NCBI GenBank assembly: GCA_043721195.1
Contig: JAYSRF010000108.1
Coordinates: forward strand, 21,341 to 85,340
Source: Fluviicola sp.
Lineage (GTDB): Bacteria > Bacteroidota > Bacteroidia > Flavobacteriales_D > Crocinitomicaceae
Reading direction: 5' to 3'
Length of the DNA stretch: 64,000 bases
This document shows positions 1-64,000 of the stretch, one piece after another. How positions within the stretch are numbered: position 1 is the first letter of the stretch; the number at the start of each line of letters is the position of its first letter. The notes beneath the pieces are model-generated. The model did not search any database. It was not told where the DNA came from and worked only from the letters and a program-made list of their open reading frames with translations. A program made the translations under genes and the position numbers.

Positions 1-1
1 G

Positions 2-340
2 CTGCAAACTCCAGCAAGTCAAGTGCAATTTCGTGCAGATTTCGCTCAGATGAAAAACGTATTAAGTGCGTTTAATCAACAAAAAAAGACTCCTTCTTGG
101 AACAATCTGTTTTTGCCACTCTCCCCAATTATCTTGGGCGAACCTGTTGAAGACGATCAACTTTACCAACAACAAATGCACCTTTCGACCATTTTAGAAG
201 CTGCCGTTTCAACCGAAGATGCTCAGCAATTATTGGAAAAATCAACCTTAGCACATTCTGCTTGGAAAACAGAAACATGGTCGCCTTACATGTTAGAAAC
301 AGCCATCGGAATAGCTCAGAAATGGAAACGAGGTTGGTAA
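2..340 (+). CDS. Hypothetical protein, C-terminal part (5' truncated by window edge)
   Basis: Frame is open from base 2 (CTG CAA ACT...) through the track ORF 23..340; no recognisable motif. Confidence 0.6.
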   Translation: MQTPASQVQFRADFAQMKNVLSAFNQQKKTPSWNNLFLPLSPIILGEPVEDDQLYQQQMHLSTILEAAVSTEDAQQLLEKSTLAHSAWKTETWSPYMLETAIGIAQKWKRGW

Positions 341-499
341 TAGAGTGAATATTTGAACTACAAATGCAATTAAATGATTGTTATTCAACAATATTCCAAT
401 TGGTTTTCAGTTATACGAATAAAGGAACTACTATTGGTTAAACCAAATTTGTTTTCCAAGATCAAACGATTTTAACAATTATTTTATTTTCTTTGAGTA

Positions 500-2836
500 A
501 TGGACAAAATACTACGACTTTCTTCGTTTTTCTCTTTGCCTCTACTAATCTTAGTTTTGCTTACTCAATGGAAAACAACGCTTTATAGCCAAGAAGATGA
601 TTCATTGAATTTGCAATTATTCAATCAAAGCGATTTAGATAATTCAGGAAGTAAAGCATCCAAAACAATTGTATCAGCGAACCGATTGGCTGAAACACCT
701 GATGATATGGCGCAACAAGTCATCATTATTGATGGAGCGACCATTCGAAAATTTGGTTACACGACCTTGGTTGATGTATTGGAAAGCATACCGGGATTTC
801 GCACCTCACAACCGGGAAATTCCATTGAAGGTGAAACATTTTTAATGCGTGGATTGTATGGAAACGATCACGTAAAATTTCTGATCAACGGTGTTCCAAT
901 AAAACCAGAAGCTGTAAAAGGAATGCCTATAGGCGGTCAATTGCCCATTCGTCATGCAGAACGAATTGAAATTATTTTGGGTCCGTCTTCAACTTCTTAT
1001 GGTTCTGAATCCATGGCTGGAGTCATTAATATTGTATTACCAGAAATAGATCGACCTGTATTTGCTTGGGCAGATATCAACTTACTTTCACCCAAAACAA
1101 CCGATTTTAATTTAACACTTGGAGGAAAAGCTGGCAAAGGAAAAAGCATCCTTAATTATGAGTTATTTGCATCTTCATACCGTTCCTCAGATATTAATTT
1201 ATTGATTCCAGATGATTCGATTCGTGTAAAACCCAATCAACTTACCCCAGTTCAACAACAATTGTTTGTTGGAGATAGTGCTGGTGTTCCAGAACGAGAT
1301 AATTTAAAACGTGAAAGTCGCTTATTGGGTGCTTACATTACCTACAAAGGATTTGAATTGAGTGTCATCAACATGTACCGTGAAGAACACAGTGGTTTGG
1401 GGAGTCAACCACTCCAACACGCCTATTATGATGCGAGTCTAACGTATGGCGAAAACATCAATTCAATTGGATTCAAATACAATAGCAATGCTGGAAAGCG
1501 TTTCCAAACACGGATTGCACTTTCGAGCATCATTTACAGAACGATTACCAACTCTGCCTACTATGGAGTAACGCATTTGTTATCCAATGGTCGCAATTTT
1601 ATGTATGCGCGTTCAACAGATGTAAACTTGGATCTCCAGGAAATTATAAAAGTCAACAAACAAATTAACCTTGCAGTAGGTCTAACAGGAGAGTATGCGT
1701 TTTCTCAACCGTTCACGAATTTCTTACGTCATCCCTATAATCCCAAAAATCCTGATGAATTCCGAGATTCATTGGAAACTGGAGTCACGCAGTCAGCGGC
1801 CATCCAGTCTATAAGTATGATAGATACGATTCAATCGATGGACATATTTGGGAAACTTGATTTTTCGTTGTTTGCACAAGCTTCTTATCGTTCCAAATCG
1901 GGTAAGTTTTCTGCTGAAGCTGGAATAAGAGGGGATGCAATACTATTAACAGTCAATAGTTTTAGTACAAAAGTTCTTTCACCAAAATTGGGACTTGTCT
2001 ACAAACCAACAACCAATTTAAAATTCCGTGCCTATTATGGTCGCGGATACAGAGCTCCAAAATCGTATTACATCTTTAATAATTATGGTGAATCTGCTGT
2101 AAACTTCGGTCAGGGAGAAGGTTTAAAAAGGGAAATAGCAAAGATTAAATCTGAGAGTTTGCAAGGGATTGATGTTGGGGTAGATTGGCAAGCAACACGT
2201 TTTTGGAAATTGGGCGTAACCTATTTTGCACATTGGATGAATAACAAAGTATTGCGTCAAATTAATGTCCCGTCTCCCGATTCTACAAACATGAATCCGA
2301 ATCAACGGATTTCATTTGGTTATTACAACGGTGATTCTAAATCCTTTTTACAATCATTGATTATCGTAAATGATTTACGTTTTAAAACCGGAAATGTTGG
2401 TTGGAATCTCCAATTGAGTTACGAATTATCAAATGGAACAGAGAGTGTAGAGTCGGATGGCGATCTTCCTGGTGAAGAACCAGTTACTTCTATTGGTTAT
2501 CGATTTGTACCAACACATGCTGGAAAAGGAAATATAGAAGTCAATTACCGTGATCTTACGGTTTCATTACGCGGAACAGTTACTGGAAGGTTTATCACCG
2601 ATGTTTTCCGTAGCAATAATTCCATTGTTTACACCGAATCAGATGTGGTTTTCTGCAATGTTGATCTATTAATCTACAAACAATTGTTTCGTCAACTCAG
2701 TGTTTTTGGAGGTGTTTACAATTTGCTCAATACTGTTCAAAGTGGGATTCCAAATGTGGATATTTCCAATACTTGGAATTACAATCCTCAATACGGACGA
2801 GTCTTTAAAATTGGTTTAACATTCAAACTCAATTAA
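500..2836 (+). CDS. TonB-dependent outer membrane receptor
   Basis: N-terminal signal peptide; plug motifs (VSANR...IIIDGATIRKFGYTTLVDVLESIPG, RIEIILGPSSTSYGSESMAGVINIV); beta-barrel-like C-terminus (VYNLLN...GRVFKIGLTFKLN). Confidence 0.92.
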   Translation: MDKILRLSSFFSLPLLILVLLTQWKTTLYSQEDDSLNLQLFNQSDLDNSGSKASKTIVSANRLAETPDDMAQQVIIIDGATIRKFGYTTLVDVLESIPGFRTSQPGNSIEGETFLMRGLYGNDHVKFLINGVPIKPEAVKGMPIGGQLPIRHAERIEIILGPSSTSYGSESMAGVINIVLPEIDRPVFAWADINLLSPKTTDFNLTLGGKAGKGKSILNYELFASSYRSSDINLLIPDDSIRVKPNQLTPVQQQLFVGDSAGVPERDNLKRESRLLGAYITYKGFELSVINMYREEHSGLGSQPLQHAYYDASLTYGENINSIGFKYNSNAGKRFQTRIALSSIIYRTITNSAYYGVTHLLSNGRNFMYARSTDVNLDLQEIIKVNKQINLAVGLTGEYAFSQPFTNFLRHPYNPKNPDEFRDSLETGVTQSAAIQSISMIDTIQSMDIFGKLDFSLFAQASYRSKSGKFSAEAGIRGDAILLTVNSFSTKVLSPKLGLVYKPTTNLKFRAYYGRGYRAPKSYYIFNNYGESAVNFGQGEGLKREIAKIKSESLQGIDVGVDWQATRFWKLGVTYFAHWMNNKVLRQINVPSPDSTNMNPNQRISFGYYNGDSKSFLQSLIIVNDLRFKTGNVGWNLQLSYELSNGTESVESDGDLPGEEPVTSIGYRFVPTHAGKGNIEVNYRDLTVSLRGTVTGRFITDVFRSNNSIVYTESDVVFCNVDLLIYKQLFRQLSVFGGVYNLLNTVQSGIPNVDISNTWNYNPQYGRVFKIGLTFKLN

Positions 2837-2838
2837 GG

Positions 2839-5205
2839 ATGAAAGGACTGCTTTTTCTTCTTTCATCCTTAATTGCTGGATTCGCAACTAGCCAAGAAAT
2901 GCGGATTCTGGAATCAGAGGTCGACCGACAGCACGTTGATCGGTACAATGAACGAGCTGCGAAAATCAACCACAAAGACAGCGCGGTTTATTATTACACC
3001 AAATCACAACTCATTGCTGATAAGATCAGTTATTGGCAAGGTGAGATTGTTGCGTGTAAAGGCTTAATCAATTGTTACAAAAACGATCGCACGATCTATG
3101 ATAAATTGCGCTATTCATTGATGCTCGTAAACCTTTACGATCAACATGGAACAACCGATCAAAAAGTGCAAGGATACAATCAATTGGGGAAATTGTATTT
3201 AACTGAACACCTGTATTCCAAATCGGTAGAACAATATAAAAAAGCGATTGCACAAGAAGAAAATCCAAAAAACGCCTCTTTTGAAACCCAAATGGGCTTG
3301 ATTCGTGCGCAAAAGCATTCCAATGATCTAGATGGTGCACTCGTTTCTGCGCGGCAATTGGAATACAAAAATGGATTAACGAATCCTGAAAAAGTTGATC
3401 TGCAGAAAGAGAAAGCGGAGATTTACCACGCACTAAAAGCTTATAAAGAAGAATTAACAAGTTATGAGTTAATTATTTCATTGGTGAAAAATGGATCACA
3501 ATCCTACTTAGAACCAACAATTTGGAACAACATCGGCTATACCAATAAATACTTAAATAATTATCCTGAGGCAAAATCAGCCTTCCTCCAAGCGGTGCGC
3601 AAAGGAAGTAAAAACGATGATGAACTAAATGGAGCAGCTTACCACAATTTGGGTTTAATCTTGTACAACGAGCGCGACATGGATTCTGCTCTTTACTGTT
3701 TTGAAAAAGCAAAAGGACATTACATTGCCATCAATAATTTTGAGCAAGCAACACAATGCCTCAACATGGAAGCAATGACGTATTATCAATCCAATGATGC
3801 GTTCAATGCACAGAAGAAAATCAACTTAGCAATTCAACAAGCGAAAACACACCAATTGCCAGCTGTTTTGTCAAGAAGTTATGAAATCAAATCACTGATT
3901 CATCAAGATTTATACGAATTTGAAATGGCGTTGGAAAGTTATAAATCGTTTCTTTCTATTCGTGATTCCTTGTTAACAGAAGATCGTGTGCGTGAAAATA
4001 AATTGTTATTTGACCAGTATAAAATTGAGCAAATTGAAAAAGAATTGCGCTTGATCTGGGCGAAGAATGAACTCGATGTGCTCAATCTAGCGCGCGAAAA
4101 AGCCGAAAAAGAAGCAGAACGAGAACGGTTCAAAACAAAGGAAAAAGAAGACGAATTGCGCATTTCTGGTTTGCAATACAAGGAATTAAAAGCCCGTGAA
4201 GAATTGCAACGATTGATGTTGTTAGAAGAGCGATTAAACGTTGAAAACAAGGAAAAACAATTGGCCTTGAGTGAACGTGAAAATCAACTCAAGGAATTAG
4301 CATTGGAAAAAGAGCGATTAGTGATTGCCGCAAATGAAGAAAAAATTCGCTCTCTCGCTCAGAAAAACGAACTAGAACAACAAAAACGGCTCAATCAAGA
4401 AGCAGGATATACCTACAAATTGCGCTTGATTTTTGGAGCCATGTTGTTCATTTTCTTGATTTTATTGGTCATACTTTTTGCTTATCGACAACTGCGTAAA
4501 CGCAAAAAACAAATCGAACGCCAAAGCATCATCATTGCCAAAAGCAAAGAAGAAATTGAACATGAAAAAGAGAAATCAGAAGGTTTATTGCTCAATATCT
4601 TACCCCATGCGATTGCTGAAGAGTTAAAATTAACGGGCTCATCCAAACCGAAGTTATACAAAGAAGTAAGTGTTGGATTTACAGATTTCTCTGGTTTCAC
4701 GATGATTTCCGAGCAAATGAGTCCTGAATTGTTGGTTGAAAAACTCGATGCCATCTTTTTCGAGTTCGATCACATCGTAGAACGCCATGGTTTACAACGC
4801 ATCAAAACCATTGGAGATGCTTATATGTTTGCCGCAGGTGTTCCAGAGTTAATGGATAATCATGCGATCCACATTGTAGAAGCCGCTTTAGAAATGCGTG
4901 ATTACATTCAATCGTATAACAACCAATTAAATGTGGACGAGCCTAAATGGAATATCCGTATTGGCGTAAATACGGGACCAATTGTAGCTGGCGTAATTGG
5001 AATCAAGAAGTTTGCGTATGACATTTGGGGTGATGCTGTAAACATCGCTGCCCGTATGGAATCGAGTGGAGAAATTGCCAAAGTCAATATTTCAGGAAGC
5101 ACATTTGACCTTGTACAAAACCATTTCAATACCGATTATAGAGGAAAAGTTGCTGCCAAAAACAAAGGAGCGGTAGATATGTATTTTGTGGAGCGGAAAG
5201 GGTGA
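2839..5205 (+). CDS. Membrane-anchored TPR-sensor class III adenylate cyclase
   Basis: Signal peptide, TPR-like repeats (YNQLGKLY, WNNIGY, YHNLGLI), charged coiled coil, one TM helix, then cyclase motifs FTDFSGFT, IKTIGDAYM, YDIWGDAVNIAARMES (Lys/Asp pair indicates ATP specificity). Confidence 0.92.
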   Translation: MKGLLFLLSSLIAGFATSQEMRILESEVDRQHVDRYNERAAKINHKDSAVYYYTKSQLIADKISYWQGEIVACKGLINCYKNDRTIYDKLRYSLMLVNLYDQHGTTDQKVQGYNQLGKLYLTEHLYSKSVEQYKKAIAQEENPKNASFETQMGLIRAQKHSNDLDGALVSARQLEYKNGLTNPEKVDLQKEKAEIYHALKAYKEELTSYELIISLVKNGSQSYLEPTIWNNIGYTNKYLNNYPEAKSAFLQAVRKGSKNDDELNGAAYHNLGLILYNERDMDSALYCFEKAKGHYIAINNFEQATQCLNMEAMTYYQSNDAFNAQKKINLAIQQAKTHQLPAVLSRSYEIKSLIHQDLYEFEMALESYKSFLSIRDSLLTEDRVRENKLLFDQYKIEQIEKELRLIWAKNELDVLNLAREKAEKEAERERFKTKEKEDELRISGLQYKELKAREELQRLMLLEERLNVENKEKQLALSERENQLKELALEKERLVIAANEEKIRSLAQKNELEQQKRLNQEAGYTYKLRLIFGAMLFIFLILLVILFAYRQLRKRKKQIERQSIIIAKSKEEIEHEKEKSEGLLLNILPHAIAEELKLTGSSKPKLYKEVSVGFTDFSGFTMISEQMSPELLVEKLDAIFFEFDHIVERHGLQRIKTIGDAYMFAAGVPELMDNHAIHIVEAALEMRDYIQSYNNQLNVDEPKWNIRIGVNTGPIVAGVIGIKKFAYDIWGDAVNIAARMESSGEIAKVNISGSTFDLVQNHFNTDYRGKVAAKNKGAVDMYFVERKG

Positions 5206-5289
5206 GTTTGCTTTTAAAAGTTAGACACTTTTTTCTGTTTAAAATGAATTCTAAATTTAAAATCAAATTCAATCACGGGTATAGAATGC

Positions 5290-5297
5290 TATATTTG
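5290..5297 (+). promoter_or_regulatory. Bacteroidota -7 promoter element (TATATTTG)
   Basis: Exact TAnnTTTG match about 60 nt upstream of the ATG at 5358. Confidence 0.55.
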
Positions 5298-5357
5298 CCC
5301 CATCGCTTGAATCTACTCTAGAATGCGGGCGTTTGAAATTCTAACTGAACAACAATT

Positions 5358-6302
5358 ATGAAGTTTTTATTGACATTTATTGCGCTGATATCCATTCACG
5401 TAATCGCTGCACAAAAGGAAATTACGACAACAAAAACGGCAGATCATCTTCAGGTTCCTGGAACAAAGTTTTTTCTCATACCACCGCCAGATTTCACGAA
5501 TGCTTCAAATTTTCAAGGGTTTCAGCAAATGCATAGCGGATCATCTATAATGGTTATGGAGATTCCTGGTCCCTTCTCAGAAGCATCAACAGGATTCACA
5601 GCAGAAGGTCTTAAAACGAAAGGGGTCATTTTAAAGAAAAAAGAAGCCATAAAAATAAATGGATTTGATGGTGTGTTAATTCGAGCAGAGCAATTTGCGA
5701 ATGGAATAGATTATTTCAAATACATCCTTACATTCGGTAACGAACAAGCTTCTTACATGTTGATGGCAACATTTCCGCAAAAAGTAAAATCGCTGGAAAA
5801 AGAAATGCTGGAATCGCTTTATTCAGTTGTTTATGAAGCTGAGTTAACTGTGGATCCGTTAAGTGCAATTTCATTTTCGATTGATACAGAAGGAACCAAA
5901 CTTCAATTTGCCAAAAGTATATCAGGAATGCTTTCCTATACGGTAGATGGGAAATTGCCAACAGAATCAGATGATAAGACGAATTTTATTGTTGGAATAT
6001 CCTATGCATCAGTTCAATCGATCGACAAAAAATTAACAGCATTAAATAGGGTCAAACAACTTCCTTACAAAGACCTGAAAATTGCTGATAATGGTGTGTC
6101 AGAAATAGAAATCGATGGAATATCTGGTTATGAAATAGTTGCGGAAGGAACAAACTCGGTTACTGGAGCAAAAGATCTTGTTTATCAAGTAATGCTTTTC
6201 ACAGATAATGGTTATTACATGTTAGTCGGAATTGCAAAAGCCGATTTTGAAACAAACTTGGTTATGTTTAAGAAAATTGCTAAAACGTTTGAAAGAAAAT
6301 AA
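5358..6302 (+). CDS. Exported hypothetical protein, possibly two PsbP/DcrB-like domains
   Basis: Signal peptide; two halves with similar patterns (AIKINGFDGVLI / EIEIDGISGYEI; SYMLMATF / YYMLVGIA); fold is inference. Confidence 0.6.
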   Translation: MKFLLTFIALISIHVIAAQKEITTTKTADHLQVPGTKFFLIPPPDFTNASNFQGFQQMHSGSSIMVMEIPGPFSEASTGFTAEGLKTKGVILKKKEAIKINGFDGVLIRAEQFANGIDYFKYILTFGNEQASYMLMATFPQKVKSLEKEMLESLYSVVYEAELTVDPLSAISFSIDTEGTKLQFAKSISGMLSYTVDGKLPTESDDKTNFIVGISYASVQSIDKKLTALNRVKQLPYKDLKIADNGVSEIEIDGISGYEIVAEGTNSVTGAKDLVYQVMLFTDNGYYMLVGIAKADFETNLVMFKKIAKTFERK

Positions 6303-6363
6303 TTGTAATACATTACAATATCCTGATAATTGTCCCGTTTAGATTGTTCAACTAATTACAAAT

Positions 6364-7104
6364 ATGACCTATTTACGCAAACATCTTATCCTCCTCTTAT
6401 TTTCGTTCCCTCTGCTTGTTAATGCCCAAGAAAAGCAATCAATTAATAAAATAGGAATCAATTATTCAGTTGATTATTGCTACAGAAAATTAGCAATTAG
6501 TGATCCACTCTACCAACAAGGAATTGTTTGGCTCAACGAACTTGAAAATCCAACTATTGGTTTGAATACAGGAGCAACGTTTCAACATTCCTTTAAAAAT
6601 GGACTTTTAGTAGAAGGTGGACTTCAATATGTTCGTTTTGGTGAAAAATCCGATTCCATTTCAATAACTACGGTTGATGCTGATGTGGCTGGGTTTGGCG
6701 TTTATCGCAATAAGTATGATTATATAGGTATTCCAATTAAAATTGGGTATCAGTTTCCATTGGGCAATCGCATTCACTTAAGCGTAAGTACTGGCATATC
6801 AACGAATTTTTTTATGGCTCGACAGTATAGTTTTCATTACAAGTACTTTGATGGTTCTTCTGGTGTACATCGGGAAACCACTCAAGTAGGAATGTTTGGT
6901 ACCCAGTACAATCAAGTAAATCTTGTAAGTATATCCAGTATTGGCATAGAAATTCAATTGTTTAAAGCATTTTCCGTGCGTTTTGAACCTACTTTCCGGT
7001 ATTCAATGAATCCAATAATAGGTGATCAGATTCAGGTAAGACCTTATTCAGCTGGGATCAACACTACTGTTTTTTACCGTTTTGGAATGAACAAAACCAA
7101 TTAA
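6364..7104 (+). CDS. Outer membrane beta-barrel (porin-family/OMP) protein
   Basis: Signal peptide ending VNAQ; alternating amphipathic strands (YIGIPIKIGYQF, FSVRFEPTFRYS, SAGINTTVFYRF). Confidence 0.75.
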   Translation: MTYLRKHLILLLFSFPLLVNAQEKQSINKIGINYSVDYCYRKLAISDPLYQQGIVWLNELENPTIGLNTGATFQHSFKNGLLVEGGLQYVRFGEKSDSISITTVDADVAGFGVYRNKYDYIGIPIKIGYQFPLGNRIHLSVSTGISTNFFMARQYSFHYKYFDGSSGVHRETTQVGMFGTQYNQVNLVSISSIGIEIQLFKAFSVRFEPTFRYSMNPIIGDQIQVRPYSAGINTTVFYRFGMNKTN

Positions 7105-7186
7105 AACAAGTTCGATTATAATTTGTGCAGAAAACCCTTAAATGTTTGTGTGGCACTAAAATTGACTAGACTTCATAAATTTTTAA

Positions 7187-7207
7187 GGCACTTATACCAT
7201 AAAGACA
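7187..7207 (+). repeat. Left terminal inverted repeat of the IS1595 element
   Basis: GGCACTTATACCATAAAGACA; matches reverse complement of 11279-11299 at 18/21. Confidence 0.9.
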
Positions 7208-7223
7208 GTTTAGCTTAGTCTGG

Positions 7224-7673
7224 TTAAATAAATCCATCATCAAATTCAAAATTGAAAACTCCTTTTTCAACCCAAATAGAGAGTTTGCCATTTAATATAA
7301 GGTCAAGCCCAATAATTATATCAAACTCGTTACTTGATTCGAACACACCAACGGTCAACTCGTATTGTGGTGTTTTATTTGGATCAACTTTCAGAAGCAT
7401 GGAGTAGTTTTTTACCTCAGTTGTAGAGTTTGGTAGTGAGAGGATGTAGAATCCTTTTTCTTCTAAAGCTAACATCTCTAAAGCTCTCGGTGAGATACAT
7501 GTAAAAGTAGCTCCTGTGTCCCAAAGAGCCTTTACCAGCATCTTCTTTGAAGTCTTTGGGTTTGATATTTCAACCGTCGTAAGTATTCCAGCGTTTTTTC
7601 TAAACTCTTTGAGTGATGTTGATATTTTCATAAGCCAATTTAAGGGCTTAATATACTGAAAACTAGATTTCAT
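7224..7673 (-). CDS. Retropepsin-like (clan AA) aspartic protease, IS passenger
   Basis: Catalytic ALWDTGATFTCIS motif and C-terminal DIIIGLDLI motif; 149 aa single domain. Confidence 0.8.
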   Translation of the reverse strand: MKSSFQYIKPLNWLMKISTSLKEFRKNAGILTTVEISNPKTSKKMLVKALWDTGATFTCISPRALEMLALEEKGFYILSLPNSTTEVKNYSMLLKVDPNKTPQYELTVGVFESSNEFDIIIGLDLILNGKLSIWVEKGVFNFEFDDGFI

Positions 7674-7715
7674 AATACTTTGTTTAAACTTACAAACAAC
7701 TAAAATTCACTGAGT

Positions 7716-7961
7716 ATGAGCATAAGAGATCAATTGATAGTGATTAAAAACAATGTTCATTCAGGGAATGACGTTGCAGGGTCAATGGACAAGTTAATCA
7801 ACCTTTTAAATATTGGCTATGATGATCCAAGAGAAAGAGAAGTAATAAAACAAATGGTTATTACAGCAAAGGATGATTTACTTAACGGTTATCCAATAAG
7901 TACATTTGATGATGCCTACCTAATCATTCTTAGTGATCTCAGTCATTCGGGTAAGATATAG
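7716..7961 (+). CDS. Small hypothetical protein, IS passenger
   Basis: 81-aa ATG ORF divergent from the protease; no motif. Confidence 0.5.
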   Translation: MSIRDQLIVIKNNVHSGNDVAGSMDKLINLLNIGYDDPREREVIKQMVITAKDDLLNGYPISTFDDAYLIILSDLSHSGKI

Positions 7962-8090
7962 ATTAAGCAGTTTAATTCTGACAAAAACTGCATTATCATT
8001 TTCTTCATTTAACCCTTTTTCACGGATTATCTTTTCTATCTGATCTAATACTAGGTTAGATTGATCTATACGTGCTGATATTTTCTCCAT
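7920..8090 (-). CDS. Small hypothetical protein (56 aa, not in ORF track), IS passenger
   Basis: Manual translation MEKISARIDQSNLVLDQIEKIIREKGLNEENDNAVFVRIKLLNLYLTRMTEITKND*; overlaps 3' end of 7716..7961. Confidence 0.35.
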   Translation of the reverse strand: MEKISARIDQSNLVLDQIEKIIREKGLNEENDNAVFVRIKLLNLYLTRMTEITKND

Positions 8091-8164
8091 CTTAAATTAA
8101 ATGTTAAATTGTTTTAAGTAAATGAATTTATTTTGTAATATTGTAAACGAATCAAAGGTATGTT

Positions 8165-8533
8165 ATGGATTATGTTCAAGGATTAAAGCTAAGGCGTGAC
8201 GAGTTACAAATTATTAAAGATGAACTCGAAGCTAAATTAAAACCTGTACTTAAAGAGTACGAAGCAATTGTAAACCTTCTTAAAGTTGTTGAAGCTGAAA
8301 ACTATGTTCAGAATGAATACCCTTTAAAAAGTAGTTTAAAAGAAAAAGTCTTATTCGCTGTTAGCGAGTTAAAGAAAGCAACAGCCCACCAAGTTATTGA
8401 TTTCATGCGCCAACATGAAAGCGATATTTCTGAATCCTCTGTTGTTGTAACCTGTTCAAAGCTATTTGGCTACGGAGTACTTCAAAAAGATAACAGCACA
8501 GGAAGAGAAAGTATTTATACTGTGAAGAAATAA
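8165..8533 (+). CDS. Coiled-coil plus winged-helix-like hypothetical protein, IS passenger
   Basis: N-terminal heptad pattern; C-terminal SLKEKVLFAVSELKKATAHQVIDFM...SKLFGYGVLQK...RESIYTV resembles a wHTH (inference). Confidence 0.6.
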   Translation: MDYVQGLKLRRDELQIIKDELEAKLKPVLKEYEAIVNLLKVVEAENYVQNEYPLKSSLKEKVLFAVSELKKATAHQVIDFMRQHESDISESSVVVTCSKLFGYGVLQKDNSTGRESIYTVKK

Positions 8534-8538
8534 CAAAA

Positions 8539-8564
8539 AATCCCCTTGCGCCAACAAAGGGATT
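8539..8564 (+). terminator. Stem-loop between the wHTH ORF and the transposase
   Basis: AATCCCCTTG-CGCCAA-CAAAGGGATT imperfect hairpin followed by CTCTTCACTTTTT. Confidence 0.5.
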
Positions 8565-8609
8565 CTCTTCACTTTTTTAACTCATAAATGAATCAAAATT
8601 GTAAATGTT

Positions 8610-9503
8610 ATGTCTTACAAATATACGATTTCCAACTTTAGAACTGACTTTCCAGACGATAACGCTTGTCTTGATAAGATATTTGATCTTCGCTATGGAT
8701 CACAAAATGAATGTCCTAAATGTAATAATAGCTTTTCTTATACTAGGGTAAAGAACAGACAATGTTACCAGTGTGGTAAGTGTTATAATCAAATTTATCC
8801 TTGCGCTAAGACAGTATTTGAGAACTCAAAAACTCCATTACTTTATTGGTTCTATGCAATCTACCTTTTCACAGCTTCAAAGAATGGGGTTTCTGCAAAA
8901 GAGATTGAACGTCAACTAGGAGTTACATATAAATGTGCTTGGCGAATGTTAAAACATATTAGAATTTTGATGGGTTCACAAAAAACTGCAATGTTTGGAG
9001 GTTCAATGGAATTAGATGAAACTTTTGTAGGTGGTAAGAACATAAACAGGCACAAAGATAAAAAGGTAGCAAAATCACAAGGACGCTCATTCAAAGATAA
9101 AACACCAGTGTTTGGAATGTTTGAACGTGAAACAGGACAAGTTAAAGCTTTTGTTGTTCCTGACACAAAAGGTAAAACGCTAAAACCAATTATTTACAGC
9201 CAAATTGAAACAGGTGCAAACGTTTTTACTGATGAATGGGTTGCTTATAAAGGTATAGACAAATACTATAACCATCAATTCGTAGACCACAGCAAAGGAC
9301 AGTACACAGACGGAGATAATTCAACCAACCGAATAGAAAACGTGTGGAGTTGTTTTAAACGGACAATAAAAGGAAGTTACATTAAGGTGTCACGTAAATA
9401 CTTACAGCTTTACGTAGATGAGTCTGTTTTCCGTTTCAACAACAGAAACAAACCTATTTTTTACGAACTGGTGAACCTTTTGGGTTTAGAATCAAATCAA
9501 TAG
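8610..9503 (+). CDS. IS1595-family (ISXO2-like) DDE transposase
   Basis: Zn ribbon CPKC...CYQCGKC, HTH GVSAKEIERQLGVTYKCAWRM, catalytic ELDETFVGG / FTDEW / TNRIENVWS, C-terminal VSRKYLQLYVDESVFRFNNR; frame intact. Confidence 0.95.
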   Translation: MSYKYTISNFRTDFPDDNACLDKIFDLRYGSQNECPKCNNSFSYTRVKNRQCYQCGKCYNQIYPCAKTVFENSKTPLLYWFYAIYLFTASKNGVSAKEIERQLGVTYKCAWRMLKHIRILMGSQKTAMFGGSMELDETFVGGKNINRHKDKKVAKSQGRSFKDKTPVFGMFERETGQVKAFVVPDTKGKTLKPIIYSQIETGANVFTDEWVAYKGIDKYYNHQFVDHSKGQYTDGDNSTNRIENVWSCFKRTIKGSYIKVSRKYLQLYVDESVFRFNNRNKPIFYELVNLLGLESNQ

Positions 9504-9609
9504 CTTTGTCAAAGTCTTTACTTGTGACAGGCTTAATTTGTTGTTTACGTTCTAGTTCCTCAAAGCCTTTCGTTAGTTCGTCTACTGACTTTATTTTAGG
9601 CTTTCTCAT
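9454..9609 (-). CDS. Small basic protein (51 aa, not in ORF track) overlapping the transposase 3' end
   Basis: Manual translation MRKPKIKSVDELTKGFEELERKQQIKPVTSKDFDKAIDLILNPKGSPVRKK*; starts 17 nt after the XRE stop, same strand. Confidence 0.55.
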   Translation of the reverse strand: MRKPKIKSVDELTKGFEELERKQQIKPVTSKDFDKAIDLILNPKGSPVRKK

Positions 9610-9626
9610 AGTACAAATGTATGGGA

Positions 9627-9944
9627 TTATTTTGATTTGTCCTTTTTCCAGTTTATTGGGGTTGGCATTCTGTTTTTCAAGTCGTCATTCATACTTCTTA
9701 AAGCTCTAAGATATAGCCTTTCTTCGTCATTCTCTAACAATAGGAACTCAACACTAGTTTCTAAAGCTTCACTGATCTTAAAAAGAGTTTTAATCGTTGG
9801 ATTAGTTCGCCCAGATTCAATCCTTCTTAGTGCAGAATCTTCTATACCAACTAAAGCAGCTAGTTCTATTTGTTTGACACCCTTTTGATTACGTATGGAC
9901 TGAATAGTTTTTCCAATTCTTTTTATGTATTCATCCTCGTTCAT
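9627..9944 (-). CDS. XRE-family (HTH_3) transcriptional regulator, IS passenger
   Basis: IGKTIQSIRNQKGVKQIELAALVGIEDSALRRIESGRTNPTIKTLFKISEAL. Confidence 0.9.
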   Translation of the reverse strand: MNEDEYIKRIGKTIQSIRNQKGVKQIELAALVGIEDSALRRIESGRTNPTIKTLFKISEALETSVEFLLLENDEERLYLRALRSMNDDLKNRMPTPINWKKDKSK

Positions 9945-10073
9945 TCAGTGAAGTTATTGCGAGAGGTAAATTATTTTCAGAACATTTATGATCGGTTTGT
10001 GTTTTTCTCTTATATTTACCCCTTAAACAAAAATTATGTCATGAAAAAACTAGTCTTATTCACTGCTATAAAT

Positions 10074-10238
10074 ATGAAAACTAGATTAATTATCGGATCA
10101 GTTATTCTAATCTCTTTATCTGCTTGCTCTAGTGGAACATCTGACTGTATTCAAGGTATGATGAATCAAGGCTACTCTTATGAAGAAGCAAAAGAAGGGT
10201 GTGAAGAAGCTCAAATAGAAGGACAACTACAAGATTGA
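10074..10238 (+). CDS. Small lipoprotein, IS passenger (alternative start 10041)
   Basis: MKTRLIIGSVILISLSAC lipobox; two further Cys in the mature part; track start 9870 overlaps XRE and is unlikely. Confidence 0.6.
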   Translation: MKTRLIIGSVILISLSACSSGTSDCIQGMMNQGYSYEEAKEGCEEAQIEGQLQD

Positions 10239-10789
10239 AGATTATGAAAACATCAATATTTGCAATTATGCTCACATTATGTTCTATTCTGCATGGACAA
10301 AATGATTACTATTTTGGATATCAAGAAGGTTTTAAGTATGGCTGTTCTTGTAATGATCTTCCACCTAAAAATGTTGCCTATGTTCAGGGAAATTGGGACT
10401 CTGGGTATTTGGATGGAAAGATAGACGGACTAAAATACGTTTCCTCGTCAACAAAACAAAGTACTCAATCACCACAAAAAACTACCACTCAACAACCACC
10501 TTTATACACGCCTGATTATGAACTAATAGAAAAAGTCTTAGCTGAAAAACAGCGAGTATATAACGAGCGTGTAGTTGATATACAAAATAGGATGAACCTT
10601 ATTTTTCAGCTTGTCACCCAAATTAGAGCTAAAAAGGGTAGTTTAACACAACCTCAATCTAACTATATATCCTCTTATAATACTCAGGTTAGCTTGTTTA
10701 GCGGTTGGGATTTTTCTGTTTACCAGAACTACTCCAACGTAGTAGAGTACCTAAATAAAATACAAGCTGAGATAATAACTTGGGCTTAA
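10235..10789 (+). CDS. Exported hypothetical protein, IS passenger
   Basis: Signal peptide (KTSIFAIMLTLCSILHGQ); GYQEGFKYG / GYLDGKIDG repeats; Ser/Thr/Gln linker; helical C-terminal domain. Confidence 0.7.
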   Translation: MKIMKTSIFAIMLTLCSILHGQNDYYFGYQEGFKYGCSCNDLPPKNVAYVQGNWDSGYLDGKIDGLKYVSSSTKQSTQSPQKTTTQQPPLYTPDYELIEKVLAEKQRVYNERVVDIQNRMNLIFQLVTQIRAKKGSLTQPQSNYISSYNTQVSLFSGWDFSVYQNYSNVVEYLNKIQAEIITWA

Positions 10790-10965
10790 ACTACTATATT
10801 CACAAACAAAAACCATTATGATAGTAAAAGCAATTCACTCTAAAAAAGAGATGAAAGTATATCACAATAATAACAAGTGTACTGAGAGAAATAATATTGA
10901 GAAAGAAAACATAGTACAAGGAGAGGGGGGATTGAAAATTTGTTCCAAGTGTAAAAAATTGAATT

Positions 10966-11244
10966 CTAATAAATAACAATTTCATTCACTGGGGTAAACC
11001 AGTTAGTGCCAATTATTTTTCCTGTGATACTATCATTGTTTTCCCAAACATCTTGTTTGTCATAAACACGTCTCACCTCAGAAACTTTTATTTTGTATAA
11101 AATGAATAACTCGTAAACTCTAATTAAATCGAATTCACTACCATAGAATTGAATAACAAGTTCCTCTAAACCAAGAACTGTTTGTTCATAATGTTGAATA
11201 TGTTTGAATCCGTGATTTTCTAGTATTTCTAAATATTTTTCCAT
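10966..11244 (-). CDS. Hypothetical protein, IS passenger
   Basis: 92-aa ATG ORF starting just inside the right TIR. Confidence 0.5.
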   Translation of the reverse strand: MEKYLEILENHGFKHIQHYEQTVLGLEELVIQFYGSEFDLIRVYELFILYKIKVSEVRRVYDKQDVWENNDSITGKIIGTNWFTPVNEIVIY

Positions 11245-11278
11245 CTAACTTTTGGTTTATTAAATCAATTTAAGCACA

Positions 11279-11299
11279 TGCTTTTAAGGTATAAGTGCC
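11279..11299 (-). repeat. Right terminal inverted repeat of the IS1595 element
   Basis: TGCTTTTAAGGTATAAGTGCC, immediately followed by the target duplication ATTTTTAA. Confidence 0.9.
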
Positions 11300-11315
11300 A
11301 TTTTTAAAAGTAAAC

Positions 11316-11774
11316 ATGAAAAAATTACTAGTAGTAGCTGGAATGTTCGCAGGTTTCACGTATGTTTCTTTGGCTCAAGTTCAAGAAAAGAAGGAAGAAA
11401 CTCCTAAAAAGGAAGTAGAACAAATAGAGAAAAAAAAAGGTGAGCACCACGGTGAAGGTGAACATAAAGAGCAAGGTGAAGAGAAAGAACATACTGGAAA
11501 GGGTGGTCAGAATGGATCAGGTGAACATACTGGAAAAGGTGAACATCATGGCGAAGGTGAGCATAAAGAGCACGGCGAAGAGAAAGAACATACGGAAAAA
11601 GGTGAACACCACGGTGAAGGCGAACATAAAGAGCAAGTAGAAAAGGAAAAAAAACTCGAGAAAGGAAAATCGAATCAGCCGTCAACTGAAAAAGGGAAGA
11701 GTGCTGAAAACAACCAAAAGGGTAAAACAGCAGCTGCCAAAAAAGGAACAAATAAGAAAAAGTCACGCAAATAA
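11316..11774 (+). CDS. Exported His/Glu/Gly-rich repeat protein
   Basis: Start ATG 11316 (MKKLLVVAG...SLAQ signal peptide); three KGEHHGEGEHKE repeats; Lys-rich tail; track GTG start lies in the IS TIR. Confidence 0.8.
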   Translation: MKKLLVVAGMFAGFTYVSLAQVQEKKEETPKKEVEQIEKKKGEHHGEGEHKEQGEEKEHTGKGGQNGSGEHTGKGEHHGEGEHKEHGEEKEHTEKGEHHGEGEHKEQVEKEKKLEKGKSNQPSTEKGKSAENNQKGKTAAAKKGTNKKKSRK

Positions 11775-11781
11775 TAAAAAT

Positions 11782-11944
11782 GGGGCTGTCTAAAAGGTAT
11801 CATCATTGAGTCAACCTTTGAGGTGGATTAAAAATTGATAAAATTCAAGGTGTTGAGGATGAGGTGTTTGGAGTTTACATAAGTAAATGACCAACGTCGA
11901 TTTCCGAAAATAACGCAGTAGTTTATTACTTTTTAAACACCTTC
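11782..11944. repeat. Imperfect palindromic intergenic element (REP/MITE-like)
   Basis: Arms GAGGTGGATTAAAAATTGATAAA (from 11820) and TTTATTACTTTTTAAACACCTTC (to 11944) are imperfectly complementary; central TTTAC-ATAA-GTAAA hairpin; preceded by GGGGCTGTCTAAAAGGT...ACCTTTG. Confidence 0.5.
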
Positions 11945-12024
11945 ATTTTACTTTTTCTAGGATTTACCCCATCAAAATCAACCTTTCCTAGCGAATCCGT
12001 CTGAAAATCTGCATTTTTGTCTCA

Positions 12025-13095
12025 ATGAAACAACAACGCGTAGCTTTAGTAGAATTTGCTGGTTCACATGACGAATGTTTACTCACCCAAATGGAGGCGC
12101 TTCATGCAGTTGGAGTAGAAATCATATTGGTTACCAATCAGCGTTTATTAGACCGCAACCCTGCCTGGAAAGCATATTTTAGAACTGTCTATTTTGTTGA
12201 ACCAACTGGAAAAGCCATTGGCGATTGGCGATTGATGCGACAATTGGTGCAATTTCTAAAGGAACAACAAGTTACCAAAGTCGTCTTTAATACCGCGCAA
12301 GGTGGACATATTCGCAACCTAGCGCTGTTAATGCCAAAACAAATCCAGTGCTACGGTATTATTCACACCATTCGCAAATTTCAAGGAAGTTTTACGCAGA
12401 AAATCATTCATCGAGCAATTAAAAAATACGTGGTGCTAAGTGACGATTTGTTGGAAAGAATTGTTCCACCAAAAGGAATCAACGTAGGAAGTTTTTATCC
12501 CATTTCATTTCCTCAAAGTACTTCCACCAGTGAAAAACCAGAGGGACAAATCTGGATTACCATTATAGGTGGTGTTGAAAATAGACGAAAGGATCTTCAT
12601 TCAGTTATTGATTTTATAACGAATACACCTCAACACATTCAGTTTGTTTTTCTGGGTAAAACAGATTTGCAACACCCAGATGCACAAGCATTTTTAGCAA
12701 CAATTGTTTTCGAAGGTTTAAGTGAACGAATTCGCTATTACACCGAATTTGTAGATCAAACAACATTTGATGGTGTTCTCAAGCAAACTGATTTTCTGTT
12801 GCCACTCATTCATCCTCATACACCAAGTGCCGATCAATACATCAATAATCAGATTTCAGGATCGTTTACCGTAGCGTTTGGTTATCATATTCCATTATTG
12901 ATTCATGAAGCCTATCAAACGGAGGAAGATCTTCGGGTCAGTGCACATTTTTATCAATTGAACACTTTTTCAAAACAATTGACCGCTGCAATCAGTGATC
13001 ATACTGCTCTTGTTCGTCGGATTGCCCAAGAAGAAAAATGGACAAAATCGTATCAATATGCCAATTACGTGTCTTTTTTGGATATTGGCTCGTAA
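12025..13095 (+). CDS. GT-B fold glycosyltransferase-like protein
   Basis: ITIIGGVENRRKD, QFVFLGK, DFLLPLIH...ISGSFTVAFGYHIPLL pattern resembles the nucleotide-sugar-binding domain. Confidence 0.6.
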   Translation: MKQQRVALVEFAGSHDECLLTQMEALHAVGVEIILVTNQRLLDRNPAWKAYFRTVYFVEPTGKAIGDWRLMRQLVQFLKEQQVTKVVFNTAQGGHIRNLALLMPKQIQCYGIIHTIRKFQGSFTQKIIHRAIKKYVVLSDDLLERIVPPKGINVGSFYPISFPQSTSTSEKPEGQIWITIIGGVENRRKDLHSVIDFITNTPQHIQFVFLGKTDLQHPDAQAFLATIVFEGLSERIRYYTEFVDQTTFDGVLKQTDFLLPLIHPHTPSADQYINNQISGSFTVAFGYHIPLLIHEAYQTEEDLRVSAHFYQLNTFSKQLTAAISDHTALVRRIAQEEKWTKSYQYANYVSFLDIGS

Positions 13096-13103
13096 TGCAT
13101 TCT

Positions 13104-13130
13104 GTAGGCTCGAAATGCATTCCGAGCCTA
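13104..13130. repeat. GTAG-type REP palindrome
   Basis: GTAGGCTCG-AAATGCATTC-CGAGCCTA between convergent genes; preceded by a partial copy GGCTCGTAATGCATTC. Confidence 0.8.
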
Positions 13131-14252
13131 TACAATAAACAAATCAGCCGCAATCGCGTCGGCCAATAAACGCCCTTCTTGTGTTAAGATTAAATGCGAA
13201 TCGGTTTCAATTAATTTACCCGAATTTTTCCATTGATCGAGTGATTGTTGCCAATTTTCAGGCAGTTGAAGACACCCCAATAATGCGTTTTTTGAAACAC
13301 CCCATTTTGTGCGCAGACCAATCAATATTAATTCATTGAAACGATCATTTGCAGATAAAGATTCAATGGTTTCAGGCAAATTTCCTTCTTCAATCGCTTT
13401 CATGTAGTGTTGATTATTCGCTACGTTCCAATAGCGATTGTTGCCATCAAAACCATGAGCAGAAGGACCAATTGCAACATATTTTTTACCAAACCAATAA
13501 GCTGTATTGTGTTGTGAATACTGTTCGTTTCGCGCAAAATTAGAAATTTCGTATTGCTCATAACCAGCTGTTGCAAGTGTGGTTACTAATAATTCAAACT
13601 GTTCTGATTGTTGATCAGCATTGGACGGATGAATAGCACCCGCCTTCACCCATTTTGCTAAAGGCGTTCGTTCTTCGATGGTTAAACAATACGCTGAAAT
13701 ATGATCGACATCCAAAGCGATTACCTGTTCTAATTGCAACAACCATTGTTGAGCAGATAAATCAGGTAAACCATACATTAAATCCACAGTCAAGGCGTTA
13801 AAGCCAACTTTTTTTGCGCGTTTTACGGCTTCTAAACCTTCGTTGGCAGAATGTGTACGGTTCATCCAACTCAACTGTCCGTCGGTAAATGATTGAATTC
13901 CAATGCTTAATCTGTTGACCCCAAGTGTTTTCCAACTTTCCAAATTCACTTCTGTGCAATCATCAGGATTACATTCCAGCGTTATCTCTTTTGAATGATC
14001 AGTAGTATAGTTGATTTCAACAGCCGCTAGCATTCTTTTTAACTCGTTTTTGGTCAATAAACTAGGAGTTCCACCACCAAAATAAATGGTTTCAACCGTT
14101 TCAGTTTGCCAATTGATTGCCCGTATTTCGATTTCTCGAATCAATGCAGCAATCATTCGTTCGCGATAGACCTCAAACGTTGTCGAAAAATGAAAATCGC
14201 AATACGAACATTGCTTCGCACAAAAAGGAATATGAATATAAATACCAGCCAT
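13128..14252 (-). CDS. hemW: Radical SAM heme chaperone HemW (HemN-like)
   Basis: GIYIHIPFCAKQCSYCDF (CxxxCxxC), YFGGGTPS, RLSIGIQSF, YEISNFA. Confidence 0.92.
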   Translation of the reverse strand: MAGIYIHIPFCAKQCSYCDFHFSTTFEVYRERMIAALIREIEIRAINWQTETVETIYFGGGTPSLLTKNELKRMLAAVEINYTTDHSKEITLECNPDDCTEVNLESWKTLGVNRLSIGIQSFTDGQLSWMNRTHSANEGLEAVKRAKKVGFNALTVDLMYGLPDLSAQQWLLQLEQVIALDVDHISAYCLTIEERTPLAKWVKAGAIHPSNADQQSEQFELLVTTLATAGYEQYEISNFARNEQYSQHNTAYWFGKKYVAIGPSAHGFDGNNRYWNVANNQHYMKAIEEGNLPETIESLSANDRFNELILIGLRTKWGVSKNALLGCLQLPENWQQSLDQWKNSGKLIETDSHLILTQEGRLLADAIAADLFIV

Positions 14253-14369
14253 TCACGCGAAATTAATCCAATTACAGCAATAAATAAGAATTCCTATAAT
14301 TTGCTATCAAATGTTAAAAAAGCCTCTAAACTTTGTTTGCTCAATTGAATCAACTACTTTTCTATCATC

Positions 14370-14720
14370 ATGGGATTTAAAGAACAACAAGCGGCCATAC
14401 AACGAGAGCTCGATCGATTTATTGATCTGTTGGGTGTGATGTTGCCACGCTATTCCAAATTATTGAAACGTCATAACCTCAGTGACCCAGAATTACATGA
14501 ATTAGGTGAAATCGAACACTTTTTAATTGGGGTAAACGGACGTATTTCAGAGATTCAACGCTTGCTTGAAGAAGATGTTTTCGGCAATTCGCTTGATTAT
14601 TATTACAAGTTGAAACGTCAATCGTTAAAAGGCGACGAAAATGCAACACGCAAAATGAATAAATTACGTGAAACTTTTAATGAATCCTTGCAATCTGGAA
14701 CATTGATTCATTGGAATTAA
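14370..14720 (+). CDS. Hypothetical helical protein
   Basis: 116-aa ATG ORF filling the intergenic space; no motif. Confidence 0.7.
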   Translation: MGFKEQQAAIQRELDRFIDLLGVMLPRYSKLLKRHNLSDPELHELGEIEHFLIGVNGRISEIQRLLEEDVFGNSLDYYYKLKRQSLKGDENATRKMNKLRETFNESLQSGTLIHWN

Positions 14721-14767
14721 TTCCGTTTTGTGCATGTTAATCCAATCAATAAAACACTAGAATTTCA

Positions 14768-15607
14768 TTGAAAATTGTCAATAAAGCACTTGTCATTCAA
14801 GGCGGTGGATTTAGAACTGCTTTTAGCGCAGGCGTTTTAGACGCTTTTTTATTAGCGAATTACAATCCGTTTGATGTCTACGTTGCTGTTTCTGGTGGAG
14901 CGAATGCCTTGTCCTATTATTTGGGTAATCAACATGGAAAGTGTATTGATTCTATTTACGAACTGCTGATAGATACACAGCCAAATGTTGGTCGTCTAAT
15001 TCGCACGAGAACCATTCTCAACGTTGACTTTTTCCATGAAATTGCGTCATCCATTGTTCCGCTAGATTTGGAAGCAATAGGGAAAAATCATAGCAATAAG
15101 AAGATCCGATTTGTGATGACAAATTTGGAAACAGGTAAACCCTTCTATTTTGAACCCGCACAACACAATTGGGTGGATGGATTGATTGCATCATGCACAT
15201 TACCTTTTGTTACTAAGGGAAAACACGTGATCGAAGGAATGGAATTTATGGATGGAAGTTGGAGTGATCCATTGCCAGTAGAATGGGCTATAGCGAATGG
15301 TGCAACAGAAGTTTTGATGATTCGGACCACACCCATGTATCAAAAGGAAAAACAATCCATCCCAGATTGGTTAGGGGAAAAATATCACCGAAAAAACAGT
15401 GTATTAAAGACCATTTTTGCGAATAATCATACGATTTTTAATGCTATAATTGATTTTCTAGCGTCGAATCCCACAGATGTGTCCATTCACCAAATTGCCC
15501 CAGAAAAATCATTGTCAACAGGTTCAATAGCCCCAACAAAAAAAGCCATTCAACAGGATTATGAATATGGTTTGCGTTTGGGGAATGAATATTTAAAAAT
15601 ATTGTAG
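14768..15607 (+). CDS. Patatin-like phospholipase family protein
   Basis: Gly-rich LVIQGGGFRTAFSAGVLD, nucleophile elbow AVSGGA, DGSWSDPLP. Confidence 0.85.
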   Translation: MKIVNKALVIQGGGFRTAFSAGVLDAFLLANYNPFDVYVAVSGGANALSYYLGNQHGKCIDSIYELLIDTQPNVGRLIRTRTILNVDFFHEIASSIVPLDLEAIGKNHSNKKIRFVMTNLETGKPFYFEPAQHNWVDGLIASCTLPFVTKGKHVIEGMEFMDGSWSDPLPVEWAIANGATEVLMIRTTPMYQKEKQSIPDWLGEKYHRKNSVLKTIFANNHTIFNAIIDFLASNPTDVSIHQIAPEKSLSTGSIAPTKKAIQQDYEYGLRLGNEYLKIL

Positions 15608-15738
15608 GCACGCGATTCATCGCATGCCTACAATATAATTATTCCGTATCGATAAAATAACGTAGGCTCGGGATGCCGTAAATAATGTAGGCTCGGGATG
15701 CATCCCGAGCCTACAACGATTATATTCCGTACCTACAA
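15604..15738. repeat. Cluster of GTAG-type REP palindromes (REPIN-like)
   Basis: GTAGGCACGCGATTCATCGCATGCCTAC (15604-15631), half copy GTAGGCTCGGGATGC (15662), perfect 28-bp palindrome GTAGGCTCGGGATGCATCCCGAGCCTAC (15687-15714), trailing CCTACAAC. Confidence 0.85.
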
Positions 15739-15762
15739 CAATTAAATTGTTGTTTTTTTAAA

Positions 15763-16968
15763 TTATAGTTTCGACAAATCAGGCATTTCACGTGTAAATG
15801 CTGGAATACCTGTTACATCCATACCTGTAATCAACAAATGAATATCATGTGTTCCTTCATAGGTCAATACCGATTCTAAATTGGCCATGTGACGCATCAT
15901 CGAATATTCGCTGGTAATTCCCATTCCACCGTGAATTTGACGTGCTTCGCGAGCAATATCCAAGGCAATTTCCACATTATTGCGTTTAATCATAGAAATG
16001 TGAGAAGAAGTTGCTTTGCCTTCGTTACGTAATTGTCCTACACGTAAAGTAATGAACTGCGCTTTAGTGATTTCGGTAATCATGTCAGCTAATTTCTTTT
16101 GCGTCAATTGGAAAGCACCAATTGGAACACCAAATTGGGTGCGTTGCAAAGAATAACGCAGTGCTTGATCATAACAATCCATAGCTGCACCTAGCGCTCC
16201 CCAAGCAATTCCGAAACGAGCAGAATCTAGGCAACTTAAAGGTGCGCCCAAACCACTACGTCCAGGAAGTAAATTTTCTTTCGGAACTTTTACATTTACG
16301 AAAATCAATTCACCTGTTGCAGAAGCGCGTAAAGATAATTTTCCGTGCATTTCTGGAGTCGAGAATCCTTCCATGCCACGTTCCACGATCATTCCATGAA
16401 TACGACCAGTTTCGTCTTTTGCCCAAACAACAGCGATATCAGCAAATGGAGCATTTGAAATCCACATTTTGGCACCATTCAACAAGTAATGGTCACCCAT
16501 ATCTTTAAAATTACTTGTCATTCCACTTGGATTAGATCCATGATCAGGTTCTGTTAATCCAAAACAGCCCATCATTTCACCAGTTGCCAATTTGGGCAAG
16601 TATTTCATTTTTTGTTCTTCCGAACCATATTTCCAGATTGGATACATGACCAATGAACTTTGTACCGAAGCCGTTGAACGCAAACCAGAATCACAACGCT
16701 CCAATTCCTGCATAATCAAACCATAAGAAATCTGATCCAAACCTGGACCACCATATTCTTCAGGAATATAAGGACCAAATGCACCAATTTCACCCAATCC
16801 TTTTAACAAGTGCATTGGAAATGTTGCTTTTTCGTAATGTTCATCAATTATTGGAGAAACCTCCTTTTTCACCCACGCACGAGCAGTATCACGCACTAAT
16901 TTTTGTTCATCTGTGAGTAATTCATCCATGTTCAAGTAGTCTGGATGTGTGTATAAATCAGTTCTCAT
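15763..16968 (-). CDS. gcdH: Acyl-CoA dehydrogenase (glutaryl-CoA dehydrogenase-like)
   Basis: GCFGLTEPDHGSNP, LNGAKMWISNAP, ARQIHGGMGI, LTYEGTHDIH. Confidence 0.85.
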   Translation of the reverse strand: MRTDLYTHPDYLNMDELLTDEQKLVRDTARAWVKKEVSPIIDEHYEKATFPMHLLKGLGEIGAFGPYIPEEYGGPGLDQISYGLIMQELERCDSGLRSTASVQSSLVMYPIWKYGSEEQKMKYLPKLATGEMMGCFGLTEPDHGSNPSGMTSNFKDMGDHYLLNGAKMWISNAPFADIAVVWAKDETGRIHGMIVERGMEGFSTPEMHGKLSLRASATGELIFVNVKVPKENLLPGRSGLGAPLSCLDSARFGIAWGALGAAMDCYDQALRYSLQRTQFGVPIGAFQLTQKKLADMITEITKAQFITLRVGQLRNEGKATSSHISMIKRNNVEIALDIAREARQIHGGMGITSEYSMMRHMANLESVLTYEGTHDIHLLITGMDVTGIPAFTREMPDLSKL

Positions 16969-16995
16969 CAGTTATTTGTTTACAATTTAACAGTG

Positions 16996-17003
16996 CAAAG
17001 ATA
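16996..17003 (-). promoter_or_regulatory. -7 promoter element for the acyl-CoA dehydrogenase
   Basis: TATCTTTG on the minus strand, 28 nt upstream of the start. Confidence 0.65.
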
Positions 17004-17054
17004 GTCATAAAGGCGGAATCCATGAAAATTGAACTCATGTGATTAAAGAAACAC

Positions 17055-17062
17055 TAACTTTG
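17055..17062 (+). promoter_or_regulatory. -7 promoter element for the DUF4271/hemD genes
   Basis: TAACTTTG, divergent from the previous promoter. Confidence 0.65.
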
Positions 17063-17090
17063 TATTTGCTTTACGTACATATCTTCGTCC

Positions 17091-17798
17091 ATGTCAGCAT
17101 TTATGACTTTACAAAATGACTTGCCTGAGCACTTGATTCCTAGAACTACATCGGAATCGGTGCTGGTTTTGGTATTGTTTGTAGTTTGCATTTTGTTCAT
17201 TGCTATTGGTCGATACCGAGAAAAATACGTTTTTGTTTACCTCGCACAAGCAGTTTTTTTCTTAAAGCCATTAGAAGAATTGGCACGTGAGCAATACAAA
17301 GCCAGATCTGCTACCTCCCTTTTATTTATTCTCCAGTTTTTCTTAATATCAGCTGGTGCAGTATATTGGTTGTTTTTTCTACGGACACCGCTTAGTAATT
17401 GGAATCAATTGCTCGTACCCTTATTCGTTCCCGCCATTTATTTTATTTACCAATTTATAATCAGCAATCTAGCAGCTAGAATTACTGGTCAAGCTTCGGT
17501 GGTTTTAGAGTTAAATTACTTTACCTTAGTGTTAACTCAATTGTTTGGTTTATTATTTTTACTTGAATTCTTTGTAAGTTACTTTCAACCTGCTTTTGTC
17601 ACAAAGAGTACTTGGTTGCTGGCTTTCACCTACATTGCCTATCTCATCATTCGTTTTTTTCGCGGATTTTGGATAGTTCTCAATCAAGGCGTGCCTTGGT
17701 ATTACATTATTTTGTACTTTTGGACGCTTGAAATTCTGCCCTTACTGATCGTTGCGAAACTACTGTATTATGAAGAATTTCAAACTTGGATTGGTTGA
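17091..17798 (+). CDS. DUF4271-like membrane protein
   Basis: Multiple TM segments; C-terminal YIILYFWTLEILP; typical position upstream of hemD in Bacteroidota. Confidence 0.75.
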   Translation: MSAFMTLQNDLPEHLIPRTTSESVLVLVLFVVCILFIAIGRYREKYVFVYLAQAVFFLKPLEELAREQYKARSATSLLFILQFFLISAGAVYWLFFLRTPLSNWNQLLVPLFVPAIYFIYQFIISNLAARITGQASVVLELNYFTLVLTQLFGLLFLLEFFVSYFQPAFVTKSTWLLAFTYIAYLIIRFFRGFWIVLNQGVPWYYIILYFWTLEILPLLIVAKLLYYEEFQTWIG

Positions 17799-17828
17799 TT
17801 GTTTAACACTAAAAAATTACTTTAAACC

Positions 17829-18578
17829 TTGAGCATCAAGACAATTTTGGTTTCTCAACCAAAACCTGAGGGAGAAAAATCGCCATATTACGATTTGGCG
17901 GATAAATATAAACTTAAAATCGATTTTAGACCGTTTATACAGGTTGAAGGGATCGCTGCGATTGACTTTCGTCAACAAAAAGTAAATATTCCAGACTATA
18001 CGGCTATCATTTTAACGTCAAAAACGGCAGTAGATCACTTTTTCCGCATTGCTGAAGAAATTCGCTTCGAAGTGCCTGATTCGATGAAGTACTTCTGTAT
18101 CTCGGAAGCAATTGCGCTTTATTTGCAGAAATATGTTACTTACCGAAAACGCAAAATATTTTTTGGTAAACAAACCATCGAAGATCTAGTCGATCCGATT
18201 AAAAAACACAAAGGCGAAAAGTTTTTGTTGCCGTGCACTGATATTTTGCGTGACAAAATTCCTGAAACACTTGAATTGGCTAAGATTCCATTTACAAAAG
18301 CAATGCTCTACCGAACGGTTGCTGCTGATTTAAGTGATTTGGAAGATGTTTATTACGATATGTTGGTGTTCTTTAGTCCTGGTGGAATTGAATCTTTATT
18401 GAAAAATTTCCCGGATTTTAAGCAAAATACAACTGTTATTGCGGCTTTTGGTCCAACAACAGCGAATGCGGTGATCAAAAACAACCTGCGTTTGGATATT
18501 CATGCTCCTCAACCGCAAGCACCAAGTATGACCGCTGCTATCGAACAATTTGTAAAAGAGTACAATAAAAAGAAATAA
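17829..18578 (+). CDS. hemD: Uroporphyrinogen-III synthase
   Basis: IKTILVSQPKP, IDFRPFIQVEG, ILTSKTAVDHFF, LVFFSPGGIESL. Confidence 0.9.
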   Translation: MSIKTILVSQPKPEGEKSPYYDLADKYKLKIDFRPFIQVEGIAAIDFRQQKVNIPDYTAIILTSKTAVDHFFRIAEEIRFEVPDSMKYFCISEAIALYLQKYVTYRKRKIFFGKQTIEDLVDPIKKHKGEKFLLPCTDILRDKIPETLELAKIPFTKAMLYRTVAADLSDLEDVYYDMLVFFSPGGIESLLKNFPDFKQNTTVIAAFGPTTANAVIKNNLRLDIHAPQPQAPSMTAAIEQFVKEYNKKK

Positions 18579-18594
18579 GCACTTCGGTGTTGAG

Positions 18595-18624
18595 AAAAGC
18601 GTCTTGTAACCCCAAGACGCTTTT
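18595..18624 (+). terminator. Intrinsic terminator after hemD
   Basis: AAAAGCGTCTTG-TAACCC-CAAGACGCTTTT perfect 12-bp stem. Confidence 0.85.
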
Positions 18625-18734
18625 GTCGTTTTATGCATCTTTGTAGTCTGTAATAATCGAATATACTTTTTTATATACTTCTTACAACAGAACTTAGATG
18701 GTTTCTCGTATTTTTACCACTCATAATTAGTGCT

Positions 18735-21245
18735 ATGGCAAAACAAACCAAACCGGCAGGTCCAGTTTTTACTGAAAAACAACACAAACGTGCAACAATC
18801 ATTTATTGGTTAGGGGCAACGTTTCCGCTTTATTTTATCGCTTGTTTATTGCTTTTTCAATCGGAAGACGATTTGCCACCAGTTGCCATGCTTGATAATC
18901 CACCGGAATTATTGGCTTCTGTAATTTACGCAGACGATGGCGAGACCGAATTGGGTCGCTACTGGAAAATCAATCGCACGAGTATTGAATACAAAGCCAT
19001 CAGTTCACATGTAACAGATGCGCTGATTGCCACAGAAGACGAACGTTTTCACGAACACGCTGGTGTAGATGCCCGTGCCTTAGGTCGTGCCATTGTAAAT
19101 GCTGGAGGTGCTGGAGGTGCTTCTACGATTACACAACAATTAGCAAAACAGTTGTTTACACTCCAAATACGCGAACGTGAAGAGTTTGCACGTGCCAATG
19201 GAATTGAGGTAAAAGATGAACCGAGAGGAAAAATCGGTCGCATGTGGGGTCGCTTAAATGAAAAAGCCCGCGAAAACATCATTGCTACCCGTTTGGAACA
19301 ACGGTTTACAAAAGAAGAAATCATTACAATGTATTTGAATCAATTCGATTTCTTGTACAATGCCGTTGGAATTGAAAATGCAGCGAAGGTTTATTTCAAT
19401 AAAAAACCAATTGATCTTTCGAAAGAAGAAGCAGCAATGTTGGTAGGAATGTGTAAAAATCCAACACTTTTTAATCCGTATACCTTTAAAATCAAAAATT
19501 ACCGACAATTCCTCGCGAGGAAGAAAAATGTTGGGTTGAATACGATTACAAAACAAGAAATTGCAGAAGCAAGAGCCGCTGATAGTATCCGTGCCTTTGA
19601 TCGCCGTAATCAGGTATTGTTTCAATGGTTGGTGAATGCTGATAATGATGGTCTTCGCACTAAAATTGATCGTGCAGAATACGAAATACTGATCAAAAAG
19701 CCCTTATTGACCAACTACCAAATTGTAGATCATAAACGCGGAATGGCTCCTTATTTCAGAGAATCATTGCGTGGTGAAGTGACTTCCTTGCTCAAAGAGA
19801 AAAAGGCAGATGGTACGTTGAAATACAAACGTGCGGATGGACTTCCTTGGGATATTTACCGCGATGGTTTGCGTATTTACACAACGATTAACGCAGACAT
19901 GCAACAATATGCTGAATATGCTGTTGAAAAGCACTTGAAAGAAACGTTACAACCACAGTTTGATAGAAACAATAGAGGGTTAAAAAATTATCCTTATTCG
20001 AATAGCCTTTCACAAGATCAGGTAAATGCAAGTTTGAAGACTTCCATGAAACGTTCAGATCGATACATCAATATGAAAGCAGCTGGGTTTACGGATCAGG
20101 AAATTACCAATACATTTAATACCGCAGTTGAAATGCGCGTTTTTTCTTGGAGTGGTGATCGTGATACAATTATGTCTCCAATGGATTCTATGCGTTATTA
20201 TAAATCGTATTTGCAGGCTGGATTGATTTCAATTGAACCGAGTACTGGTTTTGTTAAAGCATGGGTGGGAGGCACAAACATTGATCATTTTGCGTATGAT
20301 CACGTACGTTTAGGTCGTCGTCAGGTTGGCTCAACCATTAAACCATTTATTTATGGAGCTGGAATTACCATGAATGTGGTAAAACCTGGTTTAGTAATTC
20401 CCGATATACGTTACTGTGTTGATCTATTTGATCCAAGTAATAACCCTGATGGTCAGTGGTGTCCAGCGAATTCTGATGGAAGTGGGGCAGGTGGAATGGT
20501 TTCAATTGCAACTGGTTTGGCCCTTTCTAAAAACAATGTTGCCGTTTACATTATGTCTAAAATGGGTGCACAAGCTGGTCCACAAACAGTTGCGAAACTT
20601 ATGCGCAGTATGGACATTCAATTGAATGATGCGGATGTAGTACCAGCCATGTGTTTAGGTTCAATGGATCTTTCGCTTTATGAATTAGTGGGTGCACAAG
20701 CAACATTTGTGAACCACGGAATTTTCAATAAACCAACGTCTATTTTGCGGATTGAAGACCGTTCTGGAAATGTGATTTACAGCGCAAAATCGACTTCGCG
20801 TGAAGCAATCAATGAACATGTGGCCTATGCCGTATTATCAATGATGAAGGGTGTGGTAACACGTGGAACTGCGGGACGTTTGCGTTATGCTGACGGATAT
20901 GGAGGAATTCTCTATCCAACTGCTGGAAAAACAGGAACAACTCAAAATAACTCAGATGGTTGGTTTGTTGGCTTAACTCCTGATTTAGCAACAGGCGTTT
21001 GGGTTGGTGCTGAAGAACGTGGTGTGCGTTTTAAATCAACTGATTTAGGGCAAGGAGCACGAGTCGCCTTACCGATTTATGGCTATTACATGAATAAGGT
21101 TTACAAAGATCCGAAAATAGCATTATCCACAACTGATTTCGATAAACCAGCTGGTTTTGATGATAGTATGATGAACAATACAGGAGAAGAATGGTCACCG
21201 GCTTTAGATGAAGTTGAACCTGAAACTCCAGAAATACAGATTTAG
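18735..21245 (+). CDS. mrcA: Class A penicillin-binding protein 1A (transglycosylase/transpeptidase)
   Basis: TM anchor; ATEDERF, GGASTITQQLAK; transpeptidase GSTIKP, SKN, GKTGTTQ. Confidence 0.93.
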   Translation: MAKQTKPAGPVFTEKQHKRATIIYWLGATFPLYFIACLLLFQSEDDLPPVAMLDNPPELLASVIYADDGETELGRYWKINRTSIEYKAISSHVTDALIATEDERFHEHAGVDARALGRAIVNAGGAGGASTITQQLAKQLFTLQIREREEFARANGIEVKDEPRGKIGRMWGRLNEKARENIIATRLEQRFTKEEIITMYLNQFDFLYNAVGIENAAKVYFNKKPIDLSKEEAAMLVGMCKNPTLFNPYTFKIKNYRQFLARKKNVGLNTITKQEIAEARAADSIRAFDRRNQVLFQWLVNADNDGLRTKIDRAEYEILIKKPLLTNYQIVDHKRGMAPYFRESLRGEVTSLLKEKKADGTLKYKRADGLPWDIYRDGLRIYTTINADMQQYAEYAVEKHLKETLQPQFDRNNRGLKNYPYSNSLSQDQVNASLKTSMKRSDRYINMKAAGFTDQEITNTFNTAVEMRVFSWSGDRDTIMSPMDSMRYYKSYLQAGLISIEPSTGFVKAWVGGTNIDHFAYDHVRLGRRQVGSTIKPFIYGAGITMNVVKPGLVIPDIRYCVDLFDPSNNPDGQWCPANSDGSGAGGMVSIATGLALSKNNVAVYIMSKMGAQAGPQTVAKLMRSMDIQLNDADVVPAMCLGSMDLSLYELVGAQATFVNHGIFNKPTSILRIEDRSGNVIYSAKSTSREAINEHVAYAVLSMMKGVVTRGTAGRLRYADGYGGILYPTAGKTGTTQNNSDGWFVGLTPDLATGVWVGAEERGVRFKSTDLGQGARVALPIYGYYMNKVYKDPKIALSTTDFDKPAGFDDSMMNNTGEEWSPALDEVEPETPEIQI

Positions 21246-21251
21246 CACGAC

Positions 21252-21950
21252 ATGAATAAAGTGGTTAGCGGAGTTGAAGAAGCTCTTACAGGAATTGAAG
21301 ATGGAATGACCTTAATGTTAGGAGGTTTTGGTTTGTGCGGAATTCCCGAAAACTCAATTGCAGAATTAGTAAAGTTGGGAATCAAGGACTTGACCTGCAT
21401 CTCTAATAATGCAGGAGTCGATGATTTTGGTTTGGGACTCCTCCTTCAACACAAACAAATTCGCAAAATGATTTCTTCCTACGTGGGTGAAAACGATGAG
21501 TTTGAACGTCAAATGCTTTCTGGTGAATTGGAAGTAGATTTGATTCCTCAAGGTTCATTGGCAGAACGCTGTAGAGCTGGTGGTGCTGGAATTCCTGCTT
21601 TTTTCACTCCTGCAGGTTTCGGAACGGAAGTCGCTGAAGGAAAAGAAGTACGCATCTTTAATGGAAAACCACATATTTTGGAAAGCGCACTTACTGCTGA
21701 TTTCGCGATTGTCAAAGCATGGAAAGGTGATACTGAAGGAAATTTGGTGTTCAAAGCTACAGCTCGTAATTTTAATCCCATGATGGCGATGGCAGGAAAA
21801 ATAACCATTGCGGAAGTGGAAGAATTGGTTCCGGCTGGTGAAATTGATCCTAACTTCATCCATACACCAGGCATCTTTGTACAACGCATTTTCCAAGGGA
21901 AATCTTTCGAAAAACGCATTGAACAACGCACTGTTCGATCACGGAATTAA
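21252..21950 (+). CDS. scoA: 3-oxoacid CoA-transferase subunit A
   Basis: [40 protein letters not shown]. Confidence 0.95.
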
Positions 21951-21954
21951 AAAC

Positions 21955-23751
21955 GTGTCTTTCATCCGCAAACTTTTTACATCACAGTCGTTTTATCTAT
22001 GGTTAGTCTGTATAGCATTGATAAGCTATGCACTACTTCGCGCATGGTTTGTTGCTCCTTTGCATGATGAAAACGCAACGTTTTACCATTTTATAGAAAC
22101 AGGAGCAATTTGGGGAAAGGGCGCACTGTTGGATGCGAACAACCATTTATTAAACAGTTACATCGGTCGCTTTTTTTACACCCATTTTGGCGAACATTAT
22201 TTTCTTTTTCGTTTGCCTTCTGCGCTGTCTATCGGCATTTATTTTTGGGCCATTTGGAAATTAACGGTCACTTTTCCAATAAATTGGCAACGATGGCTCG
22301 TAACGTTAGCAATTGTGTGTATTCCTTTTGTGTTGGATTACTTTTCCTATACGAGAGGTTATGGCTTAGCGATCTGTTTTTTTAGCTGTGCACTTTACTT
22401 TTTGCAACGCTGGCTGTTTGAATCAAAAGGCTGGTTGTTGTTCGTTTTGATTGGTTGTTTATTGCTTTCAGTTAGTGCCAATCTAACATTTCTGGTTTCA
22501 GCAATTTTACTCATGAGTTACGTGTTGTTTTATTCGCTCATGCGCTTTAAATCGTTGAATCGTTGGCAATTATTGAGTGTTTTGATAGTTATCCTCCTCT
22601 TTGTTCTAGGCATAAAACCGTTGCTAGGATTTAGTTTCGAGTTGAAAGACGTAGGTGCTTTGTATTATGGAAGTTTAGACGGATTTTGGATCGTTACGGG
22701 CAAAACATTGTGCAAATATGTGCTGTTTTACGATGTCAATTGGCTCAAATGGGCTGTTTGTTGTGTTGCATTAATCTGTGGTGTCCTGGTTCTACAATTA
22801 ATCAAACGACACAAATGGAATACTTTTCTTCAACGTCCAGAATCATGGGGAACTTACCTGATTGTTGGAAACGTGTTAAGTATCTTGTATTTGGCGAAAG
22901 TAATGCTCGTTAACTACCCAGAAGATCGAGCAGCCATGTATTTTATACCACTTGTTTTATTGGTGTTCGGGGCAGTTGTTGGTCAATTTAAACGCTTGCA
23001 ATTTTTCTTGCTCATACTGCTGTTTTTTCCCATTCATTTTTTGCTACAATTGAATCTGAGCACATCCGTTTTTACACCAGATCAGCGTATGAGTTTCGCT
23101 TTTTACCATAAAGTACGTCAGCAATTAAAACAGAATGATCGCTTGTGTGTGGATCCTATTCAACAACTCAATTGGGCACATTTTGAACGGGAATACCAGA
23201 AAAAACCACATTTTGCAGTAGCGCAACGAACGCATGAAGGTGGATATGATGTGCTAATTACAAATACTATTTTTCCTACAGATTCTGAGTTCAAAAAGAA
23301 CTACACTCAATTGGCCATTGATTCGGATAATGGAATGGTAGCTTATCAAAAACGGATCAAAAACGCATCTGCAAGTCGCCATCTAATTGTGGCATCAAAC
23401 TATGTTGGTACGGATGAATTTATACCATTATGGACTGACTCAACCATCACGAATTGGGTCGATAAACGGAATTCTTACCTTTTTTCCGGTGAGATTAAAA
23501 TCGATACCTGTTACCGCGATTTGCAATTGGTGGTCACAACTGAAGATAGTACTGGACAAACGGTTTTATTAGACAGTTTTAATTTTAGGTGGTATTTAGG
23601 AGAAAACAAACAAGTATTTCGCTTTGAATTCCCTTATACTAGAAGACCTTTAAGCGAACAAGAAACCAAATTGAAAGTGTATATTTGGAATCCAGAAAGA
23701 CATCTTGTTAAGATGAAGAACGGTTTGATTAGAGTGATTTTTGATAAATAA
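21955..23751 (+). CDS. GT-C fold (ArnT/PMT-like) membrane glycosyltransferase
   Basis: Probable GTG start 21955; first loop LHDENATF, DANNHLLNS, RLPSAL, TRGYGL; many TM helices plus a soluble C-terminal domain. Confidence 0.7.
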   Translation: MSFIRKLFTSQSFYLWLVCIALISYALLRAWFVAPLHDENATFYHFIETGAIWGKGALLDANNHLLNSYIGRFFYTHFGEHYFLFRLPSALSIGIYFWAIWKLTVTFPINWQRWLVTLAIVCIPFVLDYFSYTRGYGLAICFFSCALYFLQRWLFESKGWLLFVLIGCLLLSVSANLTFLVSAILLMSYVLFYSLMRFKSLNRWQLLSVLIVILLFVLGIKPLLGFSFELKDVGALYYGSLDGFWIVTGKTLCKYVLFYDVNWLKWAVCCVALICGVLVLQLIKRHKWNTFLQRPESWGTYLIVGNVLSILYLAKVMLVNYPEDRAAMYFIPLVLLVFGAVVGQFKRLQFFLLILLFFPIHFLLQLNLSTSVFTPDQRMSFAFYHKVRQQLKQNDRLCVDPIQQLNWAHFEREYQKKPHFAVAQRTHEGGYDVLITNTIFPTDSEFKKNYTQLAIDSDNGMVAYQKRIKNASASRHLIVASNYVGTDEFIPLWTDSTITNWVDKRNSYLFSGEIKIDTCYRDLQLVVTTEDSTGQTVLLDSFNFRWYLGENKQVFRFEFPYTRRPLSEQETKLKVYIWNPERHLVKMKNGLIRVIFDK

Positions 23752-23757
23752 ATAGTC

Positions 23758-24414
23758 ATGGCATTAGATAAAAATGGTATTGCAAAACGCATAGCACAAG
23801 AATTGAGAGACGGTTGGTATGTCAATTTGGGAATCGGAATCCCCACACTCGTTGCGAATTTTATTCCTGAGAGAATAGAAGTGGAATTTCAATCTGAAAA
23901 TGGCGTACTTGGAATGGGACCTTTTCCGTTTGAAGGAGATGAAGATGCCGATTTAATCAACGCTGGTAAACAAACAATTACAACCCTTAAAGGAGCCGCG
24001 TTTTTTGATTCTGCCATGTCGTTTGCAATGATTCGTGGACAACATGTGCAATTGACGGTGTTGGGAGCAATGGAGGTTTCACAAAACGGCGATATTGCAA
24101 ACTGGAAAATTCCCGGTAAAATGGTGAAAGGAATGGGTGGAGCAATGGATTTAGTGGCTTCAGCAGAAAATATCATTGTGGCGATGATGCATTCCAATAA
24201 AGCAGGTGAATCGAAAATACTGAAAGCGTGTACTTTGCCGTTAACTGGTGTGGGTTGCGTGAAAAAAGTAGTGACCGAATTGGCTGTCTTGGAAATCAAA
24301 AACAACCAATTTCACTTAATTGAACGCGCACCTGGTGTGAGTGTGGAAGAAATCGTCTCCAAGACGGAAGGCGATCTGGTTGTTCCAGAATTTGTTCCAG
24401 AAATGCAATTGTAA
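23758..24414 (+). CDS. scoB: 3-oxoacid CoA-transferase subunit B
   Basis: [29 protein letters not shown]. Confidence 0.95.
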
Positions 24415-24448
24415 TCAAGTTTCTGCGTTAATTGGTTGAACTATTAAT

Positions 24449-25870
24449 ATGAAGCTTAAAACAATTTCAACTTTTTCCTTAAAAGTATCAGGATTACTGA
24501 TAAGCCTTTTTTACCTCTTGTGGATGAATTGGCACAATCAAATACCTGTAGATGCTGGTGATGGATTGATTCATTATTCCATTGCAAAACAATCGTGGGT
24601 AGAACCCCATTACTTTATTGATCATTGGGGAAAACCCTTGTTTACGCTGTTGTCTTCAGGATTTGCGCAAATTAGTTTTGCTTGGTATACCGCATTCAAT
24701 TGTTTGGTATTTGCCTTTACGTGTTTCTTTGCCTTTAAACTCTTTCATCAATTCAAATTAGGTTTTGTTTACTACATCCTATTTCCAATTTTGTTGGTGT
24801 GTGTGCCAGATTATGTCTATTGCGTATTGGCGGGTATGACAGAACCTTTATTTGGATTGTTACTTGTAGCTGCGATTTATTTAGCATTTAATCAGAAATG
24901 GATTCTATTTGCAATTGTTGTTTCGTTGATGCCTTTTTCTCGCAGCGAAGGAATGCTCGTTGTCCTTTTAGGTCTTGTATTGCTTCTTTTTGTGATGGAA
25001 TGGAAAGCAATTCCTTTTTTGGCATTCGGATTTGTCATTTATGCGATTATAGGTGGGGTGTTTTTTGACTCATTTTGGTGGTACTTAGATTCTCCTTACC
25101 CAGAAGATAGTATTTATGGTTCTGGTCCATGGTACCACTATATAATGACTTGGGCCAATCATTTTGGGCTCATTACGTTATTCCTTTTTCCATTTGGAAT
25201 GTTTGGCTGTTATGTGGCTTGGAAAAAAAGATACACCAACCATTTTGCTCCTATTTTCTTATTTGGAATGGCAGTTTGGGCTGGAATTATTGCGGTTCAT
25301 AGTATTTTTTGGACTTTCGGAATGCAAGGTTCAGCAGGATTGACACGTATAGCTAGTCTTGGATTACCAGTTGCCTTATTGTTTATTCTAATTGGTTGTC
25401 ATTTCGTAACCAGAGAATTGAATAAGATCCCTCATATAGCAATGAGTATTTTGCTGCTCTTGTTGATCAATAAAGAGCTCTCAGAGTTGTTATATCCTAT
25501 AAAAGCGAATCCCTTTGAGGCTGAATTGATTGAAGCAGCAGTATTTGCTGAAAAAAATTACCCCAATGAGCGGATTTACTATTTTCACCCGATCATACCT
25601 TGGAAATTGAATTGTGGTGTAAAAGACACACATTCAAGGCTTGAACAGAAATACTTTAACGGGCATCTTGATGTCGTAATGGGATTAAAACCGGGTAGTT
25701 TGGTCATTCGAGACCCGCAATTTGGTCCTGTTGAACAAGGATTAACCTTAGCATTAGTTGAAGAAGCTAAACACAAGTTAATTCCTATAAAAGTGATCAC
25801 TACAAAATTGCCCTACACCGTTTATACTGGTGAAAAGGTTCAAGTTGTTGTCTATCGTGTTGCGCCATGA
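24449..25870 (+). CDS. Polytopic membrane protein, probable GT-C glycosyltransferase
   Basis: First loop DAGDGLIHY, HWGKPLF, MTEPLF, SRSEG; about 11-12 TM segments. Confidence 0.6.
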   Translation: MKLKTISTFSLKVSGLLISLFYLLWMNWHNQIPVDAGDGLIHYSIAKQSWVEPHYFIDHWGKPLFTLLSSGFAQISFAWYTAFNCLVFAFTCFFAFKLFHQFKLGFVYYILFPILLVCVPDYVYCVLAGMTEPLFGLLLVAAIYLAFNQKWILFAIVVSLMPFSRSEGMLVVLLGLVLLLFVMEWKAIPFLAFGFVIYAIIGGVFFDSFWWYLDSPYPEDSIYGSGPWYHYIMTWANHFGLITLFLFPFGMFGCYVAWKKRYTNHFAPIFLFGMAVWAGIIAVHSIFWTFGMQGSAGLTRIASLGLPVALLFILIGCHFVTRELNKIPHIAMSILLLLLINKELSELLYPIKANPFEAELIEAAVFAEKNYPNERIYYFHPIIPWKLNCGVKDTHSRLEQKYFNGHLDVVMGLKPGSLVIRDPQFGPVEQGLTLALVEEAKHKLIPIKVITTKLPYTVYTGEKVQVVVYRVAP

Positions 25871-25956
25871 ACTTCTGCTGAAATATTCGTTAAACAAATT
25901 ATATTCCGCATCTTTGAACCCGCTTAACGGAAACGGATGCTTCAAACAAACAAAAA

Positions 25957-26673
25957 ATGATTAATAAATTATCTATTTTAATTCCTGCTTACAACGAAGG
26001 ACCAACCATACACTTGATTCTAAACAAAGTAAATGCGGTTGAATTACCTCATGGAATTGTCAAAGAAATAGTCATTGTTAATGATTGTTCCAAGGATAAT
26101 ACGGTAGAAAAAGTAGAAGAATTTATGGCTGCTCATCCAGAAATGGATATTCGTTTTTTTTCGCAGGAAGTCAATAAAGGAAAAGGAGCTGCTATTAATC
26201 GCGCCATTCAGGAATGCACAGGAGATTATTTGATCGTCCAAGATGCAGATTTGGAATACGATCCAGAAGAATACAACTTGTTATTGAAACCCGTTTTTGT
26301 TGACAATGCAGATGTTGTTTATGGTTCCCGTTTTGTTGGACACCATCCCCACCGTATTTTGTTTTACTGGCATTCCATCGGAAATAGATTCTTAACGCGT
26401 TTATCCAATATGATGACCAATCTGAATTTAACAGATATGGAAACGTGTTACAAATTGATTCGATCGGATATTGCTAAAAAGATCAAGATCAAAGAAAGTC
26501 GATTTGGTATTGAACCTGAAATCACGGCAAAATTAGCACGCATGAAACCTATTCGTATTTATGAAGTGGGAATTTCGTACTATGGTAGAACCTATGATGA
26601 AGGAAAGAAAATTGGCTGGAAAGATGGTTTTAGAGCGATTTTCTGCATTTTCAAATACCGCTTTTTTGATTAA
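25957..26673 (+). CDS. GT2 polyprenol-phosphate glycosyltransferase (DPM/ArnC-like)
   Basis: LSILIPAYNE, VNDCSKD, NKGKGAA, QDADLEYDP, DMETCYK, GWKDG. Confidence 0.92.
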   Translation: MINKLSILIPAYNEGPTIHLILNKVNAVELPHGIVKEIVIVNDCSKDNTVEKVEEFMAAHPEMDIRFFSQEVNKGKGAAINRAIQECTGDYLIVQDADLEYDPEEYNLLLKPVFVDNADVVYGSRFVGHHPHRILFYWHSIGNRFLTRLSNMMTNLNLTDMETCYKLIRSDIAKKIKIKESRFGIEPEITAKLARMKPIRIYEVGISYYGRTYDEGKKIGWKDGFRAIFCIFKYRFFD

Positions 26674-26678
26674 TTAAA

Positions 26679-28079
26679 GTGCTGTTTTCCAGTAGCTTCT
26701 TCCTTACATTTTTCTTACCAATAGTACTGCTCAGTTATTGGTTGGCTCCCAATCGTTTCAGAAATCCATTATTGCTTTTCATCAGTTTATCCTTTTATGC
26801 TTGGGGTGAACCGTTGTTTGTATTTGTGCTCATCTGCATGACAGCTTTGAACTTTTGGATCATTCGTCAATTGGATCAAGCAACAAACCGTAAACGTTGT
26901 TTAGTTGGCTATCTGGTGCTCAATATCGGGTTTCTGGTTGCATTTAAATACGTCAATTTTATTGTTGCCAATCTTGGTTATCTAGCTGGACAAACGGTTC
27001 CCAATGATTTCCCTGTCATACCGCTTCCATTGGGGATTTCATTTTATGCTTTTCATGCCATTACGTATGGGATAGATGTGTATCGGCGAACATTTTCTGC
27101 ACAAAACAGAATAGACGATTTCGCGCTTTACCTCTTTTTATTTCCGCACCAAATTGCTGGTCCGATTGTGACCTATCAAACCATTGCAGCCGAAATACAA
27201 ACACGGACATTTAACGTGTCTTACATCACCGAAGGAATGTACCGATTTACGATTGGGTTGGCAAAAAAAGTAATCCTTTCCAATGGTTTGATTTTGTTGC
27301 TTAAATCCTGTAAAGAACAGCAATTAATTCATGACTCTTCCACACTTGTTTGGATTGAAATAGTAGCCTATACACTGCATATTTACTTCGATTTTTCTGG
27401 TTATTCTGATATGGCAATAGGCTTAGGGCGCATCTTTGGTTTTCATTTTCCTGAAAATTTCAATAAACCTTATACATCAAAAAGTATCACCGAATTTTGG
27501 CAACGCTGGCATAAGAGTTTGGGCTATTTTATGAAAAACTACTTATATATTCCGTTGGGAGGCAATCGCTTGAGTGCTAAAAGAACTTATTTTAATCTGT
27601 TCATTGTCTTTTTCCTGAGCGGATTATGGCACGGTGCTTCATGGAATTTTGTTCTTTGGGGAATGTTTCATGGTTGTTGGCTGATCATAGAGCGATTGTT
27701 TTTAGGGAAATTATTACAGAAAGCAGGAATAATAAGCGTTCTATGGACGATTTTGTTAGTGATGCATGGTTGGGTTTTTTTCCATGAAGTTACGTTGACT
27801 GATTCCATTTCTACTTTCAAATTATTGTGGAGTTTTGACTTCCAATCCATTCCAATTGTCAATCATGCCAATTATTTTATGTTCCTTTTAGCCATAGGAA
27901 TTGGATTAATTGTGCTCGAATTTTTCCCGGTTTTGAGTCGCTGGCGTTTAACATGGACACATTCTGAAAAAGGTGTTTTCCAACTCTCACGTGCAGTTTG
28001 GATGGTACTATTGTATGTGTTGAGCTATGCATATATTGTTGCTGGAAGTTACAATCCATTTATTTACTTTAATTTTTGA
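26679..28079 (+). CDS. MBOAT O-acyltransferase (AlgI/DltB-like)
   Basis: LPLGISFY, FDFSGYSDMAIG, ENFNKPY, FWQRWH, SGLWHGASWNFVLWG. Confidence 0.93.
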   Translation: MLFSSSFFLTFFLPIVLLSYWLAPNRFRNPLLLFISLSFYAWGEPLFVFVLICMTALNFWIIRQLDQATNRKRCLVGYLVLNIGFLVAFKYVNFIVANLGYLAGQTVPNDFPVIPLPLGISFYAFHAITYGIDVYRRTFSAQNRIDDFALYLFLFPHQIAGPIVTYQTIAAEIQTRTFNVSYITEGMYRFTIGLAKKVILSNGLILLLKSCKEQQLIHDSSTLVWIEIVAYTLHIYFDFSGYSDMAIGLGRIFGFHFPENFNKPYTSKSITEFWQRWHKSLGYFMKNYLYIPLGGNRLSAKRTYFNLFIVFFLSGLWHGASWNFVLWGMFHGCWLIIERLFLGKLLQKAGIISVLWTILLVMHGWVFFHEVTLTDSISTFKLLWSFDFQSIPIVNHANYFMFLLAIGIGLIVLEFFPVLSRWRLTWTHSEKGVFQLSRAVWMVLLYVLSYAYIVAGSYNPFIYFNF

Positions 28080-28081
28080 GG

Positions 28082-29194
28082 ATGAAACGCTGGCCAACAA
28101 TTTTTGGAATAATCATCGTAATTGGGCTACTCATTCCAATGTCGCAACAATTTTTTGGGGTTATATATGTGCGACCTTTGCACGGAGTAACATCACCAGA
28201 TACAACGAAGATTTCCTACTCTTGGTGGAATCGTGATCTTCAAAAGCGATTAGAAACGTATGCAACAGATTCACTTGTACTCCATCCTGCGTGTGTTCGG
28301 TTGCGGAATCAGTTTGAATATACCTTTTTTGATAAACTCAATGCGCTTGATATCTATGAACATCATGGGATTTTTTATCGTTATAGCTATTCTACTTATA
28401 ACGAAGCAAATGCCTATGTTGGTAATGAGAAAATTCAACGACAGGTTCAATTATTGGCGCACTATCAGCGTTTGTTGAATCAAGATAGTATTCCAATTTA
28501 TGTGCTGATTACGCCTTCTAAGTTGCATTTTTACAAGGCGCAATTACCAGCTTATAATCAAACAAATTCGCAGTTAACAAATGTGATTCAATACAAAAAA
28601 GCACTTGTAAAAGCTGGAATTCGTGTATTGGATGCTGATGCTTGGTTTTTGGAAGAAAAACAACAACAATCGATCAGTTTGTTTGGGACTGGTGGTGCTC
28701 ATTGGACACTGTATGGTGGCGCGTTGGCGTTTGATTCATTGATAAAACGCATCAATCGTGATCAGTTGACAGATTTTCAGCGAGTAACCTTGGCCGTTTC
28801 TAAAGAAGACAAAATTTATTCTGAAGACATGGATATTGTCGGTTTGAGTAACTTACTATTTCCGCCAGAAGATCATCAATTGCGCTTAATTCATTTTCCA
28901 ACACCTAAGCAACTTAAAAAACGTCTAAACCCCGTTGTGATTAGTGATAGTTATTTTCATGTGATCGCTTGGACACCTTTACACGCACAAGTGCTCGATC
29001 CAAAAACGCCATTCTATTATTACTTTCATACACGTTTCACACAACAATCAAGTAACCCGAAATTCACCAACAAAACCGTTCAGCAAGACATTAAAAACGC
29101 TGATTGTATTATTATCATTACTGATATTCAAAACATGGAGCAATTTGGTTTTGGATTCATTGAACAGTACATTCAAAAAACATTATTAAAGTAA
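28082..29194 (+). CDS. AlgJ/AlgX-like SGNH O-acetyltransferase partner
   Basis: N-terminal anchor; ITPSK, GAHWTLYG, VISDSYF; directly downstream of MBOAT; ATG at 28082. Confidence 0.7.
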   Translation: MKRWPTIFGIIIVIGLLIPMSQQFFGVIYVRPLHGVTSPDTTKISYSWWNRDLQKRLETYATDSLVLHPACVRLRNQFEYTFFDKLNALDIYEHHGIFYRYSYSTYNEANAYVGNEKIQRQVQLLAHYQRLLNQDSIPIYVLITPSKLHFYKAQLPAYNQTNSQLTNVIQYKKALVKAGIRVLDADAWFLEEKQQQSISLFGTGGAHWTLYGGALAFDSLIKRINRDQLTDFQRVTLAVSKEDKIYSEDMDIVGLSNLLFPPEDHQLRLIHFPTPKQLKKRLNPVVISDSYFHVIAWTPLHAQVLDPKTPFYYYFHTRFTQQSSNPKFTNKTVQQDIKNADCIIIITDIQNMEQFGFGFIEQYIQKTLLK

Positions 29195-29260
29195 GTTTTC
29201 AGTAATGGGTGCGTGATATTTAAGCAACCTTTTTGACTCTTACGCCGAATTTTTAAAAAC

Positions 29261-29413
29261 TCAATCGTTGACACTTGACGAATCAATCGGTTTGCCACCA
29301 ATTCCGCATTTTTCGCACCCTTTTTGCTTCTTTCTCCCCAAAACTCCAAAAGCACGATAACCCAAATAGAAGAGTGCAGCAGCAAGAACGATAATCACTA
29401 AAACAGTTTGCAT
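29261..29413 (-). CDS. FeoB-associated Cys-rich membrane protein
   Basis: MQTVLVIIVLAAALFYLG...KKQKGCEKCG; ATG overlaps the feoB stop. Confidence 0.8.
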   Translation of the reverse strand: MQTVLVIIVLAAALFYLGYRAFGVLGRKKQKGCEKCGIGGKPIDSSSVND

Positions 29414-31377
29414 CAGCTGAGCATTTGATAAGCAATGAATGCACCAAGATACGCTAAAATGCCCATGTACCCAAGTTGAATGAGCGGCCATTTCCATGAT
29501 TTGGTTTCGCGTTTCACAACAGCAAGTGTAGCCATACATTGCATCGCAAAGACATAGAAAACCAATAACGAAACACCACTTGCAAGCGTATAAACAGGTT
29601 TTCCATCAGCATAACGCTCTTTTTTCATGCGATCTATTAGTGGTTTGGGATCTTCGTCTTGTTGATGAACGCTGTAAATAGTTGCCAATGAACCAACAAA
29701 AACTTCACGAGCAGCAAAAGAGGTGAGGAGTGAAATGCCCATTTTCCAATCATAACCTAATGGACGAATTACGGGTTCAATCCCCTTTCCTAAAATCCCC
29801 ATAAAGGAATGTTCCAATTTCGCCGAAGCAACTTGATCCTCGTAATGCAACGTATTTTGTGCTGTTTTTTCAGTTGGAACAGGGATTTTTGCTGCGGCTT
29901 TTTCCATTGCCTCACCGGGGCCAAATGAGGCCATTGCCCAGAGAATAATAGAAATAGCAAGGATAATTTTACCAGCGTCAGTGACAAATATGCGGACTTT
30001 TTGAAATACTTGAACGCCAACATTTGCCCAACGTGGCGATTTGTAGGGTGGTAATTCCAATAAAAAAACACTCAAAACCGTACTTTTTCGGAAAAATTGT
30101 TTGATAACGAGCGCCACTAATAAAGCCGAAATTAATCCCAACGCATACAATCCAAAAAGAACCAATCCTTGTACATTTAGAAATCCGAAGATTTTTGTGT
30201 CAGGAATTACCAATCCAATTAACAAAGTATACACGGGAATTCGCGCACTACAACTCATCAGTGGTGCAACAAGTATGGTTGTTAATCGTTCATTCCAAGA
30301 TTGGATGGTTCGTGTGGCCATTACGCCTGGAATTGCACAAGCGGCACTTGAAATAAGGGGAACTACACTTTTTCCGTTCAACCCAAATGGCCGCATCAAT
30401 TTATCCATGATGAAAACCACCCGCGCCATGTAGCCGGTTTCTTCTAAAATGCTAATCAAGAAAAACAACAAGGCTATTTGCGGAATAAAGATCGCTACGC
30501 CGCCAATTCCAGGAATGATTCCTTCGGTTAATAATCGGGTAAACAATCCCTCGGGAAGGGTGTAGGAAACCCATTCAGAAAGCTGAGAAAAACCCATTTC
30601 TATCCAGTCCATCGGGTAGGATGCTAGGGAAAAAACGGATTGAAAAATAAGGAGTAAAATGGTAAAAAAGAACAGGTAACCAATAACAGGGTGTACCAAC
30701 CAGCGGTCCAATTTGGAAGAAAATTGAGCGTTTTTTGTTGCTTCTTTTAGTTGAACGGCATCTTTTACGATCTTCTTCAACTGGTCATACCGAAGATTCG
30801 TGTCAATGCTTTGTTCATCTGTGTTTTTAATAGAAATAAGCGATCCACTTCTTACAAAAGGTGTAGTTGCGCGTTGAAAATCATTAGTTGCAAGTGTTTC
30901 AAGCAAGGTATTCATTCCAGTTCCTATTCGAGCATTACTGCGAATGAGTTTCGTTGCTGGAAAATGAGCTTGTAAAAGTTCTGTATTGATGTTTAATCCA
31001 TTTCGGGAAGCCACATCCGTCATATTTAGCAATAAGATTGTTGGAATTCCTAAATCATAAATCTGCGTAAACAACAATAAATTGCGCTCTAAATTGGAAG
31101 CATCTACCACTACAATAGCAAGATCTGGATACTCTGGATGAGTAGGATCACCAATTACTTGATAAACGACTTGTTCATCTTCTGATCGTGGATAAATGCT
31201 ATACGTTCCTGGAAAATCAACAATCTGTACCTTCTCCGAACCAATAATCAATTCCCCCGATTGTTTGTCAACCGTTACACCAGGGAAATTACCAACCCGT
31301 TGTTTTAATCCAGTTAATCGATTAAAAATGGAACTTTTTCCTGTATTTGGATTCCCGAAAAGGGCAATTTTTCTCAT
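29413..31377 (-). CDS. feoB: Ferrous iron transporter FeoB
   Basis: GNPNTGKS, VGNFPGVTVD, DFPGTYS, NMTD G-domain; CAIPGVMATR, FAAREVFVG, QCMAT membrane motifs. Confidence 0.97.
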   Translation of the reverse strand: MRKIALFGNPNTGKSSIFNRLTGLKQRVGNFPGVTVDKQSGELIIGSEKVQIVDFPGTYSIYPRSEDEQVVYQVIGDPTHPEYPDLAIVVVDASNLERNLLLFTQIYDLGIPTILLLNMTDVASRNGLNINTELLQAHFPATKLIRSNARIGTGMNTLLETLATNDFQRATTPFVRSGSLISIKNTDEQSIDTNLRYDQLKKIVKDAVQLKEATKNAQFSSKLDRWLVHPVIGYLFFFTILLLIFQSVFSLASYPMDWIEMGFSQLSEWVSYTLPEGLFTRLLTEGIIPGIGGVAIFIPQIALLFFLISILEETGYMARVVFIMDKLMRPFGLNGKSVVPLISSAACAIPGVMATRTIQSWNERLTTILVAPLMSCSARIPVYTLLIGLVIPDTKIFGFLNVQGLVLFGLYALGLISALLVALVIKQFFRKSTVLSVFLLELPPYKSPRWANVGVQVFQKVRIFVTDAGKIILAISIILWAMASFGPGEAMEKAAAKIPVPTEKTAQNTLHYEDQVASAKLEHSFMGILGKGIEPVIRPLGYDWKMGISLLTSFAAREVFVGSLATIYSVHQQDEDPKPLIDRMKKERYADGKPVYTLASGVSLLVFYVFAMQCMATLAVVKRETKSWKWPLIQLGYMGILAYLGAFIAYQMLS

Positions 31378-31604
31378 GCGACCCGGTCTTCGATTTGGAT
31401 TAACCGCGCTTCATCTAATCGCATGGATAATACATAACCGTCTACATCAACAGCAATTGGGTCACCAAATGGAGCTTTAAATAATATCTGAACATCCTTT
31501 CCAACATACAATCCCATTTCCAATAATTTGGGTTTGAGTGCGCTATCAGTAATTCCTGTAACGATTGCATGTGTACGGATGGCTGCTTGTGCGAGCGTTT
31601 TCAT
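31374..31604 (-). CDS. feoA: FeoA family protein
   Basis: KLLEMGLYVG...APFGDPIAVDVDGYVLSMRLDEA; likely start MKTLAQ at 31604. Confidence 0.9.
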   Translation of the reverse strand: MKTLAQAAIRTHAIVTGITDSALKPKLLEMGLYVGKDVQILFKAPFGDPIAVDVDGYVLSMRLDEARLIQIEDRVA

Positions 31605-31632
31605 GTGCTTACTTTTCAACGTATGTAACACG

Positions 31633-31640
31633 CAAAGGTA
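31633..31640 (-). promoter_or_regulatory. -7 promoter element of feoAB
   Basis: TACCTTTG on the minus strand, 29 nt upstream of the feoA ATG. Confidence 0.65.
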
Positions 31641-31762
31641 CTTCAAATGAAACCAATGCAACATACCACAAAAAGGGTATTTTAGTACAATAATGCATCT
31701 TCATTGTAAATGCAAATTTGTAGTTTTGATAACGAAAAATGATCACGCAGTAAAAGGATTCA

Positions 31763-33766
31763 ATGCGCAAAGTAATACTACAACTAGTTTCAAACAGATT
31801 TGAAAAGCACCTCTTTTTGATTTTGGTATGTTTTTTTTTAATTGTCAGTAAAACAACCTGTTTTGCAGTTCAAAAAAATCGAGAATCAAACGAAGTTGTT
31901 TTCAAGGACGACGCATATTATATTGAACAAAAACTCAATGAAGCCCAAAAACTAACGCAATTAAATGATGATAAAGCCTTAAAAATCGCACTTAGTGCTT
32001 ACGAACGGTCGAAACGATTAAAAAACAATGATTTAATAGGTACATCAGAAAATATTATTGGGAATATTTATTGGTATTCTGGAGATTATTCAATTGCATC
32101 GGATTTTTATTTTCGGGCATTAAAGAGTTTTGAGAAAACAAACAATCGTGCAAATATTGCCAATTCTTACCGAAATATTGGTTGGATCTATTTGGGTCAA
32201 AAGAACTTTAAAAAGGCAGAAGATTATTTTATTCGATCGTCAAAATCATACAAAAAGCTGAATCTTGAGCATGAATACATGATTAGCCTCGATGATTTAG
32301 GCAATTTGTACTTGACGAAAGGAGATTTGATGAAAGCGTTACAATGCTGTAAATTATCCTATAACATTGCTAAAAAAAGAAATGAGAAAATAGCTGCTGG
32401 AACCACAACTGGCACAATTGGTTCAATTTACTTAAAGTTGAAAAACTATGAAAAAGCGAAAGAATCATTCGAAACGTCGATTTCAATTTTATCCAAGTAC
32501 CCGACGCAAGGATACAACTTGTGTTTAAGTCAAATCGGAATTTCAAAAATATTGCTGTATGAAAAAAAGGATGCTGAAGCATTGACCTATACAAATAGTG
32601 CGATCGATCTTTCAAGAAAAGGAAACTATAATTCTGAACTTGCTGAAGCATATTTACTAGCGTCAAAAATCTATAAGCAGCTCAATAAATTTGACAAAGC
32701 ATACGAAATGAGTATGATGTATTCTGAAACAAAAGACAGTCTACAGCTAATGAATAATAGAGATTTTATCAAAGAAATTGAAAACAAGCACAAAATTGAA
32801 GAAGATAGATTGCAGATTCAGAACTTAGAGCAAAAGGGAAAATTAAATGAAGCAAATCTAGAGCGGGAACAAACGTTCAAAGCCTTCTTAATCGTAATAA
32901 TTGTATTGATTTTTATATTCGGTGTCTTTTTAGTTCGTTCAATTTTCATCAAGAAAAAGGCAAATAAATCGCTTTCAGAAGCTTATTTAATCATAGAAGA
33001 AAAAAACAAAGATATTTCAGATAGTATTGACTATGCGCAACACATTCAACACGCTAGGCTTCCATTAATTGAGAATTTAAAAATTGGCTTTGATGATGTG
33101 TTGGTTTATTATGTTCCTCGTGACATTGTAAGTGGAGATTTTTATTGGTATGACAAACGACCAGATGGTTCCGTTTATTTTGTTTGCGCAGATTGTACTG
33201 GTCATGGAATCCCTGGAGCTTTCATGTCCATGATAGGAATTGATGGATTTAATTACACAATCTTAGAACGAGCCATTCAAAATACAGGTGAAATTTTAAC
33301 CCATGTCAATCAATTTATCAAAGACTCATTGAATCAAGAACATGAATCAACGAAAAGTAAAGATGGAATGGATGCAGCGATCATTGCATTGAATTCTGAA
33401 AAAACTGAATTGAATTATTCAGGAGCAAATCGTCCACTTTACCTGATTCGAAATGAAGAACTGATTGAATTCAAACCCGATAAACTATCCATAGGTGGAA
33501 ATCACTTAAGTGAATTTCAATTTAGTCAACAAACAATTAAGCTTGAAAAAAACGATTGTTTTTACCTTTTCTCAGATGGGTATGTTGATCAATTTGGAGG
33601 TGAAAAGGGCAAAAAATTCATGACCAAACAATTCAAAGCATTACTGTTGTCAATTCATAAAAAACCAATGGCTCAACAAGAGAAAATCATTCGCGAAACA
33701 TTTGAAAAATGGACATTGGATCATTCGCAAGTGGATGATGTTTTAGTTGTTGGTATCAAAGTTTAA
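31763..33766 (+). CDS. TPR-sensor SpoIIE/PP2C-type phosphatase
   Basis: TPR repeats, TM helix, PRDIVSGDFYW, ADCTGHGIPGAFMS, DGMDA, FSDGYVDQFGG, DDVLVVG. Confidence 0.92.
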   Translation: MRKVILQLVSNRFEKHLFLILVCFFLIVSKTTCFAVQKNRESNEVVFKDDAYYIEQKLNEAQKLTQLNDDKALKIALSAYERSKRLKNNDLIGTSENIIGNIYWYSGDYSIASDFYFRALKSFEKTNNRANIANSYRNIGWIYLGQKNFKKAEDYFIRSSKSYKKLNLEHEYMISLDDLGNLYLTKGDLMKALQCCKLSYNIAKKRNEKIAAGTTTGTIGSIYLKLKNYEKAKESFETSISILSKYPTQGYNLCLSQIGISKILLYEKKDAEALTYTNSAIDLSRKGNYNSELAEAYLLASKIYKQLNKFDKAYEMSMMYSETKDSLQLMNNRDFIKEIENKHKIEEDRLQIQNLEQKGKLNEANLEREQTFKAFLIVIIVLIFIFGVFLVRSIFIKKKANKSLSEAYLIIEEKNKDISDSIDYAQHIQHARLPLIENLKIGFDDVLVYYVPRDIVSGDFYWYDKRPDGSVYFVCADCTGHGIPGAFMSMIGIDGFNYTILERAIQNTGEILTHVNQFIKDSLNQEHESTKSKDGMDAAIIALNSEKTELNYSGANRPLYLIRNEELIEFKPDKLSIGGNHLSEFQFSQQTIKLEKNDCFYLFSDGYVDQFGGEKGKKFMTKQFKALLLSIHKKPMAQQEKIIRETFEKWTLDHSQVDDVLVVGIKV

Positions 33767-33775
33767 GAACGCTAA

Positions 33776-35047
33776 CTATTTCATGAGTTTTCCCCGAATT
33801 TTTTCAATACTCAATGCATGTAAACTCCCAATATGTGAAGTTGTCACGGGTGTTTTTTGCTCATGGTCTGTTTTTACTTGTTGACCAACTTCTACATAAG
33901 CTTCCCGGAACGAATGACCGTTTTGAACCAATTTAGCAACTGCATCAACACTAAAAATGCCTGAGTATGTCGGATTTGATAAATCAATCTGTTTCACTTC
34001 TAACTGCGGCATCATATACTTGAGCAAGTCTAAAATCAAATGTGATTGATCGATCGATCGAAAAAGTGGTTCTTTCAATAATTGAAAATCGCGGTGGTAT
34101 CCCGACACCAAATTTCTAGTAATTGCGTTGATTTCTGAGGGAATTGCGCTTAATTGATTGGATTTTGCACGAATCAATTCAAATACATCTGGATTTTTCT
34201 TGTGTGGCATGATGCTACTTCCCGTTGTCAGCGAATCTGGAAAGGAAATAAAACCGAAGTTTTGACACAGCATCCAAACACAATCGTTCGCTAATTTAGC
34301 TGTAGTTCCGCCCAATTGTGCCAACGAAAAAGCAACTGTTTGTTCCAGTTTACCGCGGTTCAATTGTGCGGCAATCGGATTGATTTTGAGTGCAGAAAAA
34401 CCCAAGCCATCTGTTGTGTGTTCTCGGTCAATCGGAAAAGTTGAACCATAACCAGCTGCTGTTCCCAATGGGTTTTGATCGGCTAATTGATAAGCGCAAT
34501 GCATCAATTGTAAATCATCAGCCAAACATTCTGCATACGCCGATAACCACATTCCAATACTAGACGGCATGGCAACTTGTGTATGTGTGTAGCCAGGAAT
34601 GTAATCGAACTCATGTACTAATGCTTTATCACAGAGAATGTTTCCCAACAACCGTGTTTTTTCCATTAAATGGGTGATCGCATCTTTCAAATACAATTGA
34701 AGAGCTGTTGCAACCTGATCATTGCGCGAACGGGCTGTATGTACTTTTTTACCTGTTTCCCCGTACCATTCCGTCAACCGAAATTCAATGTAGGAATGAA
34801 TGTCTTCCATTTCTGTTGGAATCTCAAATTCTTCCTGAGAAACGATCGTTTTTAATCGGTTTAATCCTTCGATTAATTGATGGTGTTCTGCTTCACTTAG
34901 CAATCCAACTGAAAACAACATGTTACTATGCGCAAGTGTTCCTTGCACATCAAATGGAGCTAATCGTTTGTCCATTTCACGGTCATTTCCAACGGTAAAT
35001 GCATGAACTTCTGCTGAAGTAAAAGCTCCTTTATCCCATAATTTCAT
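33776..35047 (-). CDS. argH: Argininosuccinate lyase
   Basis: MKLWDKG, EDIHSYIE, HTARSRNDQV, GSSIMPHKKNPD, GYHRD. Confidence 0.95.
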   Translation of the reverse strand: MKLWDKGAFTSAEVHAFTVGNDREMDKRLAPFDVQGTLAHSNMLFSVGLLSEAEHHQLIEGLNRLKTIVSQEEFEIPTEMEDIHSYIEFRLTEWYGETGKKVHTARSRNDQVATALQLYLKDAITHLMEKTRLLGNILCDKALVHEFDYIPGYTHTQVAMPSSIGMWLSAYAECLADDLQLMHCAYQLADQNPLGTAAGYGSTFPIDREHTTDGLGFSALKINPIAAQLNRGKLEQTVAFSLAQLGGTTAKLANDCVWMLCQNFGFISFPDSLTTGSSIMPHKKNPDVFELIRAKSNQLSAIPSEINAITRNLVSGYHRDFQLLKEPLFRSIDQSHLILDLLKYMMPQLEVKQIDLSNPTYSGIFSVDAVAKLVQNGHSFREAYVEVGQQVKTDHEQKTPVTTSHIGSLHALSIEKIRGKLMK

Positions 35048-36086
35048 ATTGCAATTGTTTTATGAACGTTTTGTAGAGGTCTATTCCACGTTCTAATTCG
35101 TATTCATAAATGTATTCGTCTGCAGTGTGTGAGCGTTCCGATTCGCCAATCCCTAATTTGATAGATGGCCATGGCATCAGAGCTTGATCGCTCATGGTAG
35201 GTGATCCATAACAACTGATTTGTAATGCTGTTGCGGTCTTTTGAAGCACATGTCCAGCAGGTAAAGAGGATGGCGATAAACGCATAGAACGTGCGACTAA
35301 TTTAGAAGAACAAATTGCTTGTAATTCTTCCAAGATTTGTATGTGTGTATAATATTCGTTTAAGCGTACATCAATCGTAAATCGACATTCATCTGGAATA
35401 ACATTGTGTTGTGTTCCACTATTGATCATTGTTACATTCGTGTTCACTGGACCTAGTAAATCGGAGTAGTTCGTAAAGCAATACGATCTAATTTTTTGAA
35501 TGTCATCCAATGCCAGATAAAGCGCATTTTTTCCTGAGTTTCGAGCAGCATGTCCCGCTTCACCTGTCGCAATGGCATCAATGACCAACAATCCTTTTTC
35601 AGCAATGGCAATTTTTCCGCCAGTTGGTTCGCCCACAATCGCCATGTGAATCGTTCCTAATTTGTCTCGGATCAATTCAAATCCATTTACACCACTGTTT
35701 TCTTCTTCAGCTGATGCACAAAACACGAGGTTGAAGGGAAGTTTTTGGTGATGAAAATGGAGAAATGTATGCAACAATCCAATCAAAGAAGCACCCGCAT
35801 CATTGATTCCCAAACCAATGAGTTGATTTCCCTTTTGTGTAAATTGATAAGGAGGGTATGTCCATTCTTTTCCCGGTTTTACTGTATCTAAATGGGAATT
35901 GAGAAGCACAGTTGGATGTGCTTGTTCAAAATGGGTTGACGTGGCCCAAACATTATTGTTCAATCGATTTGTTTGAATTCCACAAAATTGCAGCCGTTGT
36001 TCCATCCAATCTGCAACAGCATGTTCTTGTCCCGAAAGTGATGGAATGTTAACCAATTCTATTAAATCAGCTAAAGCGCTTTTCAT
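35031..36086 (-). CDS. argE: M20 deacylase (ArgE-like, probably acts on N-acylcitrulline)
   Basis: LNSHLDTV, GINDAG, SAEEE, IVGEPT, GHAAR, RSHTADE; within the arg operon. Confidence 0.85.
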   Translation of the reverse strand: MKSALADLIELVNIPSLSGQEHAVADWMEQRLQFCGIQTNRLNNNVWATSTHFEQAHPTVLLNSHLDTVKPGKEWTYPPYQFTQKGNQLIGLGINDAGASLIGLLHTFLHFHHQKLPFNLVFCASAEEENSGVNGFELIRDKLGTIHMAIVGEPTGGKIAIAEKGLLVIDAIATGEAGHAARNSGKNALYLALDDIQKIRSYCFTNYSDLLGPVNTNVTMINSGTQHNVIPDECRFTIDVRLNEYYTHIQILEELQAICSSKLVARSMRLSPSSLPAGHVLQKTATALQISCYGSPTMSDQALMPWPSIKLGIGESERSHTADEYIYEYELERGIDLYKTFIKQLQYEIMG

Positions 36087-36853
36087 TGGATCACGAGTTT
36101 GGTTCCTGAATGAAGCTGGTCGAATCGGCTAATGTGAACCGTTTTTGCACCTAATTTCAAGGCATTTATTCCACATTCGAGTTTGGGCAACATGCCTGAA
36201 TGAATGGCCCCTTCTTTTTTCAAATGTTCGATTTTTTCTTCTGATAGTATTGCTATTACTGAGTTTTCATCAGAAATATCGCGCAATACTCCTCCAAATT
36301 CAAAGGCATAAATCACAGAAACTTCACCCATTTCTTGCAGTACTTTCGAAAGAAAAAGCGTGATGGAATCGGCATTGGTGTTCAGCAAACTGCCCGAATC
36401 AATATCATAACTCAAGGCGCTAATCACTGGACACATTCCATCCAACAACAAATTACGGAGCAGTGGAGCTAATTCAGAATCGAATAGAGGATCACCCACC
36501 CAACCAAAATCAATGGGATGTACTGATCGTTTTTTTGCAGGGATTAGTTTTCCATCAGCACCAGATAATCCAATTGCTTGAACCCCCAAATGTTGTAAAC
36601 CTGCCACCAGTTGTTTATTGATACCGCTGTAAACTAGTGTTGCAATCTCCAGTAATTCCGCAGAAGTAACGCGTCGACCATCGATGAATTCGGAAGTAAC
36701 ACCGAGTTTTTTTGCCCAATTGCTCGTTGTTTTTCCGCCACCATGAACAAGGATTTTTCTTCCTTCTATTGCTTGGAATGCAGTTAAAAATGCACTACGA
36801 TGTTGTGGATTTTCTAAGATTGTACCACCTATTTTTATAATCGTTGTTTTCAT
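36083..36853 (-). CDS. argB: N-acylglutamate kinase
   Basis: IIKIGG, LVHGGGK, DGRRVT, NTNADS, GMLPKL. Confidence 0.92.
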   Translation of the reverse strand: MKTTIIKIGGTILENPQHRSAFLTAFQAIEGRKILVHGGGKTTSNWAKKLGVTSEFIDGRRVTSAELLEIATLVYSGINKQLVAGLQHLGVQAIGLSGADGKLIPAKKRSVHPIDFGWVGDPLFDSELAPLLRNLLLDGMCPVISALSYDIDSGSLLNTNADSITLFLSKVLQEMGEVSVIYAFEFGGVLRDISDENSVIAILSEEKIEHLKKEGAIHSGMLPKLECGINALKLGAKTVHISRFDQLHSGTKLVIQ

Positions 36854-37782
36854 GCTGAAAGGATTTCATGTAAAACCGCTTGCGCTGCCCAAATACGGTT
36901 TTCAGCTTGTGTATAGACAATGGATTGATCGATGACTTCATCGGTTGCAACCACATTTCTGCGAATCGGTAAACAGTGCATGAACGATCCGTTGTTGGTC
37001 AGCTTCATTTTTTGTTGGTCAATTGTCCAGTGATCAAATCCTTCCAATCGTTGTCCGTAATGCGTTACGCTGCTCCAATTTTTGCAATACACAATATCGG
37101 CATTCGCAAGCGCTTCTTCTTGATTGTACGTTACCGTTGCATAGTTTGCAAATTCTTGATCCAATTCATAGCCGGGAGGATGCGTTAACCACACATCTGC
37201 ATCTAAAAAGTGTGACCATTCCAAAAAAGAATTCACCACTGCTTGGGGCAAACATTTTGGGTGAGGGGCCCACGTAACGGCAATTTTTGGTTTGCGCAAA
37301 CCCAATTCTGCAATGGTGGCAACATCTGTCAATGATTGTAAGGGGTGACGAATTGCCGATTCCAAAGAAATAACAGGTTTAGTGCTATACTGAAGACACG
37401 CTTTGAGAATTTTTTCGTTGTAATCTTCCGTTTTGGAAGTCAATGATGGAAATGAACGAACCGCTAAAATATCGGTGTAAGAACTTAAAACACGAATCGC
37501 ATCTTGAATATGTTCTTGTTCATCTCCGTTCATGATAGCACCAGGTTCGGTTTCTAATTTCCAAGCTTGATTCACATCTAGAACTGAAACAGTCATGCCT
37601 AAATTGTAGGCTGCCGCTTGCGTGCTCATGCGTGAACGTAAACTTGGATTGAAAAAGAGCATGGATAGATTTTTACCAACTCTGAATAATGGCTGTTGTG
37701 TGTTCTTCATTTTCAGCACTTTTTCAATTAATCGGGGGACATCTTGAACGTCAGAAACAGCCGTAAATTGATTCATTTTCAT
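36850..37782 (-). CDS. argF': N-acyl(acetyl/succinyl)ornithine carbamoyltransferase (ArgF')
   Basis: FNPSLRSR, AWKLE, RHPLQ, TWAPHPKCLPQAV, FMHCLPIRRN: AOTCase/SOTCase signature, not canonical OTC. Confidence 0.9.
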   Translation of the reverse strand: MKMNQFTAVSDVQDVPRLIEKVLKMKNTQQPLFRVGKNLSMLFFNPSLRSRMSTQAAAYNLGMTVSVLDVNQAWKLETEPGAIMNGDEQEHIQDAIRVLSSYTDILAVRSFPSLTSKTEDYNEKILKACLQYSTKPVISLESAIRHPLQSLTDVATIAELGLRKPKIAVTWAPHPKCLPQAVVNSFLEWSHFLDADVWLTHPPGYELDQEFANYATVTYNQEEALANADIVYCKNWSSVTHYGQRLEGFDHWTIDQQKMKLTNNGSFMHCLPIRRNVVATDEVIDQSIVYTQAENRIWAAQAVLHEILSA

Positions 37783-38927
37783 GCGTTTTCAAGTAAGTTG
37801 TTTGTTACTAAAACGGTTTCAAATGTTGATAGAAACTCTTCCATTTCTTCCTGTTTAATCGTCAATGGAGGTAATAAGCGCAAGGTAAAAGGGCAAGCGG
37901 AAGAACCAGTTACTATTCCAGCTAAGAGCAGTTGTTCTTGGATGACGGTGGCTTTGATTTTCAACCGAATTCCAAGCATAAGTCCACGACCACGAATTGC
38001 TTCTACGCCATCGATTTCAAGCAGTTTGTTTTTTAATAGTTCCCCAGCTTCACGTGCTTTTTCCATCCATTTACCTGCTTCCAACTCATCCAAAACGGCT
38101 TTCATGGCAGCGCACGCAAGGTAACTTCCACCGAAAGTTGTTCCCAATTGTCCTTTTATGGCTGGAATTTTTTCATGAACCAAGACTCCAGCAACTGGAA
38201 AGCCATTCCCAATTCCTTTTGCCATGGTGACTAAATCAGGTATGATGTTCCAGTGTTGAAATGCAAAATAGGTTCCCGTTCGACCACAACCACTTTGAAT
38301 TTCATCGGCAATCAATAACGTTTCGGTTTTTTGACAGGTTGTTTTTAAAACATTCCAAACAGCTTCACTTGCTTCAAAAACGCCTGCAACTCCTTGAATT
38401 CCTTCAATGATAACGGCAGCATATTCGCGTGTTAAAAGCAATTTTTTTAAACCTTCAGCATCATTCAAATCAACAAAATCTTGCGTTAGCATTTCGCCAT
38501 AAGGTGAACGAATACTCGCATTATCTGTCACAGCGAGCGCGCCAATTGTTCGACCGTGAAATGCGCCTTTGAATGCTAAAATTTTGGATCGTTTGGTATA
38601 AAAAGAAGCAATTTTTAAAACATTTTCATTCGCTTTTGCTCCACTATTGCATAAAAATAGATCGTGGTTGTTTAGTCCCGAAATACGTCCAAGAATTTCA
38701 GCCAATGTTGCTTGTTCGTGAATCGTAACCGCATTGGAATAATAGGAAATTTGACTCAATTGGTTGGTTAGAGCGCCTGTCCAACGTGGATGATTGTGTC
38801 CAATAGAGATAACACCATGACCACCATAAAAATCGAGGAATGGTTGCGCATTTTCGTCTAGTAAAGTTGCGCCATTTGCAGAAACAAAAGCCAGTTTCCA
38901 AGGATGGTATACATCAAAATTTTTCAT
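37779..38927 (-). CDS. argD: N-acylornithine aminotransferase
   Basis: DFYGGHGVISIGH, FHGRT, IADEIQSG, TMAKGIGNG, TTFGGSYL. Confidence 0.92.
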   Translation of the reverse strand: MKNFDVYHPWKLAFVSANGATLLDENAQPFLDFYGGHGVISIGHNHPRWTGALTNQLSQISYYSNAVTIHEQATLAEILGRISGLNNHDLFLCNSGAKANENVLKIASFYTKRSKILAFKGAFHGRTIGALAVTDNASIRSPYGEMLTQDFVDLNDAEGLKKLLLTREYAAVIIEGIQGVAGVFEASEAVWNVLKTTCQKTETLLIADEIQSGCGRTGTYFAFQHWNIIPDLVTMAKGIGNGFPVAGVLVHEKIPAIKGQLGTTFGGSYLACAAMKAVLDELEAGKWMEKAREAGELLKNKLLEIDGVEAIRGRGLMLGIRLKIKATVIQEQLLLAGIVTGSSACPFTLRLLPPLTIKQEEMEEFLSTFETVLVTNNLLENA

Positions 38928-39880
38928 ACATAATTCGGTTTAAATTGAAGCCCTGTTGTTTCTGGAAAACCAAAACGGATATTCATGTTTTGAATGGCTT
39001 GTCCAGCAGCTCCTTTGAGTAAATTGTCAATGATACTTGTGACGAATAAAACGCCGTCAATCACACGTGGTTGAATCATACAATAATTGGTTCCAACTAC
39101 TTGTTTTAAATCCAATTCTTCTTCCGTGATAAGAGTAAATGCTGCGTCTTTATAATACGTTTTATAGCATTTGACAGCTTCATCTTGCGACATAGTAGTG
39201 GGTGTATATAGCGTTGCAAAAATGCCGCGTGTAAAGGATCCGCGTAAAGGTGTAAACCACAATTTTGGGAAATCCAAATCTCCTTGTTTTTTAGCGGTTT
39301 GCTGACCATTGTGAATGAGTTCAAGTTCGTGTTGATGCGCAAAAACCTTGTAACTTGACACATTGTTTTCTCGCCACGTAAAATGACTACTTGCTTGTAA
39401 TTCTTGTCCTGCTCCAGACGATCCAGTGAGTGCATGAATGTGCCAATCGTTTGCTTGAAAACCAAGTGTTGGAAGCATTCCTAATTGAATCGCTGTAGCA
39501 AAACAACCTGGATTGGCAATGCGATTATTCAAGAGTGAACGATTCAATTCTGGTAGACCGTAAACAAATTCCGAACTAGTGCGAAAGTCCATACTCAGAT
39601 CAATAATCAGCACATTTTCTGAAATGGGATTTTCGGATAAAAACTGTTTGGAAAACCCATGACCACCACATAAAAAGAGGACATCGTAGTTGTTGTTTTC
39701 AAATTTGCTAAAGACCAAATCGTTTGGAATCACAGGATCTTTATGAAAAACAGAAACGGATTTCCCGAGTTGACTCGAACTCACAGCTTGAGTAAGTTCT
39801 ACGAATGGATGACGAGCCAAACAACCGATTAATTCGCGGGCAACATATCCTGCTGCTCCTATGATTGCTACTTTTTTCAT
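38924..39880 (-). CDS. argC: N-acyl-gamma-glutamyl-phosphate reductase
   Basis: Start MKKVAIIGAAGYV at 39880 (ATGA overlap with argG); IANPGCFAT, GSSGAG, DNLLKGAAGQA. Confidence 0.95.
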   Translation of the reverse strand: MKKVAIIGAAGYVARELIGCLARHPFVELTQAVSSSQLGKSVSVFHKDPVIPNDLVFSKFENNNYDVLFLCGGHGFSKQFLSENPISENVLIIDLSMDFRTSSEFVYGLPELNRSLLNNRIANPGCFATAIQLGMLPTLGFQANDWHIHALTGSSGAGQELQASSHFTWRENNVSSYKVFAHQHELELIHNGQQTAKKQGDLDFPKLWFTPLRGSFTRGIFATLYTPTTMSQDEAVKCYKTYYKDAAFTLITEEELDLKQVVGTNYCMIQPRVIDGVLFVTSIIDNLLKGAAGQAIQNMNIRFGFPETTGLQFKPNYV

Positions 39881-41088
39881 ATTGGTACCTCTGTTGAAAG
39901 TGCATGCCACATCTTTGTTTGCACACAGGTAATTTTGATAAATCCTTTCGCATCTTCGGCTGTCCATGCTGTTGTTCCTTCGCCATAGGCAGCAACTTTG
40001 GAATTGAGCAAATCGTTTTTTGAAACAACTCCACACAATTCAAAACGGTGCGGATAAAGCACTACTTCTACCGTTCCTGATACGCGTTGTTGACTTTGAG
40101 CTAAGTGTGCTTCCAAATCGCGCATTACTGGATCCATGAATTGACCTTCGTGAAACAAGGTTCCATACCATTCACTTTGCGGTTTTTTGAGTTGCAATTG
40201 CCATTTCGTAAGTGTGTGTTTTTCCAGTAATTGATGTGCTTTTATGAGAATGAGTGGAGCGGCTGCTACAAAAGCGATCCGTCCTTTGATTCCAACAATG
40301 GTATCTCCCACATGCATGTCACGCCCAATTCCAAACGGTCGTGCTAATTGGTCCAATTGTTTGATCAACTCAACAGGATGGAGCGATTGCCCATTCAATG
40401 CTACTGGTTCACCTTTATGAAAATCAATAACAACCGTTTTAGGCTGATTTTCAGTTAGTGGATAGGGCCAAGCAGCAGCTGGAAGTGCTAAATGAGAAGT
40501 CAATGTTTCCACACCACCAATACTTGTTCCCCACAACCCTTCGTTGATCGAATAGCTGGCAGATGAAGCGTTAATTGGAACATTCCACTCCTTTAATTGA
40601 TCTATTTCTGCTTGTCGTGAAAGTTGCAAATCTCGAATGGGCGTAAGAATCCCAATTGTAGGAATGAGTGCCTGAAATACTAAGTCAAATCGCACTTGAT
40701 CATTTCCAGCTCCTGTACTTCCATGTGCAACAAAATCAACCTTTTTTTCGATTGCTAATGCAGCAATTGCTTTGGCTTGAAAAACACGTTCTGAACTTAC
40801 TGATAGCGGATAAGAATCGTTTTTTAGCACATTTCCAAAGAGCAGAAATTTCAATCCGTTGGTATAATAATCTGCGCTAACATCAATTGTGGTGTGCGAT
40901 GTCACTTGCATGGATTGTGCTTTTTCTTCGATTTCAGCAACTTCTTTTTCTGAAAAACAACCCGTGTTGATGAATACAGTATGAACGATGAGATTGATTT
41001 CGCGACGCAAATAATGAGCGCAAAATGTGGTGTCTAATCCTCCAGAAAAGGCTAATAAAACGGATTGTTGTGGTGTTGCTATTTTCAT
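39877..41088 (-). CDS. argG: Argininosuccinate synthase
   Basis: LAFSGGLDT, HGSTGAGNDQVRF, YSINEGLWG, VGIKGR. Confidence 0.95.
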   Translation of the reverse strand: MKIATPQQSVLLAFSGGLDTTFCAHYLRREINLIVHTVFINTGCFSEKEVAEIEEKAQSMQVTSHTTIDVSADYYTNGLKFLLFGNVLKNDSYPLSVSSERVFQAKAIAALAIEKKVDFVAHGSTGAGNDQVRFDLVFQALIPTIGILTPIRDLQLSRQAEIDQLKEWNVPINASSASYSINEGLWGTSIGGVETLTSHLALPAAAWPYPLTENQPKTVVIDFHKGEPVALNGQSLHPVELIKQLDQLARPFGIGRDMHVGDTIVGIKGRIAFVAAAPLILIKAHQLLEKHTLTKWQLQLKKPQSEWYGTLFHEGQFMDPVMRDLEAHLAQSQQRVSGTVEVVLYPHRFELCGVVSKNDLLNSKVAAYGEGTTAWTAEDAKGFIKITCVQTKMWHALSTEVPI

Positions 41089-41660
41089 GATGTATGCGTA
41101 TTTTTTTTAATGTGAATGATTGTTTTTGTGCTTTCGTTCGGGTCCAAAAGCATTCCTGTACACAAGCAATGTTTTCTGCCTGTTCGTTTGAGAATGTCAT
41201 TGTTTACACAACCGCTGCATCCTTTCCAAAACTGTTCATCGTCTGTTAATTCGGAGAATGTAACGGGTTTGTATCCTAAATCGGAATTGATTTTCATGAC
41301 CGCAAGACTGGTGGTAATTCCAAAGATTTTGGCAGTTGGATATTTTGCTTGTGACAACGCTAAAATCTTGGTTTTGATTTGTTTAGCGAGACCAGTTTTC
41401 CTATAGTCTTCGTGAACGATTAATCCAGAATTCGCAACAAATTGTTCGTGTCCCCACGATTCGATGTAACAAAATCCGATTGGTTTTTCGTCAAATAGTG
41501 CAATAACCGCCTTGCCTTCGATCATTTTTTGAGTCAGGTATTCTGGCGATCGTTTAGCGATTCCAGTTCCCCGTTTTGTTGCAGCATCTGCCATTAATTG
41601 GCAAAAAAAGTCTGCGTGACCAACATGTGAACTGTCAGCCACAACAATAGAAATAGCCAT
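41085..41660 (-). CDS. GNAT N-acyltransferase, probable N-acylglutamate synthase (first gene of arg operon)
   Basis: RGTGIAKRSPEY, FVANSGLIV...YRKTGLA, FSELTDDEQFWKGC...CLCTGM; operon position. Confidence 0.8.
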   Translation of the reverse strand: MAISIVVADSSHVGHADFFCQLMADAATKRGTGIAKRSPEYLTQKMIEGKAVIALFDEKPIGFCYIESWGHEQFVANSGLIVHEDYRKTGLAKQIKTKILALSQAKYPTAKIFGITTSLAVMKINSDLGYKPVTFSELTDDEQFWKGCSGCVNNDILKRTGRKHCLCTGMLLDPNESTKTIIHIKKNTHTS

Positions 41661-41709
41661 TTCTGTTGTGAATTAAAATGAAATAAATAAAAAGGAATTT
41701 TTCAAAACG

Positions 41710-41728
41710 GCAGAGTACGTAACTCCGC
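41710..41728 (-). terminator. Putative attenuator hairpin in the arg leader
   Basis: Minus strand GCGGAGT-TACGT-ACTCTGC followed by CGTTTTG; U-tract is weak. Confidence 0.45.
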
Positions 41729-41739
41729 ATAACATATCT

Positions 41740-41805
41740 TTACCCCAAGGGGCGTCTACGTCTTAGAACGACGGATCTTAACTGATATGTTGTTGTTTTT
41801 TTCAT
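41740..41805 (-). CDS. Putative arginine leader peptide MKKTTTYQLRSVVLRRRRPLG (21 aa, not in ORF track)
   Basis: ATG 10 nt after the -7 promoter box; five Arg codons, four consecutive (AGA CGT AGA CGC); lies upstream of the arg operon. Confidence 0.75.
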   Translation of the reverse strand: MKKTTTYQLRSVVLRRRRPLG

Positions 41806-41814
41806 TGAATGGCA

Positions 41815-41822
41815 CAAAAGTA
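41815..41822 (-). promoter_or_regulatory. -7 promoter element of the arg leader/operon
   Basis: TACTTTTG on the minus strand followed by TGCC. Confidence 0.7.
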
Positions 41823-42223
41823 ATGGACTTATTTAGATAAACAACAGAATATCAACGTTTCATAAAATGTTCTTTGTTGGTTTATTTAATAAGAGAAGAT
41901 AATTAATTGAAATCGAAGCATTTAACTAAATCGATTTTATGTAATTTTTTTAACAAAAACACAATTGTTTGTGGATTCTGAGTGTTGAGTGTGCGTGTTT
42001 TTTCACCAGCAGGACTCAAGGATCTCAACTTTTTTAGTGCCATTTGCTTAAATTGGTTTTCGTTCTTCCTTGTTTTCTTTGTGAAAGGTTAAATCTCCTA
42101 TTAAATACTGAGTTTTCGGGAATTTTCATTTCAAAATGTGGAGGAGTACTTGTTGTTTTTTATAAAAATTATGTATTATTGTGGTGCATAAACAATTGAT
42201 TACTATTCACATAAACAGCCAAT

Positions 42224-43648
42224 ATGACAACACCTTCTACTCAGTCTAAAGTCAGGCTTGTCAACGAAAAGAACAAAGTCACCATTCTTCAGCGTATCGG
42301 CGTTATCATGATTATTGCTGGATTACTCGGTCTGATTACCTCTTTGTTCTTTCATTCGGATGTCAGTAAAGATGACCATCCAGATGCAGCATCCGCACCA
42401 GTTGCAGCGATCTCTTTTTTCATCACGATGCTTGGCGTTGCTTTCGCGTTCCCGACTATGCTGCGAGGCAAAGAAGGCATCAGCACGATGCGCATTGTTG
42501 TGTTCATGATGGCCAATGTGATCTGCATGCTACTGATCAAATTCGGTTGGCAGGTCAACAATTTACAGGAAATCGGGTTAGACGAATGGTGGATGGGCGT
42601 GATTGCATTTGTGTTTGGCGCGAAGGCAACGCAGAGTTATTTTGAGAGTAAATTGGCAGTGCCACGTGATACCAAAAATGGTAATCCAACTTCTTTGGGA
42701 AATACCCCTGAAAATTCCGCTACAGGAGTCACTTACACACATGCGGAAATTGCCCGATTTGCGGTGGCACAGAACGAGCAAAACCTGCGCATACAATTCC
42801 CAAATATTGTTTCTGTCAGTGATACGGTCGATAATCTTTCGAAACCGAATTCGCATGTCGTCGCGTTGTATTTGAAAGATGATAATACCTCGCGCATTCC
42901 TGCTCAACTGGAGGCAAAGATGCCAGATGGTAGTGTGCAGAGTATTGCGACGGAGGTGATATCCGAAAGCGGTGATGCAACTCCTCATTTAAACCAGGGG
43001 GATACCGTTGCAGATGTCAGAGATGCGAGTTATATCGGTTCCATTTGTTGTGCTGTTCAATCGATTAGCAACCCCTCTATTAAAGGAATTGTTACTTCAG
43101 CTCACATCTTCACCCATGGCAATTACGATACGGACAATAATAGTGTTCTCAGTGCTGATCTTCGAAGGGATGTTTTATTAGAGGGCAAAGCACAGGCAAA
43201 ATGGTTTTATAAACAGATGCTTCCCGATCAGGACTTCATCGTTGCAAAATTGAATGATGGAATATCAGAAGACGATATTACCAATCTCAAACGTTTTAAC
43301 AACCGCTATTATGATATCACAGACGCAGATGTCCAAAATCGTACAGTCGTTTCGATCCTCGCTCATGGCGGTAAGAAAACGGATGCTTATATTCTGGATA
43401 AGAACATCAATTACCCTTTCAAATATGCGAACGGTAGCTTTTTCAAAACAAACATTATTTTGATAGGCAACACTAAAATCCGAAAAAACTCACTTCCTGT
43501 TTCTACTAGCGGAGATTCAGGAAGTCCTGTATTTGTGACAATTAACAACGAGGATCACTTAGTCGGAATCTTGTTGGGATCCAATCAAAAATTCACCTTC
43601 GTACTGCCGGTGAAAGACACAATCTCTAATGGATTTAATCTCATCTAA
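42224..43648 (+). CDS. Membrane-anchored trypsin-like serine protease (4 TM + NAL1-like prodomain + S1-type domain)
   Basis: Four hydrophobic segments in the first ~140 aa; triad motifs VTSAHIF (His), QDFIVAK (Asp), SGDSGSP (Ser). Confidence 0.75.
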   Translation: MTTPSTQSKVRLVNEKNKVTILQRIGVIMIIAGLLGLITSLFFHSDVSKDDHPDAASAPVAAISFFITMLGVAFAFPTMLRGKEGISTMRIVVFMMANVICMLLIKFGWQVNNLQEIGLDEWWMGVIAFVFGAKATQSYFESKLAVPRDTKNGNPTSLGNTPENSATGVTYTHAEIARFAVAQNEQNLRIQFPNIVSVSDTVDNLSKPNSHVVALYLKDDNTSRIPAQLEAKMPDGSVQSIATEVISESGDATPHLNQGDTVADVRDASYIGSICCAVQSISNPSIKGIVTSAHIFTHGNYDTDNNSVLSADLRRDVLLEGKAQAKWFYKQMLPDQDFIVAKLNDGISEDDITNLKRFNNRYYDITDADVQNRTVVSILAHGGKKTDAYILDKNINYPFKYANGSFFKTNIILIGNTKIRKNSLPVSTSGDSGSPVFVTINNEDHLVGILLGSNQKFTFVLPVKDTISNGFNLI

Positions 43649-43664
43649 CATAAATGCTACTATT

Positions 43665-46568
43665 ATGAAGACAACTCTTTCACTACTACTTTTTGTAGGT
43701 TTCGTTTGTTTAAATGCAACTGCTCAAACAGGAAAATTCTACATCGAGCTGGATGCCGGGAATAAACCAACGGTGAAGCCTATTGGTAAATCCAACGTAA
43801 GCAACAAATATGATACGCTCCAATTGTGTTTTCCAAAGTCTATGGAGAATACGAAAATCACATTCTATGATTCACCTGACAAAGCAATGCCTGTTTTTAA
43901 AGATTCGAAGATTGTTGATCTGGCAGATGGGACGGATGAAGACACAAGTATTATAACCATCTTGAAAGTCAACGGCAATTACATAATCGAAGGCAAAACC
44001 TCTCCCAATATACCTGAAGATTTCACCATTGCTTTCAATAATAATCACACTTCGGTCTTTCATCTGGGAAAACCATCTGCCTCTGCCCAAACAGGTAAGT
44101 TCTATATCGAGCTGGGTGCTGGGAATAAACCAAATGTCAAGCCAGTTGGACAATCCAACATAAGTAACAAATATGAAACGCTCCAATTGTGTTTTCCAAA
44201 GTCAATGGAGAATACGAAAATCACATTCTTTAATTCATTTGATAAAGCAACACCTGTTTTTAAAGATAATAAGATCGTTGATCTGGCAAATGGAACATAC
44301 AAAGACACTAGTATTATAACGATCTCTAAAACCAACGGCAATTATACAATTGCAGATAAAACTTCTCCCAATTTACCTCAAAATTTCACCATTGCTTTCG
44401 ATAATAATCACACCTCGGTCTTTCATCTGGGAAAACCATCTGTAAACCCTGCCTATCGTCCAGGATATTTGTTATACGATGCCATATACATCAGCGAGCA
44501 TTGGAAAGCACAAAAAGGAGATACCATCAATTTGATTCTAAAATCGTACGGTATTAAAGATTCAAACGAACTCAAAGCAAACAATTACCTCAACAGTGTT
44601 CTCAAAGGACTTCATAAACTACCCAAAGAAGTAGTAGTGGAAGCTCATGGTGCTGGAAATCTAACCATTTCGAGTATGTTGAGTTCCGTTGGCAATCTCG
44701 ACGTCACCAATTTCGCTGACGGCCTCGCCAAATTCATTGTAGACCGCACGAAACAGGAACTCAACATCGCGTTCTTCAACAAATTCAAAGAAGCTTTGAG
44801 CGATCCGAAGTATGTTGACCTGAAAACCGTTTTCCCGGAAACTTACGAAGTATTGATGGTCATTGATAACCAGATTTACAATTACGATGATTATTTGCAG
44901 GCAATGCGAAGCGCTTTTGACCGTGATCTTTCAGATTTACCGACCAATCTGCCGTCGATCATCGATAATCATGGTTCCTATTTCGATGCAAATCCCGATC
45001 TGAAAGTCATTCTGCAAAGCAGTTTTTACATCGCTCAACAAGTGCAGTTGAAAGAACATCCTGGACAAATGATTGAGAATTATCCAGTAGATGAGTTCAT
45101 GGGAAGGTCATCCGCATCTGGAAAACCAACGGGAATCAATCAAAACATTGCTTCTTCTTTTAAAACGTTGCAATTGATCTCCAAATCCTTCAAAAGCAAA
45201 ACTGATTCCGATTCCCTTACACACTACTGGGCAAGCGACACTCTGATCAAAAAGTTGTTCAACGACGACGTTGCTGTAAAAATATATATCGGACTCCTAG
45301 AACAACAGGCAAAGAATGAAGCTATAGTTTTTGAAGGAAAGGAGCTTTGGAAAATCATCGACACTTCCTATGCTTTAAAACGCGGCTATGAGGAATACAA
45401 AAACCATTTCCGCACAGTTTCTTCAAAAATCCGTGATATTGAGAACGAGATCGATGCTCTCAAAGCAATCGACAAAGATTCCCTAAAGATTGAGAAATAC
45501 CACGATATCGCTAGTAAAGCACTCGATCTGATGGATCATTTGGTAACGGTCGAAAAAATGCCATACTTCCCAGAGAACCTGAAGATCAAAGAAAAAGCAG
45601 GTATCTATATTTATTCAGCCCGCACGGCATCGGATATTGTCATCGACGTCAACAGAAAACAATACGCCTCTGCGATCATGAAAACTGTGATGTTGTACGA
45701 CACGATCTTCCATAAGGAAGCGGTTGATAGCTTCTCATTGAATTCGTTTGATCAATTGCATAAAACCAATTTGACTCAACAGATAGCACATCTACAACAA
45801 AAAACCAGTGTGAAACAACCTAAAAAGGATCGAAGAAAGCTTCAAAAAGCTCAAAGAAAGCTTGAAAATTCTGATGATTATAAACATTTCAAAGAATGGA
45901 ATGACAGTATTCAAAAAGACATTTCGATGATTTCTAAGTCACTTCTCCAATACGGAACATTTATGGCAACCATGATTGATGCCAAAACATCAGATGATGT
46001 CGAAGCTGCCATCGAGGCTGCAGCATTACCAGTTGGATCCGCACGTATCAAACGGGAATCAACATTCAACATCGCATTGAACGCTTATTGTGGTCCGTAT
46101 ATGGGCTATGAGCGTGTCTTTGACCTCGATCCGAAGTGGATGTCAGCCAAGAAAAGCACCATAAACAGTTACGGACTTACTGCCCCAGTAGGAATATCCA
46201 TTAGCTATGGTGGAAATTATAAAGGGGTGAAAAACCATTCTTCTTACAGCCTTTTCCTATCGGTGATTGACGTCGGTGCTATTGCTTCTTTCCGTTTCAA
46301 TGACTCAACAACAGAAGTTTTGCCGACTATCCAGCTGAAAAACATCCTTTCACCAGGAATTTTCTTTTCATACGGAATTCCTACTTTGCCAATTTCTGTG
46401 AATGCTGGCTGGCAAATGGGACCTCTTCTGCGAAAGGTCGATGCGGAAATTAATGAAAACACCTATAGCGAACGCTATGGCCGTGTAAGTATTTCGATTT
46501 GCGTTGACATACCAATCGTTAATTTTTACACATTCACAAGTTCTAACAAACCGAGATTCAGACTTTAG
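43665..46568 (+). CDS. Large exported hypothetical protein with duplicated N-terminal domain, helical core and beta-strand-rich C-terminus
   Basis: Signal peptide MKTTLSLLLFVGFVCLNATAQ from ATG 43665; 121-aa tandem repeat; C-terminal amphipathic strands (FNIALNAYCG, YSLFLSVIDVG, ISVNAGWQMG, VSISICVDIP). Confidence 0.8.
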   Translation: MKTTLSLLLFVGFVCLNATAQTGKFYIELDAGNKPTVKPIGKSNVSNKYDTLQLCFPKSMENTKITFYDSPDKAMPVFKDSKIVDLADGTDEDTSIITILKVNGNYIIEGKTSPNIPEDFTIAFNNNHTSVFHLGKPSASAQTGKFYIELGAGNKPNVKPVGQSNISNKYETLQLCFPKSMENTKITFFNSFDKATPVFKDNKIVDLANGTYKDTSIITISKTNGNYTIADKTSPNLPQNFTIAFDNNHTSVFHLGKPSVNPAYRPGYLLYDAIYISEHWKAQKGDTINLILKSYGIKDSNELKANNYLNSVLKGLHKLPKEVVVEAHGAGNLTISSMLSSVGNLDVTNFADGLAKFIVDRTKQELNIAFFNKFKEALSDPKYVDLKTVFPETYEVLMVIDNQIYNYDDYLQAMRSAFDRDLSDLPTNLPSIIDNHGSYFDANPDLKVILQSSFYIAQQVQLKEHPGQMIENYPVDEFMGRSSASGKPTGINQNIASSFKTLQLISKSFKSKTDSDSLTHYWASDTLIKKLFNDDVAVKIYIGLLEQQAKNEAIVFEGKELWKIIDTSYALKRGYEEYKNHFRTVSSKIRDIENEIDALKAIDKDSLKIEKYHDIASKALDLMDHLVTVEKMPYFPENLKIKEKAGIYIYSARTASDIVIDVNRKQYASAIMKTVMLYDTIFHKEAVDSFSLNSFDQLHKTNLTQQIAHLQQKTSVKQPKKDRRKLQKAQRKLENSDDYKHFKEWNDSIQKDISMISKSLLQYGTFMATMIDAKTSDDVEAAIEAAALPVGSARIKRESTFNIALNAYCGPYMGYERVFDLDPKWMSAKKSTINSYGLTAPVGISISYGGNYKGVKNHSSYSLFLSVIDVGAIASFRFNDSTTEVLPTIQLKNILSPGIFFSYGIPTLPISVNAGWQMGPLLRKVDAEINENTYSERYGRVSISICVDIPIVNFYTFTSSNKPRFRL
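43722..44442 (+). repeat. Intragenic tandem duplication, 363-bp period (2 copies)
   Basis: GCTCAAACAGGAAAATTCTAC at 43722 vs GCCCAAACAGGTAAGTTCTAT at 44085; both end TTTCATCTGGGAAAACCATCTG. Confidence 0.95.
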
Positions 46569-46592
46569 AACGCGATTGATCAGATTTATTTG

Positions 46593-46630
46593 GTCCCGGA
46601 ATGCAATTTGATATTCTGGGACTTTTATTG
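46593..46630 (+). terminator. Intrinsic terminator after the large exported protein
   Basis: GTCCCGGAAT...ATTCTGGGAC stem followed by TTTTATTG. Confidence 0.65.
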
Positions 46631-46832
46631 TTTCAATTCACATTATAAGTACTTATTAACCCCCATTCCGCGATTGCTAATGCCTAAACATTTTTGTGTT
46701 TGACCACTAATCGCTTAAAAACCGATTCAATAATGGTTCGTGTTTTTTCTCCATGAAATCCGAAGAGCAGGTTGAATAGCTGTTCTTGTCAAAAAGGATT
46801 TGTTAGCTATTTTAAAAGAATGCTGAATTGGT

Positions 46833-47360
46833 TCAACTCACCCTTTTAAACGTGCGCATCTTTTTCAAGGCAGGAGATTTAATGAGTTTTTTCCACTCTT
46901 TATCGGTTGCTAAATACTTTACAAAAACGATTCCTTCTTCTGTATCTTCTTCTTGGTAATGCTTTACGTATCGCTTCGCGTCTTCATCAAAACCATAGAC
47001 AACCAATTCATTCGGGTTGGGAAGTTTAATGATGTAATTCAACCATAAACTATCTCCAGCAATGCTGAATACAAAGTCGTTACCTAGTCTTCGAATTTCT
47101 ACAGAATCAGTAACCAAGTACATTGTTTGCGGTGAATCAGGTGCTAATGAATTCATTTCATACGTCACAGAAGAATCATCAAATGCAACTTTATCGACAT
47201 AAAATGCAGTACTTTCCTCTGTTGATTCCCATGAACCATGTAATGCGGCAGGAAAGGATTTTAAAGGTTTTTCCTTACTGGGTTGTGCTTTATCAAAAGC
47301 TGCTGCAGTACATGATTGGATTGCTAAAGCAATTAGAAGAAAATACCAAAAATGTTTCAT
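46833..47360 (-). CDS. Lipoprotein, hypothetical
   Basis: MKHFWYFLLIALAIQSC lipobox. Confidence 0.75.
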   Translation of the reverse strand: MKHFWYFLLIALAIQSCTAAAFDKAQPSKEKPLKSFPAALHGSWESTEESTAFYVDKVAFDDSSVTYEMNSLAPDSPQTMYLVTDSVEIRRLGNDFVFSIAGDSLWLNYIIKLPNPNELVVYGFDEDAKRYVKHYQEEDTEEGIVFVKYLATDKEWKKLIKSPALKKMRTFKRVS

Positions 47361-47390
47361 GCGTTGAATTTTCAGGAAAGATAAATAGGA

Positions 47391-49454
47391 TCAGCGAATC
47401 TCTCCGCCTGCTTCAAATCCTTTTTCAGGAATCATGAAACTCAATTTACCTTCGGCATCTTCCGCCATTAAAATCATTCCTTGTGATTCTACTCCACGAA
47501 TTTTGCGAGGAGCCAAGTTCATTAATACAGCCACCGTTTTACCAATCACTTCTTCTGGTGCATAATGTTCTGCAATCCCAGAAACAATGGTGCGTTGATC
47601 TAATCCAGTATCAACTGTCAACTGCAATAATTTATCGGCTTTTGGAACACGAATAGCATCCAGAATTGTTCCCAAACGGATATCCATTGCAGAAAAATCA
47701 TCAAACGAAACCGCTTCTTTTTGTGGAACAGCTGTACTCGCTTCTGGTTGTGTTGCATGTAAAAATGCGACTTCTGCTGCCACCATTTCATCGTCAATTT
47801 TCTGAAATAAAATAGTTGGAACAGCCGTTTTGTGACCAGCTTCTACCAATAATTCACCTCCAGCTGACCAATCTTGTGGTTCGATGTTCATAAATCCACG
47901 AATTTTTTCAGCTGTAGCTGGTAAGAACGGATCCAACACCAATCCAAGATTTGCGGTAATCTGCAACGCCACATACATAATGGTTTCAACGCGTTTTGGA
48001 TCTGTTTTTGCCAATTTCCACGGTTCGTTATCTGCCAAGTATTTATTTCCAATGCGCGCCAATTGCATGGCTTCTGCCTGTGCGTCGCGCAATTTGTATA
48101 GATAAACTAAATCTGCAATTCGCTGTGGAATGGCTTTCATATCTGCTAAAACGGCACGATCTGTTTCGGTCAATTCACCACAAGCTGGTACTTTTCCATC
48201 GTAGTATTTTTGTGTCAAAACAAGTGCACGATTCACAAAATTCCCTAGAATGTCTGCCAATTCATTGTTGACACGTGCTTGGTATTCTTTCCAAGTAAAT
48301 TCTGAATCTTTTGTTTCAGGAGCAATACACGTTAGGGTGTATTTTAACTCATCTATTTTATCGGGGTAACGTTCCAAGTATTCATGCAACCAAACTGCCC
48401 AGTTGCGAGAGGTAGAAAATTTATCGCCTTCTAAGTTCAGGAATTCGTAAGCTGGAACATTGTCTGGCAAGATAAAATTACCGTGGTCTTTCAATAAAAT
48501 TGGGAATATGATTGCATGAAAAACGATGTTGTCTTTTCCAATAAAATGCACCAATTTTCGATCATTGGTTCCATCTGTTACCCAATAATCTTCCCAGTTT
48601 TTGCCGTTGTCCAATGCCCATTGTTTGGTAGCAGAAATGTAACCAATTGGCGCATCCAACCACACATACAATACTTTTCCATCTGCACCTTCGAGTGGAA
48701 CAGGAACTCCCCAATCCAAATCGCGGGTCATAGCACGTGGACGCAAACCGCCATCAATCCACGATAAACATTGACCAATTACTTGATTTCGCCAAGGTTT
48801 TGGATCGTGTTGTTGTACACCATCTAACATTCCTTCTTTGATCCAAGGACGCAACCATTCTTCATGACGTTCCATTGGCAAAAACCAATGAGAAGTGCTT
48901 TTTAGAATAGGCGATTTTCCACTCAAGGTAGAAACCGGGTTTTTTAAATCAGTTGGACTTAAAGCCGAGCCACATTTTTCACATTGATCGCCGTAAGCAC
49001 TTGGGTTGGCACAATTCGGGCATTCTCCAGTAATGTAGCGATCGGCTAAGAATTGTTGGTATTCTTCATCAAAATATTGTTCGGTAGTTTCTTCAATAAA
49101 CTTTCCTTTTGCCTCCAATACCTTGAAAAAGTCTTGAGCCGTTTCGTGGTGCAATTGCGATGAGGTACGGTGAAAAATATCAAACGAAATGTCAAATTGT
49201 TTGAAAGAATCACCAATGATTTGATTGTATTTATCAACGATTTCACGGGGTGTAATACCTTCTTTCTTTGCACGCAAGGTAATAGCAGCACCGTGTTCGT
49301 CCGAACCACAGATAAATGCCACATCGTGATTGTTTTTTCGCAAAAATCGAACGAAAATATCGGCTGGAAGGTAAACTCCCGCAACATGTCCGAGGTGAAG
49401 AGGTCCGTTTGCATACGGCAATGCTGCTGTAACGGTATATTTGGCTTTACTCAT
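47391..49454 (-). CDS. metG: Methionine--tRNA ligase with C-terminal tRNA-binding domain
   Basis: [20 protein letters not shown], Zn knuckle CPNC...CEKC, KFSTS, C-terminal DIRLGTI...ESQGMIL. Confidence 0.98.
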
Positions 49455-49473
49455 GAGATCGTGTACTATGGCG

Positions 49474-49481
49474 CAAAATTA
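49474..49481 (-). promoter_or_regulatory. -7 promoter element of metG
   Basis: TAATTTTG on the minus strand, 20 nt upstream of the ATG. Confidence 0.6.
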
Positions 49482-49505
49482 ACAGGAAAACCTAAACTAA
49501 TTGGG

Positions 49506-49669
49506 AATTGAAAATGGAAAATTGACTTTAAAGAGAAGACGGTAGACTTAAGACGAGAGACTAAAGACTAAAAATTAGGTATTTCTACCAATCTTTAGTC
49601 TTAAAGCGAAGCGGTCTCAAGTCTATTGTCTTAAGTCTAAAGTGCAAAACTAATTTTCAATTTTCAATT
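49506..49669. repeat. Nested imperfect palindrome built from ~7-nt repeats
   Basis: Three arm pairs: 49506-23/49652-69, 49543-54/49628-39 (perfect 12 bp), 49558-67/49592-601 (perfect 10 bp). Confidence 0.85.
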
Positions 49670-49699
49670 CTGAATTTTCAATTCTATTACCTTTATTCC

Positions 49700-51163
49700 A
49701 TGCAAACCCCAACGGAGTATTTTACCCTCAAACAAGTAGCTGATTCCATTCGCAAGACAATTGCTGAACGGTACAACCGCACGTATTGGGTAACGGCCGA
49801 AATGCACAAGCTCAATCAAACCAGAAAAGGACATTGTTATCCTGAATTGGTGCAAAAAGAAAACGATCTGATTGTAGCTGAAATGCGGGGAACCATTTGG
49901 AAAGGTCAATTTGACAAAATCCAACAGCGTTTTATGGAGATCGTCAAAGAACCGTTGCGCGATGGATTGGAATTATTGTTTCAAGTGCGAATTGTTTACC
50001 ATCCTATTTACAATTTGGGGCTGGAAATCATCGACATTGATCCAACATATACGTTGGGAGCATTGCACCGAGAAAGGCAAGAAACACTCGAGCGTTTAAA
50101 CAAGGAAGGTGTTTTGAATGCCAATCAACAACTGGAAATGGCGTTATTGCCGAAACGGTTGGCGGTTATTTCTCAAGCGGATAGTAAAGGTTATTCCGAT
50201 TTCTCTTTGTTATTAAACGGTCATCCTAAAAAATACCATTTCAACACTTTTTTGTTTGAAGCCACCTTACAAGGCGATGCTGCAATTGCTTCAATTACCA
50301 ATCAATTAAAACGCATTGAACAGATCAAAGAACATTTTGATGCAGTTGTCATTATTCGTGGTGGTGGTGGTGAAATTGGGATGCATTGCTACAATAATTA
50401 TGAGTTAGCAAAAAAAATCGCGACTTTTCCTTTACCGATTCTTACTGGAATTGGACATTCAACCAATATGACGGTGTGCGAAATGGTAGCATTTAACAAT
50501 GGCATTACACCTTCCGATTTAGCGTATTATTTTCTGCGCATTTTCGAAGAATTGGATGTTCCCTTGGACGAAGCCTTGATTCTACTTCCGCAAAAAACAA
50601 AGCAATTGTTACAGCATATTTCTGTTACGTTTGATCAAACTGCAAAAGATTTTCAAAGCATAACCCGTCAAGTATTAAGCGCACACCAAGCCACAACTGC
50701 TTCGATGGTAAAAGATTTTCAGCGGGTAACGGCACTTGCGGTAAAAAGTCAGTACAATACACTTGATAATAGTGGAAATCTTTTGCGCTCGTATGCTCAA
50801 CAATTGGTACACTCATCCGGTATGCGTTTGGAAAACTTGAGAACAACAGTTGGTATTCATTCAAAAAATCAAACAAACAAGCACCGACAATTATTGGCAC
50901 AGAAGCACCAACAATTAATGGGTCGCATGCAGCCTTTCTTTGAGCGCGAAGCAACCCGATTGGAGACCATTTCCCGCAATTTGCAATTTGTTGATCCAAT
51001 CCATGTGTTAAAACGTGGTTACTCAATTGTTACAAATGAAAAAGGCGTTATTTCAGCGAACAATATTCCCGAAAAAGGAAGTGAATTGCGCATTATTCAA
51101 GCGGATTTAAGTGTAATTGCGGAAACAACGTCCGTTTCAATTGAACAAGAAGGGGAAAAATAA
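49700..51163 (+). CDS. xseA: Exodeoxyribonuclease VII large subunit
   Basis: OB-fold YWVTAE...GHCYPEL; ATLQGDAA, IIRGGGG, TGIGHSTN, ITPS, LKRGYS. Confidence 0.93.
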   Translation: MQTPTEYFTLKQVADSIRKTIAERYNRTYWVTAEMHKLNQTRKGHCYPELVQKENDLIVAEMRGTIWKGQFDKIQQRFMEIVKEPLRDGLELLFQVRIVYHPIYNLGLEIIDIDPTYTLGALHRERQETLERLNKEGVLNANQQLEMALLPKRLAVISQADSKGYSDFSLLLNGHPKKYHFNTFLFEATLQGDAAIASITNQLKRIEQIKEHFDAVVIIRGGGGEIGMHCYNNYELAKKIATFPLPILTGIGHSTNMTVCEMVAFNNGITPSDLAYYFLRIFEELDVPLDEALILLPQKTKQLLQHISVTFDQTAKDFQSITRQVLSAHQATTASMVKDFQRVTALAVKSQYNTLDNSGNLLRSYAQQLVHSSGMRLENLRTTVGIHSKNQTNKHRQLLAQKHQQLMGRMQPFFEREATRLETISRNLQFVDPIHVLKRGYSIVTNEKGVISANNIPEKGSELRIIQADLSVIAETTSVSIEQEGEK

Positions 51164-51281
51164 TCCCTTCTAAGATTTAAAGTCGAACTGAGATCATATA
51201 TCTTGATGATGACTAGTCATCTAATTTCATTCAAGGCTTTTCCAATAAAATTGTTTCATTTGATCTTCATTCAAAATAGAA

Positions 51282-51878
51282 TCATGAACGTGCAAACGCT
51301 AATAGAGGAGCTAAATCACCTTTGTCTGCTATTTTTATAGCTTGAAGGTAAGCTGACCTCGTATCAGATTGTTTGGATAAATTGCCTGCACCCCATGTAA
51401 ACACAGGCTGTTTATATAGTTTCTCAATGATAATATCTGCCATTAATCGACTGTGCCTACCGTTTCCATTCGGGAAACAATGTATACTCACTATTCGGTG
51501 TTTAAATCTTATTGCTAATTCATCGGGGTTATAAGTGTTGTTTTCCATCCAGTAGATGGCATCATCTAGTAGATTTGCAAGTTCAGTTGGGATCTGCCAT
51601 CTATCAATTCCTAGATTTTTATTGGTTTTTCTGAATTCGCCTGCCCAAGCCCATACATTGGCATACATACGTTTATGTACATTACGGATAAACACCTCTG
51701 TGAAGAGTACTGATGGTTTGAATGATTGCTTTAATACCCATAAAATCGCTTCTTCGATATTTTGCTGCTCAAACTCATCTAATTCACTGCGGGTGGCAAT
51801 GGAAGCAATGAGCAACCCGCTTTTTTCCTCTTCATCTATAGGAGTTTGACCATCAATGTATTTTAAATCTAATCCCAT
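51282..51878 (-). CDS. Mobile mystery protein B (Fic domain)
   Basis: GQTPIDEEE, LDEFEQQNI, VWAWAGEFRKT, Fic motif HCFPNGNGRHSR. Confidence 0.92.
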   Translation of the reverse strand: MGLDLKYIDGQTPIDEEEKSGLLIASIATRSELDEFEQQNIEEAILWVLKQSFKPSVLFTEVFIRNVHKRMYANVWAWAGEFRKTNKNLGIDRWQIPTELANLLDDAIYWMENNTYNPDELAIRFKHRIVSIHCFPNGNGRHSRLMADIIIEKLYKQPVFTWGAGNLSKQSDTRSAYLQAIKIADKGDLAPLLAFARS

Positions 51879-52327
51879 AAAATTTTAGGCATTTCGTTTT
51901 TAATTTCTGCTGTTCGTTCTTTAATGGCTTTTTCTATGCGCATTTTGGAGTTAGCTTGATCTTCAAGATTCATCGTTTGGGAAGTCCGCATGACAATTTT
52001 CATGGCCAATTCAGTGGCTCGTTTTTCAATCAAAGCCTCCAATGATCCGTCATTTGGCACAAAACCATATACCAATTGCATATCCAATACTCTACCTATT
52101 TCTCTTAACGAATTGATGGTAATGGTACCATCTTGTTCCCGCGTTTCAATTTTTTGAACACCTTGTTTAGAAACAGAAAGCTTGTTGCCTAATTGCAACA
52201 TTGACATTCCAAGAGCAGTACGAATAGCTTTTATCCAACCTGTAGGGGGAACATTCACTTGTTTTAGTGAAGAAAAGCCCAACATTTTGTCATTGATCTG
52301 TTGCAGTTGTAACGATTTTTTACCCAT
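51869..52327 (-). CDS. Mobile mystery protein A (XRE-type HTH)
   Basis: PPTGWIKAIRTALGMSMLQLGNKL...ITINSL...MQLVYGFVP; MNLEDQ; overlaps the Fic gene. Confidence 0.92.
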   Translation of the reverse strand: MGKKSLQLQQINDKMLGFSSLKQVNVPPTGWIKAIRTALGMSMLQLGNKLSVSKQGVQKIETREQDGTITINSLREIGRVLDMQLVYGFVPNDGSLEALIEKRATELAMKIVMRTSQTMNLEDQANSKMRIEKAIKERTAEIKNEMPKILWD

Positions 52328-52330
52328 AAA

Positions 52331-52412
52331 GTAAACTTATATGTTGACATATTTGAACAAAAGTAAACATATTAGTTGACTTATTTACAAAAAAGTAAAG
52401 TTATATGTTTAC
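52331..52412. promoter_or_regulatory. Three phased palindromic operator-like boxes upstream of mobile mystery A
   Basis: GTAAACTTATATGTTGAC (52331), GTAAACATATTAGTTGAC (52363), GTAAAGTTATATGTTTAC (52395); exact 32-bp period. Confidence 0.75.
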
Positions 52413-52551
52413 TTTTTTGTTTCTTCTGTCAAGTTATAGCTTGACCAAGAACTCAAGTTATTGCTAAATCACCAAAAATAGCAAGTACATATATGAAATC
52501 TTTATAGACTTCAAACATGATTATTCACAGCAATCCTTTTAATGCTAGTCT

Positions 52552-53190
52552 CTATTGCCCAATCGCATAACCCAAGCCAAAACCGCCACCAAAACTCCAA
52601 CCCATTCCAGCAACTTTACGCGTTTCAATAAACGAGTTCAACGTGAAATTAGAATACGTCAAGTAAGTAGCTTTAAAACCAAACGACATCGCGTATTTAA
52701 ACTTGTTGATATTTGTATTCTTATTCCGAACATAATCAAGACCGAGTACATTCGCATAGGGCGATAAATCCCATTTATACGAAATCGGAATGTGAAAACT
52801 AATTCCATCTGGTGCAGCTAGAATCAAGATTCCAAGCGCAATACCTAATGGACCGTAGTTAAAAGTCGAATTATCCGGATCATTGTTGTTAACACTATTT
52901 GATAAACTCGCAAGGACCCCAATCAAGATCAATGGTGGACCAGCCAGCGCACCAACAGAAGTGTGGAATTGACGAATATTATCGTTGCGAAATAGCAAAT
53001 CAAAATTGTAATTCAAACCAATGTATTCATTCACAAAATATTCACCAGAAATAGAATAATTGCTAAATCGAGCGGTATCTACAACTCCATAACTGTATTT
53101 CGCAAATACATGACCTTCACCTTCTGTCAATTGCGCATTACTAGTGGTTGCAATGAAAAAAAGAAAATGTGCTAAAATCCATCTAATCAT
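52552..53190 (-). CDS. Exported/outer membrane hypothetical protein
   Basis: Signal peptide ending SNAQ; amphipathic strands and a Gly-rich terminal strand; internal hydrophobic hairpin. Confidence 0.65.
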   Translation of the reverse strand: MIRWILAHFLFFIATTSNAQLTEGEGHVFAKYSYGVVDTARFSNYSISGEYFVNEYIGLNYNFDLLFRNDNIRQFHTSVGALAGPPLILIGVLASLSNSVNNNDPDNSTFNYGPLGIALGILILAAPDGISFHIPISYKWDLSPYANVLGLDYVRNKNTNINKFKYAMSFGFKATYLTYSNFTLNSFIETRKVAGMGWSFGGGFGLGYAIGQ

Positions 53191-53302
53191 AATACAACGA
53201 ATTTACTGTCAAAAAGGCAAATTTTGAAATTTGAACATAAAATTTAAATAAGTCCGATTCATTCAACTGATAAAAATCAGGTTATGATTCAAACCTTCGG
53301 TG

Positions 53303-53310
53303 TATTTTTG
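53303..53310 (+). promoter_or_regulatory. -7 promoter element of the SCO gene
   Basis: TATTTTTG followed by CAG, 17 nt before the ATG. Confidence 0.6.
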
Positions 53311-53327
53311 CAGAAATACATTGGTTT

Positions 53328-53981
53328 ATGCGTGTCATTATTGTAGGAATTATTGCCATTATCGGAATCATCACTGCTTATATGATGACCAAACCATCGG
53401 ATGAAAAGGCGTTACCTATTATCAACCCGATTGATGTCAACGAAGAAATGGTAGATCGGGATTTGGTGCGACAAGGGTTTGGTCATAAAATTGGTTTGTT
53501 CTCTTTTACGGATCAAACTAATCAAGCTTATGGATTAAAAGATGTCAAAGGGAAGGTTTTTGTGGCTGAATATTTTTTCACCAATTGCGGTACGATTTGT
53601 CCCAAAATGACCGCTCAAATGGAACGTGTACAACAACGATTCAATGGAAACAATGAATTGAAAATCCTAAGTTTTACGGTCGATCCAACCAATGACACGG
53701 TGGCAAGAATGGCTGAATACGCCAAACTACACAAAGTCAACAATAAACAATGGCATTTTCTCACGGGCACGCAAGAAGAATTGTACCGCATTGCACGCCG
53801 TTATTTTTTCATCTTAAAACCTGCGGAAGTAAAAAACCAAGGGGATGTAGGCTCGGATTTTATCCATACAAACAATTTTGTGCTAGTTGATAAACAACAG
53901 CGTATTCGTGGTTATTATGATGGTACTTCAGAAAAAGAAGTCGATCAACTTATGAAAGATATTGAACGCTTGCTCGAATAG
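53328..53981 (+). CDS. SCO family copper chaperone
   Basis: FFTNCGTICP (CxxxC), SFTVDP, FIHTNNFVLVD, RIRGYYDG. Confidence 0.93.
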   Translation: MRVIIVGIIAIIGIITAYMMTKPSDEKALPIINPIDVNEEMVDRDLVRQGFGHKIGLFSFTDQTNQAYGLKDVKGKVFVAEYFFTNCGTICPKMTAQMERVQQRFNGNNELKILSFTVDPTNDTVARMAEYAKLHKVNNKQWHFLTGTQEELYRIARRYFFILKPAEVKNQGDVGSDFIHTNNFVLVDKQQRIRGYYDGTSEKEVDQLMKDIERLLE

Positions 53982-54066
53982 TTTATTTGTTTCCAGTATT
54001 TGAAAGCTCTTTTCATACTGTATCTAAAAATTCTCGCTATTTTTCCCGCTGTAAACTCGTGCTTAT

Positions 54067-55923
54067 ATGGAAAAAAAGACCGCTCCAACCAATTATGGTG
54101 CTCTAACAACACTTACAACTGTTTTCTTCTTTTGGGGATTTATCGCTGCTGGAAATAGCATCTTTATCCCTTTTTGCAAGCATTTTTTCCATTTAGATCA
54201 GTTTCAAAGTCAGCTCATTGATTTCGCATTTTATGGTGCGTATTACCTAGGAGCATTGAGTCTTTTCATTTTCAGTTCTCGGTCTGGTAAAGACTTGGTT
54301 TTAAGTTGGGGGTATAAAAAAAGTATTGTTTATGGCTTACTTTTTTCTGCAATTGGCGCAGTAGCAATGATCATTTCCGTTTATGCCAATGTCTTTGCTG
54401 GAATGCTTTTCGGACTATTCGTTGTGGCATTGGGTTTTTCACTGCAACAAACAGCCGCCAATCCGTTCATGATTTCGCTTGGTGATGAAGCAACTGGTAG
54501 CAATCGCATCAATTTGGGTGGAGGAATTAACAGTTTAGGAACAACCATCGGGCCGGTCTTGGTCGCATTTGCATTGTTTGGAACAGCCGCAACAGTTAGT
54601 GACGACATGATTGCTAGCTTAAGTTTGACGAAAGTAATCATCCTTTATGCAGTTGTCGGATGCTTATTTTTAGGTGTGGCTGCACTCTTTGGATTTTCCA
54701 AAAAAGTACCTTCAGGAAAGCTAGAAACCATTGTTGGTGAAGCTGAAAGCGGTAAAACAGATGCTGCAAAAAAGACGATGGTTGCTTTCATTGTGATTAC
54801 TGGATTACTTATTGGCTGTTTTGCCCCCGTTTTTGCTACGTATGCTTCAAAAGAAGCGAAGGAAATTGTAAAATTGGAAAAAAGCGTTGAACCAACGACC
54901 AAAAAGATCAATCAATTCAATGATAGTATTGCTGAAATTTCACACAATGATGCGCTTTCTTCAGCGTCGAAGAGAATGCAAACAATCGGTTTATTGCAGA
55001 AAAAAGGACAATTGGAAAATTCAATTAGTTCAGTTACTACACAGATAAAATCCATTAAAGCTCCATTAGAAAAGACACGCATGTATTGGCTCACAGGTGC
55101 GTTATTGGTCGTACTTGGTGGAATTCTACTTGCCAATTCATTTGCTCGAAAAAATGCTGAAGGTTGGGGAGCAATGAAATATCCGCAACTCAGTTTGGGC
55201 ATGATTGCCATCTTCGTTTACGTAGGTGTAGAAGTAGCGATCGGAAGTAACTTGGGTGAATTATTGAAACAAAGAAATTTTGGAGGTTATTCATCTTCTC
55301 AAATCACACCTTTTGTCTCGATGTTTTGGGGAAGTTTGATGATAGGACGTTGGTCTGGCGCTGTCAATGCCTTTGATTTGACGAAAAAAGTCAAAATGAT
55401 CCTCAAATTCATTGTCCCTTTTGTGGCATTTGCCATCATCTTAGGTGTTTCAAAATCCTTTGGCTACAAAATTGATTCATTGTATTGGTATGTTTTATGT
55501 GTCATTCTACAAGTCATTGCCTTTTACTTTACGGACGATAAACCCGCACGATCATTGGCTGTTTTTGGGTTTTTAGGATTATTCGCAGTGCTCATTGGAT
55601 TGTTAACAACTGGAAACGTAGCAATCTATGCATTCCTAAGTGCTGGATTATTTTGCTCCATTATGTGGCCATGTATTTTCTCCTTATCGCTTGCTGGACT
55701 TGGAAAATACCAAGCTCAAGGTTCTGCGTTTTTGGTCATGATGATTTTAGGAGGCGCCATTATCCCTCCGTTACAAGGTAAACTATCTGATATCATTGGA
55801 ATTCAATCATCATTTGTAGTGGGGGCAATGTGTTTTCTCTATATTACTTTCTTTGCCATTTTTGTGAACCGTTTGTTGAAAAAGCAAGGTGTTTCACTCG
55901 ATACTGCAGGGGCAAGTCATTAG
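54067..55923 (+). CDS. FucP-like MFS sugar transporter with an extra inserted domain
   Basis: FFFWGFI, LQQTAANP, RINLGGGINSLGTTIGP, YVGVEV, SIMWPCIF, MMILGGAIIP. Confidence 0.88.
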   Translation: MEKKTAPTNYGALTTLTTVFFFWGFIAAGNSIFIPFCKHFFHLDQFQSQLIDFAFYGAYYLGALSLFIFSSRSGKDLVLSWGYKKSIVYGLLFSAIGAVAMIISVYANVFAGMLFGLFVVALGFSLQQTAANPFMISLGDEATGSNRINLGGGINSLGTTIGPVLVAFALFGTAATVSDDMIASLSLTKVIILYAVVGCLFLGVAALFGFSKKVPSGKLETIVGEAESGKTDAAKKTMVAFIVITGLLIGCFAPVFATYASKEAKEIVKLEKSVEPTTKKINQFNDSIAEISHNDALSSASKRMQTIGLLQKKGQLENSISSVTTQIKSIKAPLEKTRMYWLTGALLVVLGGILLANSFARKNAEGWGAMKYPQLSLGMIAIFVYVGVEVAIGSNLGELLKQRNFGGYSSSQITPFVSMFWGSLMIGRWSGAVNAFDLTKKVKMILKFIVPFVAFAIILGVSKSFGYKIDSLYWYVLCVILQVIAFYFTDDKPARSLAVFGFLGLFAVLIGLLTTGNVAIYAFLSAGLFCSIMWPCIFSLSLAGLGKYQAQGSAFLVMMILGGAIIPPLQGKLSDIIGIQSSFVVGAMCFLYITFFAIFVNRLLKKQGVSLDTAGASH

Positions 55924-56162
55924 TTTTTTTCGAGCTTGGTAAATTTCATTTTTTGAACAACTTGCGTGCGACGCTCAACTAAAAAATCAATAAAAAAAAA
56001 GAAATCTGTCTTATTCTATTTCTGTGTTTTACGATTTCGAGCGAAGGACCGCCCCTTAATGACCTTTTTATCAATGAATTAATCCATTTTTTCAGCACAA
56101 ACTACAACTATCTAAATTCAATCTAAATAAGAACTAATCTTCCGTTGGTTTGTTATACCTAT

Positions 56163-56170
56163 TAAATTTG
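56163..56170 (+). promoter_or_regulatory. -7 promoter element of sdhCAB
   Basis: TAAATTTG followed by CG, 28 nt before the sdhC ATG. Confidence 0.65.
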
Positions 56171-56198
56171 CGAATCGTTAGATCAATAAAAATAAAAC

Positions 56199-57125
56199 AT
56201 GAGTAAATCGGCAATTTTGAAATCATCCATCGCCAAAAAGTATTGGATGGCATTGACGGGACTGTTTCTATGTACCTTTCTTATCGGACACTTGATTGGA
56301 AATCTTCAATTGATTTTCATTCACGGCGAAGAAGGCAGAAGAGCTTTCAACGAATATGCGTACTTCATGCAGCACAATATCTTTATTAAGATTCTGTCGT
56401 ATGTAACGTATATCTCCATTCTTTTCCACGCAATCGATGGATTGGCGTTGGCAGTTCAAAACAAAAAGGCGCGTCCGCAAAAATATGCTTACAACAACCC
56501 AGGAGCAAATTCTTCTACAGCATCTCGCCAAATGGCGTTGTTGGGAAGTATTATCCTCATTTTCATTGTAACTCACATGGTGAATTTCTGGGCGAAAATG
56601 CACTTTGATCATATTCCGTTGCACGAAACGTCTAAAACGGTTGAAATTACACTTGGACAAGACCCAACTACTGGACAGGCTATAAAACGAAGCATCGATG
56701 TTTCTTATTACCTCACTACAAAGGGTGATTTCAAAGAATATTCCTATGAAGATCCTGAAACTGGTGAAAAGGAAGAAACACTCATTCTAAAAAATGAAAC
56801 GGAGATTTTTGATAAAAAAACTGATTTAAAAATCGGTGAAGGTTACAAAGATTTACATTCAGAAGTGCTGGCATTCTTTGGTCAAGAAAATCCGACGGGG
56901 AAAACCAATTCATTGGCTTTAGTTGCAACCATTCTCTACGTCATTTCAATGTTGGTCATGGGTTTCCACTTATGGCATGGTTTCGCTTCGGCTTTCCAAA
57001 CATTGGGTTTACGTCACAAACGCTATACTCCCATCATTGGATTTGTAGGAAAAGCATTCGCGATTGTAGTTCCATTCGCATTTGCCATTATCCCAGTGTT
57101 GATTTACATTGGTTATACTAAATAA
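56199..57125 (+). CDS. sdhC: Succinate dehydrogenase/fumarate reductase cytochrome b subunit
   Basis: SSIAKKYWMALTGLFL, HLIGNL, HAIDG, FHLWHGFASAFQTLG. Confidence 0.92.
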   Translation: MSKSAILKSSIAKKYWMALTGLFLCTFLIGHLIGNLQLIFIHGEEGRRAFNEYAYFMQHNIFIKILSYVTYISILFHAIDGLALAVQNKKARPQKYAYNNPGANSSTASRQMALLGSIILIFIVTHMVNFWAKMHFDHIPLHETSKTVEITLGQDPTTGQAIKRSIDVSYYLTTKGDFKEYSYEDPETGEKEETLILKNETEIFDKKTDLKIGEGYKDLHSEVLAFFGQENPTGKTNSLALVATILYVISMLVMGFHLWHGFASAFQTLGLRHKRYTPIIGFVGKAFAIVVPFAFAIIPVLIYIGYTK

Positions 57126-57152
57126 TCAGATTCATATTTAAACGAAAAGGCT

Positions 57153-59165
57153 ATGTCTATTCTAGATTCTAAAATACCTGAAGGTCCTATTTCTGACAAA
57201 TGGACTGACTATAAAGATCATTTATCATTGGTTGCTCCGAATAACCGTCCTAAAATCGACATCATTGTTGTTGGAACAGGATTGGCTGGAGCTGCTGCAG
57301 CTGCGTCTTTAGGCGAAATGGGCTACAATGTAAAAGCATTCTGTTTTCAAGATTCTCCGCGTCGTGCACACTCAATTGCAGCACAAGGTGGAATCAATGC
57401 AGCGAAAAATTACCAAAACGATGGCGATAGTATTTATCGTTTGTTTTACGATACGATTAAAGGTGGTGACTACCGAGCACGGGAAGCAAACGTTCATCGT
57501 TTAGCGGAAGTTTCAGGAAACATCATCGATCAATGTGTGGCACAAGGTGTTCCTTTTGCACGTGAATACGGTGGTTTATTGGATAACCGTTCATTTGGTG
57601 GTACACAAGTTCAACGTACGTTTTATGCCGCTGGACAAACGGGACAACAATTATTATTAGGAGCTTATTCTTCTTTATCACGTCAAATTGGTTTAGGGCA
57701 TGTACAAATGTACAACCGCCACGAAATGTTGGATGTGGTAAAAATCGACGGGAAAGCCCGTGGAATTATTGCTCGTAATTTGGTGAATGGAGAAATCGAA
57801 CGTCATTCAGCTCATGCGGTGATCATTGCTTCTGGAGGATATGGAAATGTTTATTTCTTGTCAACTAACGCAATGGGAAGTAACGTAACAGCAGCTTGGA
57901 AAGCACACAAACGCGGTGCTTACTTCGCAAATCCTTGTTTCGTACAAATTCACCCAACCTGTATTCCAGTTCATGGGACCAACCAATCGAAACTGACGTT
58001 GATGTCGGAATCATTGCGAAATTCAGGTCGTATCTGGGTACCGAAGAAAAAAGAAGATGCGGAAGCAATTCGCGCAGGGAAATTAAAACCAACGCAAATC
58101 GCAGAAGAAGATAGAGATTACTACTTGGAAAGAAGGTATCCTGCATTTGGAAACTTAGTTCCACGTGACGTAGCATCTCGCGCAGCAAAAGAACGTTGTG
58201 ATGCTGGACATGGAATCGAAGCAAACGATACCAATGAAGGTGTTTACTTGGATTTCTCTTCTGAAATTAAATCAAAAGGAAAACAAGCGGCATTTACTGC
58301 TGGTGATCACAATCCATCTGATGAAAAAATCATGGAATTGGGTAAAAAATGGGTGGAAAGTAAGTACGGAAACCTATTCCAAATGTATGAAAAGATCACC
58401 GATGAGAATCCGTATGAAACACCAATGAAAATTTATCCAGCGGTGCATTATACAATGGGTGGTGTTTGGGTTGATTACAACTTACAAAGTACTATTCCAG
58501 GTTGTTTCGTAGCTGGTGAAGCGAATTTCTCAGATCACGGAGCAAATAGATTAGGGGCTTCTGCTTTGATGCAAGGTTTAGCTGATGGATATTTTGTATT
58601 ACCATACACTGTTTCAGATTACTTATCCAATGAAATTCGTACGGGAACAATCTCAACAGATTCTCCTGAATTCGAAGAAGCTGAAAACAGTGTAAAATCA
58701 AGTATCAAACAATTCCTAGATAACAACGGAACAAAAACAGTTGATCATTTCCACAAACGTTTGGGATTGATCATGTGGAATAAAGTTGGAATGGGTAGAA
58801 ATGCCACCGATTTACAGGCTGCCATTACTGAAATTGCTGCTTTAAAAGAAGAATTCTTCAAAGATGTGTTTGTTCCTGGTGATGCTAATGAATTGAACCC
58901 AGAATTGGAAAAAGCATTGCGTGTTGCCGATTTCTTTGATTTAGGTCAATTAATGGCACGTGACGCCTTGCAACGCAACGAATCATGTGGTGGACATTTC
59001 CGTGATGAATACCAAGATGCAGAAGGAGAAACATTGCGTGACGATGAAAACTTCAAATTTGTAGGCGCTTGGGAATACAAAGGCAACGACATCAATGAAG
59101 CGATTTTGCACAAAGAACCGTTGAATTACGAGTTTATTAAGATTGCGGCGAGAAATTATAAGTGA
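57153..59165 (+). CDS. sdhA: Succinate dehydrogenase/fumarate reductase flavoprotein subunit
   Basis: [51 protein letters not shown]. Confidence 0.97.
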
Positions 59166-59169
59166 TTAG

Positions 59170-59253
59170 TTTTTAGATTCGTTGGAAACAGAAATTCAGG
59201 AAATGGGAAAAATGATGAATTCATTTTTCAATAAGTTAAAGGGAAAATTGTAG
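59170..59253 (+). pseudogene. Probable 3' relic of a four-helix-bundle (23S IVS-type) protein gene
   Basis: Startless frame FLDSLETEIQEMGKMMNSFFNKLKGKL* resembles the family's last helix (EI.KM...L..L); followed by heptamer repeats. Confidence 0.5.
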
Positions 59254-59280
59254 TCAAATATTGAGCTAGTGTTAAATGGT

Positions 59281-59315
59281 TTTCTAACCACTAATCACTA
59301 GCCACTAATAACTAA
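59281..59315 (+). repeat. Five tandem degenerate heptamers
   Basis: TTTCTAA CCACTAA TCACTAG CCACTAA TAACTAA just before the sdhB ATG. Confidence 0.8.
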
Positions 59316-59321
59316 AATAAT

Positions 59322-60086
59322 ATGGCCTCAAAAACAATAAACATCAACCTTAAAATCTGGCGTCAGAAAAACGCCAATTCAAAAGGGAGTATGGAAACAT
59401 ACAAATTGGACAACGTCTCTACTGATAGTTCATTCTTAGAAATGTTGGATCAGTTGAACGAACAATTGGTGAACAGTCGCCAAGAACCAATTGCGTTCGA
59501 TCACGATTGCCGTGAAGGAATTTGTGGAATGTGTTCCTTGTTTATCAATGGAGAAGCTCATGGACCGGATCGCGCAGTAACTACTTGTCAATTGCACATG
59601 CGTAAATTCAAAGATGGCGAAACAATCTATGTTGAACCTTGGAGAGCAAAGGCATTCCCTGTAATCAAAGATTTGGTTGTTGATAGAACGGCATTTGATC
59701 GCATTCAGCAAGCTGGTGGTTTCGTTTCTGTGAACACTTCAGGAAACACCATTGATGCAAATACAATCCCTATTCCAAAAGCAGATGCAGATAAAGCATT
59801 TGAAGCAGCTACTTGTATTGGTTGTGGAGCATGTGTTGCATCATGTGTCAATGCTTCTGCAATGTTATTTGTTTCTGCAAAAGTTTCGCAGTTGGCTTTG
59901 TTACCGCAAGGTAAAGTTGAAGCGCAACAACGTGTTCTGAATATGGTAAAACAAATGGATGAAGAAGGATTTGGAAACTGTACCAATACTGGAGCTTGCG
60001 CCGTTGAATGTCCAAAAGAAATCTCATTAGAAAACATTGCACGCATGAACCGTGAATATTTCAAAGCAATGGTTAGCGCTGAATAA
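59322..60086 (+). CDS. sdhB: Succinate dehydrogenase/fumarate reductase iron-sulfur subunit
   Basis: [34 protein letters not shown]. Confidence 0.97.
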
Positions 60087-60110
60087 AAAAACAAACAACT
60101 CAATTAAATG

Positions 60111-60140
60111 AACAGGTTGCTCAATTAGCGACCTGTTTTT
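60111..60140 (+). terminator. Intrinsic terminator after sdhB
   Basis: AACAGGTTGCT-CAATT-AGCGACCTGTT plus T run. Confidence 0.8.
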
Positions 60141-60238
60141 GCTTTATAACCTCCTGTTTTTAAAAGAGTCTACAATTCTAAAGTTGTAATTTAACAGATT
60201 GTTAACTATCTTTGACCTGTCTTAATCTATATTTTTTT

Positions 60239-61918
60239 ATGAAAAAACTTTTACTTTCATTCGGGTTGGTCTTATTAACAGCCAATTCTTTTTCTCAGGT
60301 GATCTTTCAAGTGGAAGCGCCAGCAAGTATTGCAGGTCCTTACGCGATCACAAACCCAACTGATTGGGGTGCTGACATGAGTAACCCAGCCAATGCTGTC
60401 TCAGATACAGTAATGTTGGCTATTGATTCATTGGGTTGTACCGCTTTAACAAATGATTTAACTGGTAAAATCGCTTTGGTTTACCGTGGGACATGTAATT
60501 TCAGTCAAAAAGCTTTAGCTGCGCAAGATGCTGGAGCAATTGCTTGTATTGTAGTAAACAACATCCCTGGAGCACCTGTAGGAATGGGCGCAGGAAGTTT
60601 CGGTCCATCTGTTACGATTCCAGTTGTTATGGTTTCTGACGTTACTGGCGATTTAATCCATGATGCTATGGAAGCTGGTCAAGATGTAGTTGTATTCATT
60701 GGTCAAAAAAATGGATACTATGCGGATGATTTAGGTTTCACAAATGCAGACGTTTTGCGTGTAGATGCAAATGGTTTTCCAATTCAATTGGCTCAAAGTG
60801 CAGCTGAATTTACAACAACTTTAGGTGGATGGGTTCGTAACTATGGAACAAATGATCAAACTGGTATCACCTTGAATGCAAAAGTAAACAACGGTGCAAA
60901 TGTGTATGACAATACTTCAGCTTCGTTTTCTTTGTTGAGTGGAGATAGTATTTTCATCACAATGCCTGACTTTAGTTTAGCAACTTATCCAGCTGGAATC
61001 TACACACTTACTTACGCGCTTTCGTATGGTGCAACGGATCAATACACTCTAGACAATACAATTGTTTCTGAATTTAACGTGAACGACTCAATCTATTCAT
61101 TAGGTCGTTTAGATGTTGCTGGTTTGCCAATTACAACTACAGGTACGCAGCCTTCACCGAATGATGGGTCGTACTCTTCTTGTATTGCTTTCACAAATGC
61201 TAATGCGAGTCGTTTAGGAGTTGCAGGTTTGTATTTCAGTGCTGCTATCAATGCTCCAGATTCATTAGACGGTCAAGAAATTTTGGTTACAGCCCTTAAA
61301 TGGGAAGACGTATTTGTGGATATAAATGATGCTGCTTTTGGGTTTACAACACTCACTGAAATCGCATCTTCTAGTTTCTACTACCCTACAACAGGTGGTT
61401 TGAACAATATTGCTCAATACCAAGCATTTGATGTACCAGTTGTATTGGAAGATAATCAACGTTACTTGTTCTGTACACAGACATTTGATACACGTATTTT
61501 CCTTGGATATGATGGAAATTCCAATTATGATGAGAACATAATACAAGACTTGCAAGTGTTTCACCCAATTGAAAGCAATGGTACTTTCTTCCGTGATGGA
61601 TTTGCATCTGGAATCGTTCCTTCAATCGGAGTTAAAGTATTTGATGCTGCTGACTTAACAATCAATGAAAACATTCTTGAAACAGCTTCATTCCCTAACC
61701 CAACGAAAGATGTGGTTACTGTGAAAGTGAACGCTACAGGAAATGCAGTATTAACAGTTACAGATTTAGCTGGACGTGCTGTTTCTACTCAAGAAGTAAC
61801 AATCAACAACGGTCAATTCACAACAAATGTGAGTGGCTTCAACGCTGGAACGTATGTATTCTCATTGGTTTATGACAATGGAATGAATAGTCAATTCAAA
61901 GTTGTTGTTGCAAAATAA
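60239..61918 (+). CDS. T9SS-secreted protein with N-terminal PA domain (paralogue 1)
   Basis: Signal peptide from ATG 60239; PA domain GKIALVYRGTCNFSQKALAAQDAGAIACIVVNN; CTD FPNPTKD...GTYVFSL...FKVVVAK; TATCTTTG promoter box at 60207-60214. Confidence 0.9.
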   Translation: MKKLLLSFGLVLLTANSFSQVIFQVEAPASIAGPYAITNPTDWGADMSNPANAVSDTVMLAIDSLGCTALTNDLTGKIALVYRGTCNFSQKALAAQDAGAIACIVVNNIPGAPVGMGAGSFGPSVTIPVVMVSDVTGDLIHDAMEAGQDVVVFIGQKNGYYADDLGFTNADVLRVDANGFPIQLAQSAAEFTTTLGGWVRNYGTNDQTGITLNAKVNNGANVYDNTSASFSLLSGDSIFITMPDFSLATYPAGIYTLTYALSYGATDQYTLDNTIVSEFNVNDSIYSLGRLDVAGLPITTTGTQPSPNDGSYSSCIAFTNANASRLGVAGLYFSAAINAPDSLDGQEILVTALKWEDVFVDINDAAFGFTTLTEIASSSFYYPTTGGLNNIAQYQAFDVPVVLEDNQRYLFCTQTFDTRIFLGYDGNSNYDENIIQDLQVFHPIESNGTFFRDGFASGIVPSIGVKVFDAADLTINENILETASFPNPTKDVVTVKVNATGNAVLTVTDLAGRAVSTQEVTINNGQFTTNVSGFNAGTYVFSLVYDNGMNSQFKVVVAK

Positions 61919-61939
61919 TAACACTTATTCTTAACAGTG

Positions 61940-61969
61940 AAAGGGGTTGGCGGTGTCAGCCCCTTTTTT
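61940..61969 (+). terminator. Intrinsic terminator
   Basis: AAAGGGGTTGGC-GGT-GTCAGCCCCTTT plus T run. Confidence 0.8.
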
Positions 61970-62060
61970 ATACAAATAAAAATTAACATTCTGTTGTCAT
62001 AATTTGTAATTTAAAGATTCGTTTAACTATCTTTAACACGTCTTTAAATTTACTTATGCT

Positions 62061-63734
62061 ATGAAAAAACTAGTACTTTCACTAGGATTGGTGCTCTCCA
62101 GTGCTTATTCCTTTTCACAAGTCATCTTTACCGTCGAGAATCCAGCAGGGATTTCGGGTAGTTATAACTTTACTTACACAAGCGGTTGGGCTGCAGATTT
62201 AAACCTTACAGCAAACTCCGTATTGGATACTGTGATGCTTGCAACAGACTCATTGGCTTGTTCAGCAATTACAAATGATCTAACTGGAAAAGTGGCATTA
62301 GTCTATCGCGGAACATGCGAGTTCGGTGCAAAGGCATTAGCTGCTCAAAATGCTGGTGCAATTGCTGTAATCATTGTCAATAACATTGCAGGTGCTCCAA
62401 TTGCTATGGGTGCTGGTGCTGCTGGTGGTTCGGTTACCATTCCTACTGTTATGATTTCACAAGCTGATGGTGATTTAATTCACGATCAAATGGAAGCTGG
62501 TGATGATGTAGTTGTATTCATTGGTAACAAATCTGGTTATTATAACGACGATATTGGTTTCCAAAACATCAATATTTTGCGTACCAATGGAAACGGAATT
62601 CCTGCTTTAATTGCACAAAATGCTTCAGAATTCAACACAACTATCGGTGGTTGGGTATTTAACTATGGTAGCAATGACCAAACAGGTATCACCATGAATG
62701 TTACTGTTAACAATGGTGCTAATGTTTATGATCAAACCTCTACAGCTTTTAGTTTATTAAGTGGAGATAGTGCTTATATCACACTGCCAGACTTCAACCT
62801 TGCTAGTTACCCTGCTGGTGAATACACCCTAACATATTCTGTTGACAATGGTATTACTGATGAATATCCAACTGACAACAGTATTGCTACAAAATTCAAT
62901 ATCAATGATTCTATTTATTCATTGAGCAGATTGGATGCACAAGGAATGCCTGTTAGTGATGGAGGAATTCGTCCAAATCCAAACAACAACTCATTCTCTT
63001 CTTGTATTGTATTTGTTAATGCGAATGGAAGTCGTTTAGCTGCAAAAGGTATGGCGTTTAATGCTTCTACATCAACTGCAGATTCATTGGATGGTCAAGA
63101 GATTGTATTAACAGCTTTCAAATGGGAAGATGCTTTTATAGATTTAAATGATGCAGCTCTTGGTTTCACAGCCTTGACTGAAATGGCGTCTGGAAATTTC
63201 TACTATACAGGAAATGATCAAAACATTCCTAAATACCAAGATTTTACTGCACCTTTCGCAATGGAAGATGGTCAACGTTACTTGTTTTGTGCAACAACAT
63301 ACAACACAGCGATTTTCTTAGGATATGATACACAATCTAAATATGAATTGAATGTTGCTACTGACGCTCAACCATTATACCCTGTAGAAAGTGATGGTGC
63401 TTACTCTGCTGGTGGTTTCGAAGGTGGTGATGTTCCATCTTTAGCTGTTAAAGTATTTGATGCTAGTATTCTAACAATCAATGAAAACGTTCTTGAAACG
63501 GCTACATTCCCAAATCCTACAAAAGATGTAATTACTGTAAAAGTAAATGCTACTGGAAATGCAGTATTAACAGTAACTGATTTGGCTGGACGTGCTGTTT
63601 CAACACAAGATGTAACAATCAACAACGGTCAATTCACAACAAACGTAAGCGAATTCAATCAAGGAACGTATGTATTCTCTTTGTCTTATGACAATGGAAT
63701 GAACAGTCAGTTCAAAGTGGTTGTAACGAAATAA
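62061..63734 (+). CDS. T9SS-secreted protein with N-terminal PA domain (paralogue 2)
   Basis: Same architecture: GKVALVYRGTCEFGAKALAAQNAGAIAVIIVNN; CTD FPNPTKD...FKVVVTK. Confidence 0.9.
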   Translation: MKKLVLSLGLVLSSAYSFSQVIFTVENPAGISGSYNFTYTSGWAADLNLTANSVLDTVMLATDSLACSAITNDLTGKVALVYRGTCEFGAKALAAQNAGAIAVIIVNNIAGAPIAMGAGAAGGSVTIPTVMISQADGDLIHDQMEAGDDVVVFIGNKSGYYNDDIGFQNINILRTNGNGIPALIAQNASEFNTTIGGWVFNYGSNDQTGITMNVTVNNGANVYDQTSTAFSLLSGDSAYITLPDFNLASYPAGEYTLTYSVDNGITDEYPTDNSIATKFNINDSIYSLSRLDAQGMPVSDGGIRPNPNNNSFSSCIVFVNANGSRLAAKGMAFNASTSTADSLDGQEIVLTAFKWEDAFIDLNDAALGFTALTEMASGNFYYTGNDQNIPKYQDFTAPFAMEDGQRYLFCATTYNTAIFLGYDTQSKYELNVATDAQPLYPVESDGAYSAGGFEGGDVPSLAVKVFDASILTINENVLETATFPNPTKDVITVKVNATGNAVLTVTDLAGRAVSTQDVTINNGQFTTNVSEFNQGTYVFSLSYDNGMNSQFKVVVTK

Positions 63735-63759
63735 ACAATGTTTTCTCAGCAATGAGGGG

Positions 63760-63784
63760 GGGTCGGTTTTGCCGACCCTTTTTT
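63760..63784 (+). terminator. Intrinsic terminator
   Basis: GGGTCGGT-TTT-GCCGACCC followed by TTTTTT. Confidence 0.85.
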
Positions 63785-63882
63785 AATGCATACTATTTTG
63801 TTTCATCATGTGATTACAACTCACTTTAATAAACTTCCTTATCTTCGTCTAACGATTGAAGCACGAAAATTCTGAGCAAATT

Positions 63883-64000
63883 ATGACATACGAAGCAGCA
63901 TATACTGAATTACAAACCATTATTTCTGATATCGAGTCGGGTGAAATATCCGTTGACAGCCTTTCTGATAAAGTGAAACGCGCCGCTGAATTGATTGCTT
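63883..64000 (+). CDS. xseB: Exodeoxyribonuclease VII small subunit (3' truncated; not in ORF track)
   Basis: Manual translation MTYEAAYTELQTIISDIESGEISVDSLSDKVKRAAELIA...; in-frame TTG at 63856 is an alternative start. Confidence 0.85.
   Translation, partial: MTYEAAYTELQTIISDIESGEISVDSLSDKVKRAAELIA

Follow-up and report, generated by a model that had tools for sequence, protein, structure and literature searches.

The 64,000-nucleotide stretch of DNA from a freshwater Fluviicola analysed here (the window) almost certainly contains an autonomous IS1595-family transporter insertion sequence (tIS) with probably ISNwi1-like ends, which spans positions 7187–11299 (4113 bp, or 4.1 kb). The inverted ends of the element pair perfectly over 12 of 12 positions, and over 16/17 and 18/21 when extended. 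Specifically, the left end, GGCACTTATACC, lies at 7187–7198 and its reverse complement at 11288–11299, and the 17-nt IRL (7187–7203, plus strand; GGCACTTATACCATAAA) pairs as an inverted repeat with IRR (11283–11299, minus strand) at a 94% match; siblings keep about 26 nt at this left end. The element is flanked by two copies of the 8-bp target-site duplication ATTTTTAA, at 7179–7186 and 11300–11307. A search of the 64-kb window with the terminal 12-mer, allowing at most one mismatch, returns two sites, which are the two ends of the element (chance expectation 0.13; two or more matches in 0 of 100 shuffles); elsewhere in the 5.17-Mb assembly the 12-mer has no further site, and the element is single-copy. 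Its G+C content is 32.9% versus about 37–39% in the flanks, the left flank at 5.5–7.5 kb having about 34–35%. Ten ORFs accompany the transposase, and these non-transposition genes lie inside the inverted repeats and have moved with the transposase as one unit, as is characteristic of a tIS. The ends with 18 of 21 matching positions, the perfect duplication, the higher AT content and an intact central transposase with cargo on both sides had all been claimed from the letters alone by an earlier sequence-only reading, and each is borne out here.

The transposase (8610–9503, plus strand) is an intact 297-residue DDE enzyme that scores above the cut-offs of PF12762 DDE_Tnp_IS1595 (2.3e-43, 148 bits; cut-off 27), PF12760 Zn_ribbon_IS1595 (2e-8, 34.5 bits; cut-off 25.4) and NCBIfam NF033547 (5e-60, 203 bits; cut-off 75). 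In an 11-member alignment it keeps all 47 invariant columns, with the zinc-ribbon CxxC...CxxC residues C35, C38, C55 and C58 as well as D136/E137, D208, N240/E243 and K250 in place. The transposase, which has a zinc ribbon and a DDE core, would bind the inverted repeats at the two termini, which read GGCACTTATACC(W)TAAA. Together with siblings that have duplications of their own, these profile matches uphold the earlier assignment to an IS1595-family transporter IS with an 8-bp duplication. The ISNwi1 subgroup is marked by a DDEK-type motif and by ends of the consensus GGnnnTTAT / ggnnatTAT. The ends of the element, GGCACTTAT, presumably fit this consensus, and E243 is followed by K250 in its transposase; it is on the end consensus that the tentative placement in the ISNwi1 subgroup rests.

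The unoccupied allele of the insertion site was found in the 1.25-Mb metagenome contig Ga0209512_1000001, which has one ATTTTTAA and nothing between the flanks. This contig aligns with positions 4798–7186 of the window at 99.9% identity (2 of 2389 bases differ) and with positions 11300–13930 at 98.7% identity, and the stretch common to both alignments is precisely the 8-bp ATTTTTAA. The empty site predicted by the sequence-only reading, CTTCATAA-ATTTTTAA-AAGTAAAC-ATG, occurs verbatim in the contig. Because the empty site has a single ATTTTTAA and no intervening DNA, the entire unit was recently inserted, and the near-identical flanks of the empty allele agree with the recent insertion that had been claimed. 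The 4113-bp unit was placed as a whole into an AT-rich intergenic site, its insertion duplicating ATTTTTAA. This site lies in the 90-bp spacer that separates an outer-membrane β-barrel gene from a gene for a His/Glu-rich secreted protein, 8 bp upstream of the start codon of the secreted-protein gene. Additionally, a Logan contig is 100% identical to positions 8470–11826 (3357 bp), including the right junction; the left junction is known from the assembly itself only.

Loss of mobility, with a formerly mobile tIS now fixed in place and no longer transposing, would fit the single copy per genome in five of five genomes, with no sign of an intragenomic burst, and a search of the assembly for the ends found neither MITE-like derivatives nor solo ends in the genome. 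We nevertheless regard such a fossil as unlikely, given that the ends and the duplication are perfect, that the conserved transposase residues are all intact, that an empty allele is found in a population with only those two left-flank differences, and that another sample holds a 98.7%-identical core at a different locus.

As judged by sequence comparison, the core of the element lineage is formed by a winged-helix (wHTH) gene and the transposase gene on one strand and by a basic 51-aa ORF (o51) and an XRE-family regulator gene on the other. The wHTH gene (8165–8533, plus strand) encodes 122 residues, in which a long helix at the N terminus precedes a winged-helix DNA-binding domain at the C terminus. 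The protein matches Penicillinase_R at 4e-4, and its AF2 model (pLDDT 81) finds Fur, MecI, BlaI and Hop2 as the best Foldseek matches. The wHTH family is rare, and the gene is present in all siblings, with an IS1595 transposase gene following it in every readable contig. The left arm and the wHTH gene are separated by a divergent control region (8091–8164) that is near-invariant in the element, L128, G013, G171 and L127 and is a putative promoter. A conserved hairpin at 8535–8568, called as terminator-like on the minus strand, separates the wHTH and transposase genes, and the spacer at this point includes a 29-bp stretch 93% conserved with G232. On the opposite side, o51 (9454–9609, minus strand) converges on the transposase gene and overlaps its last 50 nt. 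Its product, a lysine-rich peptide with a (K/R)(E/D)DF..K.L motif, is conserved in all five siblings and was also called by an independent gene caller, and related small ORFs occupy the equivalent position in 23 of 80 distant transposase loci. The 105-aa XRE-family (HTH_3) regulator (9627–9944, minus strand; PF01381, 2e-15) is conserved in all siblings and in each has the same orientation as o51 at a distance of 17 nt. A second divergent control region, likewise conserved across siblings, lies between the XRE gene and the right arm (9945–10040).

Siblings occupy other loci: four full copies lie in further genomes of Fluviicola and Crocinitomicaceae, and metagenome contigs contain partial ones. 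Each of the four full siblings has ends related to those of the element and its own perfect 8-bp AT-rich duplication, namely ATTATTTT (G013), TAAAATAA (G171), AAACAAAA (G146) and AAAACAAT (G232). G232 is located inside a Type ISP restriction-modification gene, and in silico removal of the element and one repeat restores a frame of 1640 codons. One sibling with the architecture of the element resides in a complete single-contig genome, and a search with the wHTH marker gave one match in each sibling genome. The siblings have in common only wHTH, transposase, o51, XRE and about 26–31 bp at each tip, and beyond the core the arms of one sibling bear no relation to those of another. Core homology reaches, on either side, to the start codon of the first arm gene and stops there; on the right it continues past the ATG, about 22 nt into the signal peptide, to about 10065. 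Even L128, with a core 98.7% identical to that of the element, differs in left arm and flank. The slot after the XRE control region is filled by a different lipoprotein in every full sibling. The sequence-only reading had counted about eight passengers: the genes are present, but wHTH, XRE and the 51-aa ORF belong to the lineage core rather than to variable cargo, and exchangeable cargo is limited to the two outer arms. Arms may be exchanged through homologous recombination, for which the core and the conserved tips would serve as anchors.

Additionally, the sister elements G232, G146 and L125 carry a tRNA gene in the wHTH–transposase spacer, where the element itself has none. These tRNAs are class II and serine-type, with a GGAAG acceptor stem and a G73 discriminator, and their anticodons are those for Leu (UAA), Phe (GAA) and Ile (UAU). 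Such a molecule might act as a missense tRNA borne by the transposon or as an unorthodox tRNA for codon supply. Although they belong to sister elements and lie outside the element studied here, these anticodon-altered serine-type tRNAs are maybe the most interesting lead.

Taken together, these observations lead us to propose, tentatively and as a possibility rather than an expectation, that the Fluviicola/Crocinitomicaceae lineage is a self-regulated two-armed gene-delivery platform with repressor-guarded promoters, swapped arms and, in sister elements, a tRNA slot. In such a platform, the rare winged-helix repressor and the XRE repressor would each guard a divergent promoter, and entire cargo arms would swap between elements at the promoter junctions. 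Independently of this broader proposal, the main reading of the element has the wHTH and XRE proteins as putative repressors of their own divergent promoters that would thereby hold down the left and right cargo arms, and the transcript of XRE and the 51-aa ORF, always convergent on the 3′ end of the transposase gene, would damp transposase expression. These regulatory roles of wHTH, XRE and o51 are suggested by position and fold. If the platform proposal is correct, arms that encode envelope-targeted lipoproteins, secreted proteins and proteases form a common stock of surface or conflict genes that circulates among Bacteroidota of fresh water.

The left arm of the element encodes a 149-aa retropepsin-like aspartic protease (7224–7673, minus strand), which carries the clan AA motifs, a catalytic D-T/S-G-A (D52-T53-G54-A55) and a C-terminal hydrophobic-hydrophobic-Gly (IIGLD). 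Its match to Pfam Asp_protease_2 (2.4e-4) is below the gathering score, and it falls short of the curated thresholds of PF13650 (22.2 versus 24.3 bits), PF13975 (20.6 versus 28.2) and TIGR03698 (3.9e-4, 20.7 bits versus 57). The sole close homologue of the protease (58%) lies outside any such element. Two further ORFs follow, one of 81 aa (7716–7961, plus strand) that has no family match and one of 56 aa (7920–8090, minus strand) whose start codon, 8088–8090, marks precisely where the variable left arm ends on its inner side. The right arm begins with a 65-aa lipoprotein (10041–10238, plus strand; lipobox LSAC), followed by a 181-aa secreted protein (10244–10789, plus strand) in which a linker joins a conserved QNDYYFGYQEGFKYGCSC...GYLDGKIDG module to a C-terminal domain of three helices. 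Its structure model has a C-terminal pLDDT above 80, and a search for a fold match found none. A 25-bp stretch, TATATTCACAAACAAAAACCATTAT (10795–10819, plus strand), is identical in the element and G013 and stands directly before unrelated ORFs. In the element the stretch is followed out to the tip by a 52-aa Cys-containing ORF (10818–10976, plus strand), present in the ORF list and called by the gene caller, and a 92-aa ORF (10966–11244, minus strand) with no family match. On the Logan contig (8470–11826), the independent gene caller called six of the ten non-transposase ORFs. Homologues of the secreted protein adjoin XRE or transposase genes of siblings, and at L122 one adjoins a homologue of a G171 cargo gene. 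On this comparison, the cargo is drawn from a gene pool that is common to, and reshuffled among, the sibling elements. Most cargo ORFs matched no family in the profile searches; as a tentative guess, the cargo would act at the cell envelope or in conflict.

The sequence-only reading had also suggested that the cargo might be a defence, toxin-antitoxin or phage-derived module, and our searches did not confirm these functions. Anti-phage defence, with the protease as effector (candidate PDC-M08) and XRE as controller, would be in keeping with the weak match of the protease to PADLOC PDC-M08B (PDLC04405, a profile with no curated cut-off; 1.8e-6, 26 bits, nearly the full profile), with the matches of XRE to HTH models linked with defence, among them HTH_VI and capH, and with an N6-methylase and a specificity subunit carried by a remote tIS whose transposase belongs to the same clade. 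The assignment is doubtful, however: the PDC-M08A partner was not found among the neighbouring ORFs, the other nine ORFs have no PDC-M08 match at E ≤ 0.1, the protease is under the Pfam and NCBIfam thresholds, and the protease arm is missing from the near-identical L128 and all other siblings. Moreover, the XRE matches are generic, the PDC candidates are themselves unvalidated, and G232 inserts into a defence gene instead of adding one.

A toxin-antitoxin (addiction) pair of XRE and the 51-aa ORF that stabilises the element is quite improbable. XRE does match HipB, MqsA and HigA antitoxin-type HTH models with weak to moderate E-values, and its co-orientation with the 51-aa ORF at a constant 17 nt would suit such a pair. 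The 51-aa protein, however, has the character of a lysine-rich peptide with the motif given above, matches nothing in Pfam, PADLOC or PHROGs and has no recognised toxin domain; none was found in the cargo of the element either. Furthermore, numerous remote relatives that lack an XRE gene have an ORF of this type convergent with their transposase gene, which ties o51 to the transposase and not to XRE. As for a phage origin, phage, plasmid and viral collections were searched and gave nothing similar to the element. Finally, that the element is not one mobile unit, and is instead an ordinary IS in a pre-existing islet or an assembly chimera, as the 302 contigs of the assembly and the left-flank G+C close to that of the element might suggest, is effectively refuted by the empty site, which lacks all 4113 bp and keeps one 8-bp repeat, and by the independent Logan contig, with the sibling of the same architecture in a complete genome also arguing against it.

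The element is a clean textbook case of a tIS, with filled and empty alleles both found in nature, which makes it well suited to a first test of activity in a Bacteroidota IS1595 tIS. Less ordinary is that arms turn over at fixed junctions beside the conserved control regions, and do so even where two cores share 98.7% identity, and the sibling set offers a concrete system in which to study how tIS gain and exchange passengers and which small envelope proteins spread.

Catalogued tIS reach sizes of up to about 4.75 kb. Like ISNwi1-type tIS, the element encodes one DDE transposase whose N terminus carries a zinc ribbon, has short terminal inverted repeats that begin GG...TAT, is flanked by an 8-bp duplication and holds passengers within its ends. 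It differs from them in that its transposase is central with cargo on either side, and its lineage differs in that the fixed core adds wHTH, XRE, the 51-aa ORF and two divergent control regions and that arms are swapped between near-identical cores. The tIS concept within IS1595 is set out in the TnCentral preprint (10.1101/2021.05.26.445724), and passenger-carrying tIS of this family are mentioned in a passage of PMC3129680 that cites Siguier, Gagnevin & Chandler (2009). ISNwi1-like cargo elements were also found in other phyla, for example L024 (Saccharibacteria, 3.4 kb), L052 (Bacteroidetes, 3.7 kb), L029 (6.6 kb) and L084 (2.8 kb). These resemble the element in their transposases (40–50% identical), ends of the form GGnnnnTAT(A/C)CC, perfect 8-bp duplications, mostly orphan passenger ORFs and, in many, a small basic ORF that runs towards the 3′ end of the transposase gene from the opposite side. 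In contrast to the element, most of them have the transposase about 60–100 bp from the left end with one-sided cargo, none has a wHTH gene, and their inverted repeats are longer (21–25 of 25 positions matching). A functional analogy, and only that, can be drawn with integron and cassette platforms, in which a conserved platform with promoters has unrelated small genes swapped at fixed junctions; unlike integrons, the lineage has neither an integrase nor attC-like sites, and its platform is a DDE transposon.

The transporter insertion sequence (tIS) at 7187-11299 of the window is 4113 bp long, contains 32.9% G+C compared with approximately 37-39% beyond its flanks, and is delimited by the left terminal inverted end GGCACTTATACC (7187-7198) and its reverse complement (11288-11299), which agree at 16 of 17 and, when extended, 18 of 21 positions. 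An 8-bp repeat, ATTTTTAA, adjoins both ends (7179-7186 and 11300-11307). With up to one mismatch allowed, the end 12-mer occurs at only two places in the window, where 0.13 are expected by chance and 0 of 100 shuffles gave two or more matches; elsewhere in the assembly (5.17 Mb, 302 contigs) it is absent, the two element ends being its only occurrences. The transposase ORF (8610-9503, 297 aa) is full length and uninterrupted, and matches the profiles PF12762 (DDE_Tnp_IS1595, 2.3e-43), PF12760 (Zn_ribbon_IS1595, 2e-8) and NCBIfam NF033547 ("IS1595 family transposase", 203 bits; cut-off 75). When aligned to four siblings plus six distant relatives, it retains 47 of 47 invariant columns, including the four zinc cysteines, D136/E137, D208, N240/E243 and K250. 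A search within the element for internal relic ends, a sign of composite origin, found none, and an Rfam scan gave a sub-threshold chance match only. The ends, the 8-bp duplication and the intact transposase at these coordinates, together with the lower G+C content, confirm what the sequence-only reading had observed, and its interpretation as a recently inserted IS1595-family transporter IS is supported by an empty site and by sibling elements that carry duplications of their own.

The empty site was not found by searching joined-flank DNA against 40 relatives (species-representative genomes), because those genomes are too divergent. Among metagenome contigs, however, the sequence predicted for it, the exact 27-mer CTTCATAAATTTTTAAAAGTAAACATG, has one match, in Ga0209512_1000001 (1.25 Mb). 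This contig is 99.9% identical to window 4798-7186 (2 mismatches in 2389) and 98.7% identical to window 11300-13930, and the two flank alignments overlap by exactly 8 bp, leaving a single ATTTTTAA. All 4113 bp are thus missing from a near-identical population, and the element moved as a single unit. With its clean single repeat, the empty locus looks like a site that was never occupied and not like an excision scar. Independent evidence for the right junction, from outside the assembly, comes from a Logan contig (run SRR23617295) that covers window 8470-11826 with 100% identity.

The stop codon of an outer-membrane beta-barrel gene (6364-7104) is 75 bp to the left of the insertion, and the ATG of a gene for a signal-peptide protein with His/Glu repeats (11316-11774) is 8 bp to its right. 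Because of this proximity to the ATG, the element has probably cut the latter gene off from its own promoter. The product of this gene is secreted, 152 aa long, consists of GEHHGEGEHKE-type His/Glu/Lys repeats and has no Pfam match. Directly after it lies a non-coding repeat of approximately 180 bp (11769-11949), which resembles dispersed repeats of the REP or MITE type, with 33 full or partial copies in the assembly (approximately 82-94% identical), several of them at contig ends; it is present in the genome of the Fluviicola MAG G013 too.

The element is single-copy in its own assembly, and no further copies, solo ends or MITEs of it were found there. TIR-like matches on contig C14 fall within a motif that recurs in the coding sequence of a surface protein, and were rejected as chance. 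Two other IS1595 transposases, approximately 45% identical to that of the element and 95% identical to each other, lie at contig ends (C267, approximately 18091-18750; C286, approximately 16580-17239) and represent a separate multicopy IS that breaks the assembly.

Whole-genome searches recovered four full siblings, each bordered by its own perfect AT-rich 8-bp repeat. Specifically, they reside in the Fluviicola MAG G013 (L018 2991-6669, 3679 bp, duplication ATTATTTT), the complete genome G171 (L106 7812-12035, 4224 bp, TAAAATAA), the uncultured Fluviicola G232 (L021 3333-9096, 5764 bp, AAAACAAT) and G146, from another genus of the family (L108 7796-12519, 4724 bp, AAACAAAA). When the gene for a winged-helix protein (wHTH) served as marker, just 5 of the 401 genomes sampled from the family contained the lineage, each with a single match. 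The G232 element splits a Type ISP restriction-modification gene (L021 1383-3281 and 9066-12062, minus strand) whose domains comprise an Mrr nuclease, a helicase, an ISP coupler, an Eco57I-type methylase and Type_ISP_C, and in silico excision of the element with one repeat copy restores a 1640-codon frame across the junction.

All-against-all comparison of the siblings reveals a fixed core. Common to them are the wHTH gene (31-99% amino acid identity), the transposase (57-92%), the gene for an XRE regulator (30-99%), a small basic ORF and approximately 26-31 bp at each tip; all else differs. In the alignment, homology ends on the left where the first left-arm gene has its start codon (8088-8090, minus strand), following a 74-bp wHTH-proximal spacer that is nearly invariant among the aligned siblings, and on the right within the first right-arm gene, after its ATG and approximately 22 nt of its signal peptide (10041-10065). 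This first right-arm gene encodes a lipoprotein in all full siblings, and these lipoproteins are mutually unrelated. The ENA contig L128, whose flank is not in the own genome, has the same left end as the element and a core 98.7% identical to it from 8086 onward, yet carries another left arm, without the protease-like gene; the replacement of arms is therefore recent. Moreover, homologues of the 181-aa secreted protein of the right arm (48%, 41% and 27% identity) adjoin sibling XRE or transposase genes, and at locus L122 a homologue of a G171 cargo gene (73% identity) comes after one of them. Recurring in new combinations, the cargo genes thus form a shared pool and are not random captures. 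One way in which arms might be exchanged is homologous recombination, with the core and the conserved tips serving as anchors.

The core has three accessory genes. The wHTH protein (8165-8533, plus strand, 122 aa) is weakly Penicillinase_R-like, and its AF2 model (pLDDT 81) shows an N-terminal helix of 43 residues together with a winged-helix domain, with the DNA-binding domains of Fur, MecI/BlaI and Hop2 as best structural matches; a PDB sequence search gave no significant match. The family is rare: a word-indexed search of 5.8 billion proteins returned 9 clusters, and a profile search run exhaustively against 1.84 billion representatives returned 97 clusters at E <= 1e-3, 12 of them at E <= 1e-10. 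In all contigs that could be read, the wHTH gene is followed by an IS1595 transposase gene, and 78 transposase loci that are more distant lack it. The XRE protein (9627-9944, minus strand, 105 aa) is a standard HTH_3 regulator. The 51-aa basic ORF, o51 (9454-9609), is conserved as protein in all five elements and always converges on the transposase 3' end, with an overlap of 38-74 nt. When the small ORFs located there in distant elements were searched iteratively with a profile, relatives emerged at 23 of 80 loci (L020-L099), with E-values that are indicative only owing to the small candidate database; their common motif is (K/R)(E/D)DF(L)K.L..A..P. On this distribution, o51 looks like an old partner of the transposase clade rather than an XRE-paired toxin. 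Lysine-rich, 3'-convergent o51-like ORFs of approximately 40-80 aa occur in distant IS1595 (ISNwi1-like) elements of several phyla (for example L048 6833-6991, L041 6851-6973 and L026 6821-6958) and may represent an unrecognised accessory protein of this clade. From their position and fold, wHTH and XRE would control the two putative divergent promoter regions, and the convergent XRE/o51 transcript, or its peptide, may damp transposase expression.

Three siblings carry an 86-87-nt class II tRNA gene between the wHTH and transposase genes, which is absent from the element in the window. The anticodons are UAA (Leu) in G232 (L021 5877-5963), GAA (Phe) in G146 (L108 8540-8625) and UAU (Ile) in the metagenome contig L125 (2473-2559). 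The Rfam tRNA model confirms the first two with 44 and 38 bits, and the structure is preserved by compensatory changes, seen in 11 of 27 pairs among the three. All three are serine-type, with a GGAAG acceptor start, a G73 discriminator and a Ser-like D-loop; in the host's Leu tRNAs, the discriminator is A73 throughout and the D-loop differs. Over their 3' 27 nt, the sibling tRNAs share 93-96% identity with tRNA-Ser(UGA) genes from other genera of the family. Since seryl-tRNA synthetase ignores the anticodon (PMC6827378), these could be missense tRNAs. An unorthodox role in codon supply for AT-rich codons is also possible. The idea of a private codon is not supported: at the cognate codons of the sibling transposases, relatives have Leu, Phe, Ile or Val and in no case Ser, so that these codons retain a hydrophobic sense.

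The left arm encodes a 149-aa protease-like protein with a retropepsin signature (D52-T-G-A) and an IIGLD motif, which scores below Pfam and NCBIfam thresholds; its only close homologue (P0002, 58%) lies in an unrelated context with no element ends nearby. The 81-aa and 56-aa ORFs of this arm match nothing. The right arm contains a 65-aa lipoprotein, the 181-aa secreted protein, a 52-aa Cys-containing ORF and a 92-aa ORF. The secreted protein has an N-terminal module, QNDYYFGYQEGFKYGCSC...GYLDGKIDG, that hardly varies among three homologues; its AF2 model is poor in the N-terminal half and shows a confident three-helix bundle in the C-terminal half, for which a fold search gave no informative match. 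PDB sequence searches with the protease-like and secreted proteins gave no significant match. Sibling cargo is equally obscure, including a CPBP/Rce1-like membrane protease, a DUF2158 protein and several membrane proteins. A 25-bp stretch, TATATTCACAAACAAAAACCATTAT (10795-10819), precedes the 52-aa ORF and is 100% identical in G013 (L018 6060-6084), although the cores are merely 82% identical; in both elements it lies directly before unrelated ORFs, and a 22/25 copy follows another XRE-like gene in the own genome (C136, around 8292).

The cargo comprises small envelope-directed and cytoplasmic proteins under selection, whose function is probably at the surface or in conflict. A role in defence, one of the guesses of the sequence-only reading, is unlikely: the protease-like protein matches the PADLOC candidate PDC-M08B (1.8e-6), but no PDC-M08A partner is present in the element. 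A phage derivation was rejected, because searches of phage, plasmid and viral-contig collections found nothing resembling the element or the wHTH gene and gave short transposase-core matches only.

Passenger genes within an IS-like element characterise the transporter ISs, which the TnCentral preprint and PMC3129680 (citing Siguier et al. 2009) describe for the IS1595 and IS66 families. Among the 40-50%-identical relatives of the transposase, from many phyla, we found at least 11 elements of 1.7-6.6 kb with GGnnnnTAT(A/C)CC ends and perfect 8-bp repeats, their cargo being mostly orphan and in one case comprising a methylase and a specificity subunit; the kind is therefore well known. Particular to the present lineage are a conserved three-gene accessory core, two arms anchored at putative promoters, and documented arm turnover.

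Follow-up and report, generated by a model that had tools for sequence, protein, structure and literature searches.

An Arg-codon leader ORF as a candidate stand-in for the ArgR repressor upstream of the arginine biosynthesis operon in Bacteroidia

In the textbook account, arginine biosynthesis in bacteria is controlled by the ArgR repressor, whereas the amino acids with recorded leader-peptide attenuation are His, Trp, Thr, Leu, Ile/Val and Phe. The leaders trpL, hisL, thrL, leuL, ilvL and pheL of E. coli and Salmonella, as well as the Bacteroid-trp leader (RF01692), place an ORF with cognate codons before the operon, followed by hairpins. A different group of short leader ORFs includes TnaC, which ends in RP, and SpeFL, which ends in FFNAR. 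The fungal arginine attenuator peptide (the arg-2/CPA1 uORF) senses free arginine via a conserved nascent chain and has no Arg-codon run. Full-text literature searches found no published Arg-codon leader control of a bacterial arg biosynthetic operon, and such a leader appears to be undescribed so far. The nearest published item found is rbfL of Staphylococcus aureus, a small uORF that senses the arginine supply via AGA/AGG codons; by occlusion of the ribosome-binding site it represses a biofilm regulator when arginine is scarce (PMC13009471). Leader-peptide attenuation before amino-acid operons was also mentioned, in general terms only, in a transcriptome paper on F. psychrophilum (PMC9723704).

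A leader ORF with four Arg codons was found before a GNAT-led arg operon in the window, that is, the whole stretch of 64,000 nucleotides of Fluviicola sp. DNA that was analysed (Table 1). The -7 box, the ORF, the Arg run, the two hairpins, the spacer and the operon all lie where the original prediction had placed them; the operon genes overlap by 4-17 nt. The locus resembles the classical leaders in the cognate-codon ORF before the operon and the hairpins after it. It differs from them in several respects: here arginine is the cognate amino acid, the stop codon lies within a hairpin whose 5' arm is formed by the Arg codons, the candidate terminator either is weak or has no U tract, and no competition between a terminator and an antiterminator is predicted. 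Unlike rbfL, this leader would act on an arg biosynthetic operon, 82 nt further downstream, and its response is expected to have the opposite sign. The fungal arginine attenuator peptide likewise stands before an arginine-biosynthesis gene; here, in contrast, only the Arg codons are conserved family-wide. The ArgR/ARG-box systems of E. coli, Bacillus and Bacteroides serve the same pathway, and the argR gene of Bacteroidales occupies the position of the leader; whereas ArgR is absent here and from every leader-bearing genome tested. The proposal is that the locus regulates arginine biosynthesis by means of a leader peptide and stands in for the ArgR repressor, with a probability of about 0.75.

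Table 1. Features of the arg leader and operon, by position in the window
Feature	Position	Strand	Remarks
-7 promoter box	41815..41822	-	TACTTTTG; Bacteroidetes type (consensus TAnnTTTG); ends 9 nt 5' of the leader ATG
Leader ORF	41740..41805	-	MKKTTTYQLRSVVLRRRRPLG; 21 codons plus stop
Segment I	41784..41791	-	AACATATC (= AACAUAUC); 5' strand of the long-range helix with I'
Additional Arg codon	41778-41776	-	AGA, codon 10
H0	41759..41773	-	Small variable hairpin (CGTC...GACG) within the leader ORF; prediction
Four-Arg run	41752..41763	-	AGA CGT AGA CGC, codons 15-18; presumed stall site
H1 hairpin	41742..41753	-	GCCCCTTGGGGT; GCCCC-TTG-GGGT; at the end of the leader ORF
Segment I'	41731..41738	-	GATATGTT (= GAUAUGUU); U/A-rich H1-H2 linker, pairs with segment I
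H2 hairpin	41710..41728	-	GCGGAGT-TACGT-ACTCTGC; 7 bp, -8.8 kcal/mol
H2 tail	41709-41703	-	CGTTTTG (4 U)
Spacer	41661..41709	-	49 nt from H2 to the first gene; A/U-rich, G-poor
Hairpin around the GNAT start codon	41640..41670	-	CACAACAGAAATGGCTATTTCTATTGTTGTG; predicted in genus members
Eight-gene arg operon	33776..41660	-	Starts with GNAT at 41660, ends with argH
GNAT acyltransferase	41660-41085	-	
argG	41088-39877	-	
argC	39880-38924	-	
argD	38927-37779	-	
N-acyl-ornithine carbamoyltransferase	37782-36850	-	
argB	36853-36083	-	
argE-like (ArgE/DapE-family) deacylase	36086-35031	-	
argH	35047-33776	-	

The 5' arm of H1 is composed of the last Arg codon and the Pro codon; the Leu-Gly codons follow, and the 3' arm extends into the first base of the stop codon. 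H1 and H2 are separated by an A/U-rich linker of 13 nt. All inspected relatives have a TAnnTTTG box that precedes the leader start codon by 9-13 nt. The same consensus has been described in Flavobacterium johnsoniae, where the spacing from box to transcription start is 4-5 nt (PMC6847099). With this spacing and a box 9 nt from the ATG, the transcript would be nearly leaderless.

The original prediction had suggested conserved Arg-rich uORFs upstream of the GNAT-argG locus as a check, and such ORFs were found far beyond the order. Of 151 genomes sampled in the window's family, 15 have the GNAT gene, and 12 of these 15 GNAT-arg operons are preceded by a short ORF with 2-5 Arg codons placed 2-5 codons before the stop codon. 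The leader peptides include MSNTHTYQFAVLAIRNRRPQGC and MKNNYTYPSFLIRVERRRYPLG, and others terminate in SPRRPLA, PRRNRRPLRS, PRIRRNRPV or IRRPLGL immediately before the stop. The codons AGA, AGG, CGU, CGC, CGA and CGG interchange within the Arg run, which is never changed to Lys, and the peptide residues around the run vary between relatives. A covariance model of eight family sequences, covering the Arg codons, H1, the linker and H2, was run on 401 family genomes. It gave one match per genome, and all strong matches but one were directly upstream of a GNAT homologue. Strong matches were obtained in 16 further or identical genomes of 5 genera; for example, the leaders of a further genus end in RRSDRRRRLLA, without Pro. 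In the genome of the window itself the model finds one site only, and no second Arg leader was found elsewhere in that genome. Two other Arg-rich matches came from a genome scan for a promoter plus ORF, and both were discarded as lying inside coding regions.

Leaders were also found in other families of the order, with the endings RPRSPRRL, VRRNRPVGV, VVRRP and RIRR. At the level of the class, GNAT is present in 145 of 401 genomes, and most of the 69 GNAT upstream regions contain an Arg-run leader; the leader occurs in at least 20 families of the class. The carriers among the Flavobacteriaceae and relatives include Maribacter, Pricia, Cellulophaga, Zobellia, Sinomicrobium, Nonlabens and Robiginitalea (with RRRP endings), together with Formosa, Olleya, Polaribacter and Yeosuana, which were found in a scan of species genomes. 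The Cytophagales are represented by Splendidivirga, Cesiribacter, Siphonobacter, Marinoscillum, Dyadobacter and Larkinella, and further carriers are Parapedobacter, Ginsengibacter and Balneola/Fodinibius MAGs. Short ORFs (10-70 codons) that have RR among their last 8 residues and stop 35 nt or more ahead of GNAT were found in 54 of 94 upstream regions, compared with 18 in the reverse complement and 7.5 in shuffled sequences (maximum 14). On these sequence counts, the occurrence of an Arg-codon leader upstream of the arg operon exceeds chance.

The original prediction had also noted that no argR lies in the window; the gene proved to be absent from the whole genome. The ArgR domains PF01316 and PF02863 gave no match above noise in the whole genome (99.9% complete), and the same domain search was positive in the controls E. 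coli, B. subtilis and Bacteroides thetaiotaomicron. All 32 arg-operon genomes in the window's order lack ArgR, whether they carry a leader or not, as do all 43 leader-bearing genomes at the class level. ArgR is present in exactly 6 of 64 class-level genomes, and in all six argR is located directly upstream of GNAT and there is no leader. This argR arrangement was seen in the named Bacteroidales Marinilabilia, Paludibacter, Saccharicrinis and Geofilum. As judged from genome content, leader and ArgR strictly exclude each other in about 100 genomes, and no other observation argues as strongly that the leader has taken over the repressor's role. About 15 of the 64 class-level genomes lack ArgR as well as any recognisable leader, which was counted against the leader explanation. 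The Arg codons of the window leader are common ones, and this was likewise counted as a point against it.

Other leader peptides are present in the same genome. A his leader peptide, MKMTQFLHHHHHLLC, is encoded upstream of hisG, and an Ile/Val leader, MKTVNINIIQINVIVISDSALGLV, precedes a branched-chain aminotransferase-like gene, which indicates that the leader-peptide style of control is in use there. The attenuator terminators of these his and ilv leaders have predicted stabilities of -15.9 and -16.9 kcal/mol and are followed by 6-8 U. The termination factor Rho is also encoded (PF07497 match, 119.8 bits, in a 708-aa frame).

Comparative analysis of the leader RNA supported both H1 and H2. 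In an alignment of 13 sequences, 87.6% of the cells were paired, versus 76.2 +/- 2.0% in shuffles, and the observed share was reached by 0 of 500 shuffles. The covariation score of the H1/H2 register was 0.463, as against no more than 0.157 for registers slid by 1-3 columns. The H1 stem covaries between GCCCC/GGGGU, AGACC/GGUCU, GACGCC/GGCGU and CGCC/GGCG. For H2 alone, 92% of the cells are paired and 3 pairs show compensatory changes. The H2 pentaloop U-N-Y-G-N is kept across the class as UACGY, UCCGU, UUCGC, UGCGY or UAUGY, and the marine Flavobacteriaceae have a longer hairpin at this place, with the loop UGAGU. A hairpin of different sequence occupies the position of H0 in the relatives. 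The long-range helix I:I' (8 bp) appears in the predicted MFE fold of all 5 genus members with changed sequences, and its pairing probability in the window sequence is P=0.97. The ACAUAU core of segment I is kept across lineages in two reading frames, where it encodes T-Y or H-I, which marks it as an RNA- or DNA-level motif, selected as nucleic acid.

The sequence downstream of H2 is variable. The tail ranges from UUUUUUG to CAGUUGA within the genus, a U tract is missing behind H2 in most relatives, and other genera have a small further hairpin or A/C-rich sequence in its place. The terminator scan did not call H2, and the stability of H2, with its 4 U, is about half that of the his and ilv terminators described above. 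The spacer from H2 to GNAT is G-poor but U-rich. The C/G ratio of the leader bodies is a modest 1.5 overall and 1.75 in the window, the latter over only 36 nt, and a rut site is not evident. The region 41000-42400 gave only chance-level matches in Rfam 15 (E 0.17-7.7, far below the gathering scores).

The effect of ribosomes on the fold was modelled for several states. H1 is abolished whether the ribosome sits on the Arg codons or on the stop codon, so that it is lost in all bound states, and I:I' is lost with a queued second ribosome or with a ribosome at the stop codon. In contrast, H2 formed in the window sequence with P=0.99 in the free state, in the states stalled at each Arg codon, in the stalled-plus-queued state and in the stop-codon state. 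When the genus alignment was folded with the ribosome footprint masked at several positions, H2 was always part of the consensus fold. No conserved pairing alternative to H2 was found in either the masked genus-alignment folds or the window folds. The predicted hairpin around the GNAT start codon is conserved in the genus, where one pair changes between A-U, G-U and G-C via a synonymous Ile codon; the predicted accessibility of the start codon was the same in every ribosome state. The modelling thus suggests that a stalled ribosome would change the leader's own fold, with no RNA-only path to H2 or to the GNAT start visible.

The sensor part of the proposal, Arg-tRNA-dependent ribosome stalling, is well supported by comparative sequence evidence: the run is specific for Arg, it varies synonymously, it lies in the last codons of the ORF, and the promoter is fixed relative to the start codon. 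From the same data we infer that the ORF is translated, that ribosomes stall in it and in which direction the operon responds. Transcription would begin a few bases 5' of the ATG of the 21-codon ORF. When charged tRNA-Arg is scarce, the ribosome would stall on the four Arg codons at the end of the ORF and would keep open H1, which holds the last Arg and Pro codons and the stop codon; a second, queued ribosome would also open I:I', and the operon would be expressed. When arginine is plentiful, the ribosome would terminate and depart, I:I', H0 and H1 would fold beside H2, and expression would be cut.

How the stalling would be linked to the output is not explained by RNA folding, since H2 is formed in every modelled state and has no alternative pairing. 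The output mechanism is probably non-classical. Termination or pausing at or after H2 that depends on a factor such as Rho or NusG/NusA and is blocked by ribosome occupancy is a tentative choice, at somewhat below even odds. Control of mRNA decay or of GNAT translation is possible, though we would not expect it, and weak intrinsic termination at H2, in this genus, seems unlikely. The caveat of the original prediction that the weak U-tract leaves room for Rho-dependent or translational control was correct. The locus resembles the Rho-dependent leaders tnaC of E. coli, speFL and Salmonella mgtL/mgtA in that the stall would fall at the very end of a short ORF, that there is no strong intrinsic terminator, that a G-poor spacer stands before the first gene and that Rho is encoded; whereas the stall here would be caused by a lack of charged tRNA, not by a ligand on the nascent chain.

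The original prediction, that stalling in the leader regulates the eight-gene arg operon, stands as far as a conserved Arg-codon ORF in ArgR's stead is concerned, but the locus does not look like a trp-style switch, given an H2 that forms in every state and mostly has no U tract. In an attenuator of the trp or his type, H2 and its U run would be an intrinsic terminator, and the ribosome stalled at the Arg codons would favour a competing antiterminator. The order of the elements (cognate-codon ORF, hairpin, CGUUUUG) fits such a device, I:I' resembles the 1:2 helix, examples for His and Ile/Val exist in the same genome, and H2 is followed by a good tail in two species of this genus, with GUGGGGUUCCGUACUCCGCC and UUUUUUG. 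Yet the folds yielded no antiterminator and left H2 intact in all modelled ribosome states, H2 falls well short of the his and ilv terminators and was missed by the terminator scan, and the U tract is absent in most relatives, so that this reading is considered decidedly unlikely. A specific pairing between ACGTA in the Arg codons and TACGT in the H2 loop had also been pointed out; the complementarity is present, but a functional pairing is not supported, because leaders with AGR codons only (L011 and L012) cannot form it.

The RRRP nascent chain had been named as an alternative to codon-dependent stalling. In this case the Arg-rich C-terminus (RRRRPLG, RRRP or PFFxRR before the stop) would arrest the ribosome at the stop codon or close to it when free arginine or a pathway intermediate is sensed, in the manner of the fungal arginine attenuator peptide, TnaC or SpeFL. 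The Pro is absent in several lineages (RRRRLLA, RRL, RIRR), and family-wide the only constant is the Arg run itself, which is followed by PLG, PQGC, YPLG, PLA, PV, LLA, L or nothing; the residues before it vary just as freely. The Pro and Gly codons are accounted for by the C- and G-rich arms of H1. Moreover, an arrest induced by arginine would keep H1 open in the same way as starvation; for a biosynthetic operon this sign is wrong, except if it were inverted by some further element. These points make a nascent-peptide sensor improbable, even though some sub-clades do keep particular tails despite synonymous codon changes: xRRRP in the marine Flavobacteriaceae, and PFFPRR, PFFIRR and PFFRRR in at least 8 families. 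The Pro-stop and Arg-stop endings recall TnaC and SpeFL, and the lack of a classical RNA switch fits a mechanism based on ribosome occupancy. The ORF might, on the other hand, be incidental to a structured cis-regulatory RNA, either a riboswitch or a protein-binding H1 plus H2. The covariation of H1 and H2, the class-wide UNYGN pentaloop and the ACAUAU kept at the nucleotide level in two frames could be explained in this way; however, the ORF, its promoter-adjacent start and the Arg run persist where the sequences of H1 and H2 are wholly different, almost no invariant unpaired nucleotides exist beyond the H2 loop, unlike in known aptamers, and there is no Rfam match. This explanation is regarded as very improbable.

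If the Arg-tRNA-sensing leader acts as proposed, it would explain ArgR-free arginine regulation in Flavobacteriia-, Cytophagia-, Sphingobacteriia- and Chitinophagia-like lineages, which are large and ecologically important. The Bacteroidia group studied here does not use Shine-Dalgarno pairing, and together with the near-leaderless transcript this makes the locus a compact test case for the coupling of translation and RNA fate in Bacteroidia. The missing antiterminator turns the output mechanism into a well-defined and directly testable question. A broader hypothesis, which as a whole is doubtful, is that a family of near-leaderless Arg leader ORFs replaced ArgR and governs arginine biosynthesis in most Bacteroidia outside Bacteroidales and in Balneolota, with an expression platform of a new type. 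Ribosome occupancy of H1 beside an invariant UNYGN hairpin would then decide on expression, and no terminator would have to compete with an antiterminator; the fold could be read by Rho, an RNase or some other factor, and the RRRP and PFFxRR tails could add nascent-chain arrest in some clades.

Several other ways of connecting the leader to the operon were considered and rejected. Pairings between the two 5' arms (H1-5'/H2-5') and between the two 3' arms (H1-3'/H2-3') are possible in some genus members, which have G-rich arms, but they were never chosen by folding; by eye, genera whose stems are AGACC/GGUCU or GACGCC/GGCGU also do not conserve such cross-arm pairings. H1 plus the linker as a regulated terminator would have the wrong sign, and the linker of the window is not U-rich. 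Sequestration of the GNAT start that is released by stalling was dismissed because the predicted accessibility is identical in all states, although the hairpin exists. Hungry-codon +1 frameshifting was rejected as well, since the first +1 stop of the relatives lies anywhere from -20 to +181 nt from the leader stop and follows no pattern. As a separate observation, the +1 frame of the window sequence runs on without a stop from the Arg codons up to 15 nt ahead of the GNAT ATG.

The leaders upstream of the first gene of the arg operon (GNAT) varied among the relatives in number, peptide and codon usage. Two tandem leader ORFs with Arg runs were found in Formosa algae (L151), Olleya (L163), Polaribacter (L172), Yeosuana (L203 and L207), and in the upstream regions L081, L083, L098 and L099. 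In these tandem leaders, the first ORF (...RRRR*) adjoins the promoter, about 225 nt upstream of GNAT; the second ORF (...RRP*) lies about 80 nt upstream of GNAT, and is accompanied by both the hairpin at the end of the leader ORF and the second hairpin. A 45-residue leader peptide (MKKxKLxFNFxSAADKxFxxxAVLF...VPFFPRR*) is conserved over its full length in four class-level families (L086, L093, L094 and L119), which goes well beyond what a codon run requires. The Arg run is spelled AGG-AGR in many relatives (leaders of L011, L012, L016, L026, L028, L048, L070 and L101), which places a Shine-Dalgarno-like AGGAGG or AGGAGA within the leader ORF. No Arg codon is rarer in the genome of the window than AGG (3.7%), and the leader in the window lacks it.

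The second hairpin differs in the marine Flavobacteriaceae (L148, L149, L193, L199, L202 and relatives), where it reads GGAAAU-AGGUGAGUCC-AUUUCC. Its loop is nearly invariant and includes the Shine-Dalgarno-like AGGUGA; the GNAT start follows the leader stop at a constant distance of 79-82 nt. In the window, the +1 frame (41740-41675, minus strand) is open from the Arg run across both hairpins and closes at a UAA that precedes the GNAT ATG by 15 nt; conservation of this open frame was looked for in relatives and not found. The predicted hairpin enclosing the GNAT start codon is kept across the genus, with a compensatory change via a synonymous Ile codon. Start regions in Bacteroidia are unstructured as a rule, and the structured GNAT start is unusual in this respect.

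Features located in the window, in its genome and in relatives
Feature	Location	Strand
Hairpin CACAACAGAAAUGGCUAUUUCUAUUGUUGUG enclosing the GNAT start codon	window 41640-41670	minus
His leader peptide MKMTQFLHHHHHLLC*	contig C160, ~1.9 kb from end of reverse-complemented contig (outside window)	minus
Ile/Val-rich leader MKTVNINIIQINVIVISDSALGLV* with strong terminator	contig C246 (outside window)	minus
Rho, 708-aa open frame	own genome, contig C286:7605-7826 (L208)	
Second hairpin, marine Flavobacteriaceae	about 50-70 nt upstream of GNAT	

Other leader peptides were also found in the same genome. A TAnnTTTG box stands 4 nt before the His leader peptide, and the strong terminator AACCCGCUUGGCUUUCAAGCGGGUUUUUUG lies between this leader and hisG. 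Downstream of the Ile/Val-rich leader comes another short ORF, which also has a terminator of its own, and then a branched-chain aminotransferase-like gene; the arrangement resembles a tandem attenuator. The Rho frame of this genome far exceeds the enterobacterial protein in length. A large insertion is known in the Rho of Bacteroidetes, and the length observed here is consistent with it.

What the first reader, a model, noticed from the sequence alone, without database searches (positions are those of the whole stretch)
42224..46568. Two-gene island: 4-TM trypsin-like protease fusion plus giant exported protein
Seen: gene 1 has four TM segments (STMRIVVF...FVFGAKATQSYFE, reminiscent of small holin-like membrane proteins), a linker, a NAL1-like prodomain pattern (FPNIVSVSD...VVALYLKDD...IPAQLE) and an intact His/Asp/Ser triad. 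Gene 2 starts 16 nt later with a signal peptide, duplicated beta-rich domains, a long helical core containing a hydrophobic segment (SSVGNLDVTNFADGLAKFIV) and a barrel-like C-terminus. The block is flanked by ~560-nt and ~260-nt non-coding gaps, and several counted lines reach about 52-55% G+C versus about 40% in housekeeping genes. Inference: a horizontally acquired protease-plus-substrate system, for example proteolytic activation of an outer-membrane-anchored effector, adhesin or pore former, or a membrane damage/phage sensor. I recognise no named system.
Basis: partly seen in the sequence, partly recalled or inferred. Interest (0 to 1): 0.7.

Follow-up and report, generated by a model that had tools for sequence, protein, structure and literature searches.

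The report
Membrane-tethered protease with exported partner protein
A freshwater Fluviicola bacterium carries a mobile two-gene unit: a serine protease fused to a small four-helix membrane domain, and a large exported protein with a barrel-like tail; this is the shortest form of a widespread, undescribed Bacteroidota gene module whose exported protein almost always follows an interchangeable protease lacking an export signal.

Summary
Gene 1 (42224-43648) encodes four TM helices, a disordered linker and a chymotrypsin-fold protease. Its His294/Asp337/Ser432 triad is invariant, and its best fold matches are rice NAL1. Gene 2 ("D", 43665-46568) has a signal peptide, two beta-sandwich domains (a recent duplication unique to this genome), a large helical core and a beta-rich, barrel-like tail.

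Neither gene matches Pfam, NCBIfam, PADLOC, PHROGs or PDB sequences. In 77 of 79 judgeable D loci from other genomes, a protease gene sits directly upstream. It is gene-1-like in 33 loci and an S8 subtilase in 44. The protease is fused to, or encoded beside, one of two unrelated inner-membrane modules. These partner types are interleaved on the D tree.

Proteases that are not fused to a membrane module lack signal peptides, and D has one, so the two proteins start in different compartments. S8-type versions often add signal-less muramidases or amidases. The module is patchy (D in about 4% of sampled Bacteroidota), absent from the phage and plasmid collections searched, and sits at different genomic places.

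Best reading (about 0.4): a holin-like gated, envelope-breaching or export device with D as outer-membrane partner or substrate. No function has been shown.

The parts
41823..42223 (+). Upstream non-coding region, presumed promoter region of the two-gene operon (shared divergently with the arg operon leader at 41661-41822)
   Evidence: No ORF of note and no Rfam match. Leader peptide MCHSMKKTTTYQLRSVVLRRRRPLG on the minus strand (earlier finding e1-5245314). No promoter was demonstrated; the sigma-70 scan is at chance level.
42224..43648 (+). Gene 1: 474-aa fusion of a 4-TM membrane domain and a NAL1-like (chymotrypsin-fold) serine protease
   Evidence: ORF. 182 homologues in Bacteroidota, all 'hypothetical'. 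AF2 model. Fold hits to NAL1.
42284..42658 (+). 4-TM domain (residues 21-145), with near-invariant STMR and FGAKATQ motifs. It is more conserved than the protease.
   Evidence: Alignment A1. AF2 helices. Charge bias: N-terminus +3.9, loop 1 -1.1, loop 2 +0.9, loop 3 -1.6; TM4 is weakly hydrophobic. It also exists as stand-alone 130-220-aa proteins. No Pfam or PHROG family.
42659..42724 (+). Disordered linker (residues 146-167) between the membrane domain and the protease
   Evidence: pLDDT below 50. Variable in length and sequence in A1.
42725..43003 (+). Alpha/beta domain (one helix plus four strands, residues 168-260), resembling the ATP-binding domain that precedes the NAL1 protease domain
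   Evidence: AF2 secondary structure. Foldseek alignments to NAL1 span about 370 columns. NAL1 domain layout from PMC12012508. ATP binding was not tested.
43004..43645 (+). Serine protease domain. Catalytic codons: His294 (43103-43105), Asp337 (43232-43234), Ser432 (43517-43519, in GDSGS).
   Evidence: Invariant columns in 36 sequences. Fold hits to NAL1, Lysobacter L1/L5 proteases and viral 3C-type proteases. Only weak GDSG-region Pfam and NCBIfam hits.
43665..46568 (+). Gene 2 ('D'): 967-aa exported protein of an uncharacterised family
   Evidence: ORF. 137 homologues. No Pfam, NCBIfam or PADLOC match. No PDB sequence or fold match. No viral fold match.
43665..43724 (+). Signal peptide (residues 1-20), ending ...ATA|Q
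   Evidence: 86 of 90 D proteins have a signal-peptide-like N-terminus. Most end in xQ at the predicted cut, as expected for Bacteroidota signal peptidase I substrates (own knowledge).
43715..44377 (+). Recent in-frame tandem duplication (two 300-nt copies, 363-nt period) giving two beta-sandwich domains (residues 21-135 and 142-255)
   Evidence: the repeat finder family D1, 83% identity. AF2 strands. The duplication is missing in the closest homologue P0122. The N-terminal beta domain is variable or absent in the family.
44619..44708 (+). Disordered linker (residues 319-348) before the conserved core
   Evidence: pLDDT below 50. Variable in A2.
44706..46064 (+). Conserved alpha-helical core (residues 348-800), beginning with the motif GNLDVTNFADGLAKFIVDRTKQEL
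   Evidence: AF2 helices. Invariant and near-invariant columns in A2 and A3.
46023..46058 (+). Conserved exposed loop ALPVGSARIKRE (residues 787-798) with a universal dibasic K[RK]. It is a candidate cleavage site or hinge between the helical core and the beta domain.
   Evidence: P789 and K796 are invariant and R797 is near-invariant. The motif is present in D proteins of all partner types. pLDDT is below 50 at 788-793. Cleavage here is an inference.
46065..46535 (+). C-terminal beta-rich, outer-membrane-barrel-like domain (residues 801-957), ending ...VDIPIVNFYTF plus a short basic tail
   Evidence: Long amphipathic strands in AF2. Only weak Foldseek hits, to OmpA-TM, PagL and viral OM-barrel proteins. 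Alignment A9. Barrel closure was not verified.
46592..46623 (+). Terminator-like hairpin 24 nt after the gene 2 stop
   Evidence: 12-bp stem followed by a T-run.

Best explanation
The pair is the minimal, fused form of a modular envelope system of Bacteroidota and a few neighbouring lineages (one Ignavibacteriaceae and one Kryptoniota locus). The system has three roles.

1. A small polytopic inner-membrane protein. Here it is the 4-TM 'STMR' domain; elsewhere it is an unrelated 3-TM protein that I call B.
2. A serine protease that lacks an export signal and is held at the cytoplasmic end of that membrane protein. The tether is a fusion here. Elsewhere it is probably docking of an SH3-like tag on the conserved tail of B.
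3. D, a Sec-exported protein that is probably anchored in the outer membrane by its C-terminal beta domain, with its helical body in the periplasm.

I propose that the membrane module acts like a holin. On a trigger it oligomerises and opens the inner membrane. Oligomerisation would also assemble the NAL1-like protease into its active oligomer. The tethered or docked enzymes then reach the periplasm. There the protease acts on D, for instance at the conserved dibasic loop ALPxGSxRIKR, so that D breaches or opens the outer membrane. The outcome would be altruistic lysis (abortive infection) or release of enzymes.

Shown here: the gene linkage, the swapping of partners, the domain anatomy, the signal-peptide asymmetry, and the patchy, non-viral distribution. 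Inferred: the topology. Speculative: gating, cleavage of D, and the biological role.
For: Linkage:
- In the D-centred scan of GTDB genomes, 77 of 79 judgeable loci have a protease gene immediately upstream and co-directional. Of these, 44 are S8 subtilases and 33 are gene-1-like proteases: 10 fused to the 4-TM domain, 15 fused to B or to a compact B, 1 carrying the SH3-like tag, and 7 bare.
- Gaps between the protease gene and D are 2-16 nt.
- Partner types are interleaved on the D tree, so they were exchanged many times in front of closely related D genes.

Compartment asymmetry:
- 86 of 90 D proteins have signal-peptide-like N-termini. The S8 and bare gene-1-like proteases do not.
- Charge bias of the 4-TM domain fits N-in/C-in.
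- L079 and L085 carry a signal peptide followed by 3 B-like TM helices and then the protease, which also places the protease inside.

Holin-like signature:
- S8-type modules often add signal-less cell-wall enzymes carrying the same N-terminal tag. These include a GH25 muramidase (E 3e-19), a GH46-like glycosidase (E 2e-9) and Amidase_2+SH3.
- B tails end in a conserved xVG.
- Stand-alone 4-TM proteins have proline-rich tails. They lie next to a signal-less amidase and a Tle1-like lipase, or next to a papain-like protease.

Protease activation: NAL1 needs hexamer assembly for activity (PMC12012508).

Accessory, non-viral character:
- D occurs in 17 of 400 sampled Bacteroidota and the 4-TM domain in 2 of 400.
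- No homologue in 50,697 phage records or 72,556 plasmids, and no D homologue in IMG/VR.
- Some copies lie in defence or mobile regions.
Against: - No experiment supports any step.
- The 4-TM domain matches no holin family in Pfam or PHROGs.
- The window's version has no cell-wall hydrolase, so it cannot be a full lysis cassette.
- A protease fused to the membrane protein cannot simply diffuse through a hole.
- In the closest Fluviicola relatives the TM domain has been lost while the protease and D remain. The membrane domain is therefore dispensable there or is supplied from elsewhere.
- TM4 is only weakly hydrophobic (Kyte-Doolittle 0.93), so the topology is not certain.
- The barrel call for D rests on a medium-confidence model and non-significant fold hits.
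- Enrichment of defence genes in the flanks is modest: only a small minority of 145 flank genes match PADLOC models (each model matched at most 2 members), some of them possibly module accessories.
- An earlier report proposing the holin-like reading for the B+S8+D form was later marked 'in doubt'.
Confidence: 0.4

Rival explanations
1. Trans-envelope signalling with a cytoplasmic protease as output. D is an outer-membrane or periplasmic sensor of envelope damage, phage adsorption or contact. The 4-TM or B protein passes the signal across the inner membrane. The tethered protease then cuts cytoplasmic targets (a regulator, or many proteins for growth arrest). No membrane is breached.
For: The protease is predicted to lie on the cytoplasmic side and D is exported. 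The 4-TM domain is conserved far beyond what a mere anchor needs. NAL1 is a cytoplasmic/nuclear regulator-cleaving protease that is active only as an oligomer. Some loci lie among NLR-like, TIR and gasdermin defence genes.
Against: The signal-less muramidase, GH46-like enzyme and amidase that carry the same tag in S8-type modules have no substrate in the cytoplasm. The periplasmic loops of the 4-TM domain are very short (7 and 12 residues on average), leaving little surface for contact with D. Versions without a TM domain exist. No candidate cytoplasmic substrate is encoded in the module.
Confidence: 0.22
2. Conventional periplasmic processing. TM4 does not span the membrane, so the domain is 3-TM with N-in/C-out topology. 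The protease is then a membrane-anchored periplasmic enzyme that matures, activates or turns over D, which could be an outer-membrane adhesin, pore former or structural protein.
For: TM4 is weakly hydrophobic and carries an invariant Lys and Gln. D has a universally conserved dibasic loop and a variable disordered linker that would suit cleavage. The linkage between protease and D is tight.
Against: Bare gene-1-like proteases and all S8 partners lack signal peptides. B fusions (a signal peptide plus 3 TM helices) place the protease inside. A periplasmic tail on B could not dock the signal-less tagged enzymes. NAL1-type proteases are intracellular enzymes.
Confidence: 0.15
3. A dedicated non-lytic secretion route for tagged hydrolases. 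The inner-membrane module translocates docked or fused enzymes, and D oligomerises into an outer-membrane conduit. The enzymes, released by self-cleavage of the linker in the fused form, are delivered outside the cell to attack prey or competitors.
For: The accessory enzymes resemble antibacterial or antifungal effectors: GH25, GH46-like, amidase, papain-like proteases, and patatin-, Tle1-, DUF676- and PLD-type lipases. D combines long helices with a few beta hairpins per chain, an arrangement that in TolC (own knowledge) builds a channel by oligomerisation. The host taxa are degraders and predators.
Against: There is no energy source (ATPase) in the module. Fold matches of D to TolC-type channels are not significant (CmeC E about 1). 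The sparse, single-copy distribution looks more like an accessory conflict system. This reading overlaps with the best explanation and differs only in outcome.
Confidence: 0.13
4. Co-transcribed but mechanistically unrelated genes, for example an outer-membrane structural protein next to a general quality-control protease.
For: No direct evidence of interaction exists. The surrounding contexts are heterogeneous.
Against: Adjacency holds in 77 of 79 loci across orders. It persists through repeated replacement of the protease by a different protease class. That is very hard to explain without a functional tie.
Confidence: 0.05

Closest known systems
Rice NARROW LEAF 1 (NAL1) serine protease (PDB 7y77, 8has, 8pmi)
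   Same: It is the best fold match for residues ~170-474 of gene 1 (Foldseek E 6e-12, prob 1.0, TM about 0.5). Both have a chymotrypsin-type two-barrel protease with a His/Asp/Ser triad, preceded by a small helix-plus-four-strand domain. Both lack an export signal.
   Different: There is no detectable sequence similarity: the A1 profile does not find NAL1 among PDB sequences. Gene 1 has a 4-TM N-terminal domain in place of the NAL1 NTD. ATP binding and hexamer formation were not tested. It is a bacterial operon partner of an exported protein, not a plant developmental regulator.
Phage holin-endolysin-spanin lysis cassettes and type 10 (holin-dependent) secretion
   Same: A small polytopic inner-membrane protein is encoded next to hydrolases that lack signal peptides, together with an outer-membrane component. 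The S8-type relatives include signal-less GH25, amidase and GH46-like enzymes.
   Different: No component is homologous to known holins, endolysin-linked spanins or T10SS parts. The module is absent from the phage collections. A serine protease and D are the constant parts, while the cell-wall hydrolase is optional and is missing in the window. The enzymes are tethered to the membrane protein by fusion or by a tag.
Bacterial gasdermin plus associated protease systems
   Same: The logic is similar: a constant effector-like protein is encoded after an interchangeable protease (trypsin-like or subtilisin-like), with a patchy, defence-island-like distribution. One homologous locus lies beside a true bGSDM/caspase/TIR cluster.
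   Different: D has no gasdermin fold or Pfam match. It is three to four times larger, carries a signal peptide and is exported. Gasdermins are cytoplasmic and act on the inner membrane from inside.
Earlier finding e1-2219965 of this scan (3-TM protein + SH3b-subtilase + 676-aa secreted orphan)
   Same: It appears to be the same superfamily of modules. Its 'secreted orphan' fits the D family described here, and its 3-TM protein fits B; both identifications rest on architecture and size, not on sequence (the by-sequence look-up found nothing). I re-found that architecture in 44 of 79 D loci.
   Different: The window carries the fused 4-TM/NAL1-like variant without cell-wall hydrolases. The earlier holin-like export reading was later marked 'in doubt'.

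Membership tests
Chymotrypsin-fold (clan PA) serine protease | Two beta-barrel fold with a His/Asp/Ser triad in that order and a GDSG motif around the Ser | tested here: met
   H294, D337 and S432 are invariant in 36 sequences. AF2 fold and Foldseek hits to NAL1, Lysobacter L1/L5, 3C and trypsin-type proteases.
Chymotrypsin-fold (clan PA) serine protease | Match to the Pfam Trypsin/Trypsin_2 models above the gathering score | tested here: not met
   Only sub-threshold hits (Peptidase_S32 at 14.7 bits, Rv1815-type at 12.5 bits). One homologue (P0019) has a precomputed PF00089 hit.
NAL1 family | Sequence homology to NAL1 | tested here: not met
   The A1 profile against all PDB sequences finds no NAL1 chain at E up to 1.
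NAL1 family | Protease domain preceded by the helix-plus-four-strand (ATP-binding) domain | tested here: inconclusive
   AF2 shows H173-191 plus four strands before the protease. Foldseek alignments to NAL1 cover about 370 columns. Nucleotide binding is unknown.
NAL1 family | Trimer or hexamer cage required for activity | not testable with these tools
Holins | Match to a described holin family | tested here: not met
   No Pfam or PHROG holin hit for the 4-TM domain, for nine stand-alone relatives, or for B.
Holins | Small polytopic membrane protein with a cytoplasmic tail, encoded beside signal-less muralytic enzymes | tested here: inconclusive
   Met for B-type modules and for one stand-alone 4-TM locus. 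Not met in the window, which has no muralytic enzyme.
Holins | Forms lethal membrane lesions when triggered | not testable with these tools
   Needs expression and membrane-potential assays.
Outer-membrane beta-barrel proteins (OmpA/PagL-like small barrels) | Signal peptide plus C-terminal amphipathic strands that close into a barrel, ending in an aromatic-rich last strand | tested here: inconclusive
   Signal peptide present. Six to eight long strands and a terminal ...NFYT(F). Foldseek hits to OmpA-TM and PagL are not significant (E 0.3-1.2). No PDB sequence hit.
Bacterial gasdermin systems | Gasdermin fold or Bact_GSDM domain in the protease-adjacent protein | tested here: not met
   No Pfam or PADLOC hit and no fold hit. 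D has a signal peptide.
Catalogued anti-phage defence systems (PADLOC 2.0) | Match of either protein to a defence-system model | tested here: not met
   Zero families for both proteins at E up to 1.
Phage spanins | Phage-encoded, with an OM lipoprotein and/or an IM-anchored periplasm-spanning helical protein | tested here: not met
   No lipobox. No homologue in phage genomes or IMG/VR, and no viral fold match.

The most novel reading that the evidence does not exclude
The D family, its interchangeable signal-less proteases, and the two unrelated inner-membrane docking modules together form a previously unrecognised envelope-spanning machine of Bacteroidota. Enzymes that lack signal peptides would be tethered to a gate protein, by fusion or by an SH3-like tag bound to the gate's conserved tail, and passed across the inner membrane. 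D would be the protease-controlled outer-membrane exit or breaching device. This would be a new route for lysis or secretion, built from parts unrelated to any known secretion system or phage lysis gene.
Probability: 0.25. Interest if true: 0.85.

Novelty: categorically new. Interest (0 to 1): 0.7.

Why it matters
The D family (184 confirmed loci among 185,579 species genomes, found with only two peptide patterns, so a lower bound) has no annotation at all. The same is true of both membrane partners. Yet D keeps a protease gene in front of it through many exchanges of protease class. That pattern marks a real, selected functional unit.

The unit poses a clear and testable puzzle: how does a protease without an export signal, held at the inside face of the inner membrane, work with a partner that is exported towards the outer membrane? 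Solving it could reveal one of three things: a new lysis or secretion principle in a phylum important in soils, waters and guts; a new abortive-infection mechanism; or a new trans-envelope signalling mode.

It also gives the first bacterial operon context for a NAL1-like protease fold. That context may help explain the origin and the oligomerisation-dependent control of the plant enzyme.

Tried and rejected
Searches that found nothing useful:
- Pfam, NCBIfam and PADLOC on both proteins gave nothing above threshold.
- PHROGs and Pfam on the 4-TM domain and on stand-alone relatives gave nothing. PHROGs on B gave nothing.
- PDB sequence profiles for gene 1, for D and for the D tail gave nothing significant.
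- Foldseek of D against PDB and BFVD gave no significant hit.
- tblastn of D and of gene 1 against 50,697 phage records, of D against 72,556 plasmids, and a D scan of IMG/VR found no homologue. I therefore rejected the idea that this is a phage- or plasmid-borne lysis cassette.
- The first genome scan with the 38-sequence alignment failed because it had no conserved stretch. It was repeated with 12 sequences.
- No Rfam match or notable small ORF was found in the flanking gaps.

Tests with negative or weak results:
- hhalign of the 4-TM domain against B showed no homology (probability 1.4%). Only a short FG[AS]K motif in the last helix is shared.
- I looked for a clean empty site between the arg operon and metG in relatives. 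The interval holds other, ordinary genes there, so there are no insertion boundaries, flanking repeats, tRNA or integrase.
- A weak 4-TM-like 81-aa ORF lies in a possibly phage-derived block of another genome. Only one neighbouring gene matches a PHROG, so I did not use it as evidence.
- The flank-gene tallies (Pfam, PADLOC) show no dominant neighbour and only modest defence enrichment.
- I considered a gasdermin-like reading of D and rejected it (signal peptide, size, no fold match).
- I considered Sec export of the protease for L079 and L085 and rejected it. Their signal peptide precedes three B-like TM helices.

Full report
**What is in the window**

Two co-directional ORFs lie at 42224-43648 (474 aa) and 43665-46568 (967 aa), 16 nt apart. 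The start at 43665 (MKTTLSLLL...) is the one shared by the homologues. A terminator-like hairpin follows at 46592-46623.

The 560-nt gap upstream is partly used by the divergent arginine operon leader. No Rfam family matches either gap.

G+C is only modestly raised: a peak of 0.46 over 500 nt, against about 0.40 nearby. GC3 is 0.44 (gene 1) and 0.41 (gene 2), against 0.28-0.32 in the arg genes and metG.

**Gene 1**

No Pfam, NCBIfam or PADLOC model reaches threshold. Only the GDSG region gives weak protease hits.

Homologues are numerous in Bacteroidota (Fluviicola, Flavobacterium, Pedobacter, Xanthocytophaga, Lentimicrobium) and are all annotated 'hypothetical'. In 36 aligned sequences H294, D337 and S432 are invariant. 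The membrane region is even more conserved than the protease, with the motifs STMR and FGAKATQSYFE.

The AF2 model (pLDDT 80.5) has these parts:
- four TM helices;
- a disordered linker (146-167);
- a helix-plus-four-strand domain;
- a two-barrel protease.

The 28 best PDB fold matches are all rice NAL1 (E 6e-12, prob 1.0). They are followed by Lysobacter L1/L5 and viral 3C-type proteases. NAL1 consists of an NTD, an ATP-binding domain (four strands and a helix) and the protease, and it is active only as a hexamer (PMC12012508). The likeness is at fold level only, because the family profile does not find NAL1 by sequence.

**Gene 2 (D)**

D matches no protein family, no PDB sequence, and no significant PDB or viral fold.

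The AF2 model (pLDDT 76.6) has these parts:
- a signal peptide;
- two beta-sandwich domains;
- a small helical bundle;
- a disordered linker (319-348);
- a large helical core (348-800);
- long amphipathic strands (801-957).

The only fold hints for the strands are non-significant matches to small outer-membrane barrels (OmpA-TM, PagL).

The second beta-sandwich is a recent tandem duplication (83% DNA identity, 363-nt period) that the closest homologue lacks. The N-terminal beta domain is variable or absent in the family. The conserved parts are the helical core, the loop ALPxGSxRIKR and the beta tail.

**The wider module**

A D-centred scan of one genome per GTDB species confirmed 184 loci, of which 80 were kept. 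I called ORFs in them and classified the neighbours with profiles built here.

In 77 of 79 judgeable loci a protease gene lies immediately upstream of D on the same strand:
- In 44 loci it is an S8 subtilase with an N-terminal SH3-like tag. Most of these are preceded by a 320-550-aa three-TM protein (B).
- In 33 loci it is a gene-1-like protease. Ten are fused to the 4-TM domain as in the window, 15 are fused to B or to a compact B, one carries the SH3-like tag, and 7 are bare.

The 4-TM domain and B are not detectably homologous. On a tree of D the partner types are thoroughly interleaved. For example, an S8 locus is sister to a 4-TM locus, and a B-fusion is sister to an S8 locus. Proteases and membrane partners have therefore been exchanged repeatedly in front of closely related D genes. 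In the window's own clade the TM domain was lost in the nearest Fluviicola relatives, while the protease and D stayed.

**The compartment puzzle**

D has a signal-peptide-like N-terminus in 86 of 90 cases, mostly ending in xQ. The S8 and bare gene-1-like proteases have none.

The 4-TM domain shows a clear positive-inside pattern: N-terminus +3.9, loop 1 -1.1, loop 2 +0.9, loop 3 -1.6. This predicts N-in/C-in, although TM4 is weakly hydrophobic.

Two loci carry a signal peptide followed by three B-like helices and then the protease. That arrangement also puts the protease inside. B proteins end in a conserved xVG tail. Stand-alone 4-TM proteins have proline-rich tails. So the protease begins at the cytoplasmic face and D begins outside the inner membrane.

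**Clues to function**

S8-type modules often contain further signal-less enzymes with the same N-terminal tag:
- a GH25 muramidase (E 3e-19 to cellosyl);
- a GH46-like glycosidase (E 2e-9);
- an Amidase_2 with an SH3 domain.

A stand-alone 4-TM gene lies between a signal-less amidase and a Tle1-like lipase. Another is followed by a papain-like protease. Flanking genes include patatin, PLD, DUF900, DUF676 and papain-like enzymes.

Signal-less cell-wall enzymes beside a small polytopic membrane protein are the classical holin signature. The module is nevertheless not viral, because no homologue appears in phage genomes, IMG/VR or plasmids.

The module is sparse and mobile:
- D occurs in 17 of 400 sampled Bacteroidota genomes (16 of 180 genera).
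- The 4-TM domain occurs in 2 of 400.
- A clear gene-1 homologue occurs in 2 of 24 same-genus genomes, with one further 25%-identity match.
- The interval between the arg operon and metG holds unrelated genes in relatives.
- Elsewhere the pair lies among caspase-NLR/TIR/gasdermin genes, or next to PRTRC and other conflict genes.
- Among 145 flank genes, the 25 PADLOC models listed each match only one or two genes, so defence-type neighbours are few.

**Interpretation**

The linkage, and its survival through swaps of protease class, show that protease and D work together.

The best-supported mechanism (about 0.4) is a holin-like gated device. The membrane module holds the enzymes inside until a trigger. 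Oligomerisation then opens the membrane and, for the NAL1-like enzyme, could assemble the active oligomer. The protease then acts on D, perhaps at the universal dibasic loop that lies in a low-confidence hinge between core and tail. D in turn breaches or opens the outer membrane.

The rivals are:
- trans-envelope signalling to a cytoplasmic protease (0.22);
- a conventional periplasmic processing protease, if TM4 does not span the membrane (0.15);
- a non-lytic secretion route (0.13);
- no functional tie (0.05).

**Relation to earlier work in this scan**

Finding e1-2219965 described the B + SH3-subtilase + 'secreted orphan' form and proposed holin-like export. It was later marked 'in doubt'. 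My analysis suggests that its 'secreted orphan' belongs to the D family; I could not confirm this by sequence, because the by-sequence look-up found nothing. It also shows that the window carries a fused variant with a different protease and a different membrane module. These points add comparative support for a common principle, but they are not independent proof of the mechanism.

**Limits**

Everything functional here is inference.

Noticed in passing
window 43715-44377: In-frame tandem duplication of a 363-nt unit (83% identical over 300 nt). It gives D a second N-terminal beta-sandwich domain and is absent from the 89%-identical closest homologue, so it is a very recent event.
   Followed up: yes
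window 41740-41817 (minus strand): The small ORF MCHSMKKTTTYQLRSVVLRRRRPLG, with four consecutive Arg codons, lies upstream of the arginine operon. It is the leader noted in earlier finding e1-5245314 and uses part of the 'island' upstream gap.
   Followed up: partly
L017, L019, L031 ... (B proteins; e.g. L019:9685-10971, minus strand): The 3-TM B proteins end in a strikingly conserved C-terminal xVG (…EEAVG, …KRVG, …QPVG) after a variable low-complexity tail. Their partner enzymes all start with the same SH3-like tag (MKVTVTKxLNVRxGxPSVNAP…). This suggests tail-tag docking.
   Followed up: partly
L104:7174-8222, L115:5245-6368, L118:5453-6420: Stand-alone 4-TM genes are translationally coupled (4-nt overlap or 5-nt gap) to an upstream gene of about 200 aa with no known family. 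In L104 the neighbours are a signal-less Amidase_2 and a Tle1-like phospholipase.
   Followed up: partly
L105:7206-7451: An 81-aa ORF weakly similar to TM3-TM4 of the 4-TM domain (it includes an STMR motif). It sits among small membrane-protein genes after large tail-fibre-like ORFs. The block may be a prophage lysis region, but only one neighbour matches a PHROG.
   Followed up: partly
L004 (Xanthocytophaga agilis contig, 1-17407): A homologous pair lies inside a dense conflict island: two caspase-like/nSTAND proteins, a bacterial gasdermin, a caspase-TIR protein and a TIR-nSTAND-WD40 giant.
   Followed up: no
G000:C282:96-863 (same genome, another contig; L010): A second, distant (24% identity) gene-1-like protease ORF of 296 aa in the window's own genome. 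No D gene was detected nearby by the genome search.
   Followed up: no
L020:8088-9401 and L021:5528-6502: In two loci with very divergent, 990-1030-aa D-like proteins, a weakly gene-1-like protease gene lies downstream of D instead of upstream.
   Followed up: no
window 46833-47360 (minus strand): A 175-aa lipoprotein-like gene (MKHFWYFLLIALAIQSC…) lies between D and metG. It has no family match and is absent from the same interval in relatives, so it may have arrived with the pair or separately.
   Followed up: partly
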